Positions 1 through 64,000 of a DNA stretch of 64,000 bases are shown here, one piece after another (within the stretch, counting starts at the first letter, position 1; the number at the start of each line of letters is the position of its first letter). Under the pieces are notes generated by a model, which saw only the letters and a program-made list of their open reading frames with translations, searched no databases and was not told where the DNA came from. Both the position numbers and the translations under genes were made by a program. Origin of the DNA: Octopus bimaculoides (taxonomy: Eukaryota). The DNA lies in NCBI RefSeq assembly GCF_001194135.2, contig NC_068985.1, forward strand, positions 118,323,515-118,387,514, read 5' to 3'.

Positions 1-239
1 AGAAAACTAAAATATTCTTAATTACAAAAAGATTCACAGAAACTGTAAATAGAATGTAAAGATGAAGGGGAAGAAAGGAAAAAAAAATCAAGAATTACAT
101 AGATAAATACGATCAAGAAAAACTGGCACTTTGTCAGCTACAACGACAAGTATTCCAGTTACCCTGATCAACAGAACAGCATACTCGTGAAATTAATGTG
201 CAAGTGGTTGAGCTCTCCATAGACAAACACATCCTTAAA

Positions 240-410
240 AGGAAGATACAGCATGACACAGAATGTGACGAGGCTGGCCCATTGAAATACAGGTACTACT
301 CATTTTTTTGCAAGCTGAAATAAAGGGTCTTGCTCAAGGACACAACATGCCACAAGGAATCAAATTCATGCCTTTACGATCTTGAGCCGGATAACCTAAC
401 CACTAAGCCA
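240..410 (-). mobile_element. tRNA-derived SINE remnant
   Basis: Reverse complement starts gtggcttagtggttagg..gaatttgattcc..gttgtgtccttgagcaagacc, a tRNA-SINE head. Confidence 0.6.
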
Positions 411-834
411 CAGGTTAAAATACAAAGATTATATGAGGAGAGCAGAAGAGAAGACTGACATGGTGATCCATGATATTGAGCCTGCGGAGAACAGGCAATT
501 CAAGATGATCGGGGGTGGGGACTGGTACTCTAGTACAATGATATGCAATCTTTCATGGATGATATTCTTTTATTCGCTTCACATGGAAAACCTCATAGAC
601 CACTAGCTATAAAATTACTTTTAATTGTATTATGTAACAACACAGTAGGCCATAAAACTTGCTGTGGACCATAAAAACTTTGATATGAACAGTTGGTGGT
701 CCACCTGTTCTCTGTTGTGTTATCACTACTTCGTGAGTAATGAATCTAATGATGGCTCAAGGGAGGATACTCAAGAAATTTAATTCATTCTACTAAGGAA
801 GACTGATTGAGTGTTTTATATTCTTTTCTACTCT

Positions 835-1440
835 CGGCACAAAGCCCGAAATTTTGGGGGAGGAGGCTAGTCGATTAGATCGACCCCAGTACGCAACTGG
901 TACTTAATTTATCGATTTGGAAAAATGAAAGGTAAAGTCGACCTCGGCGGAATTTGAACTCAGAACGTAAAGACAGATTAAATACCTATTTCTTTACTGC
1001 CCACAAGGAGCTATATACAGAGGGGACAAACAAAGACAGACAAACGGATTAAGTCAATTATATCGACCCCAGTGCGTAACTGGTACTTATTTAATCGACC
1101 CCGAAAGGATGAAAGGCAAAGTCGACCTCGGCAGAATTTGAACTCAGAACGTAACGACAGACGACNNNNNNNNNNNNNNNNNNNNNNNNNNNNNNNNNNN
1201 NNNNNNNNNNNNNNNNNNNNNNNNNNNNNNNNNNNNNNNTACAGAGGGGACAAACAAAGACAGACAAACGGATTAAGTCAATTATATCGACCCCAGTGCG
1301 TAACTGGTACTTATTTAATCGACCCCGAAAGGATGAAAGGCAAAGTCGACCTCGGCAGAATTTGAACTCAGAACGTAACGACAGACGACATACCGCTAAG
1401 CATTTCGTCTGGTGTGCTAACGTTTCTACCAGTTCACCAC
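835..1440 (-). mobile_element. SINE-like interspersed repeat family B, with gap-associated duplication
   Basis: Homologous to + copies at about 15100-15310, 15330-15545, 15570-15770, 24230-24365, 24710-24925, 33955-34085 and 13095-13180 (core gagttcaaattccgccgaggtcgactttgcctttcatcctttcggggtcgataaataagtacc). Confidence 0.75.
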
Positions 1441-3229
1441 CTTGATTCAGTGTTTTATACTGACAAACTGGTTATACTACCAGAACATTAATGAAAGATT
1501 CAAGTTATCCACTGGTCTTTGTACATTTTTTAAAACTGCTATCATTGTCCACAATAAACTTAAACGAATCAGTTAAAGAATGCTTGCACTTTACAGATGA
1601 ATGCTTCAAACGTTTGGTGAAACATTCTGCATTCTACAGAAAAATGGAAAGTAAAATTCAGAAACAATTTCTATCTTTAAAAAAAGTGTGATGAATCTGT
1701 ATTTAAAATTTCCATCTGGTTTGAAACATCGGTTACCTCTTTTGGTACCTGATGCATGAGACATGAGATCGCTTCAGGTTCTATGATAAGCAAAAATCTT
1801 GTTTGAAAGTGTTCATATTGAATTAAGATATATAATCGATACTTTATTTTAAAATTAAAATATGTTCTTAACATCAATTTAAAATGAAACATGAAAATGT
1901 GCACTTGCGGACCCACAGCATGGTATTGGCAAGCGGGGGAGACATCATATGACATTTATCAACAATTTGAAGGGATTGGCTTCTGTCCACAAACTGAAGG
2001 TGGCAATAATGGGCTTGGTAAAATAGCCTCTTCTTCAAGAACTGGATGGAAGCCCAGCCAGAATAAATAATTAGAAAATGATCATTTTTACCAAGTTCCT
2101 TCAATTTGTTGATTATTTTCAAAAGTAAAGGAAACAGTTTATTTTATTGGAAAATATGATCACAAAAGTGTTAAATAGATGATGACAAACACCTAAAGTT
2201 AATAGTGGATGTAGAGATGACCAACTTAAAAGAAATCCTAGCCTGGATTGTATTCATAGTTTAATTAATTTGGATAATAATCATTGTTATTATTGTAATA
2301 GGTTTTGCCTTAATTTCACCAGTACAAAAAAAAAAAAAAAAAAAGACAAAACCCCCCAGAAATATATTGGTTTCTAGAAGTAAACTGGATTATCTATTTA
2401 AGGTGGTCATGAGCTCAAATTCCTTTAGAGAATTGTTTATTGTGTTTTTAGGCCTGGTTTGAGAACTTTCTGACACCACCTTGTATACAGGGTTGAAAAT
2501 TTGCATTTTTGCTATTGCATTAATTCTAAATAAATAGTTTTAAAAAAACACAGGCAGTATTTAATATAGTTGTGGTGTCTGTCCTTGGGGAGGACCTGGA
2601 ATAAAACTGAATTTATAATCTATTATTTCATATTCAATTCTCATTATATCTTGTCAGTTAGACAATAAAATGGGTGAGAAGGCATCAGTGTCAGACTGTG
2701 GTTAGGGCATCAGTTGGCCTTAATCCAGCTCTATCTTTATATCAAAGTGGATAAGTTTCTTACGTTTCTTTTAAGTCACTATACAACCAACATACACATC
2801 ATGAATGTTAAAATGATTTTCTTGAGACATATTCATGAATAGCTTGAAGTCAGCTATACTTTGCAAACTTATAATTGAAATGTTCTTTTTTAAAAGACAC
2901 TAGGGTGTAATTTGATGGAGTAGGCTGACATTTTGTGCAGAGGCCTTGACCATTTCAACTTTTTTTTCTATGCCTAATGTATCTATATCTATATTATTTA
3001 ATGCATGCTCTGTTTTTAAGATAGCAGGGGGCAAGTTGTAGAAAATTTGGTTGGTGTTATAACAAATTTATAACAAATCAAGTGAATATCTAGAGGTTTC
3101 CTCATCGCACTATCGTTATATGTTTGTGTTCTATAACCCCAAGTCAACTTTGATCAAACAGTCCTATGACACCCAGTTATTTGGCAGATCCATCTTTCCA
3201 TTTATATCATGCCTCCACTTAACTGATGG

Positions 3230-3586
3230 TAGTTAAAACGCGAGAGAGAGAGAGGAAAAAAGTAATGTAAGGGAGGTAACTATAGATTTTTGTATAGTGT
3301 GATTGTTTTTATTTTTCTTATTTCTAGTCACACAGAAAAACAAACAATAGAAATTTTAAATATATAATATATCTTCTCAAATATCACTAAATATAAGATG
3401 AAATATTCGGGCGCGGTATTTCAAACAAAAACAATTGAAAACCACAGAAAGTAAATAAATGTCAAGGGAAGTAATCGATAGACATTGTCTTTTTTTTTAT
3501 GGCCGTATCGTTGACATAAATGTCCGACACACAAAAATATCCTCATACTTCATATGATATCTGAAATAACTCTTGCCGGCTACGCT
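3230..3586 (+). promoter_or_regulatory. Probable PICK1 promoter/5' UTR region
   Basis: CpG dinucleotides retained locally (cgcgag, cgggcgcgg, ccgtatcg, ccggctacg) just upstream of coding exon 1, against a CpG-depleted gene body. TSS unknown. Confidence 0.4.
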
Positions 3587-3633
3587 ATGTACTATGAAGG
3601 AGCTTTAGGTTATGAACTAGAAGAGGATAAGCT
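3587..3633 (+). CDS. PICK1: PICK1 coding exon 1 (MYYEGALGYELEEDKL)
   Basis: Translates to the PICK1 N-terminal acidic segment (human MFADLDYDIEEDKL). Ends CT|GTAAGT, phase 2, matching exon 2. An in-frame upstream ATG at 3554 could add 11 aa. Confidence 0.9.
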
Positions 3634-4244
3634 GTAAGTAAAATATTGGCTTTGACAGAATCTAAATATTTCTCAATTGTTACGTCGAACTTCCTTGTGC
3701 ACAGACAAAAACGTTTTTCAAATGAAATCAATCAATATGAGCAGCAATAAAAACACTAACGATAACGTTAATGATAATATAGTTTGAAAATATAAATAAT
3801 GAATTTTATATAATATATCTAAAAAGAAAAAAAAAACAAAGGACGGCGATTGTCGATAACAACATCTGTTATGAAATGTGATCTAGAATATGCTTTTATA
3901 TTCCACCCTCTGATCAATCACTCAATTCTCGTTACATTTTGTTTGAAATTATATATAAACAGCAATTAAAAATGTTTGACAGAGCTTCGATTCACCCCTT
4001 CCCTGTATGTGTGTGTGTGTGCGCGCGTATGTATATATATATATATATATATAATTTTCTATTGGGCACACCTGTATGAAAACATCCAACCATTAACTGA
4101 AGGAATATTCAGCATACTTAAGTATAGTGTAAAATTTATTTCTACAAAAAATAATTGACACCGTGACTTCGAAATTTCGCCTTTAACTGGAGTTTGTTAG
4201 ACTAATATATANNNNNNNNNNNNNNNNNNNNNNNNNNNNNNNNN

Positions 4245-4321
<77 letters not shown>

Positions 4322-4529
4322 AAGAGAGAGACCAAATAAAAAAATTGACTCATACAAACCGATGCACAGGTGTTTGTGTGTGTGTGTGTTGGGGAAAACT
4401 TAAATACCGCAACAAATAGTAAATACCACCTGTTATCTTTTGTGATTCCCTTGCATTGTTGATAACTTGGTGGTTCTTTTTTTCTATATATCTGCCATGT
4501 CCAGAATGTAGAACATTGGCGGTCATGTC

Positions 4530-5520
4530 TTGCCACTATACTTTGTCGTTTGTTTTCTGTAACAGTTGCACTTACTGATGTTTAATGCTACTTTCTTCCA
4601 ACTAGTTCGTCCAGCTTTGACATCGATATCATCCTTCTTCCTCTGCTTCTTTTCACTCCAATCTTTCCAGTCATCACCAAATTCTCTAGGCGACTATTTG
4701 CTCACCACAAGACCCAGAAATCTCAGTTGTTTGGTCCTTATCTCACAAAGCAGTTTCCTATTTAATGCAGTCTGTCATAATTTCTTCATTAGACACTTTG
4801 TTCAAGCTATCCTCAGTATTCTCCTTAAAAACCACATTTCACATCTCTCCAAGCACTTTCTCATTTCTGATATTATAGACCTGTGCTCTGCAACCTTTTC
4901 TCACTTGTGGTACACTTATATTCTTTTCAAAATTCGGCTGCACATCTGAACTAAAAATATAAAAATGTAGGGAAAAAGATTATACACTGCAGCACGTCTA
5001 ACATCGTCTCGTGGCACACCAGTGTGCCACCGCATACCGATTGATATAGACCATAACTCACTGTTATTTATAGACCATAGCTCACTTCCGTACATTAACA
5101 CAGGGTTGACATTACAGTCCAGTATACAGATCCTGGCCTTGATGCTCAGAGTACAGTTCCTTAAAATATTATACAATTTTGAGAATGCAGATTCTGCCAG
5201 CTCTATTTGTCTTTTGATCTCCTCCACACATCTTGCACCTTCTTGATCAAAGTTTCAAGGGAGCAACCATATGCCAGTATTATGCACATTCCAATGTAAA
5301 TTAAAGAATTTGAAGAGAATAAGAACTATGGAGAGACCAGATATTGAGCGGCTGAATAAGCCAGATATGCAGCCAGAGTAATCCATAAATGTGATATAAA
5401 GTTCTCATATTCCAGGTTCCAACTCTAAATGGTACTTCTGTTGCTAGCAATAGTTTTCTGACACTTGGGACCCACCTGCTGCTCATGGGATACTCTACTG
5501 AGTGAGGAGTCATCCTCATT
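4530..5520 (-). mobile_element. RTE-clade LINE remnant (APE start joined to RT C-terminus, internally deleted)
   Basis: RVGTWNMRTLY near 5400-5430 and EEIKRQIELAESAFSKL..IL..L..PVLMYGSELW at 4916-5227. Confidence 0.8.
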
Positions 5521-6152
5521 AGACAAACAAGCCCTACTTCATGCTGTTATTTTTCAGCATTGATTTGCGACTATTCATGAGTGTTCTTTCCTTGTTGCTT
5601 TCTTTACTGCAGCATGATGGTCGCGTCTAGGGTTACCAGAATGCTTGCCACTTTATCAAGATCTACTGTTGACCATCACTCAAGGATCATCTTCTGAGAC
5701 ACTTGTACTGCATCACTGCTGCCTGGTGCAGGGCATTGCTAGGCCTATTTAAAGGCAGCCTAAACTCACCCTACCACAGCAATATCCTTGGGGATATGCT
5801 GTTTTTGATGATCCTGTTGGTGCCACCCAACCAGCATCTGGCCCCCTGTTGTTGCTGTAGTTCCCCTTTCAGTTGCCTTTTACAACATACAGAGGATGCA
5901 TGGGAGGTATTCTTTTAAAGCCCCATCCCCAAGCTAAACATATATAAATACATAAATATAACTTTGGTTGTGATTATAAGTCTACAATGTAGGGCTGAAT
6001 TAATCCGAACTGGTGCCCTTAGCACAGTCCAATAATAGTGTTCTCTTGCCTCTTCCAAAGTCAAACTGATAAAGCATACATACATACATACTTATATATA
6101 TATATAAGAATTTAAGGAATGGAGAAAACGCATGTTATAATTGCATACTTTA

Positions 6153-6236
6153 TTCCTACATATGTTTCAAAGAATTACAACCTGTGTGATCCATAGGGAT
6201 CTTTGATATTAAAATTGTAACCTTCTCATCAGGGAA
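6153..6236 (-). ncRNA. Type I minimal hammerhead ribozyme motif (palindromic stem III)
   Basis: Minus strand: TTCC-CTGATGA-GAAGGTTACAA..(internal GATCC/GGATC hairpin)..TTGTAATTCTTT-GAA-ACATATGT-A-GGAA. Stem I TTCC/GGAA, intact core, palindromic ACATATGT, GUA cleavage triplet, AATAAA directly after. Confidence 0.75.
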
Positions 6237-6253
6237 AGCATGGGAAATACACA

Positions 6254-6286
<33 letters not shown>

Positions 6287-9200
6287 AACAAATATATACC
6301 CACACCCACACACACGACTGCTGGCAGAGTTGTCAAAGCAATGGATAGATTACTTTGCTGTAATTTTTTTAACTTCTTGTGATCTAAGTTCCAGTCCTGT
6401 GAAGGTCAACTTTACCTCTCATTCTTCAGGAGTACCAGTTCTATGGAATCAGTTTTTCTCTTTCTGTGTGTGTGTGTGTAGGTGTGTACCTACATGTATA
6501 TATGTATGCTTGTTTGTGTGTGTATACATAATAAATTTATGTTTGTGTGTGCAGTAGAAAGGAGAATGTAATGACTATTGGGACAATGGTAAACCTTTGA
6601 TAAATGCATTCAGTTCTCAGTAAGATGGGAAATGTTTTTAAGAGACCCTTTCATTTTATGTTCTGCAGCTAACATATAAGTCTTTGTTAATTATCTCAGT
6701 TAGATAACAAACTAGAAATTATACACATTTTGCTAAAAATACAACAATAATTATAAGACATATACCATGATAATTTCCCTCAACACATTTGGCAACAACT
6801 GTGTTGACGGAAATTATTGTGGTATTTGTGGAGAGGGTCACTCAACATGTTAGAAATGTCCCTCAAATTACATCCAACTCTTTACAAAATATGTAAGATA
6901 CTTTGGATAAAGTAATCTTAAATACACTGAATAAAAGTTGGGCAGGAATTTCTAATCAGCTTAATCATTATTGATCTGGAATTAAGTACCATTCATAATT
7001 GCTAGCATTGATAATCATGCTAGCAAACAAATTGACAATACACTTTCTGACTGTAATTAGTCCTAATTATAATCATTACAACGGTAATAATAATAATACA
7101 ATCATAAACATCAGCTATAACCCCATTAGTTCAGAAGTGAACATGATACAGTCTCTCTGTAGTAGCTCGACCCACTAGGGATAATAGCCAAATCTCTCTC
7201 CATCTTGGAAAAGTAAAGGACACATTGGATAATGTAATTGTAGATACTCTTAAAGAGATAGGATGATGGTCATTACTGGGATGTCTTTGATCATAAGTCT
7301 GCTCAATGAAGGTGACTTTGGATTAAACAGCAACAACAAAGACCAATCCTACTCATTTTAAAAATATTTTAAAGAGCATCTTAATTACTGGGACAGTGAT
7401 GGCTCGTGTATAGGAACTGCGGAACTACAGCACCCACTATTTCCACTCGATATTATCAATAATATTCAATATAATGAGTCCTTTTTTCTTTAATTCTTTC
7501 TTTATATTTGTACATTATATAATCCTTAAGCTTAATGTCAGTATCCATCCCTTAGATTATGAAAAAAATACAAAAATCCTTCTATAGAACTGTGTTTCAC
7601 AGTTCCAGTGACACAGTGTTTGGCTGTTGTGTGCATACTCACATGTCCGAGATAGGAAGCTTCACACTAGGGAGAGAGAGAGAGAAAGAGCACTGCGTGA
7701 ACTACAGTGCCAGGTGAAGGGTTGTGTTTCTTTTTGACTCTGTGTGTGTTGTGCTTAAAAACATGTTTATATTCTTGAATGTGATAAAGTGCAGAATTAG
7801 ATTATCATCCTGCTCCCAGCTTCAGTGTTGTTGCCAGGATTTGAAAAATAGGGCACATTTCCCCCCCTTATTTTGTAATTTAGGGGAGATTTTTGAAAAA
7901 CAAGGGGGAATTCATGGTGAACAAATTAAAACACATTACCCAGCAGTGGCTAAAACGCGAACCGATCAAATTCATGTATAAATTTTCTTTTTATGTTTAT
8001 TTCCTTTTACATAATATTAAAACAACGGCTAAGCATTTTCTGAAGCAGCACCCCCACTAATTTTGTCTACGAGCCACCACTGAACTGGGAAGTGCTTCAT
8101 CTTCAAACAGGGTTCATTTGATTATCTTCTTTCAAAGCATAAATGTCAAAGACTATTACAGATGCTGATATGGCTTGTGATCATTTTGAGGAGTTGTGGT
8201 TTCAAGTTCAGCCCCACTATAACATTGAGCAAATATCCCTTACACTAGCCTTGTATCAACCCAAGTCTTGTGAGTGAAATTAGGTTGACAGAAAGTGTGC
8301 ATAAGCCCAACAACTGGTCTGTGTCTGTTCATGGAAGGTAGCCTTAATCTGTTGCCAGTTTTTACACCTCCACATAATCTTTGGAGGCTTTTAATGGACT
8401 CCAATCTCTTTCAAAGATTCAGACTCTATCCCTAGATAGATGATATCAAGATGTTCCTACTTTTCTTCCGTGTCTCTCACAGACTCAATAAAGAAATAAT
8501 GCTACTCTTTTACCTTTAACTAAATCTTATGTAAAAAAGAAAAATGAAATGTGCTACATTATCTAAAACAGTTAAAAATTCAAATTCTTACATGGAATTT
8601 CTCATGGCAATTACTATAGAGTTTAGGCATATTTACCCACTTGCAGCCATTAACTGTTTTGGACTTAGAACATGGATTCATAATGTACCAGCTCAGGCTT
8701 ACATGAAAAAAAAATCACCTTACTAAAAAACAAACAAATAAAAAACAAATTTCACCAGACTGTACAAAATGGCAGACAATTATGACTTGTAAACTCTATT
8801 CCACTCTTAAATGGTTATTATTTTTAGAAGGCCATGTGACCATGTAAGTAGCTCTTGCATTGGCTTGTTATACAGATTTTTCTCATTGTACAATAAAGCC
8901 ACTCCAATGAGTTTTGAATAGTATGTTTAGACATCCATTGTCAAACATCAAATTTCTTTTTAAGGCACCATTTTACATGACCTTATATTTTACACACTAA
9001 CAGTTAAATCATCCCAATGACATAATTGTACATATTTTGAGGTTTGTTTGATCAGAGCACACTTTACTCTCACAACAATGTATTCACACGTATCATGTAT
9101 TCACTTTGACAAAATACAGTAAATGGCTTTCTTACTGGTTTGAATATGCCTCAAGCATATTTAAACTGATAACAACTTTGTATTTATACACATCACTATT

Positions 9201-10299
9201 TTATTTACAGTGAATTACAGACTAGCACAACCAGTCATAGCACAGCCAGTCTCTCTTGTTAGTTTGCAGTGTCTGCTTTTCCACTTCCTGGTGCTGAAGA
9301 AGAGATAATCACTTGGAAATGCTTGCATCCAGGCTGGTCAGGGAACACTGCAAACTAACTCGATATGTTTATACCTATCTGTCTACAGCAAAAAAATTTT
9401 TCCATGACAAAATACAGTGAATGGCTCTCTTACAGGTTTGAATGTGCCTCAGGCATATTTGTATTAGGAACAGTTTTTTTATCTCTCTGTCTGTCTGTCT
9501 ATTATATAGCCATCATCATCATCAATATCATTTTACTTATGCCTTTCATGTTGGCATGGGTTGGATGGGTCATGGGTTTCCTTCCTAACACCATCCATTT
9601 TATAGAGAGTACCAAGAGTATGCTATCATGGCACCATATAAATGTGTGTGTATGTATGTCTGTCCATTGTACTGACAAATATGTGTAGTAACGCCTTGGA
9701 GTCAGCGTTTTGTTGTTTCTACAGAATTTAATATAGGAAAGCGGGTGTACACCTAATGGTGTATAACTACTTTCCTATATATGTATTTGTAAATATATAT
9801 GTGCATAGGCAGGCATGGATTAACCTTGAAACAAAACAAGCACTTCTTTAGGAACCAAAGTGAAGGGGTCATTACTGTGTTTTACTTGTGTTGTTTTTAC
9901 CATTTTGCAGCTGAATATGGACCCCATAGAAAGTGTTGAAAATTTTCATTTTTTTTATACTGTTATATTAATTATAATAAGCAATTTTAAATATTAATTA
10001 CTGGTATTTAGTGTTAAATAAATAAAATTAAATATAAACAGGTTATATCTAATACAGTTGTGGGGTCTGGTCTGGGGGAAGGACCTGGAATAAAAACTGA
10101 ATTTTTAACCTGTTATTTCACGTTCAACAATTACGTTAATGTCTTGTCAGTTAAGCGACTGGAGTGTCCAAGGAGCACCAGTGTTGGGCTGTATTTAAGG
10201 CTTCAGTTGGTTTTCATCTGGCTTTGTGGGAATTAGGTATGCATGTAAGTCTTCTAAAATGATTTCTTTGTTTACTTAAGCTAATTAGCTACTTCAGTT

Positions 10300-10600
10300 A
10301 ATTATACTCTTTCACTTAGCCTATCATATTAACCCCTTAACATCACATAACAGGCAGTTTTCATTTAGCCTCACACTAATCTTGGATTTAGACAGTTTTC
10401 ATTTAGCCTTTCACACTAACCACACATCATAGGCAGCTTTTATTTAACCTCTCAAACTCACCCTACATTATAGGCTACTTTCATTTAACCTATAACATTA
10501 ATTTCATATAGGCAATTTTTATTTAGCCTATTCCATTAGTTTCACATTGTAGCAGTTTTCATTTAGCCTATCACATTAACTCTGCATTAGAGGCAACCTT
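10300..10600. repeat. Degenerate ~40-bp minisatellite
   Basis: Recurrent aggcagttttcatttagcct..cacactaa units, about 7 copies. Confidence 0.75.
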
Positions 10601-11307
10601 TGAGCTTTGTTTTCTCTTGATTATTAATACAGATACTCAAAATAACCACTGTTGGAACTCACTTCTGTTTCAGACTCTGGGGCTCATAACAACACATTGT
10701 TAATTCTTATTTTAGCCAATGATTGAATAGTCCTAGATCCTCCATGATGTTTAGTCATCAGTTTGTCTTTGGTTCTCTTCATTTTTCTATAACTGCCTGG
10801 ATTCCAGTATAACAGTTAATTAGTGGGTCTGATGTAGTAATATTTAGCCAGATATGATGTCTTTTGCAGAAATTACTGGAAGTTGCTTAGCCTCAGGTCA
10901 GCCCTGATTAAACAGACCTATGTAATGTATGCATATGTATTCCAGGCATAATGTACCTCAGAATACAATATTTTATGCACCCTTCCTCTTTTGTGATTTG
11001 AAGGAGGTTTGATCACTATTTATAGCATATTGGGAGACTGTGTAAAGGCTCCTTTTCTGAGGGTTGCATTAATGGTTTTTGTTGTTGTTTGATCCAAGGT
11101 TAACCATGATTGAGCAGATGCACCAAGACATTCTAACTACGAATATCCTGTCATTTCGTATATCAGATATGAATGGAAGATGCAAGTTGGGTAAGATAGT
11201 GTCTTTAACTGGCAGTGAAAGACATCTACAATGGTGACAAACCAATGAAAAGTTGGAGATAATGCATACTTACATACATACATGTATGCATGCACCCATC
11301 CGTTCAT

Positions 11308-11344
<37 letters not shown>

Positions 11345-12048
11345 TACGGTGTGTATTAAAGTATACTTCTATATTTTTGCACACATTAACTGCACAATTA
11401 TTTGTTAGATACTGAATAAAGTGACACACATATTTATATATGCATGCATGTATGTGTGTATTATTACGTATAATTGCATTATTTGTTCTAAACTATGCGT
11501 AATTAACAAGCAAGTAAATAGAAATATGTTTGGAGACAGAGAAAGAGAGAGAGAGAGAGAGAATTATTGTAGTTCCACTAGGTCATAGAAAGGAGGCAAA
11601 AATGCCGATTTCGTTCAATGTACTGACGTGTCGAGACCACTTTGTGTGTGTGTGTGTGTGTGTTACATGAACACTAATAACAGCTGTTACTTCAGTTTTT
11701 ATATCCTATTTTGCCTGTCGGTCTAAAAACCTATTTTTGTCAAATCAGTGAATAATTTGGTCTCTGAACATACTGTATAAAATATAAATATATTCCCCTT
11801 TCTGTTTTTATTTACTAATCAACATGATATTGTTCTCACTAACTTCTTGATCAAGACAAAAAACAAAAACGCGCAAAAACAAAGTAGAATTCTAGAGTGA
11901 AATAGGAAAAAGAAAATCTCTCCTATTGTGTGTCACTGTTTGCTGAGTGAGGAATTGCAGATTTTGTGACTTTTTTTTTTTTTTTTTCACATTTGGACCT
12001 AAAATACATGACATACAACCAAGGACACTTTTATTACCAGGTATCCAG

Positions 12049-12114
12049 GATGAACATTGACGATTATTTCAGTGATAAAAACAAACATATTCAATTGCCA
12101 TGGGAAGATACATG
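12049..12114 (+). CDS. PICK1: Putative PICK1 alternative exon (66-nt in-frame cassette, or alternative first exon from ATG 12050): MNIDDYFSDKNKHIQLPWEDTW
   Basis: CCAG acceptor at 12045-12048, open frame, strong TG|GTGAGT donor at 12115. Phase 2/2, so in frame between exons 1 and 2. No transcript evidence. Confidence 0.5.
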
Positions 12115-14930
12115 GTGAGTAAGAAAACAAAACTAAACAAACTCAAAGAAAAATTACTCCAGAATTTCTCTTTTCGTGTTAAATTATTTGTTTCGTCTGA
12201 TGAAAACCAGACAAAAAATAGGAGACAATTTGCGCATTAGAATGGTATGAAAAGGGTTGGTGGGAGTAAAAATTTAAAAGAAAATCAACACTCTTTTTGG
12301 GGAAAATAATTTAGAATCAGTTTCTCTTGTATGAAACAGATGAATAAATAAATGAAAAAGGAATGTGTATCCGTTCTTTCCCTCACTGAGACTTGGGAGT
12401 TTGAAGGTACAGCTATTCAAAACTCCGCCGAAAATATGTTTATTGTCACTAAGTTAACAATTGTAAGGTATAATACTGCAGATTTGTTTTTAAAAAGACT
12501 AAAAGGAAAGGACAATTTTACACACTTTTAGATAATGTTAATAGTGACTAGGTTAATAACTGTTGAAAAAGTTTGGTCAGAAAACAAGTTTTCATCTCTA
12601 ACAACTCGTAAAATAGCTTTTAAGTTGATAATCCGTAAGTTTTTTTTTTTTTAACTACGGATTATCATCGTTATTGTTATTTAACTGGAGGTCAACCTTG
12701 ATTGAAAAAAATCTATGAACGACCATCTCATTTTTTAAAGGGTATCTAGGGAGTACATTATCCAATGTATTCATCCTTGTATAATACAGTGAGGTTGATT
12801 TGAAGGAGAATTGGCTGTTATTTCTCGCAGGTTGAGCCAACCGCATTGAAGCTCCCTCGTTAGACATAAAGACCAATGATTGTTGATTCTTTATGGTTGG
12901 GGAATGTGGAAGTTTTGATGTTCTTTTTTTTCCCAAACAGTATGAAACTTATGAATCAATAACACGTTTTGAAAATATTCTTTACAGCCTGTTATATCCT
13001 ATCTTTACTGACTGCTTGTGCTCGTTAACTTACCCGATTAAGTAAACGTTAACAACTTTCATATATTACGTTGAACTCTTTTACAGCATGCATTATTTAG
13101 TTACGGCTCTTTACGTTCCGAGTTCAAATCTCGCTGAGGTGAACTTAGCATCTCATCCCTTCAGCATCGATAAAATAAAGTAACCGTATTTGATGGCGTT
13201 TAAGAACTTTTTCCAGAAAGACGCCTCATAAATCATCCCGAGTCCTATATGCGAGTTTGGATTTCCCATTAGCTTTAAGGATCTAAAACAATTTCTTTTT
13301 CATTCTGGAATATATCCTGCCAAAATTTGTTGCGTCGAATATGTCCATGCATCTTTTATGCCTTCAAATACGGCACTGGCCTGGTAATGGGGTCTATTTA
13401 ATCGACTACCCTGTCCTACCATCGCCCACTAAATTTTCAAGTCTTGCGTCTATATTAGACACCGTTGTATTTATCTTTAATTCCATTGCTCCCTAAATGA
13501 TAGGAAAACCAAGTTGGGGGAAATTTTATGTTGATGGAGAGTGGTGGGGGGTGTAGAGTAATGGTTACACATGTACTAAGTTGTCACTTAGAAATTTATG
13601 AGAGTCAACTTTCGCAATTAAGTTCTATTGTTTAATATTCTTAGATTAAATAGGGTTCTAGCAGGTACAAGACAGAAAATCCTTTGTCTAGCCTTAAAAA
13701 AATATATATAAATACTGAACACGAATTCGGTTTTTCCTTCTTTCTTTTGGCGCTGATGGAGGAAGCACCTGATGCGAGGGCCAATACAACTTTCACCCTC
13801 TCTACTTGTCTACACAGACAGGTAGACCCTCTTACTTTTTCTCGCTCTCCTTTTTCCACCAGTCGTCTAGCAGTTATTCACAGACGAAATTAACTACCTA
13901 CAGAATGGATAACAGAACTAATAATAATATGTGTATAACAACAACTCAAAGAATTTGTATCTTACACTGTAACGATAAAAATAAAGGGCCATTTCAATCA
14001 ACAATATTTTCCTTCCTCTTATTTATTTGATGAATTATTTATGTAATTCATCACAATTTTGCTGGCCCCTTGCTACATATCATTACAAATGTTTTGTCAT
14101 TTACTTGTATATGATCACCAGTTTCCAATGATGTGAATGGTTATCCTACATGTTGGTCATAATGTTCCTTTATCAGACTTTGGCACTTAGCATGTCCATC
14201 CTGAACATCCAATAGATTTTTTGTATGTGGCAGAAGTAACCACCTTCACAAAGGTTTTCCTTTGTTACTGTTGTCTATTCCTGGTTGTAGTTAAGACAAC
14301 AATGAAAGGTGTTCAAATTGTGATAACCATATCATTTGTATATTAGGACCTATATAGTTCAATAAAACCTTTATTTAAGACAGTAAAATATAATTTGTGA
14401 GTTTTGGCTGCTATTTTCTGCAGATTAAGTGACCATCTGATAGCTCCCTGTTGAACAAAACAGTTAATCAATCAACAACTCTTCTTCTGTCTTACATTTT
14501 CTATTTCATATCTTCAGAATAGGTGGCTGAACTTACAAACCACTTAATTTATTATTTCAGTGAAGGGGTTGCCTTTAAAGACTGGGTTTGGGCTTATTTA
14601 CATAGGGAGGGTGATAGAATGGGAGATTTTTTTAACAACACATGTTCATAATGATATGCTAACACTATTATTAAATTTGTAAACTCCCAAGGCACTTTAT
14701 AATGTGTCTGTCACATTCTCCCATTCTTGCCTTTGTGACAATAATAAAGAATTCATCATCATCATTATTATTCATTACACTCTGAGTTCAAATCCTGTGG
14801 GGGTCAGCTTTGCCTAAAATATAGTGCCAGTCAAGTACTAGAGTTGATAGTCTCAATAGACTTCTTCCCCTTAAAATTGCTGGCCTTGTGCCAAGGTTTG
14901 AAAGAATGATGATTGTTATTAACTACAGAG

Positions 14931-15092
14931 ACTACACTCTCTGAGTGGTTGGCGTTAGAAAGGGCATCCAGCTGTAGAAACTCTGCCAAATTTAGATTGG
15001 AGCCTGGTGTTGCCATCCGGTTTCACCAGTCCTCAGTCAAATCGTCCAACCCATACTAGCATGGAAAGCGGACGTTAAACGATGATGATGAT
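14931..15092 (+). mobile_element. Repeat family C copy
   Basis: Nearly identical to 25017-25187. Confidence 0.8.
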
Positions 15093-15099
15093 TAACATA

Positions 15100-15770
15100 G
15101 CAGAGCTGGCAGAATTGCTAGTATGCTGGGCGAAATGCTTAGTGGTATTTCATCTGAATTTATATTCTGAGATCCAGTTTCACTGAGGTCGATTTTGCCT
15201 TTCATCTTTTTGGGGTCAATGAAATAAGTACCAGTTGAGCACTAAAGTTGATGTAATTGACTAGCCCCTCCCCAAATATTTCAGACCTTGTACCTATATA
15301 CATAGAAAGAATTACTATTATTATTAAGGTGGTAGATAGGCAGAATCATTAGAGCATCGTCGTAAAAAATATTTTTTGGTATTTGTTCCAGCTCTTTACA
15401 TTCTGTGTTCAGATCCCTTCATGGTCAACTTTGCTCATGGTCAAATACTAGGATCAATAATATAAAGAACCAGCGAAATCCTGGGGTTGATGGTACTGAC
15501 TAACCTCCTCCCTTCAAAAATTGCTGCCATGAGCATCAATTAGAAACCATTATTATTTGGGTGGTGAGTAGGCAGTCATTAGAGTGTCAGACAAAATCTC
15601 TAGTGGTATTTTGTTATGGTACTTTACATTCTGAGTTCATATCTCTCTGGGGCCATCTTAGCCTTTCATACCCCTTCAGTCAATAAAAAAAGAAAACCAG
15701 CCAAGTATTGGGGTTGATGATATCAGTCAACCTCTTCCCCTAACAATTACTGACCTTGTCCCCAATCTTT
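15100..15770 (+). mobile_element. Three adjacent decayed copies of SINE-like family B
   Basis: Three head-to-tail homologues separated by ATT-rich linkers, with CpG sites decayed to TG/CA. Confidence 0.7.
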
Positions 15771-15951
15771 TATATGAACCCTCAGTGATTAATAAAGAAA
15801 AGATTATAATTATAAGTATAATTATTATTATTATTATTGAGTGTGAGAACAGTGCATACCATCAAAGTGACACTGGGGTACAAATATATGAAGCCAAAGA
15901 AGATCAGAAGCCATATGAGCCAGTGCCTGGTATTGCATTATTATTAATATT

Positions 15952-15996
<45 letters not shown>

Positions 15997-16854
15997 GAGG
16001 GAGAGAGCAGTGCATGCCATCAAAGTGACGCTGGGGTCCCATCATGACTACCCATCTGATAAGGGTACACCAGGCACAAGCATCACAACCATATATATGT
16101 GACATGGTGATTTTATATCAAGATATAAAATGCATGAATTTGCAGGTGGGACCCAGTTAGAATCTTTCTCAGGTTGAGTAGCCCATCCTGCTCAAAAGAT
16201 TCCTGAATAAAGTTTGTTTAAGGACGATGAACAAAACTACCCATGTTTCCAGAGGTGAATTATTCAAACCTCAAAGAATTCCTATCAACACACAGCTATG
16301 ATGTGCCCCCACTACTTTTGCTTGTGGTTAGAGATGGACATATCATCAGCCACTAAGGAACATGCTCAACTGGTTGAGGTCAAGCAATTAACAAACAAAT
16401 CTGTGGTATTGAGCAGAATATTTGTTGCAGCTCATCTTTTACACCAAGACAAAACAATGTACATGGTAATACTTCCAATCAGTTAAGATCAGAAGCCAGT
16501 GCCTGGTACTGCATCAGGGCATTTATTATTATTATTATTATTATTATTTTATGTTTGACTTTGTTTTGCATTTGTACAAGTTGGATCCAAGTCTCACTCA
16601 GAGACCTCAAGAGACAACAAGTTAGAAGTTCATGTAGGTGTTATGCCTAGGGTACCATATATTTGGATTTGTACAGTTTTGTTCAAGTGAATGTTTAAGA
16701 AACCATAAGAAAATTATGTGTTTGCTTTAAAATTTGAGATCACNNNNNNNNNNNNNNNNNNNNNNNNNNNNNNNNNNNNNNNNNNNNNNNNNNNNNNNNN
16801 NNNNNNNNNNNNNNNNNNNNNNNNNNNNNNNNNNNNNNNNNNNNNNNNNNNNNN

Positions 16855-16896
<42 letters not shown>

Positions 16897-16916
16897 GAAT
16901 GCTATTTCTTTTTCAG

Positions 16917-17157
16917 GGGTATGACTGTGAGTTCTGGTTCTGTGACGCTCCAGAAAGATGCCCAAAATCTCATTGGAATTAGTATTGGTGGAGGTGCACC
17001 TCTGTGTCCTTGTCTCTATGTGGTCCAAGTGTTTGACAACACTCCTGCAGCAAAGGATGGCCAGTTAGCTTCGGGTGATGAAATTGTTGGCGTCAATGGA
17101 CAGACTGTTAAAGGAAAAACCAAAGTTGAAGTCGCCAAAATGATTCAAGCCATCAAG
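16917..17157 (+). CDS. PICK1: PICK1 coding exon 2, PDZ domain
   Basis: GMTVSSGSVTLQKDAQNLIGISIGGGAPLCPCLYVVQVFDNTPAAKDG...KTKVEVAKMIQAIK matches the PICK1 PDZ, with KD and CPC motifs retained. TTTTCAG acceptor; AAG|GTAAAC donor. Confidence 0.97.
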
Positions 17158-17199
17158 GTAAACTCTAAGCTATTCAAAAGAAAGCACTTGTAGATATAA

Positions 17200-17200
17200 A

Positions 17201-17286
<86 letters not shown>

Positions 17287-17295
17287 ACAGTTGTA
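17200..17295. repeat. Compound (AGT)n(AGC)n microsatellite
   Basis: Seen directly. It explains the poly-L, poly-Y and poly-C ORFs in the track. Confidence 0.95.
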
Positions 17296-18429
17296 GCAGC
17301 ACTTGGTGTTGATAGTGGTGGAGGTGATGTTTAGTCTTAGGAGAGTCTTGATTGAGGTGACCTGCGACCAAAAGTATTGTAGGTACACTTAATTTGCTGT
17401 CTGCTCTATGGTGCCTTTACGTAAGGTCCAATCTATTGCAAGCATTCATGTAAAATCAATGATGTGAGAATAACTTTCTCCCTCCTTATCACCAATCTCA
17501 GAAGTCCTGAAAAGGATTATGGGTGTTGACTCCTCTCTCTTTGACTTATCATCATCATCATCATCATTTAATGTCAGTTTTTCTGTGCTAGGTGGGTTGG
17601 ATGGCTTGATAGGAACTGTCGGAAGATTTCACCAAGCTCTGCTGTCTGCTTTGGCATGGTTTCTATGGCTAGATGCCCTTTCTAATGCCAACCATTTTAT
17701 AGAGTGTACTGAGTGCTTTTTTCACCTAGTAACTTGCAACACAAGACCCTGCAACTGAAATGGGGAGTAGTATTGAAGGACAGGAAAAAGTGTCTTGTAT
17801 TAGAGAGGACCTGTGACCAAAAGTATTGCAGGTACACTTAATTTGCTGTCTTCTCCATGGTGCCTTTACTATAACCCTGGGCTGACTGATTCCTTATGAG
17901 TTGCTTAGATAGATGGAAACTGTAAAAAGCCTATTGTATATGTATGTATATGTGTGTGCATACTTGTTCAGCTGTGAAGGATGACATTGCTGTCATCTGC
18001 TGGCTTTCCTCTTTTGACGATGTGTAGAATAAGATATCCCTTACTTAAGAAACAGGTCAGGATTAATGACAGAGTGGGCATCTGGCTGTAAAACAATGCT
18101 TCAACAATATATTTGCATAACCCATGTTTGCATAGGAAAGCAGATATAAGAATGAATGAATAGATGTATGTGTGTGTTTGAATGTTGATATTTAATGCTT
18201 GTCACCTCTTGAGGGAAACAGTAATGATTTCTTTCATAGGTCATTGATTTCATTAACCAGTAATTATTGTTCAAATTCTGCCAGAGGATAATTAAGCTTA
18301 CTGTACCTCTTCCTCTAAATATGTGACATTGTGTCTGTGTTAGAAATTGTTATTGCAGTTGTTGTTATTTAACGTAAGAAGGAAGTTAGTATATGTCTTG
18401 TCTGTCTGTCTATCCTTACCCACTTTGAC

Positions 18430-19700
18430 CGATCCCTACTTCCTTTAACTGTTTATCTTCTATTATCTGATCTCTACTCCTTTTATCTGATTCTAATTTC
18501 TTTGCCTGATCCCTAGTTCCTTTGCTTGCTCTCTACTTCCTCTACATGAACCGCTTTTTATTTACTCCCTAGTTTCCTTGACTGGTCCCTAATTTCTTGG
18601 ACTGATTCCTACATATTTTGACTGATCTCTACTTCTTTTATCTGATTCTAATTTCTTTGCCTGATCCCTACTTCCTTTGCTTGCTCTCTACTTCCTCTAC
18701 ATANNNNNNNNNNNNNNNNNNNNNNNNNNNNNNNNNNNNNNNNNNNNNNNNNNNNNNNNNNNNNNNNNNNNNNNNNNNNNNNNNNNNNNNNNNNNNNNNN
18801 NNNNNNNNNNNNNNNNNNNNNNNNNNNNNNNNNNNNNNNNNNNNNNNNNNNNNNNNNNNNNNNNNNNNNNNNNNNNNNNNNNNNNNNNNNNNNNNNNNNN
18901 NNNNNNNNNNNNNNNNNNNNNNNNNNNNNNNNNNNNNNNNNNNNNNNNNNNNNNNNNNNNNNNNNNNNNNNNNNNNNNNNNNNNNNNNNNNNNNNNNNNN
19001 NNNNNNNNNNNNNNNNNNNNNNNNNNNNNNNNNNNNNNNNNNNNNNNNNNNNNNNNNNNNNNNNNNNNNNNNNNNNNNNNNNNNNNNNNNNNNNNNNNNN
19101 NNNNNNNNNNNNNNNNNNNNNNNNNNNNNNNNNNNNNNNNNNNNNNNNNNNNNNNNNNNNNNNNNNNNNNNNNNNNNNNNNNNNNNNNNNNNNNNNNNNN
19201 NNNNNNNNNNNNNNNNNNNNNNNNNNNNNNNNNNNNNNNNNNNNNNNNNNNNNNNNNNNNNNNNNNNNNNNNNNNNNNNNNNNNNNNNNNNNNNNNNNNN
19301 NNNNNNNNNNNNNNNNNNNNNNNNNNNNNNNNNNNNNNNNNNNNNNNNNNNNNNNNNNNNNNNNNNNNNNNNNNNNNNNNNGTTCCTTTGCTTGCTCTCT
19401 ACTTCCTCTACATGAACCGCTTTTTATTTACTCCCTAGTTTCCTTGACTGGTCCCTAATTTCTTGGACTGATTCCTACATATTTTGACTGATCTCTACTT
19501 CTTTTATCTGATTCTAATTTCTTTGCCTGATCCCTACTTCCTTTGCTTGCTCTCTACTTCCTCTACATAAACCGCTTTTTAGTTACTCCCTAGTTTCCTT
19601 GACTGGTCCCTAATTCCTTGGACTGATTCCTACATATTTTGACTGATCTCTACTTCTTTTTTGACTCCCTACTTCTTTTGCCTGACATCTACTTTATCTA
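18430..19700. repeat. 155-bp CT-rich tandem repeat (partly in N gap), PICK1 intron 2
   Basis: tgatctctac anchors at 18468/18623 and 19489/19644 (spacing 155). Built from shorter tgatccctacttc-like sub-repeats. Confidence 0.9.
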
Positions 19701-20802
19701 ATCTCTTCTTATTTTGTCTGATCTTAATTTCTTTTCATTGGTCCCTCTTCATCTGTTTGCTATTTCCTTTGCCTGATTCCTTGTAATTTTCTCTGGTCCT
19801 TATTTTCTTTCTTTCACCTTTACTCTTTTTTCCTTACCCCTTTTGTCTGGTCCCTACTTCTGTGTCCAAATGATGTTCACCAACACTTTCATCTGAAGAG
19901 CTTTATGTATTGTTGCTTAACTCTAATTTCATGTCATTAACCTAATAACAAACAAAGTTCAATATAGAGAGGACTCCTTTGTATCTCTGACCCATGCTCA
20001 ACAGCCAGGTAAAATGTAGAATTATTTACAAAATCAGTGCTAATATTTCTTTGTATCTAGGTAGAATATACTACCTAAATACATGAAAGTACACTTGCTG
20101 GGTCTGATGGGGCAGTGGCTTTGGTGTTCATAGGTGTAGTTGATATCATTAATGTTCCACTTGAACTGCCGCAAGTTGACAACTGCAGGAAAGACATGAG
20201 CAGAGAAGAGATTTCAGGGGCTGACATTCTGAGGAGACCCAGTTTAGACTGAAATACACATGTGTACTTGGAATTTAATGATTTGTTTTTTTCATGAAAT
20301 AAACAAGTTTGCTATTAAATTTTAATAATGAATGTCATGAAACAGCTTAGCATGAAATAAATTATTGTCATAGAAATCAAACAAATGGACTAATCAAAAA
20401 TTAACTGTGTTTGGTTTTGCTTATGTTACATTCCTGACATATAAACTCTATTCAGTCTCTTCCAAGTCTCCCTGATTGCAGTTGTAGCTTGTAAAGTGAA
20501 ACCTGTGGTTTTATTTTCTCATTCCTGAATGCAAATTACAGTTGCATATGGTGGTTGTTGTATTGGGTTTCCTGCTACACCCAATGCCACCAAATTTCAT
20601 GGGTATAACAAAAGTTTTCCATTAAGATTTGTGTTTAAATTAATGAGTATGGTTAATATTTATAATGAATTTGCCATTTTCAATGAGTGTGCAGTCCACA
20701 CCTAGCACACTTGGAATATATGCACCTGGGAAATTATCTTAACCAATGTAAACAATCATATGTTCTACAATATAACTAGACTTGTTAAACATTTTTTTTT
20801 AG

Positions 20803-20869
20803 GGAGAAGTCACAGTTCATTTCAATAAACTTCATGCTGACCCAAAACAAGGGAAATCATTGGACATAG
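20803..20869 (+). CDS. PICK1: PICK1 coding exon 3 (GEVTVHFNKLHADPKQGKSLDI)
   Basis: Homologous to human GEVTIHYNKLQADPKQGMSLDI. AG acceptor and GTAAGT donor; frame consistent. Confidence 0.95.
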
Positions 20870-22781
20870 GTAAGTAAAGTGTTTTTATTTATAACTATTC
20901 ACTGGAATTGTGGAAGCTTGCTGGGTTGTAGAGAAAGTAACGATGCTTTTTTTTACTGTTTCCTATATATTGAGGTCCAAATTTTGTTTAAACAGATGAC
21001 AAACCTCAAAGAAGGTTAAATGCATCTGCAGTGATGACATTCATCTTGCTCCGATATATATATATATATTGTTTTTGATACATGTCCACAAAGAGATTTT
21101 TATCTCAGACAACTTCACAGCATCATTGACTTTCAATGGTGTGTATAATTTAGTATGATACGCAGATGACAATTTTAATCTAATACTGCTTTAATTCTGT
21201 ATGCAAGGTCTTATTTATATATTCTATAATAGTAATGTGGTACTTTGATTGTGTGATTAAGGTACTTGACTACTGCCCAAATGGCCATAAGTTCAAATCT
21301 TTCTTTAGCCAGTGTGATGTACATGTGATTAAAGGACATAACCTGTTTGCTTCAATTGGTGTGGCTGATAAAAACCTTGTCTTCAACTTCACAAATGGTA
21401 GGAAATGGATTTGCTTATAGAAACAAATGCTCCAACGAAGCAAATAACTGTCCTATCCTTGTAAACCTGAAAAATTGTATGTAAAACAGAGAAAAAGTAT
21501 TACTGAAATATTCAGATCTTTTCTTATGTGTTCTGGTAGATTAAAAGAATTTTAATAAGCGGAAAATTGAACTGGAGATTGAGGCTTTCCAGTACACAAA
21601 AGTTTAGTGACATGTACTTTAGTACTATGATTTTTTAATAGTGACAAATACTAACTAGTACCCACCACCTCAACAGAAAATTAGTGAAATAGTTGCCTCT
21701 TCTCTCTTTGTTACAGAGAAGACAAAGATTTTGCTTCCATATAAGTCTTTCTTGGTGTCAGACAAGTTTAAAACGTTTAAACATGTCTTGATTTTATGGA
21801 ATATGGCAATTTGTCTGCTCCCTTTTCTTAGTGTTCACAGCCTCCTTCCCTGTGAGAAATGCTGCTTTGATATTCCTTGTTTTCTGATAAAATAGAATAT
21901 ATATGAGCAGAAGATCATTTCTTGGCATTTTAGATTCATTCATATGATATAATGAATGGAGGGCAAGTTTATTGATCTATTGTTGTGATATATTGTATCA
22001 TGAAGTGGGGGAGATAATAGAGTCACTATAAACTGAAGGGTTAGTATTTTGTTTTGATCACCAGTGTTGTACTGAGATGAATTTTAAAGATATTTAACCT
22101 TCAATGTCTCAGTTTATCAAGTTGTAAGCAAGACTTAGTGTTTTTTACCTGGGACTATGTCAACCAATGTATCCTTTTTTTCTAAGATAACAGCCTGTCA
22201 CTTGAAGAAGGTTTGATTAACCTGCCAGCAGATTAAGTGATAACATTGAAGGTTCCTTATTGGTAATTGTGTTGTTGAATAGCTTTAGGTCATCTCTGAT
22301 CCAACAGATTAATGAAAGGGAATCCAACCAGGACCATTCCATCCTCCTCCTAGACATAGTGGTTGTTTTTTTTTTAAGAGAGTAGATGTGTTATGCGGAG
22401 CATTGGCTGCAATTTCTTGCAGATTGAGCAACCATATAAAGATTTCCTTATTAACATGTGAAACTATCCCAAAGTGCAGACTGTGTCCCTAAATAAACCA
22501 TATTAACTCTTTCAGGCCTAGTCAATCATGTGACAAAATACCAGATGAAATTATATTGTTCTTATAGGTTATAAGACATTGTACTTTCAGAAATATCCAA
22601 CCATGTCAGCACTGTAGAATACATTTAAAACCTTTAAAGAAGAAAATGCATGTTTTAATGATTTATACTTTTGAAATATTTTGGAACAAATTGATATTTT
22701 TTTTAATGAAGTGTTCTTCTGTCATGATTTTGTGTTCATGTCATATTATGTGGTTTTCTGCTTTTGTTTTATGTCTTCTAG

Positions 22782-22871
22782 TATTGAAAAAGGTCAAGCA
22801 TCGTTTTGTGGAAAATATGAACTCCAACACAGCAGATGCTTTAGGGTTAAGTCGAGCCATCTTATGCAATG
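22782..22871 (+). CDS. PICK1: PICK1 coding exon 4 (VLKKVKHRFVENMNSNTADALGLSRAILCN)
   Basis: Near-identical to the PICK1 linker. TCTAG acceptor, G|GTAAGT donor. Confidence 0.96.
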
Positions 22872-25001
22872 GTAAGTTCATCTTATTTGAAGTATTTTGT
22901 GTATGTTTGAATTTTATTGATGTGCATTTAAATAGGTGCAGGTGTAGTTATATGGTTAAGAAGTTTTCTCCCCAACTACATGGTTAAGTCCTACTGTGTG
23001 GCACCTTGGAATAGTGTCTTCTACTATAGTCCAGGGCCAACCGAAGTTTTGGAGTGGATTTGGTAAACAAAAACTCTAAGAAGCTGTGTGTGTTTGTGTG
23101 TGTGTGCATTTGTATCTCGGTGTCCTGACATTCTGGGTTAGTTGAGAATGTGTATCACTGTCATACAAGCAGTGTTACTCATTTCCAGTATTCTGTGGGT
23201 TGCCTGAAAACAGGTGAGGGCTAGTGACAGTATTTTAACACTTTGAAATGGTCATTGTTTTAACCAGGTCCATTTTGGATAATAAAACTGTTATGCTGTG
23301 TAGCTCCATCATTGTTTAAATGTTAAAGAACAGTTACTTTGATGAGACTAACCATATTTTCATCGTTTTAATCATTATTATAAGGTATTTTATGCACTCC
23401 CATTGAACACCTTTCTCTATTTTAGTCAAACTGTAAACAATTCATGTCTGTACATGTAACAGTTTTGTAAAACCTACAAAACAGTGGTTCCCTAAAATAT
23501 TTTGTCTCAGAGACCTTATACAATTTTCCAAATTATTATTTTGTAAAATACATTTTTATTAAATTTTATTAAAAGACTTATTTCACAGAATACCAGAATG
23601 TTTTCATGAAACCTACTTCAAAGAAACAGTGCACTAGAAAACTGGTACCTCCACCTGTATTCAATGTCATTATCTAGGTTTATAGAAATGGTGATTCAGA
23701 TCATAGAGTAGCAGACTAAATGCATTGTAGTTTTGAGTTCAAATCCTGCTGAGGTTGAATTTGATTTTCATCCTTCATGGATGACAAAATCAGTACTTGA
23801 TTTGGTCAGGTGAAGTCTTTTCAATCACAAAAAATTGGTCTTGTACCTAAGAAAGAAATTTATGTCCATTATCATCTTTCAATAATAGTCTTTTGCACAT
23901 TTTACGATCTGTTATTATTGCATACAACATAATGAGCTAACAAAGGAGACCTTATGTAGTTGTTTGACCTGCTAGTAATAACAGCCAAATCTACTTCAAT
24001 TCACACCTTAAAAAAAAGGACACATTGATTGTAGTTGTAGGTACACTGAAAAAATGGAATAGTCGAAACACCTTTGATCATAAGTCTGTTGGACTAGGGC
24101 TAGCTTGGGCTAAGCAATAACTAACATGTTTCACACATTTTTAAAACATTACAATTTGGGAGGGAAAATTTTCTCTATGAAATATAAAGAGTACTTTTGT
24201 AATATATTTATGTTATATCTAGTTGGTGGCAAATTGGCAGAATTTTGATAGCATTGCATTGATTGCCTCATGGTATTTGTTCTGACTGTCTACATTCTGA
24301 GATCAAATCCCTCTGGATCAACTTTGCTTTTCATCCTTTTGAGGTTGATAAAAAAAATACCAGTTCAGAGCAGTATTAATATTTGGTGAAACTGTAAATC
24401 AGGATGTCAAATTAAATGTTTTGTGGAATTTGTTCTGGTTCTCTGTGTTCTGAGTCAAATTTCATCTAGGTGCCTAAAAAGTGCCCTTACCAACCTATAG
24501 AGTTAATATAGTAAGTAAGGCAAATTTTTAAAATAAAGGCCAACACCAAATAGATAATACTGGATAGAGTTGAGGGAGAAGTGAATGAAATATCTAGTAA
24601 CTGGAAAATACAATACAACTAATCTGAGCAACTACACCATCTAAGAATGTTGGCTTTTTTATTGTCTATGAAGTAATAGAAAGTCTGCAACAGGACTGAC
24701 CTGTGGATTGCTAGAATCAATGACCAGAATGCTTTGTGGTATTTAGTTATAGTCCTTTACATTCTGAATTATAGTTATTAAGTTATAGTCCTTTACATAC
24801 CTTAGTCAACTTTGCCTGTCACACTCTAGAGTTGATAAAATAAAGTACCAGTCAAGTACTGAGGTTGATCTAATTGACTAACTCCTTTTCTCCAAATATT
24901 TGGCCTTATGTCTGTATTATAAATTATCTCTGAAGTAATAGATAGTCTCCATGGAACTAACCTAAATTGACATTCTATTTAAGAATATTTATTTATTATC
25001 T

Positions 25002-25187
25002 ACGTAAAAGCACCCACTACACTCTCTGAGTGGTTTATGTTAGGAAGGGCATCCAGCTGTAGAAACTCTGCCAAATTGGATTCGAGCCTGGTGTTGCCAT
25101 CCGGTTTCACCAGTCCTCAGTCAAATCGTCCAACCCATGCTAGCATGGAAAGCAGATGTTAAACGATGATGATGATGATGATGATGA
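25002..25187 (+). mobile_element. Repeat family C copy, inverted relative to 27991-28177
   Basis: Near-perfect reverse complement of 27991-28177. Confidence 0.8.
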
Positions 25188-25293
25188 ATAGATATAATAA
25201 AGGAATGCCCATCAGGAAAAGCCTTAAAGTCTGAATATGTGTAATTTGTGTCATCTTTTTACATTTTCTGATAAAATTTATTTTGTTTTGCAG

Positions 25294-25410
25294 ATGGGCT
25301 TGTTAAGAAACTGGAAGAACTAGAAAAAACTGCTGAGATGTACTGTGGCTTGATTGAACATGCTAAAAGGCTATTGAAAGCAACATTTGAACTATCTCAG
25401 TCATATAAAA
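25294..25410 (+). CDS. PICK1: PICK1 coding exon 5, BAR domain start (DGLVKKLEELEKTAEMYCGLIEHAKRLLKATFELSQSYK)
   Basis: Homologous to human DGLVKRLEELERTAELYKG. TTGCAG acceptor, GTAAGT donor. Confidence 0.95.
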
Positions 25411-26110
25411 GTAAGTTTGCATCTAAAAACAAACCTCCTCATAAATTAACATACACAAATAATTTTGGTAATTAATTATATTTGTACTATTGATAGGCAT
25501 GAAGCAGAGAAATAAAATAATTTGCCATTTAAGAATACAATTAAAGTATATTGATGTAGAATTATAGATCAGTAAAACTGATAAATTGGATCAACAATGA
25601 AGAGGCAGGGGAAAATAACCTTCATTTATTCTTTTCTTACTTTCTTTTTCTCTACTCCTTCACCCTGTCTCACATGCACACATACAGTCTGATGCTTGAT
25701 AATATAGTGATAAGTATTCCTGCCTATCATAAAGAAGACAGAGTTGTGCCTACAACCTTCTCAGGCTTTCCAAGACCAGTGAGATTGACATTGTTGATAT
25801 TCTTCATGAGTAAGTGCAAGTTGACAGTATAGGGATGGAATTCCCTTCTGGTGAGAAAGGTCTGGAGTGAGTGATTAGTGGAACAGAGACAAGGGAATCA
25901 GGTGAGCTTGAGTGAAGATGGTATGAGATCAGCCAACTGTGAAGAGTTGTAGCAAGAGAGGAAGAGTGAGGGGACAGTATAGCCATGGGCTGGAAGTTGG
26001 AGTGTGTGAATGGACATGGGTATGCTCAAAGAAGGGCGACCTGGGGCTAAATAACAATAACAACTAAACTTGTTTTGGATATTTTAAATATTTCAATTAT
26101 CTTGTTTTAG

Positions 26111-26244
26111 CCTTTGGAGATGTCTTTGTTGGCATTGGAGTGAGGGAGCCTCAGCCCAGAGCCAGTGAGGCATTTTCAAAATTTGGTGAAGCTCACCGTG
26201 ACATGGAGAAGTTTGCAATAAAAATGATACGAACAGTCAAACCT
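26111..26244 (+). CDS. PICK1: PICK1 coding exon 6 (TFGDVFVGIGVREPQPRASEAFSKFGEAHRDMEKFAIKMIRTVKP)
   Basis: Homologous to human AFGDVFSVIGVREPQPAASEAF. TTTTAG acceptor, GTAAGT donor. Confidence 0.96.
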
Positions 26245-27028
26245 GTAAGTGGCAGTGATTTATTTTTTAAAGATTTCATCTTTTTTATTATTTTACATCA
26301 ACTGTTTTAGAATTGACATGTTTCATGTATTGTTAGAATGAGTATTTTTAGCTTTCTCTAATATATCTTGACCTGTTGATCATTGACTTACAGCTGAAGA
26401 ATTTGTCTTCATGAAATTAAAACAAGCTAGCTTGGCAGAGCCTATCTTATATGTAATTAATCCCAGCTAATTCATTAATTTTTGTGATACCACTCATAAG
26501 AGCAGTGAATTGGTTCTATCTTGTGACACCTCCTTACAAGTAAATGGACTATGCTATTTAGAATCAAGTGTCATGGTTATGAATATGATACAGGAACCTT
26601 GTGCATAATCCAAACTATTAACCTTATTCAATATTAAGTACTTAATTATAAAATGGAACCAATCTGGTCCACAACTAATCTGCATTCAATATGTGCTTCA
26701 TTATCTTCTTTAGTTATTTTCTTGACTAGTAAAGGGTCATGCTGTAATGATTCAACTGTTGACTTTAACTTACTTGCTCAGTCTTAAAACATGGTAGTTA
26801 GATAGCGATTTATATTAAACCAACATTAAATGTTGATTAAAGAATTTTTATGTAATTATTGTGACTTGTAGTAGCTGTAGTTTTATTCATTAGCCGTTTT
26901 CTGTCGTAGCCTTTTCTTGTAACATTATAAAAATGTTTGAAAATGCTATGTACTATTGATACTTTGTTGTTCATCATATTTATATATCTTCTTGATACAT
27001 ATAATATCTATTAATTATTGTTTTATAG

Positions 27029-27121
27029 ATGATTTGTGACTTACACACCTTTCTCAACAAGGCAGTACCAGATACTCGTCTTACAATCAAGAAGTATCTA
27101 GACTCTAAATTTGAATATTTG
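27029..27121 (+). CDS. PICK1: PICK1 coding exon 7 (MICDLHTFLNKAVPDTRLTIKKYLDSKFEYL)
   Basis: Homologous to human MLTDLNTYLNKAIPDTRLTIKKYLDVKFEYL. First of four repeated TTG|GTAAGT donors is at 27122. Confidence 0.95.
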
Positions 27122-27293
27122 GTAAGTCTCTGGAGTTTAATCTACTCATTTATAGTTATATCTACTGAATATTTGGTAAGTCTCTGGAGTTTAATCTACT
27201 CATTTATAGTTATATCTACTGAATATTTGGTAAGTCTCTGGAGTTTAATCTACTCATTTATAGTTATATCTACTGAATATTTGGTAAGTCTCT
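27112..27293 (+). repeat. Perfect 54-bp tandem repeat (3 units + 20 nt) spanning the exon 7 donor
   Basis: Unit TGAATATTTGGTAAGTCTCTGGAGTTTAATCTACTCATTTATAGTTATATCTAC starts at 27112, 27166 and 27220, with a partial copy at 27274. Confidence 0.97.
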
Positions 27294-27990
27294 TGTTTAT
27301 TTTCTAAATTAAAGTAATTCTATGTTTGAGTACAATTAGATCTGATATGTGGATTTACATCACAGATGTTTTACACATGCTGTATGTGCATTTTTTTACA
27401 GTTATATCATGTTTTTGTTTCTGGAAAATCTCATTAAATCAATGACTAAGTTAATCAAACATAGATTAGGTGTTTATTACCCCATGCAGGTTTATGTAGT
27501 CAATAAAAGATAACTGCATTTTTTTTTTTTTTGTTTTCGGCATTCAAATTTGCAACAACTTACTGACAGAGTCTTTAAAAACCCATAAAAAACTGGTTTA
27601 CCCTGAAGACCAAAATAGTCATTAAATATAAGTTACATAGCTGTGAATTTGTAAAAGAAAAGATCAATTATTTTTCTCAGTAAATTCATATGTACTTGTA
27701 ATTCCCCTATGATACCAAAAGGGTTTCCCATGCCTGATCTACAGTGTTTCACTTTACATCATGAATGCCTTTCAGAAGAGTATCAGAACAGCCAAGATGC
27801 AGTACGGACAGTATAATTCAGACTGTTTAATATCAAGTCCGCAACTCAGCATTATGCATATCTGTATTGTTGATGAATAAAGGAGATTATATCACTTGTA
27901 CAAGGATGAACAAAGGAGATTAGATCATGTAAGTAGGTATTTGCATGCGAATACCTACCTACAGGACTTAACAGAAATATGGCTTATAAC

Positions 27991-28452
27991 TTCATCATCA
28001 TCATCATCATCATCGTTTAACGTCCGCTTTCCATGCTAGCATGGGTTGGACGATTTGACTGAGGACTGGTGAAACCGGATGGCAACACCAGGCTCCAGTC
28101 TGATTTGGCAGAGTTTCTACAGCTGGATGCCCTTCCTAACGCCAACCACTCAGAGAGTGTAGTGGGTGCTTTTACGTGTCACCCGCACGAAAACGGCCAC
28201 GCTCGAAATGGTGTCTTTTATGTGCCACCCGCACAAGCCAGTCCAGGGGCACTGGCAACGATCTCGCTCGAAAATCCTACAGGAGCCAGTCAGGCGGTAC
28301 TGGCAACGGCCACGCTCAAAATGGTGCATCTCATGTGCCACCCGCACAAGAACCAGTCCAGGGGCACTGGCAACGATCTTACTTGGCTTGCCGGGTCTTC
28401 TCACGCACAGCCCATTTCCAAAGGTCTCGGTCCGTAGTCATCGCCTCGGTCA
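27991..28452 (-). mobile_element. Repeat family C with (GAT)n tail (SINE/RTE-type 3' end) and internal sub-repeats
   Basis: On - strand ends ggaaagcggacgttaaac(gat)n. Homologues in the opposite orientation at 25002-25187 and 14931-15092; decayed same-orientation copy at about 17548-17725. Confidence 0.75.
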
Positions 28453-28975
28453 GTTATTAATGTTCTTATAGAGATTGATGATGTTTATATTCTTTAAATC
28501 ATTGGAGTTGCAGCATTTGTCCCAACACTGGTAAAAACTAATGTTAATGTATGTGTCTGTGGCAGCTTCATAACCTTTTCAATCATAGAAGTGCCATTTC
28601 ATGGAGGACAAATAAACTTACAAGAGTGGCCGATCCTTCTCTAATAGACACAATGCTTTGTCAGTAATAGTATATTCCTGGGATAATTGTTTAGTACCCT
28701 GTTAATGTAACCATTAGCTCCGTATCCTGAAGACATAGTCATTAACATAATACCCTATTGATGAAACAATTAGCACAGTACCCTATTGATGTAACCATTA
28801 ACACAATACTCTTTTAATGTAGCCATTAGCACTCTGGTATTAGAAGTAGGTGAAGTTAAGTACCTCAACTGGAAATTAAAGCTTTATTGTAGACTTGACT
28901 TTCAGAGAGTTTATTAACACTGTATTGTACTTCCACCTTAGCAAAATGACTGGTTAACATGTATTTTTTATGTAG

Positions 28976-29076
28976 TCATACTGTCTTAAGCTGAAAGAAA
29001 TGGATGATGAAGAATACAGTTACGCTGCTCTTCAAGAACCACTTTACCGAGTTGAAACTGGCAATTATGAATATAG
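28976..29076 (+). CDS. PICK1: PICK1 coding exon 8 (SYCLKLKEMDDEEYSYAALQEPLYRVETGNYEYR)
   Basis: Homologous to human SYCLKVKEMDDEEYSCIALGEPLYRVSTGNYEYR. TGTAG acceptor, AG|GTAAGA donor. Confidence 0.96.
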
Positions 29077-29330
29077 GTAAGATTTCAGTTTATTTTTATC
29101 TTGCTATTTTACATTCTTCCATCTTATTTAAGACAGTGGATAGAAGAATTATTAGAACATTGTATGAAATATCTTGCAATAATTAGATGCAAACTTTCTC
29201 CTGAGATAACTACTAAAATCCAGAACATTTGGTAGCTCAAGCTGGTTGTAGGCCTGTGCACCACCGTGAATTATGGGAAGAAAACTCCAGAATTTACCAA
29301 CTCACTCCACGACACTAACCTTAAGAAGTT

Positions 29331-29780
29331 TTGGGTAAATGTCACTATATTGTTATGGTCAACAATGATCTGCGTTGGCTGAGCCATATTTCTAAAATTG
29401 GCAAAAAGACTGAACGTATCCTAGCATTACTCAGTAACACCTTTGTCAGCTACTCACCAGCTATCTATTTAAAGCTATATATGGTTATGGTATGTCCACA
29501 TTTTGAGTTTGCATCTCCAGTCTGGAACCCCTATCTTGTCCAGAATATCAGTCTACTACAAGCTGACCAGAGACGTGCAACTCGACTAATACTCTCTTTT
29601 AGTCACTCACCATATCTTGAATGTACTGCCTCTGGGCATCAACATGCTAAAGTTTCAATGTCTAGCAGCTACCTGGAAGGATCTCTCAAGATTATCCACC
29701 ATCTTTCTAACAATAACTTTGGCCCCTTTTTCAATTCAATCACTCATGGACGTGTTTATAAAATAAAAAACAGTGCAGTA
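29331..29780 (+). mobile_element. CR1/L2-like LINE RT C-terminal fragment in PICK1 intron 8
   Basis: DLRWLSHI...LY..MVCPHFEFASPVWNPYL..I.LL..QRRATRLI motif. Confidence 0.75.
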
Positions 29781-30021
29781 CCCATGACTTTCAGCAACGT
29801 TGTTTCATGCTGTATTTCTTTACTTGGCTTATGTAGCTGCTTTCTGTTCCCACTTTTAACTTTTTCTGATGAATTGTAGTGCACTTGAGCACTATGTACA
29901 ATAAGTTTATTATCACATTTTACCACTGACAGCAATGCAACCTTGTAGAACCTCTACTGTTGGTAATTGACTTAATCCCTTACCCCAAATTTCAGGCTTT
30001 GTGTTTCTAGTAGAAGAATTA

Positions 30022-30025
<4 letters not shown>

Positions 30026-30100
<75 letters not shown>
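30026..30100. repeat. (ATT)n microsatellite just upstream of the exon 9 acceptor
   Basis: Seen directly. Confidence 0.95.
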
Positions 30101-30101
<1 letters not shown>

Positions 30102-30125
30102 TCTCCTTTAACTCAATATCATTAG

Positions 30126-30220
30126 ATTGATCCTGAGATGTCGCCAAGATGCTAGGACACGTTTTGCTAAAATGCGCTCAGATGTTTTGGTCAAGATAGA
30201 ATTATTGGATCAGAAACATG
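30126..30220 (+). CDS. PICK1: PICK1 coding exon 9 (LILRCRQDARTRFAKMRSDVLVKIELLDQKH)
   Basis: Homologous to human LILRCRQEARARFSQMRKDVLEKMELLDQKH. ATTAG acceptor, G|GTATGT donor. Confidence 0.96.
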
Positions 30221-30529
30221 GTATGTGATTTAAAAGAAATTTTTTTTTCCAAATTTATTCTTCTACTCCTGAATTGTTTCATAAAAAATCAAATACAGTA
30301 AGATGAAATTAAATAACCTGAATGGATGATTCAGCTTTTATTTCTAGCTGATATTCTTCAGCAACAGATATTCCCCAATTTACAAGACACAATCTAACCA
30401 GTTTAGGTTGCAAACATTCAGGGATGATTATAAGTGTATGTTGTTCCTGTCAATATAGCCACTTGTTATTGTAGGTGGATCCTCTATTTGACACCTGCAA
30501 GTGTTTCACAAATGTGTGTGTATATATTT

Positions 30530-31050
30530 ATGTGGGCATAGCTGTGTGATAAGAAGTTTGCTTCCCAACCACATGGTTCTGGGTTCAGTCCTGGCACCTT
30601 GAGTAAGTGTCTTCTACTATAGCCTCTGGCCAACCAAAGCCTTGTGAGTGGANNNNNNNNNNTGGTACAGTATTATATATTTGAAAAAATGAATAGAAAT
30701 GGCTTTTCTGATCATTTTCTCACTTTAATAATTAGGTGTTTAAACTTATAACCATCTAAATATTAAAGTGGAAAAATTTTCAGAAAAGCCATTTCTATTC
30801 ATTTAAAAAATATATATATATGTGTGTGTGTGCGTGTGTGTGTTTGTTACCCACCTTTTGCTTGACAAATGGTGTTGGTTTGTGTTTACATCCCTGTAAC
30901 TTAGTGGCTCAGCAAAAGAAACTTATAGAATAGGTACCGGGCTTAAAAAACAATAAGTATTGGGGTTGATTTGTTCAACTAAAGTACTTCAAGGCCGTGT
31001 CTCAGCATGGCTGTAATCTAATGACTGAAACAAATAAAAAAATAAAAGAT
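30530..31050 (+). mobile_element. SINE family A copy, CpG-decayed, PICK1 intron 9
   Basis: Homologous to 40905-41280 with CG changed to TG/CA. Confidence 0.7.
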
Positions 31051-31123
31051 ACATACACACACACATGTGCGCACAAATACTAATGTATCCATAAACCAAA
31101 TGTTTTTGTTTTTTATCTAATAG

Positions 31124-31389
31124 TGCAAGACATTGTATTTCAACTGCAGCGATTTGTATCAGCCATGTCTAAATATCACAGTGACTGCCATTCAGTAATG
31201 AAAGAAGCTGTAGTTTTCCCAATTGAAGTTGATTTATCTCGCAGCACTCTGACATATGACCATTCCAATGACTTTAACGATGATGATGGAGATGAAATTG
31301 AAGAAGGTGAAGAAGCAATGGCAGATAGATTGAACACTGAGCCTGTTGACAACAATACTGGCCTAATTGACCTCATGACTGCTGACTAA
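31124..31389 (+). CDS. PICK1: PICK1 coding exon 10, BAR end and acidic tail to stop (VQDIVFQLQRFVSAMSKYH...FPIEVDL...TGLIDLMTAD*)
   Basis: Homologous to human VQDIVFQLQRLVSTMSKYY...DVFPIEVDL. AATAG acceptor, TAA stop. The ten exons sum to 1251 nt (416 aa). Confidence 0.96.
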
Positions 31390-31612
31390 TCAGCAAATTT
31401 TTCCCTGTATCTTTTAAAAAATTTTAATATATTATGAAGGCCTAATTTTTAGTTGTTATTGTTGTACATATTTATACAACAAAACAGAAGTTAATTCAGT
31501 ATGAATTAAATATTTAAGTATTTGTATAGTTTGTGTCCAAAATGACACTAAGATTTTGTGATATTATTTCTTTGTTGAGACACTACAAATTTATATGAAT
31601 CATTAAAGAAAA

Positions 31613-31618
31613 AATAAA
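31613..31618 (+). promoter_or_regulatory. Candidate PICK1 polyadenylation signal AATAAA
   Basis: AATAAA about 220 nt after the stop, followed by T-rich sequence. AT-rich context makes chance matches common. Confidence 0.3.
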
Positions 31619-34600
31619 TGTTTGAAAAAATTTATTTAAAAGTTGTCCAGTTATTTATTTCTCAATGCCTGTCAAATAGTATTAAAGATCTAATTTTTTT
31701 CTTGAGAAAAGGATCAAATTTAAATTAAACCTTTTTCTTTTGAGGGTCAAATCTTTTGTTGAAAAATTTCTTACAGTTGTCCTAATTGTATTTTTGGTGG
31801 AAAATTACCTGTTTTCTGCTTATCCCCATTCAATCTAGATATCCACTGTGCTTACAATTATTCTATGTAGAGTTATTATGAGTACATATGTCTGCATACT
31901 GAAAAGGAATTAAGCTGGTGATGTATTTCTATCCAAATAACAACTGAACTAGGGATAAGATTAAAGGCAGTGAATTGGCAGAATCATAAGTTTAGGACAA
32001 AATGGCTTGCAATGTTTGTTCTGGGTGGGGTGGGTAGGTCAATAGAATAAAGTATCCACCCAAATGAATTGAGAAATTGTAAGAGCTTTGAACTAGATGC
32101 CTTGGGCTAATTGTTTGAACACTTAGTGTTCTGAGTTCTTCAGTGGCAGTCTTAATCCATTACCAGTTTAGCACCACTTCCTGATCTTAGAGCAACTATA
32201 ACAGAATTCACATTATTGCAAGTATTCAAACCAGATGTTTAGTTTGAAGATAACTTTCTGCTTTTCTTCCATCGCTTTCAAAGGTTCTGAAAAAAAAGTA
32301 GTAGATTTGACTAAACAGTAAAAACAGGCAACCTCAAAAATCTGATGATAATGTGATACAGCAGATTTCAAGTATAATTTGAATTGTAAAAGAGATAAGT
32401 GGACACATTTTAACTTCATCACTTGTCTGACGTTTTATTCCTCATGGAGGATATGAATAACACAAGCCATCAAAATAACCATCAACCTTGGCATTTATGT
32501 ACATCTAGTGGGCCCCGCCTTCTATCAAACACCTAACTGCCTTTTTCTGTTCTCTCTAATACTTCTTGGGTTACATCTCAATTTCTTCCCCTCTTTTTCT
32601 AGTCACGTCTCCTCCTTTACTTACCTTCTGTATTGTGTGTAACCACCTTGCTTCTTTGGATATGGACTTGTGAGAGCATCAAATAAAATGCTTTGCAATA
32701 TTTGTTCTATATTGTCATCTCCCTTGTGAACTCAGCATCCTAAGATCAGCTTTCACTTCTGCACATAACTTCCTTGGTCTTCCTCTTTTATTGTTTCTGT
32801 TCACATAGATCTCCAGGCATTTCTTTACCAATCTGTCCTCTCACACACACACACACATGTGCATATGAATGCAGTTGTCTCTCTTGAACACTACATCTGA
32901 TTCTTCTTATATCTGGTTTTTGTCTGAGCTGGTCTGTGCCCTGTTGTTCATGCTCTTTAACACCAGATTTCCAACAGCATGCTTGCTTCATATATTTTCA
33001 GCCATCACACATCCTTTGTGTTGAGTGCCCATGTCTCATTATCATACAACATTGCAGTTCAGAGCCAAGCATTGTACAATCTATTCTTCATTTAAAGAGA
33101 GGACTCCTTCCAGAGATGAGGAAATAATCAGCTGATGGCAATTGAGACAAACTCCAAATGAGAAGAGAAGATAATCTCAAGAATTAAGTATGATCTAACA
33201 TTAACATATCATTTACGAAAAGACAGTCTGATTTCTGGAGACAAAAAGGCAGCATGAGCACTAATTGTCCTACCTTATCTTCTGCAGACAGATACACAAA
33301 AAGAGTAGGGTGAAACAAACAAAGAGTAAAAGGAAACAAAAATGAGCTAAGAGAAAAAAACTTAGTTGGGCCAGTGACATGTACTTGAACAACAAAGACA
33401 AGTATATTAAATTAAGGTAATCTTGATTCTTATCTTCCCTTCACATTTGGAGTGAGTTCTAAATGCCACTAAGCATGAAGGTGGTTAATGTGTTCAGCTC
33501 ATAATGATAAAGTTGTTAGTTCAATTCCTGAACCAGGCACTTCATTTCACATTGATCCAGTCAACTCAGTATCACCCACTGCTGGTGCACCCCCTCTCCT
33601 GCCAAATGCCATATCCTTCATATTCTGTTGGGTTAAGGGGGTGAATGTAAACAGATATGCTGGAAGGTGTTTGTGTTTGCTTGCAACTGTATAGTCACCT
33701 AAAACAAATTAGTGATAACATGGTACATATGGTCAAGCCATACCTACCCAAGAGTGATGGCTGGCTATATTGTAATAATGATTCAAGAATAAAAGAATTC
33801 TTTCCTTTATACTGAAGCACCACCGTTCTTGAAACTATCACAAGATTTAAAAAATAAATCTATGTTTATATTATCAACACTATTTTTATTGCTATATACA
33901 ATAAATAATTAAAAATGATATATTATTTATAGATACAACTGTTAAAAGATAATTCCGTCATGGTCGACTTTGCCTTTCACCCTTTGGGGGTTGATAAAGT
34001 ACCAGTTTTTCCCTGAGATCGATATAATCGACTTACCCCGTCCCCCCAAATTGTCGGCCTTGAGCCAAAATTTGAAATCAATACGTAAATGTATTAAGGG
34101 CTCAGTTACTTACTGTTCCTTATTTTATATTGTTATTTTTTTAGATACGGAGTATAGGGATATTTGAGGATTCTTCAATATCAGTATATTACTCTCTTCA
34201 AAATAGTTAAAAGGTTTTTTTTTATTTAGGATGGAAGACATTCCAACCATAACCATCCCATCTTTTTATCTCTTTTCTTCAATACAGTGTGTTTATAATA
34301 ATACTTAAATTTTTTAAAGTCGTAGAATGTGATCAGAGATTTCATTGTTATTTCTAGCAGGCGAGCCTCTAAGTTGATGCCGAGTGACATAAGGGACATA
34401 ACTCTATGTTACATCATTGTTGCTTGTAAAAACAAAATAAACAATCTTTTTTAAACAAGTTTCTTTCATTTACTTTCTTCGTTTCATCTAAATTTATTTA
34501 AGGTACACCCTCGTATATATTTCCTCGTTTGGCTTGTAGGCAGCTTAAACTCATGGGCCTCGGGGCGCCGCCCCGGCTGATCCCTCCTCTCAGTGGGAAT

Positions 34601-34644
34601 ATAATTGCAGCGTGGAAGGTGTTTATAAGCCATTAAAAAAAAAC

Positions 34645-34759
34645 CCGTTAGATTCACTTCAGCATTTAAATTTAATTTGCCATAATATTTTCGTCGCGGT
34701 CTAAAAGTGACGAAAATATTTTGGCAAATTAAATTTAAATGTTGAAGTGAATCTAACGG
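34645..34759. repeat. 115-bp near-perfect palindrome (53-bp arms, 9-nt loop)
   Basis: Arms 34645-34697 and 34707-34759 are complementary at 50 of 53 positions. Confidence 0.9.
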
Positions 34760-36012
34760 TTGATCAATGGGGTGGGGTGGGTGAAATTTCCGAGGCTTCC
34801 ACCTCACCCCACTCCGTTTTTCGGACCCCACCAAAAGGGTTTTGTAGCATATCAGGATGTCACAGGAATTCATTCAACGAAAAAAAAATTTCCAATGATT
34901 CCGAGATGAGGTGGGGGGTCTCCCCTTTCGTCCCCCACCTTTTCCGAACAAAACAAGGGATTTGCAGCATATTGGGAGGTCAGGGTACTTGATTCCACGC
35001 AAAAAATCCGAGTTTTTTTTTTTTGGTTTTTTTTTTGCTTAGTGAAAATCGTGCGGTTGTTACATGAAAATTTACCGTTTTATATTATGAAGATAATATA
35101 TTAATTCTTAAAATGTCCTAATTGTAGCTCCCAGATAACAATTCACACACACACACACACGCACACAGATATCAGCAGACTGTATGTTACACATAGATAC
35201 CAATATACACATTCAGCTATTGTTTCTCGCACCCTCCCCCACACACACACGTACACATACACACAGAGTCTCTCATACAGCTACGCGCACACACAAACAC
35301 ACACTCAGTTTCATAGTTACGCGCGCACTGTCCCTACAGTTGCGCGCGCGCACACACACACACTCCTCATGACTCACAGTTACGCGCACACTCACAGTAA
35401 CGCGCGCGCACATACACACAGTCTCATACAGTTACGCGTACGCACACAAACACAGTCTCATTCAGTTACGCGCACACACACACACACATACACACACTCA
35501 CACAGATAACAGCAGACAATCAGCGTCATATTCTACATTTTTTAATTTTTATTGGAACGCTAACGTTGAGGAAGGAGGAAGATATAGCGACTAATTATAG
35601 CGGACTGACATGTCAGTCTTGCCAAACCAATTTTATTAATATAGATTTATTAATTTAGATTAAAAACTTCCTGAATTATAAACTCTGAAAGAAAAGATAC
35701 TGAAATGCCACACACATAAACTACATAATCACAGATAAATTATGCATTAATAAAAGTTGAATCGACATGTCCTCAATCAGGAATCGAAACCGATTTGCTG
35801 TGTTGGCTAAGTAGTAGTAGCACACATCTAATTCACAAGCAATAATTATATTTTGTTTATATATTTATTTTGCAAAATTCCTGATGTGAAATCGTGTGTT
35901 GAAACAGATATTGCTACATTTGAGGATGGTCATATTTTGCCAGATAAACATATGCACTATATACTTGGTCTTCATGTCAGCTTTATTATTCTTATTTTAG
36001 TGCCCTTAGCTC

Positions 36013-36013
<1 letters not shown>

Positions 36014-36099
<86 letters not shown>

Positions 36100-36761
36100 N
36101 NNNNNNNNNNNNNNNNNNNNNNNNNNNNNNNNNNNNNNNNNNNNNNNNNNNNNNNNNNNNNNNNNNNNNNNNNNNNNNNNNNNNNNNNNNNNNNNNNNNN
36201 NNNNNNNNNNNNNNNNNNNNNNNNNNNNNNNNNNNNNNNNNNNNNNNNNNNNNNNNNNNNNNNNNNNNNNNNNNNNNNNNNNNNNNNNNNNNNNNNNNNN
36301 NNNNNNNNNNNNNNNNNNNNNNNNNNNNNNNNNNNNNNNNNNNNNNNNNNNNNNNNNNNNNNNNNNNNNNNNNNNNNNNNNNNNNNNNNNNNNNNNNNNN
36401 NNNNNNNNNNNNNNNNNNNNNNNNNNNNNNNNNNNNNNNNNNNNNNNNNNNNNNNNNNNNNNNNNNNNNNNNNNNNNNNNNNNNNNNNNNNNNNNNNNNN
36501 NNNNNNNNNNNNNNNNNNNNNNNNNNNNNNNNNNNNNNNNNNNNNNNNNNNNNNNNNNNNNNNNNNNNNNNNNNNNNNNNNNNNNNNNNNNNNNNNNNNN
36601 NNNNNNNNNNNNNNNNNNNNNNNNNNNNNNNNNNNNNNNNNNNNNNNNNNNNNNNNNNNNNNNNNNNNNNNNNNNNNNNNNNNNNNNNNNNNNNNNNNNN
36701 NNNNNNNNNNNNNNNNNNNNNNNNNNNNNNNNNNNNNNNNNNNNNNNNNNNNNNNNNNNNN

Positions 36762-36824
<63 letters not shown>

Positions 36825-36833
36825 GTTATTGTT

Positions 36834-36915
<82 letters not shown>
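36014..36915. repeat. (ATT)n/(AAT)n/(GTT)n microsatellite block around an N gap
   Basis: Seen directly. Confidence 0.95.
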
Positions 36916-36923
<8 letters not shown>

Positions 36924-48719: not shown

Positions 48720-48790
48720 TGCATCGGCCGGGAATCGAACCCGGGCCGCCCGCGTGGCAGGCGAGCATTCTACCACTGAACCACCGATGC
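48720..48790 (-). tRNA. tRNA-Gly (GCC), intact
   Basis: Reverse complement GCATCGGTGGTTCAGTGGTAGAATGCTCGCCTGCCACGCGGGCGGCCCGGGTTCGATTCCCGGCCGATGCA folds as a full cloverleaf with GCC anticodon and A/B boxes. Confidence 0.96.
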
Positions 48791-49198
48791 TCACACGATA
48801 AAGATGCTTATTTAAGTGATACATTATTTATAAATGGATTCTTAGTTTGGAACTGAATATTTGAATAAACCAACCAACCGACAAACAAACAAACAATCAA
48901 ATAAATGAATGAATGAATGAATAAATCAATAAATAAATAAATATTTGATAAACATATTTAGAACCCAAAAGAAAGTAATGATTTCATTGCATCAAACGGC
49001 AACAAGACCTGGTCCGCACGCATGGCAGCAGGCATTCCACAAATAAACTCTTGGTACATATGTCTTCCTATAATTGTTTCTACTTTAGGTACAAAGCCTT
49101 AAATTTTAAGAGTAGGATACGAGTCGACAAAATCGACCCCATTACCTGACAAATATTCTATTTTATCATCTCCAGAGGAATGCTAGATACAATCTCCC

Positions 49199-49447
49199 GG
49201 TACTACTAAAGCAGCGCGGACCCGAACGCGCAGTCGCGCGTCCGCACAAGCTAGTCTTGAGTGGTCGATCCTAACCCTAACCCTAACCCTAACCCTGTCC
49301 CTAACCCTAACCCTAACCCTAACCCTATCCCTAACCCGCGTGTGCAAACGAATACGTGTTTAGGGTTAGGGTTAGGATCGACCACTCACGACTAGCTAGC
49401 GCGGACGCGCGACTGCGAGTTCAGGTCCGCGCTGCTTTAGTAGTATC
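49199..49447. mobile_element. Second copy of the telomeric-repeat MITE, opposite orientation
   Basis: Same TIRs, with the spacer reverse-complemented. TSD CAATCTCCC at 49190-49198 and 49448-49456. Confidence 0.88.
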
Positions 49448-49944
49448 CAATCTCCCTTATGTTAAGATACTACTTATTAATGAATTTTCGCTAAATAATT
49501 TTATAGTCATTTGCTTTTCAAAAGATGAAAAAAATTTTTTTTTACTGCAGCGATTGCATGTCGGCTGTCAACGTTGTTGCTGCAGCCGTAAAATACTTAC
49601 ACTGTAGATTACTTTATGATGCTTAGCATATTCTTCACAGCTGAAGTACAACCTTACAGTTATGTCTTAACTCTCCCTAAGTATTTAATGATGATGAGAA
49701 AGAGAGTAAGTTATTCTTTGTTCGTATAGTAGTGTTTACCTTGGTGTTGTACAATGTTTACTTATAGGAGCGGGTCTGTGACTGTATCGTAAAAAGTTTG
49801 CTTCCCGAGCACATGATTCCGGATTCAGTCCCACCGTCTTTTTCTATAGCCGCGGGCCGACTAAAACCTTGTGGGTGGATTTGATAGACGGAAACCGAAA
49901 GAAACCCGTGTATAAGTGTGTGCGTGCGTGCGTGCGTGTGTGCA

Positions 49945-49991
<47 letters not shown>

Positions 49992-51077
49992 GTTTTTGCC
50001 CATTCCCCCACCGCTTGACAACCGGTTTTGGTGTGTTTACGTCCCTGTTAATTAGCGGTTCAGATTTATAGAATAAGAAACAAACTTTAAAAAAATNNNN
50101 NNNNNNNNNNNNNNNNNNNNNNNNNNNNNNNNNNNNNNNNNNNNNNNNNNNNNNNNNNNNNNNNNNNNNNNNNNNNNNNNNNNNNNNNNNNNNNNNNNNN
50201 NNNNNNNNNNNNNNNNNNNNNNNNNNNNNNNNNNNNNNNNNNNNNNNNNNNNNNNNNNNNNNNNNNNNNNNNNNNNNNNNNNNNNNNNNNNNNNNNNNNN
50301 NNNNNNNNNNNNNNNNNNNNNNNNNNNNNNNNNNNNNNNNNNNNNNNNNNNNNNNNNNNNNNNNNNNNNNNNNNNNNNNNNNNNNNNNNNNNNNNNNNNN
50401 NNNNNNNNNNNNNNNNNNNNNNNNNNNNNNNNNNNNNNNNNNNNNNNNNNNNNNNNNNNNNNNNNNNNNNNNNNNNNNNNNNNNNNNNNNNNNNNNNNNN
50501 NNNNNNNNNNNNNNNNNNNNNNNNNNNNNNNNNNNNNNNNNNNNNNNNNNNNNNNNNNNNNNNNNNNNNNNNNNNNNNNNNNNNNNNNNNNNNNNNNNNN
50601 NNNNNNNNNNNNNNNNNNNNNNNNNNNNNNNNNNNNNNNNNNNNNNNNNNNNNNNNNNNNNNNNNNNNNNNNNNNNNNNNNNNNNNNNNNNNNNNNNNNN
50701 NNNNNNNNNNNNNNNNNNNNNNNNNNNNNNNNNNNNNNNNNNNNNNNNNNNNNNNNNNNNNNNNNNNNNNNNNNNNNNNNNNNNNNNNNNNNNNNNNNNN
50801 NNNNNNNNNNNNNNNNNNNNNNNNNNNNNNNNNNNNNNNNNNNNNNNNNNNNNNNNNNNNNNNNNNNNNNNNNNNNNNNNNNNNNNNNNNNNNNNNNNNN
50901 NNNNNNNNNNNNNNNNNNNNNNNNNNNNNNNNNNNNNNNNNNNNNNNNNNNNNNNNNNNNNNNNNNNNNNNNNNNNNNNNNNNNNNNNNNNNNNNNNNNN
51001 NNNNNNNNNNNNNNNNNNNNNNNNNNNNNNNNNNNNNNNNNNNNNNNNNNNNNNNNNNNNNNNNNNNNNNNNNNNNN

Positions 51078-51475
51078 TGAATAAAATTAGTGCGGTTGTT
51101 TGTCAACCTACAGAATTGGTCCCTAGAGCAGTAAAAGAATGTTATTTTCTCGGACGAGTTATCCTTTACCTTATTTCCGACCACCGGCCGAATATACGTG
51201 TGGAGACAGCCAAAAGAAGCATTTGACCCAGAGTGTCTTCTCCCAACTGTTAAACATGGAGGAGGATCTGTGATGAACTGGGGGGGCTATATATTGGAAA
51301 TCCGCCGGCCCAATAGTTTCCCTTCATGGCAGAATTAATAGTCAAGATCACTTAAGCATTTTATCTAATTAAATTCATTCTATGGTTGCGCAACTGTTTC
51401 AGGAGGGAAACGCAATCGTTCAGGGTGATAATGCACCAATTCACACAGCAAAAGTTGTTACTGAAAGACAATAAT
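51078..51475 (+). mobile_element. Tc1-family DDE transposase fragment (frameshifted)
   Basis: VIFSDE..FTLF...GRIYVWRQPKEAFDPECLLPTVKHGGGSVM.WG and QGDNAPIHTAK motifs. Confidence 0.85.
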
Positions 51476-53104
51476 TACAACGCCATATGCCCTACGCGGA
51501 GTAGATGGAACAGGGACAACTGAAGAAGGGAAATATTCTTTATGTTGCATGTCTCGTTTCTCTGTTTGTTTTTTGTTTTTTTTCGTTGTTCGAAAAAAAG
51601 TTTGTTTTCTGTCTTCGTCTTTATGTTTTCATTTCTCATTGTGTTTAACGATTTTTGGGTACACGTCATGTACCCAGTTATGTATCTATATGTACATGTA
51701 GATGAACGTATATACATACATGTACATATATATGCATATACTCATATATTGTTTATATATATATATATGTATAGNNNNNNNNNNNNNNNNNNNNNNNNNN
51801 NNNNNNNNNNNNNNNNNNNNNNNNNNNNNNNNNNNNNNNNNNNNNNNNNNNNNNNNNNNNNNNNNNNNNNNNNNNNNNNNNNNNNNNNNNNNNNNNNNNN
51901 NNNNNNNNNNNNNNNNNNNNNNNNNNNNNNNNNNNNNNNNNNNNNNNNNNNNNNNNNNNNNNNNNNNNNNNNNNNNNNNNNNNNNNNNNNNNNNNNNNNN
52001 NNNNNNNNNNNNNNNNNNNNNNNNNNNNNNNNNNNNNNNNNNNNNNNNNNNNNNNNNNNNNNNNNNNNNNNNNNNNNNNNNNNNNNNNNNNNNNNNNNNN
52101 NNNNNNNNNNNNNNNNNNNNNNNNNNNNNNNNNNNNNNNNNNNNNNNNNNNNNNNNNNNNNNNNNNNNNNNNNNNNNNNNNNNNNNNNNNNNNNNNNNNN
52201 NNNNNNNNNNNNNNNNNNNNNNNNNNNNNNNNNNNNNNNNNNNNNNNNNNNNNNNNNNNNNNNNNNNNNNNNNNNNNNNNNNNNNNNNNNNNNNNNNNNN
52301 NNNNNNNNNNNNNNNNNNNNNNNNNNNNNNNNNNNNNNNNNNNNNNNNNNNNNNNNNNNNNNNNNNNNNNNNNNNNNNNNNNNNNNNNNNNNNNNNNNNN
52401 NNNNNNNNNNNNNNNNNNNNNNNNNNNNNNNNNNNNNNNNNNNNNNNNNNNNNNNNNNNNNNNNNNNNNNNNNNNNNNNNNNNNNNNNNNNNNNNNNNNN
52501 NNNNNNNNNNNNNNNNNNNNNNNNNNNNNNNNNNNNNNNNNNNNNNNNNNNNNNNNNNNNNNNNNNNNNNNNNNNNNNNNNNNNNNNNNNNNNNNNNNNN
52601 NNNNNNNNNNNNNNNNNNNNNNNNNNNNNNNNNNNNNNNNNNNNNNNNNNNNNNNNNNNNNNNNNNNNNNNNNNNNNNNNNNNNNNNNNNNNNNNNNNNN
52701 NNNNNNNNNNNNNNNNNNNNNTACACGTCATGTACCCAGTTATGTATCTATATGTACATGTAGATGAACGTATATACATACATGTACATATATATGCATA
52801 TACTCATATATTGTTTATATATATATATATGTATAGGCAATCCTTCGGAAATGGTCTCTCAAGACTGAAATTATTCGGCAATTTCCGAAAAAATTTCTAC
52901 TTCAATAATCTTCAGCCGAATAGTAAAAAACAAGGCCGCGTGTCGTGCACACATACACGCACTAACACACACAAACACAAACACGCGCGAACACACGCAC
53001 ACATACGCGCGCGCGCGTACCCTCATTGTCATTCATGTCCACTCGGAAGTTGAACAGTGAAACACACTCCAACATACACTCGCACAGACACTCTCACACA
53101 CACA

Positions 53105-53995
53105 TACGTCTAATAAATAAGTATCCGGACTGTTAACATACTAACGAAGCTAAACTAAAGCACGCAATGTGAAGCCGCTTGGCACAGATTCACCTTAAAC
53201 ACTGCTGTGCATGTGCACTAAGTTTTAACGTTGTAGCTCACTTTCGCTCTTTAAAGTAGTGCTTGGAAGGAAGGTGTATAATGTGTGATCGTCGCATCGA
53301 CCATGCCAGAGAAAGCTGAGCAGAGAATCTGTATCAAATTTTGCCAAAAGCTTGGCGATACTTGCTCAGAGCCCAACGCAAAGTTTTCAAGAAGTTTTCA
53401 TCGTTCTCGACACAATCAGAATCATGTGCAACTGAAACCCCGAGTGTCTTTTTGGTCAGCTGAAAGCAGTTTTGGCACAAACTTGGTAGACATACGTCTC
53501 ATACGCAAATCTTCGGTGATAATGGACTGAACTGAACCGTAACTAATCTGCACATCCTCTGATAACTCACGGATGGTGATTCGACGATTTTCCCTCACAA
53601 CTGCATGCACATCTGCGATGTCTTTCCCAGTTCTGCTGGTTGCGGGTCTCCCAGAACGTTCGTCAATATTGATATTTTTTTCGGAAGCATCTGAACCACT
53701 GGTACACTTGTGTGCGTCTCATACACCCCTCTCCATACACTTTCTGCAACTTTGCGTAGGCCTCTGAGCAGGTATCGTCATGTCAACTTTCTCTGTCATG
53801 GTCAATACGACGATCATACGCTACACACGTTCCTTTCAAACACTGCTGTAAATAGTAGAAGTGAACTAGAATGTTAAAACTTAGTGCGCATGCACAGCAG
53901 AGTTTAAGGTCGATTTTTCCCAAGCAGTTTTACTCTGCGTGCTTTAGTTTCGTTACTATGACAACAGTCCGGATACTTATTGATCAGACCTCGTA
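53105..53995. mobile_element. Mariner-type element built from two inverted 5' ends
   Basis: TIR TACGAGGTCTGATCAATAAGTATCCGGACTG on the right, degenerate copy on the left. Transposase N-terminus EQRICIKFCQKLG on +, and HTH region VHAVVRENRRITIRELSEDVQISYGSVQSIITEDL..KFVPKLLS on -. Confidence 0.85.
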
Positions 53996-55413
53996 CGCAT
54001 ATATATATATATACATACATACACATACATACATAAATATGTGTACGTATTTTGTTTTCACGAATCGCTTGCTTATGTATTTTTTGTGTATGTATGTATG
54101 TTTGTGTGTCTATACATGTATAGGTCCGTGTGTGAGATGAAAAAGCCTAAAGAAATTAAAAAAACTTTACGGAAATTGCAGAACAGTTCAGTTGTGTGAG
54201 ACCATCTCTGGAGGTTCGCGTACATACACACACACACACAACTGTGACTAATACTCATTTTCAGAGTAGTGGTCTGAAGCAGCAATCATTAGTCTGCGGC
54301 TAAGCTGGAGCACTGCCCTGAAAGGCTGTCAGCCGAACAAATCGTCCCCAATACTTATTTTTTAAGTCTGGTACTTACCCTATTCGTTTCTTTGCCGAAC
54401 GGCGGTTGTCGAGCACCGGTTGTTAAGCGGTTGGAGGGACAAACATAGACACAAACATAAAGATGCAAAGACTGACATAAATACATACGATGGACTTCCA
54501 CATAAAAATAACAACCGAAAGACCTCGATTCTCACTAAAGTAGGGTTTTATTTAGGTTCTGCACAGTTAGAACCATCCGTGCTCTGTTAGACTGTTTATT
54601 GGGATCTTTCTGAGTTGACGGGCACCACTTTTCATTTATGTTTTATATAGTGTTTTTGGTACCGAAACACTTTCAAACTTCATATACTTGTATATTTTGT
54701 GTTATAGAACAGATAAAAAATTTTGTATTCGAAGTTATTTCATGTAAAAAATTGTCGTGTGATTTTATTGGTGTTAATAAGTTTAGTTTCGTCGGGTATG
54801 AAAAAATCCTAATAGTTTTGGCCATTTTCGAGGGAGTAATAAAATAATAGACGGCGCAAGTAAAAGAGAAGTGATGAGGTTACAATGTAGGGCTATGATG
54901 TTCAAGAGATTANNNNNNNNNNNNNNNNNNNNNNNNNNNNNNNNNNNNNNNNNNNNNNNNNNNNNNNNNNNNNNNNNNNNNNNNNNNNNNNNNNNNNNNN
55001 NNNNNNNNNNNNNNNNNNNNNNNNNNNNNNNNNNNNNNNNNNNNNNNNNNNNNNNNNNNNNNNNNNNNNNNNNNNNNNNNNNNNNNNNNNNNNNNNNNNN
55101 NNNNNNNNNNNNNNNNNNNNNNNNNNNNNNNNNNNNNNNNNNNNNNNNNNNNNNNNNNNNNNNNNNNNNNNNNNNNNNNNNNNNNNNNNNNNNNNNNNNN
55201 NNNNNNNNNNNNNNNNNNNNNNNNNNNNNNNNNNNNNNNNNNNNNNNNNNNNNNNNNNNNNNNNNNNNNNNNNNNNNNNNNNNNNNNNNNNNNNNNNNNN
55301 NNNNNNNNNNNNNNNNNNNNNNNNNNNNNNNNNNNNNNNNNNNNNNNNNNNNNNNNNNNNNNNNNNNNNNNNNNNNNNNNNNNNNNNNNNNNNNNNNNNN
55401 NNNNNNNNNNNNN

Positions 55414-56520
55414 ATCTCAAACGTCACAGGCTGGGAGAGATAGTTCATTGTCAGGTCCCGATAATTCAGGGTTTTCTTTCGTTCGGCTACGGAAGCAGTG
55501 ACATCCCCCATTAACTGCAACATCCAGGATGTGGGAGAGAGTAAAGGAGTCGCAGACTGGCGTCCTAAATTAGGCAACTACCTTTAACCCAGGGACAGAG
55601 GGTAAGACTATCTGGTCTCTTTTCATCACTTCTGGATAACCCAGGAACCAGGGGGGGGGGGATATTAATCCGAGCTAGGCCCCGCTTAATGATTCGGTTT
55701 AGCTCGTGTGACGAGCGAAGCGACCAGCATTTAGGTGGTAAGACAGACCGTGAAAACCTGTGGGGCCGAGGGGCTTACCACAGCAGCACCTCAGTACCCT
55801 ACGGTCGTCAGTTCCCACTCCGAGTACGATGGAGTGCGGATTTCATCTAGACTGAGTAAACCTCCAATGTTGGCCACAAGCAGGGCATTGATTCAGTCCC
55901 CTGAGAATTTTGCACTCACTGAAAGTGGGTAACACCTTGAAAATTGATCAGATTGATCAAGGAGAGAATTGAAAGTGGCACCTGAACACAGATTGTCCCA
56001 TACTCTCTGTTTCTATCTATCCTCCACTGTAACTGTAACTGACAAACCCAGCTCTTTCCACTGTGGTAGAGCTTCATCAACCTCCCTGTAGGAATTAGTC
56101 TATGTTGGGGAGGAGAGGATGTTGCCTACCAAAGGAGAGCAAGCATGGATAGAGGGAAGAAAACAGAGAAGAGATAAAGACGTGTAAACCTAGACCCCCC
56201 AAACCGTTTGAGCAAAGCAGCTTAGTCGCGGGAGTCTGGGGTGAGTTTGACATTGATCAAGCATTTGAGTTTCTGAAGATTAGGTCGTCAAAGTATTGGA
56301 GGGACGCCAGGAATTTGTAAGAGGGACTAACTCTGAGAAAATACAATAGCTTAGGATTTGACAAGTAATTCTTAAGTATAAAAAAAAACCTTGGTGGGGC
56401 TCAATTACTTCAAGGTTTTTAAAAAGTTGTTCGAGGTTAGCCATTTTTGATCTAAAGATGGATTCGAAAGCTAGGTCAGTAATTGGGGATCCAAGGGAGC
56501 ACCACGCTGATGAAGGAGGA
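55414..56520 (-). mobile_element. Second CRE-clade fragment (post-RT region to REL), decayed
   Basis: GAPL...PKLLYFLRVSP....FD....GGLGL near 56150-56500 and AERKK.LNYRDL...PVTFE near 55420-55540. Shares nucleotide blocks with 44335-45090 (gaagcgaccagcatt; caccttgaaaa). 3' end lost in the N gap. Confidence 0.7.
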
Positions 56521-57102
56521 TTTGCGATTGAGGGAACGGAGTCAACAAATAGTTTAGTAGTCTCTTTCTTTCCATTCGATTCATCGCTTGAGCTCGGTTT
56601 GTTGGAAGTGCTGATCGATCAGACAGCGTTATAACCCTGCAAAGTAGTATTCAGCTTTCACTGTCTCTGCTTTGAAACCATCTGATAACATAGTGATTAT
56701 GGTGTAGGCTCTCGTGCTCTCGTTTATAAAAACGCATGTTGTCTCCTTGAACAAGTCACTTCATTTCACGTTGTTCCAATCTACTCAGTTGATTGTGCAG
56801 CTCTCTTTTCCTCCATCTCCCACATTTTGGACGTGACCTGGGTCTGTCAAAAATGAGGTGATCTCAGAGGATGTTTGTGACTACATAAGTACTTAAAACA
56901 ACAAAAGCAAGGCACATTTTATTAACATATAACGCTTGCAAGTGACGGCTAGCTGAATTGTAAAACACACACACACACACACACGCACGCACACACAGAG
57001 GGTGATGGGAGTGAGGAGTACACACCTGTATTCTTGAAGAGCGCATAACTTGCCAGTGGCTTAAAAACCAACAAATTATCAATGGCTGAGAAATAGAAGG
57101 AA

Positions 57103-57135
<33 letters not shown>

Positions 57136-57788
57136 GATAGAGGGAGAGAGACAGAGAGAGAGAAGGGGGGACTGAACAGGTAAAAGTTGGAAGGATCTTT
57201 ACTGTTTCCATTCTGTTATTATATTTACCGTGTTGTTATTATTGTTGTTGGTATTTATTAATGTTATTTGTTTGTCATGAGATTGTCAACGATCACGCGA
57301 TGCATTTTCCTTGTTTTGATGGCTTTTAATCCTCTATCTTTTCGTCTTGTGTAAGCCACACAAAAGATCTATGTAAGTGTGTATAATTATGTATATGCAT
57401 GTGCGTGCGTGTGAATGTGTGTGTATGTATGCATGCATGCATGCATGTATGTATGTATGTATGCATGTATGTATGTATTTAGGTGTGTGCGTGCGCATAC
57501 GTTCTAGTTTGTTTAGGGATTATATATATATACGCATGTTAGTAATATTTATGCATTTTTCTCTCTCCCCTCTACCCCTCTCTCTCTCTCTCTCTCTCTC
57601 TTTGTAAACACGCACACACGCATACATACCAGATGCGTAAATGGAGTAGATAGGTCAGGCGAGAAGTCATCCTCGGGCGTAGGTATAAAGGAGTGAGGGG
57701 TAGAATATCTTCTGGCTAATCATACTTGTTAATTAAGGTGGCGGGTAGCAAAAGTGTCTTTGCCCCAGAATACTGAGAACTCTAGCAA

Positions 57789-57832
<44 letters not shown>

Positions 57833-57848
57833 TTACTACTACTTGCGT

Positions 57849-57902
<54 letters not shown>

Positions 57903-59149
57903 NNNNNNNNNNNNNNNNNNNNNNNNNNNNNNNNNNNNNNNNNNNNNNNNNNNNNNNNNNNNNNNNNNNNNNNNNNNNNNNNNNNNNNNNNNNNNNNNNN
58001 NNNNNNNNNNNNNNNNNNNNNNNNNNNNNNNNNNNNNNNNNNNNNNNNNNNNNNNNNNNNNNNNNNNNNNNNNNNNNNNNNNNNNNNNNNNNNNNNNNNN
58101 NNNNNNNNNNNNNNNNNNNNNNNNNNNNNNNNNNNNNNNNNNNNNNNNNNNNNNNNNNNNNNNNNNNNNNNNNNNNNNNNNNNNNNNNNNNNNNNNNNNN
58201 NNNNNNNNNNNNNNNNNNNNNNNNNNNNNNNNNNNNNNNNNNNNNNNNNNNNNNNNNNNNNNNNNNNNNNNNNNNNNNNNNNNNNNNNNNNNNNNNNNNN
58301 NNNNNNNNNNNNNNNNNNNNNNNNNNNNNNNNNNNNNNNNNNNNNNNNNNNNNNNNGTGGTGGTGGTGGTGGTGGTGGTGGTGGTGGTGGTGGTGGTTGT
58401 CGTCGTCTATATTGTTATTGTTCTTGTTATCGCAGCGGCAGGTTTATAATTATTCCGTCTCAGGGAAGAAAGTGATACACTTAATAGCTGTGAGTGATCT
58501 GACCAATATCACGAACATACTTAATATTTTGGTAAGCTTGCGGTTCTTTTTCATTTCCATTATTTTCACTTCCTTATTTTTCCTTATTCCGCTGTTAATT
58601 TTATTTTTCTCCACAATGATTAAGAAAAAATACTCGAGTCGTTGTCATAAACTTACCGTAAACGGGTTTTATTTTAGACTAACTTACTTGAAGATCTGAT
58701 GCCTTTTTTTTCTACCTTTTTACTCCCAGATTTGAAAGAAACTCAATTTTCTTTTCTTAAAGTTTATATCATTTCAGTGTCTTACACCTCACTTCACACG
58801 TCCTCACGTTGATGTTAAAGGCATTCGTCAATGTTGGCAATATCTTTGCATTTGCTTGTGCTATCTGCACATTTATATGCGATTCCTGGGCAAAACTTAT
58901 TGTATAAGAATGGGACTTGCCCACGCACACTAGTCTCCCCACTCTGTGCCATTAATGCTTATCACGGGGAAAGACAACTGATGTTTATCCCAGAGAAAGA
59001 CCGTTGACACAGCTTTGCTCCAGCGTCCTGGCAGATATTGCTGTCAGAATGCAAAGAGCTGAAACAGACGCTGCAAGGTATCTCACCGGACCTTCTAACT
59101 GTTCTGCCGGTCCATCGCTCTGAATCGATTCATTTTTATTGATCACACA

Positions 59150-59234
<85 letters not shown>

Positions 59235-60877
59235 AGGAAAAGTTGACTTGGGTGGTATTTGAACACCGGACGAAGGGAATTGAAACAAATACCAAGGGAC
59301 ATTCTATCCAATTAGCCAACACTGCAACGACTTAATCCATTGTCTCATATTGGTCAGATCCCTTTGATTTTTTATGAATATCAAGACCAAGGTCTTCCAC
59401 GGTAGAGCGTAGCAATATTTTGGTGGGGGTCTAGATTACTTTAGAACACGGCATAAATAAATAACAAGTGTATAAAGAATATGTAAGTACTAATATTCTT
59501 GATTAAGTATATTCTTTATTTCGCTCTCTGTTTCTGTCTGCCTGTCTCTCTGACGATGGTATAGCTGGCTTACGTGGAAATCTTTACTCAAATAGTATTA
59601 TGATCCACATGCTTAGTTGTTCTAGAAACAGCTGTAAGGGACTTTACGTATTTACTATAACAACTTTATAATATGTTTAAACTATGTTTAAATTATTGAT
59701 TGAAGGCTGTAAAGTGATACTACATGTTTTGCTTGTTTATCCACTGTCTCTGACGAGCTGGCAAAATCGTTAGTATGCTGTACAAAATGCTTAGCGGCAT
59801 TCCGTCCGTCTTCATAAAAATGCAACAAGAACAACAATTGCAATGGTTCTGATTGTAGCACCTCCAATATCATGATTTGCAATAACAACAAAGATAACAG
59901 CAACAGCAACAACAAATCTTTTAAGGAGCTTTTACGTAGACGTTCCAGCTCCTAGTTAGAAATAACAGTCAAATTAATCTCACGTCTTTAAATATGGGAA
60001 GGGCACATTCGATAACGTCGACGTGTATACTCTTAAAAAAAAAGGCAGAATAGTTACGGTTGGAACGTCTTTGATCATACATAGGTCTGTTCAGTCAGGG
60101 CTGATCTGCAGCGAACCTGCTGCTAATCAGTATCATCAACGACAACGACGAAGGACCTTCTATGCTTGAAATGGCTACTCGACTTGTTTTCTTTTTAGTT
60201 AAGTATTCCAGGTCCCTTTTCCCAACCTTGTAGTCTCCACCACTACCTGCGTCCCCCACCGGACAAAGTAATGCACTGGGGCACCGACATACGCAACTTA
60301 CATGTTTGCCGCAAATACATATATAATTTTTAGGCCCTGCTCCCGTGAGACCTCTGGACAAATGCTCCAAAGACGGCATTGAAGTAGTTTTGTGCAATTA
60401 TCATCGGAAGGAGAAGTGAACAAACCTGAAGAAGTGTTAAATCTCAATGAAATCGGTTGGTTTGATCCTCGTACCAAACTGCTGCAAGCCACCTCATGGG
60501 CTTGATTTTACATTGAAACTAAATGCATATGGAAATGAGTATGTATATTTACTTTTCTTTCTCACAGCATATATACTTCACTGTATAATTCTGGGATGTG
60601 AAGCGCAGGTTATAGCACAATTTCTACAAATGTCGTGCTCACTATCATTTAGATATAACGATAGCTACATCGAGATGTCTTTGGTAGTGTCATGAAGCAT
60701 CTCAGTTATTTGTATTTAATATCTGGAATATTTTCTGGTTGTACACTGTATTTATATGTAGTGAAAATTATCCATTGAATAGTTTCTTATTTATAATGTC
60801 TTAATGAATAATTACAGATGGGTATTTTATAAATTTGTGTGTGCGTGTGTGTGTGTGTGTGTGCGCGTGTGTGTGTG

Positions 60878-60912
<35 letters not shown>

Positions 60913-61350
60913 ATTCAAATACAAATTAGAAGCAGCTCGAGATATATAAACAAAAGCGAACACACATACACAAGATGTGTCTGCTGTTAGATTGTGGGTC
61001 GGTTGCGTTTTCGACGTAAGAGAATACTTTCTCAAGATGCCTGGTGTAGAAAACACCTGAAAGCAAGTCATAGGAAAGCGAGACAATTCGTATAAGGTTC
61101 CTTCTCGGACCGACAGACATCGATGTTTCGTCATTGTTGTGACTTTTCAATGTCGCATACCGAACATGGCCCGCTGCAAGTTATATCGTCGGCTATGACA
61201 ATATGCTAAATGGTTTAGGAACCATCTGCTGGCATGTCCCAGCATTTCATGCCATACATATACTCACATACACATATGCACATACATACATATCCACATA
61301 CACATGCACACACATATGCACATACACATATATATGTACTTATATTTATA

Positions 61351-62846
61351 CCAGCAGAAATACCTGGCGTTGCCCGGTTTAAAGGGAATAATGAAATTTA
61401 ATAACGCCATCTAGATTACGCAGGTCTCAACTGCTAGTAGCTAAGATACCAACTTTCTACATTAATAACTCTCCAACCCATTCCAGCATGGAACATAGGC
61501 GTTAAGTGAAATGTCAAAAGAAAGTTTTCAAATCATATATGTATATAAAGTAAATACATGTAATTCAAAGACACGTTTTGTGTAGCTTATTTCGTAAAAA
61601 AAAAGCAGGTACAGATTATAAACAGTGAAAGGCCGATTTTGGTGATTCATTTGACAGCGGTAGTAGAGAGTCAATCCGATGATAAATTTGACCTTGGTTC
61701 TTGAAAGTTTGCATGAATCTTGGCTCAGTTAAATCTCTTGTGGCTCCAAATGATGTCATCTGTTGTGCAGCGTTGTATTGTCTAATTTTGTTTTGGAAGT
61801 GCTTGGAATTTTGGTCAGTTGATGGCAACAGTTTCTTCAATGGCTCTGGAGGTTGGGGAATTGCAGGAAGTTTAACTTTTCCATCACTGCAACAGAGTGC
61901 AGGTGTCTCTCCAGGCCACTTCCTTGCTTTATAATGTATGCACTTAGTTGTCATTGCACCAATGGAAACTCCAGTGCCATCTGCATAATGAACTACTGGA
62001 TTATAATTGAAAGCTGCTTCATAGAAGTTGCTTCTCTGAGCTGTTGCAACTGCTCTTCGTTCTACAGTGGAGATCTTATTCCTCGTCAGCTGTGCATACA
62101 TCTGTTCATCGCTTTGAAATGCTCTGGCTTTTGTAGTGCACAGTCCGTTCGTTTCTTTGTATGCTTCCTTTTCTGCAGCTGTCACTCTTTCCCTGGACAG
62201 AGACATTTTTTTGGCTGACCTTAACATTGTAGATAAATTTGACACTTTCCTTCTAGGCATGATTATATATGTATACAGAAATACACGGGCACAGAAGATA
62301 GTAAACAATGAAAATAACTGGGCAACGAAAATTATATTTCTTAATACAACGGGCAGAAAGTAAATAAGAAATTATTACGAAAATAAAGAATTGTACTGGT
62401 TGAAGTAAAATTAGTCAGTGAACCAAAGAGCCAGTATCGAAGGAATAAAAAAAGCCGTTAACAACAGAAAAACACAACGGTTGCAAAAGTAAATCAGAAA
62501 TTTTTAGGGAAATTAACTAAGTGAACGGATTTAAGTGAAATTTTTGAAGTTACTTCGGTCAGTAAATTATGAACTTACTTTTATCAGTAATTCCGTAAAA
62601 AAGAAACCGTTACAAAAGCAAATAAGAAATTTGTAGGAAAATTTAACGAAGTGTACGGATTGAAGTGTAATTTATGAAGTTACTTTTGTCAGTAAATTAA
62701 GTACGAGATTACTTTCTTCACTAATTGCGAACTTCTTTCTGTCACTAATTTGTCGTTGTTTGTAAATAGCGATTGAAAACTTACAGTGAAAACAATAGTG
62801 TCTGAAAAATGAAAGTGACAACAATAGAGGGTGAGTGAGATATAGC

Positions 62847-62923
<77 letters not shown>

Positions 62924-63318
62924 AGTTAGACAAGTAAGATAGATATAGATAAATAGATAAGATATAGACAGATAGATACTGAGAGATAGATAGATATAGA
63001 GATAAAGATGGATAGAAAGATATAGACGTCACTAACGCTAGAAAACCGGAAGTAAATATTTTAAAAAAACTTTCAAAGACGTGAATAAAAAGCAATATTT
63101 TTATTTTTGACCAAAGAGAGACAACCAATTTCTGAAAGTTACTTCGCAAAGAGTTACCTCCCTTCTCCATGTAACCCAGGAACGGATAATTTCTGCCCCC
63201 AGGGGACCCGTTACTCATTATGAGAAAATTTTTAGGAGTCTAAAACCATCTCTGGAACATAAGTAATGTATGTTCCCAGTTTGGAGAAAATCAGTTGAAA
63301 AATACGGCCGTTATAATC

Positions 63319-63368
<50 letters not shown>

Positions 63369-63386
63369 CGGTATTTATAATATAGA
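61351..63386 (-). mobile_element. Internally deleted Helitron with both termini and truncated RepHel N-terminus
   Basis: Minus strand starts TC (63386), ends CTGG = CTRR (61351), subterminal hairpin CCGGGCAACGCCAGG, inserted between A and T. ORF 61616-62308 has RepHel N-terminal motifs IGAM..C...A.KW.GE...CCSDGKV.LP, SKHF..KIRQYNAA.MTSFG, QGQIYHRI.SLLP. Confidence 0.88.
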
Positions 63387-64000
63387 TAATAACTTTGATA
63401 GGTTTCAGCCAGTATAGGCCCAGGCCACGTCTAACTTAACAGCAGTCTATCTATCTATCTATACACACACGCAAACATTAATTTTACTAATTATATCTAA
63501 TATGGATGTATATTTGTACATTTAAAGCAAATAATTGACGCCGTTGCACAAATTAAGGATGAATATTCAAGTTTATGTTGTTCTTACGTCGCTCCAGGTC
63601 ACATAACCACTCAGACAAAATCACGAGCAAATTGGCTGAAAGATTCCGAAAGGTTCTACAACTCACTACCTTTGAAGCTCAACCTTCGTCTATTTTATTT
63701 TCATGAACTCACTTGACCAAAACACCACGTAGTAGAATCGAACCCAGAATTTCGTAATTGCGAAGCGAACTTCTTAATCATTTGGCCTTGCTTACGCCTG
63801 CCTGTAAGAGATAGATTTGTAAAATATTACGTGGCTGTCGAGCGACCGTATGCGCAGGTTCTTTCACTGGCACGTAAAGCATGTGTTCACAGTTGATGAA
63901 TATTCTTATGAAGAAAACAGGAAGCATTAATCTCGACGAATTGGCAGAGTCGTCAAAGTTAAGGACAAAATACCTTGCGGTACATGTTATGGCTCTCTGA

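What the first reader, a model, noticed from the sequence alone, without database searches (positions are those of the whole stretch)
27112..27307. Perfect 54-bp tandem repeat gives PICK1 exon 7 four identical in-frame splice donors
The repeat unit includes the last 10 exonic nt and the GTAAGT donor, so identical TTG|GTAAGT donors sit at 27122, 27176, 27230 and 27284. 54 is a multiple of 3 and the unit has no stop in the exon frame. Use of donor 2, 3 or 4 would insert 1-3 copies of the hydrophobic 18-mer VSLWSLIYSFIVISTEYL into the BAR domain, between the TIKKYL and LKLKE basic patches that bind lipid in mammalian PICK1. Read-through to the TAA at 27305-27307 would give a truncated PICK1 with a hydrophobic tail. 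The units are identical, which suggests a very recent and possibly polymorphic VNTR that could tune isoform output.
Basis: partly seen in the sequence, partly recalled or inferred. Interest (0 to 1): 0.75.

Follow-up and report, generated by a model that had tools for sequence, protein, structure and literature searches.

The report
Octopus PICK1 intron repeat copying splice donor
In the Octopus bimaculoides genome, a species-specific 162-base repeat just after PICK1 exon 7 adds three exact extra copies of the splice donor, but every known transcript model uses only the original donor, so it looks like a young structural variant and not a working isoform switch.

Summary
Window 27112-27293 is a perfect 54-bp x 3.4 array. 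It gives four identical TTG|GTAAGT donors (27122, 27176, 27230, 27284), and the unit is in frame and stop-free.

The gene is Octopus bimaculoides PICK1 (exact match to XP_014790259.1). At the same site, O. vulgaris, O. sinensis and Argonauta hians each have one donor. Relative to O. vulgaris and O. sinensis, O. bimaculoides has exactly 162 extra bases. That insert is three copies of a 34-bp filler of unknown origin plus a 20-bp copy of the exon/intron junction. The filler occurs nowhere else in the 2.34-Gb genome.

Nothing supports use of donors 2-4:
- All three RefSeq isoforms and the UniProt model join FEYL|SYCLKLKE, which only donor 1 can produce.
- No protein in the searched public sets carries the 18-mer.
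- The insertion would split a sequence block that is invariant across 32 bilaterian PICK1 proteins, in the middle of a BAR-domain helix.
- Being in frame and stop-free is expected by chance about 15% of the time.

One tension remains. In mammalian experiments, strong donors at least 45 nt apart are spliced from the downstream one, and here the upstream one is annotated.

Most likely this is a young, possibly polymorphic intronic minisatellite carrying decoy donors. Its copy number comes from a short-read assembly and is unverified. Interest is modest.

The parts
3554..31389 (+). PICK1 (PRKCA-binding protein) coding region. Exons: 3554-3633, 16917-17157, 20803-20869, 22782-22871, 25294-25410, 26111-26244, 27029-27121, 28976-29076, 30126-30220, 31124-31389 (stop included).
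   Evidence: tblastn exon map and splice-site check. The spliced product is identical to XP_014790259.1 of Octopus bimaculoides.
27029..27121 (+). Coding exon 7 (MICDLHTFLNKAVPDTRLTIKKYLDSKFEYL), phase 0 at both ends.
   Evidence: The exon boundary after KFEYL also shows in exon-7 read-through ORFs from other animals.
27112..27293 (+). Perfect minisatellite: three 54-bp units (27112-27165, 27166-27219, 27220-27273) plus a 20-bp partial unit (27274-27293). It can equally be read as a 162-bp insertion at intron position +11.
   Evidence: TRF, direct comparison of units, and an exact 162-bp gap in O. vulgaris and O. sinensis.
27122..27127 (+). Donor 1 (GTAAGT). It is attached to the authentic exon and is the only donor consistent with the annotated proteins.
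27176..27181 (+). Donor 2, an exact decoy copy. Its use would add 18 aa.
27230..27235 (+). Donor 3, an exact decoy copy. Its use would add 36 aa.
27284..27289 (+). Donor 4, the intron-proximal copy. It is followed by the ancestral intron sequence, and its use would add 54 aa.
27132..27165 (+). Orphan 34-bp filler Y (GGAGTTTAATCTACTCATTTATAGTTATATCTAC), copy 1. Copies 2 and 3 are at 27186-27219 and 27240-27273.
   Evidence: These are the only three occurrences in the 2.34-Gb genome at <=3 mismatches. Y is absent from the orthologous loci, and the window holds no local template of 11 nt or more.
27305..27307 (+). First in-frame stop (TAA) if the intron is read through.
28976..29076 (+). Coding exon 8 (SYCLKLKEMDDEEYSYAALQEPLYRVETGNYEY-R), the shared acceptor for all four donors.

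Best explanation
This is a young, Octopus bimaculoides-specific minisatellite inserted at position +11 of PICK1 intron 7.

Inferred history: the ancestral junction (...TGAATATTTG|GTAAGTCTCT TGTTTATTTTC...) acquired a 54-bp insertion. That insertion was a 34-bp filler of unknown source plus a second copy of the 20 bp spanning the exon/intron boundary. The two 20-bp direct repeats then allowed replication slippage or unequal exchange to amplify the unit to three perfect copies.

The exon and its own donor are untouched. The result is three exact decoy 5' splice sites lying 54, 108 and 162 nt into the intron. Productive PICK1 mRNA is made from donor 1, which alone keeps the authentic exon sequence upstream. 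The decoys are silent or minor.

Because the unit happens to be in frame and stop-free, any decoy use would escape nonsense-mediated decay and put 18-54 hydrophobic residues into BAR helix 2. The array is therefore best seen as a neutral to mildly harmful, possibly polymorphic structural variant, not an evolved isoform switch.

What is shown: the array, its lineage specificity, the orphan filler, and the canonical junction in all annotated products. What is inferred: the order of events, that donor 1 dominates in animals carrying the array, and the fitness effect.
For: The array and its donors are exactly as described.

The window is O. bimaculoides GCA_001194135.2, chromosome contig C5 (assembly size and scaffold count match the table in PMC10700109).

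O. vulgaris (L009) and O. sinensis (L010) have a single junction copy and an exact 162-bp gap, with about 95% identical flanks. Argonauta hians (L014) also has a single TTGGTAAGTCT donor.

Filler Y occurs only in this array genome-wide and has no local template.

The window's spliced product equals XP_014790259.1. Isoforms X1, X2 and X3 all read ...KFEYLSYCLKLKE....

No protein with the 18-mer turned up in three searches: 5.8 billion clusters for lengths 184-586 aa, the same set for 51-161 aa, and 1.84 billion representatives.

K265-Y288 is almost wholly invariant in 32 bilaterian PICK1 sequences. The junction lies inside the modelled helix 214-293, where pLDDT is about 68-82.

The stop-free, in-frame property is expected by chance at about 15%.

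No RNA structure distinguishes the donors (z = -0.17).
Against: In mammalian cells and extracts, two strong 5' splice sites at least 45 nt apart are spliced almost only from the intron-proximal site (Hodson 2012, PMC3413131). By that rule donor 4, not donor 1, should win. The annotated donor-1 junction therefore needs either an exon-context effect or animals or alleles that lack the array.

Gene models can lean on protein homology, and I could not see any junction reads.

The assembly is short-read based (713,915 contigs). A perfect 182-bp array may exceed what its reads could span, so the copy number is unverified.

Polarity rests on one sister lineage (O. vulgaris plus O. sinensis) and on a distant outgroup whose intron cannot be aligned.
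Confidence: 0.55

Rival explanations
1. One reading: donors 2-4 are really used. They would yield PICK1 isoforms with 18, 36 or 54 extra hydrophobic residues in the BAR domain, or a truncated read-through form. Copy number of the array would then tune the isoform mix.
For: The four donors are identical at -10..+10 and strong, with 8 of 11 matches to the U1-complementary consensus, as good as or better than most donors of this gene. The unit is in frame and stop-free, so the products would escape nonsense-mediated decay. The mammalian proximity rule predicts that the downstream donor is used at spacings of 45 nt or more. Eighteen residues equal five alpha-helical turns, so the helical register on either side would be kept (inference).
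Against: No annotated isoform and no protein in the public sets carries the insert. The insert would split a block invariant across bilaterians, in the middle of a long helix and between the lipid-binding lysines. The sister species lack the array. The coding-like properties are expected by chance at about 15%. The inserted peptide comes from orphan filler with no relatives.
Confidence: 0.15
2. Assembly product: the copy number, or the whole insertion, does not exist as written in the animal. A perfect tandem array longer than the reads forms a loop in a short-read assembly graph, and gap closure may have fixed an arbitrary number of turns.
For: The assembly is a fragmented short-read one with 713,915 contigs, and the window holds 12 N gaps. 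The units are 100% identical, and this is the only such array in 264 kb sampled. All transcript-based models fit a single-donor gene equally well. Two better-contiguated sister assemblies show no unit.
Against: The 34-bp filler is new sequence, not a copy of the flanks, so reads containing it must exist. An overlap or gap-closure error duplicates flanking sequence only. The array contains filler-junction-filler joins, which implies at least two units in the reads (inference from how such graphs are built). The array is not next to a gap: the nearest are 18704-19381 and 30653-30662. Perfect long-period arrays are not a recurring feature of this assembly.
Confidence: 0.2
3. The decoy donors act as an intronic U1-binding platform. 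Extra U1 snRNPs just downstream of the real donor would strengthen definition of the short 93-nt exon 7, or protect the 1.85-kb intron from premature processing, without themselves being spliced.
For: A 5' splice site placed downstream can recruit SRSF1 and U2 components like an exonic enhancer (PMC8724738). Several U1 snRNPs can sit on one pre-mRNA and the surplus ones are later removed (PMC3413131). The annotated mRNAs use donor 1 despite three strong sites downstream.
Against: The sister species splice the same exon without the array, and their own donor is already strong. Nothing here shows any benefit, and the published data favour splicing from the downstream site, not mere enhancement.
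Confidence: 0.07

Closest known systems
Intronic minisatellites / VNTRs (units of 10-100 bp)
   Same: Head-to-tail copies of a 54-bp unit, located in an intron, lineage-specific, flanked by a direct repeat that can drive slippage, and with perfect unit identity that fits recent expansion.
   Different: The unit includes the last 10 exon bases and the donor, so each copy is a complete strong 5' splice site in the reading frame. Polymorphism among individuals is not shown.
Experimental pre-mRNAs with duplicated strong 5' splice sites (globin constructs of Cunningham/Eperon; C174C in Hodson 2012, PMC3413131)
   Same: Identical, strongly U1-complementary donors in tandem, competing for one acceptor, with a spacing (54 nt) above the 45-nt threshold studied there.
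   Different: This case is natural and not engineered. It has four sites and not two, and it is in a cephalopod with a 1.85-kb intron. The annotated outcome (upstream site) is the opposite of the published mammalian outcome (downstream site), and it has not been verified with reads.
Alternative 5' splice site exons
   Same: Several GT donors share one acceptor, and all choices are frame-preserving.
   Different: No transcript evidence for more than one donor, no conservation in related species, and the added peptide has no homologs.
PICK1 orthologs of other cephalopods and bilaterians
   Same: PDZ plus Arfaptin/BAR architecture, the same exon boundary after KFEYL, and 71-90% protein identity among the 32 aligned orthologs, with near-identity to O. 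vulgaris.
   Different: Only O. bimaculoides carries the array after exon 7.

Membership tests
PICK1 / PRKCA-binding protein gene | Encodes an N-terminal PDZ domain plus an Arfaptin/BAR domain, orthologous to annotated PICK1 | tested here: met
   The spliced product is identical to XP_014790259.1. Its close relatives carry PF00595 (PDZ) and PF06456 (Arfaptin).
Minisatellite / VNTR | Head-to-tail tandem copies of a 10-100 bp unit | tested here: met
   Period 54, 3.4 copies, 100% identity.
Minisatellite / VNTR | Copy number varies among individuals | not testable with these tools
   No reads or second O. bimaculoides assembly could be reached. The assembly holds no alternate empty-site haplotig.
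Minisatellite / VNTR | Absent or different in related species (recent origin) | tested here: met
   O. vulgaris, O. sinensis and Argonauta hians each have a single junction copy, and none has the filler.
Alternative 5' splice site exon | Two or more usable GT donors upstream of one acceptor | tested here: met
   Four identical TTG|GTAAGT sites, each with 8 of 11 matches to the U1-complementary consensus.
Alternative 5' splice site exon | Transcripts or proteins that show use of more than one donor | tested here: not met
   RefSeq X1-X3 and the UniProt model all have the donor-1 junction. No insert-bearing protein was found in the public sets.
Alternative 5' splice site exon | Alternative donors conserved in related species | tested here: not met
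   Single donor in three other octopod genomes.
Transposable-element insertion with target-site duplication | Inserted sequence present in other copies in the genome | tested here: not met
   The filler occurs only in this array at <=3 mismatches in 2.34 Gb. The 182-bp array matches only itself.
Assembly artefact at a closed gap or contig overlap | Duplicated sequence derives only from the flanks and lies next to a gap | tested here: not met
   34 of every 54 bp is new sequence. The nearest gaps are 7.7 kb upstream and 3.4 kb downstream.
Assembly artefact at a closed gap or contig overlap | Reads fail to support the stated copy number | not testable with these tools
   No read data could be reached.

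The most novel reading that the evidence does not exclude
The array is real in living O. bimaculoides and reveals something about splice-site choice. One possibility is that octopus spliceosomes ignore three perfect strong donors 54-162 nt downstream and use the exon-attached one, the reverse of the mammalian proximity rule. The other is that a share of PICK1 in this species carries an 18-54-residue hydrophobic insert in the membrane-binding BAR helix, with the amount set by a polymorphic copy number.
Probability: 0.2. Interest if true: 0.6.

Novelty: new member of a known kind. Interest (0 to 1): 0.3.

Why it matters
PICK1 is a deeply conserved trafficking protein of synapses and secretory granules. 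The stretch around this junction is invariant from octopus to vertebrates. A natural allele with four identical, evenly spaced, frame-preserving donors is a ready-made test of how a non-model spliceosome chooses among equal 5' splice sites: by exon context or by proximity to the acceptor. It could also be tested as a length variant that leaks aberrant protein past nonsense-mediated decay. If the array turns out to be a short-read assembly product, that matters for users of this widely used reference genome. As it stands it is a well-documented, lineage-specific structural variant with no shown function.

Tried and rejected
- **Transcript evidence from the same species.** Exact look-ups of the O. 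bimaculoides proteins (P0121, P0127) found no contigs. The first O. vulgaris look-ups (P0001, P0002) also failed. The locus was then retrieved with the longest isoform, P0124.
- **Array or empty-site ORFs in other samples.** The 92-aa read-through ORF found only exon-7 fragments from other animals. The 38-aa empty-site ORF is not on record. The Logan contig L035, from another Octopus sample, covers only the last exon.
- **Origin of the filler.** It is not a dispersed repeat, not templated from the window on either strand, and not present in the orthologous loci.
- **RNA structure masking the decoys.** Rejected: the fold is no better than shuffled sequence (z = -0.17).
- **Known RNA families at the array.** Rfam finds none.
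- **A second, mutually exclusive exon 8**, as hinted by a cuttlefish model. It is absent from this window.
- **Weak hits of the array peptide in the representative library.** They are unrelated repetitive ORFs.
- **Assembly paper and older splicing papers.** The 2015 genome paper and the Eperon 1993/2000 and Roca 2013 papers are not held. The k-mer size and read lengths of the assembly therefore remain unchecked.

Full report
**What is there.** Window 27112-27293 is a perfect tandem array with period 54, 3.4 copies, 100% matches and no indels. Direct reading shows three identical 54-mers followed by the first 20 bases of a fourth. TTG|GTAAGT has its donor G at 27122, 27176, 27230 and 27284. 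In the frame of the upstream exon the unit reads VSLWSLIYSFIVISTEYL with no stop, and the first stop on read-through is TAA at 27305-27307. The other five frames of the array are closed. All coordinates in the finding are right.

**The gene and the organism.** A tblastn probe and splice-site inspection give a ten-exon coding region on the + strand, 3554-31389. The repeat-bearing exon, 27029-27121, is coding exon 7, and the next exon starts at 28976. The spliced product is letter for letter XP_014790259.1, PRKCA-binding protein (PICK1) isoform X2 of Octopus bimaculoides. The window is C5:118,323,515-118,387,514 of a 2.34-Gb assembly in 145,327 sequences. That size and scaffold count match O. 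bimaculoides GCA_001194135.2, which has 713,915 contigs and is therefore a short-read assembly later scaffolded to chromosomes (PMC10700109). The window has 12 N gaps, and the ones nearest the array are 18704-19381 and 30653-30662.

**Comparison with relatives.** I retrieved the orthologous loci of three species:
- O. vulgaris (L009, GCA_951406725.2; the genome paper reports ONT whole-genome reads),
- O. sinensis (L010, GCA_006345805.1),
- Argonauta hians (L014).

Both Octopus species read ...AAATTTGAATATTTG|GTAAGTCTCT TGTTTATTTTCTAAATT..., with one donor and an exact 162-bp gap relative to the window. The flanks are about 95% identical. Argonauta also has a single TTGGTAAGTCT, followed by an intron that cannot be aligned.

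The array is therefore specific to the O. bimaculoides lineage, or to the sequenced animal. It is also not a simple duplication of ancestral DNA. Each unit has two parts. X is a 20-bp copy of the junction (TGAATATTTG|GTAAGTCTCT). Y is a 34-bp filler (GGAGTTTAATCTACTCATTTATAGTTATATCTAC) that the sister species lack.

Y occurs only three times in the whole genome at up to 3 mismatches, all within this array. The 182-bp array matches nothing else. No stretch of Y of 11 nt or more is found elsewhere in the window on either strand or in the Octopus and Argonauta loci, apart from a single chance 11-mer. The source of Y is unexplained.

**Reading of the anatomy.** The insertion can be placed at intron position +11. 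Exon 7 and its own donor are then intact, and three exact copies of the donor lie 54, 108 and 162 nt downstream. Donor 1 keeps the ancestral exon on its 5' side. Donor 4 keeps the ancestral intron on its 3' side. A likely history (inference) is a 54-bp insertion of filler plus a second X, which created X-Y-X. The two 20-bp direct repeats then drove slippage or unequal exchange up to three units.

**Age.** Perfect identity bounds the age only loosely. Alignable parts of intron 7 differ by about 5% between O. bimaculoides and O. vulgaris, which split about 34 My ago. That gives roughly 7e-10 changes per site per year, and zero changes in 182 bp then means an age of less than about 20 My at 95%.

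**Is there evidence that donors 2-4 are used?** None that I could find.
- The three O. bimaculoides RefSeq isoforms (X1 P0127, X2 P0121, X3 P0125) and the UniProt model all read ...DSKFEYLSYCLKLKE.... On this genome only donor 1 can produce that junction.
- The exact +18 and +54 aa isoforms are not in the 15-billion-protein collection.
- A region-restricted search with the read-through product found no protein of 184-586 aa with the insert at E <= 10.
- A search with the 92-aa genomic ORF (candidates of 51-161 aa) returned only exon-7 read-through fragments from other animals.
- An exhaustive HMMER scan of 1.84 billion representatives gave three unrelated repetitive ORFs.

These are absences.

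**What an insert would do.** The junction falls between L274 and S275. Nearly every position from K265 to Y288 is invariant or nearly so in an alignment of 32 bilaterian PICK1 proteins. It lies between the lysines reported as the membrane-binding residues of the BAR domain. Those are human K251, K252 and K257 on one side and K266 and K268 on the other, corresponding to octopus K264, K265 and K270 | K279 and K281 (PMC7873044).

An AlphaFold2 model of the canonical protein is only moderate overall (mean pLDDT 62, modelled as a monomer). It places the junction inside one continuous helix, residues 214-293, with local pLDDT about 68-82. The 18-mer is strongly hydrophobic (Kyte-Doolittle mean 1.4). 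An insertion here would most likely damage the fold. Because the unit has no stop, such mRNAs would not be cleared by nonsense-mediated decay (inference). The frame-preserving, stop-free property is not evidence of selection. 44% of random fillers from this window give a stop-free unit, and with a one-in-three chance on length the combined chance is about 15%.

[quoted passage not shown] It is about 100% at 45 nt or more, and a distal site goes unused when both are strong (Hodson 2012, PMC3413131). The four donors here are equally strong, with 8 of 11 matches to the U1-complementary consensus, at least as good as most donors of this gene. They are 54 nt apart, and no RNA structure sets them apart (z = -0.17). 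By that rule donor 4 should win, yet the annotation shows donor 1.

Possible resolutions:
- Exon sequence next to donor 1 dominates in vivo.
- The RNA came from animals or alleles without the array.
- The gene models lean on homology.
- The array, or its copy number, is an assembly product.

**Is it an assembly artefact?**

Against:
- The filler is new sequence, which overlap or gap-closure errors do not create.
- The array is not next to a gap.
- It is the only 100%-identical array among about 57 arrays with period >=20 in 264 kb of this assembly, so such arrays are not a recurrent artefact type.

For:
- The assembly is short-read.
- A perfect 182-bp array may be longer than the reads could span.
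- No alternate haplotig is present.

I judge that an insertion of at least two units is probably real in the reference animal. The exact count of three is unverified.

**Verdict.** The interpretation as an isoform-tuning device is not supported. The best reading is a young, lineage-specific and possibly polymorphic intronic minisatellite that happens to carry complete decoy donors, with productive splicing from the original donor (confidence about 0.55). The rivals are an assembly product (0.2), real use of the decoys (0.15) and a U1-recruiting enhancer role (0.07). In kind it is a new member of a known class: a minisatellite, or duplicated splice sites. It would be worth one look at junction reads and one PCR, because the outcome bears on 5' splice-site choice in a cephalopod.

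Noticed in passing
window 19949-20008 (+): The counterpart of the 20-aa cassette exon seen in O. vulgaris PICK1 isoforms (QTNFNVERTPSHLGPGLNSQ, between exons 2 and 3) reads QTKFNIERTPLYL*PMLNSQ here. It has an in-frame stop, so it is non-coding or a poison exon in O. bimaculoides.
   Followed up: partly
window 12008-12115 (+): Alternative first coding exon of PICK1 isoform X1 (MTYNQGHFYYQVSRMNIDDYFSDKNKHIQLPWEDTW), a 100% match. It lies between the MISE... first exon (3554-3633) and exon 2.
   Followed up: partly
window 37189-37444 (-): Full-length match to the metazoan signal recognition particle RNA (RF00017, 190.9 bits, E 1.5e-50), ending 9 bases from an N gap (37453-37784). It could be a real SRP RNA gene or an SRP-derived repeat.
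   Followed up: no
window 48720-48790 (-): A tRNA match (RF00005, 66.7 bits), just downstream of a 313-aa open frame (47445-48386, +) that looks like part of a retroelement.
   Followed up: no
window 38150-38241 and 49270-49337: Two interstitial arrays of the telomere-like hexamer in opposite orientation: (GGGTTA) about 15 copies and (CCTAAC) about 11 copies, roughly 11 kb apart.
   Followed up: no
window 61616-62371 (-): A 251-aa open frame with a cysteine-rich motif (...CCSDGKVKLP...QNSKHFQNKIRQYNAAQQMTSFGA...), probably derived from a transposable element. It was not searched.
   Followed up: no
window about 27900-28500 (middle of intron 7); 28-bp repeat at 28740-28832: About 600 bp in the middle of intron 7 cannot be aligned between O. 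bimaculoides and O. vulgaris (about 50% mismatches), while both ends of the intron are about 95% identical. This suggests a lineage-specific replacement or insertion. The downstream part of the intron holds an imperfect 28-bp x 3.3 repeat.
   Followed up: partly
protein P0005 (Acanthosepion pharaonis model); no counterpart in window: One cuttlefish PICK1 model contains a second, diverged exon-8-like segment (SYCLRVKEMDDEQIEYISYQTSLYTVSSGNYAYR) in tandem with the normal one. This hints at duplicated, perhaps mutually exclusive, exons in cuttlefish. tblastn finds no such copy in this octopus window.
   Followed up: partly
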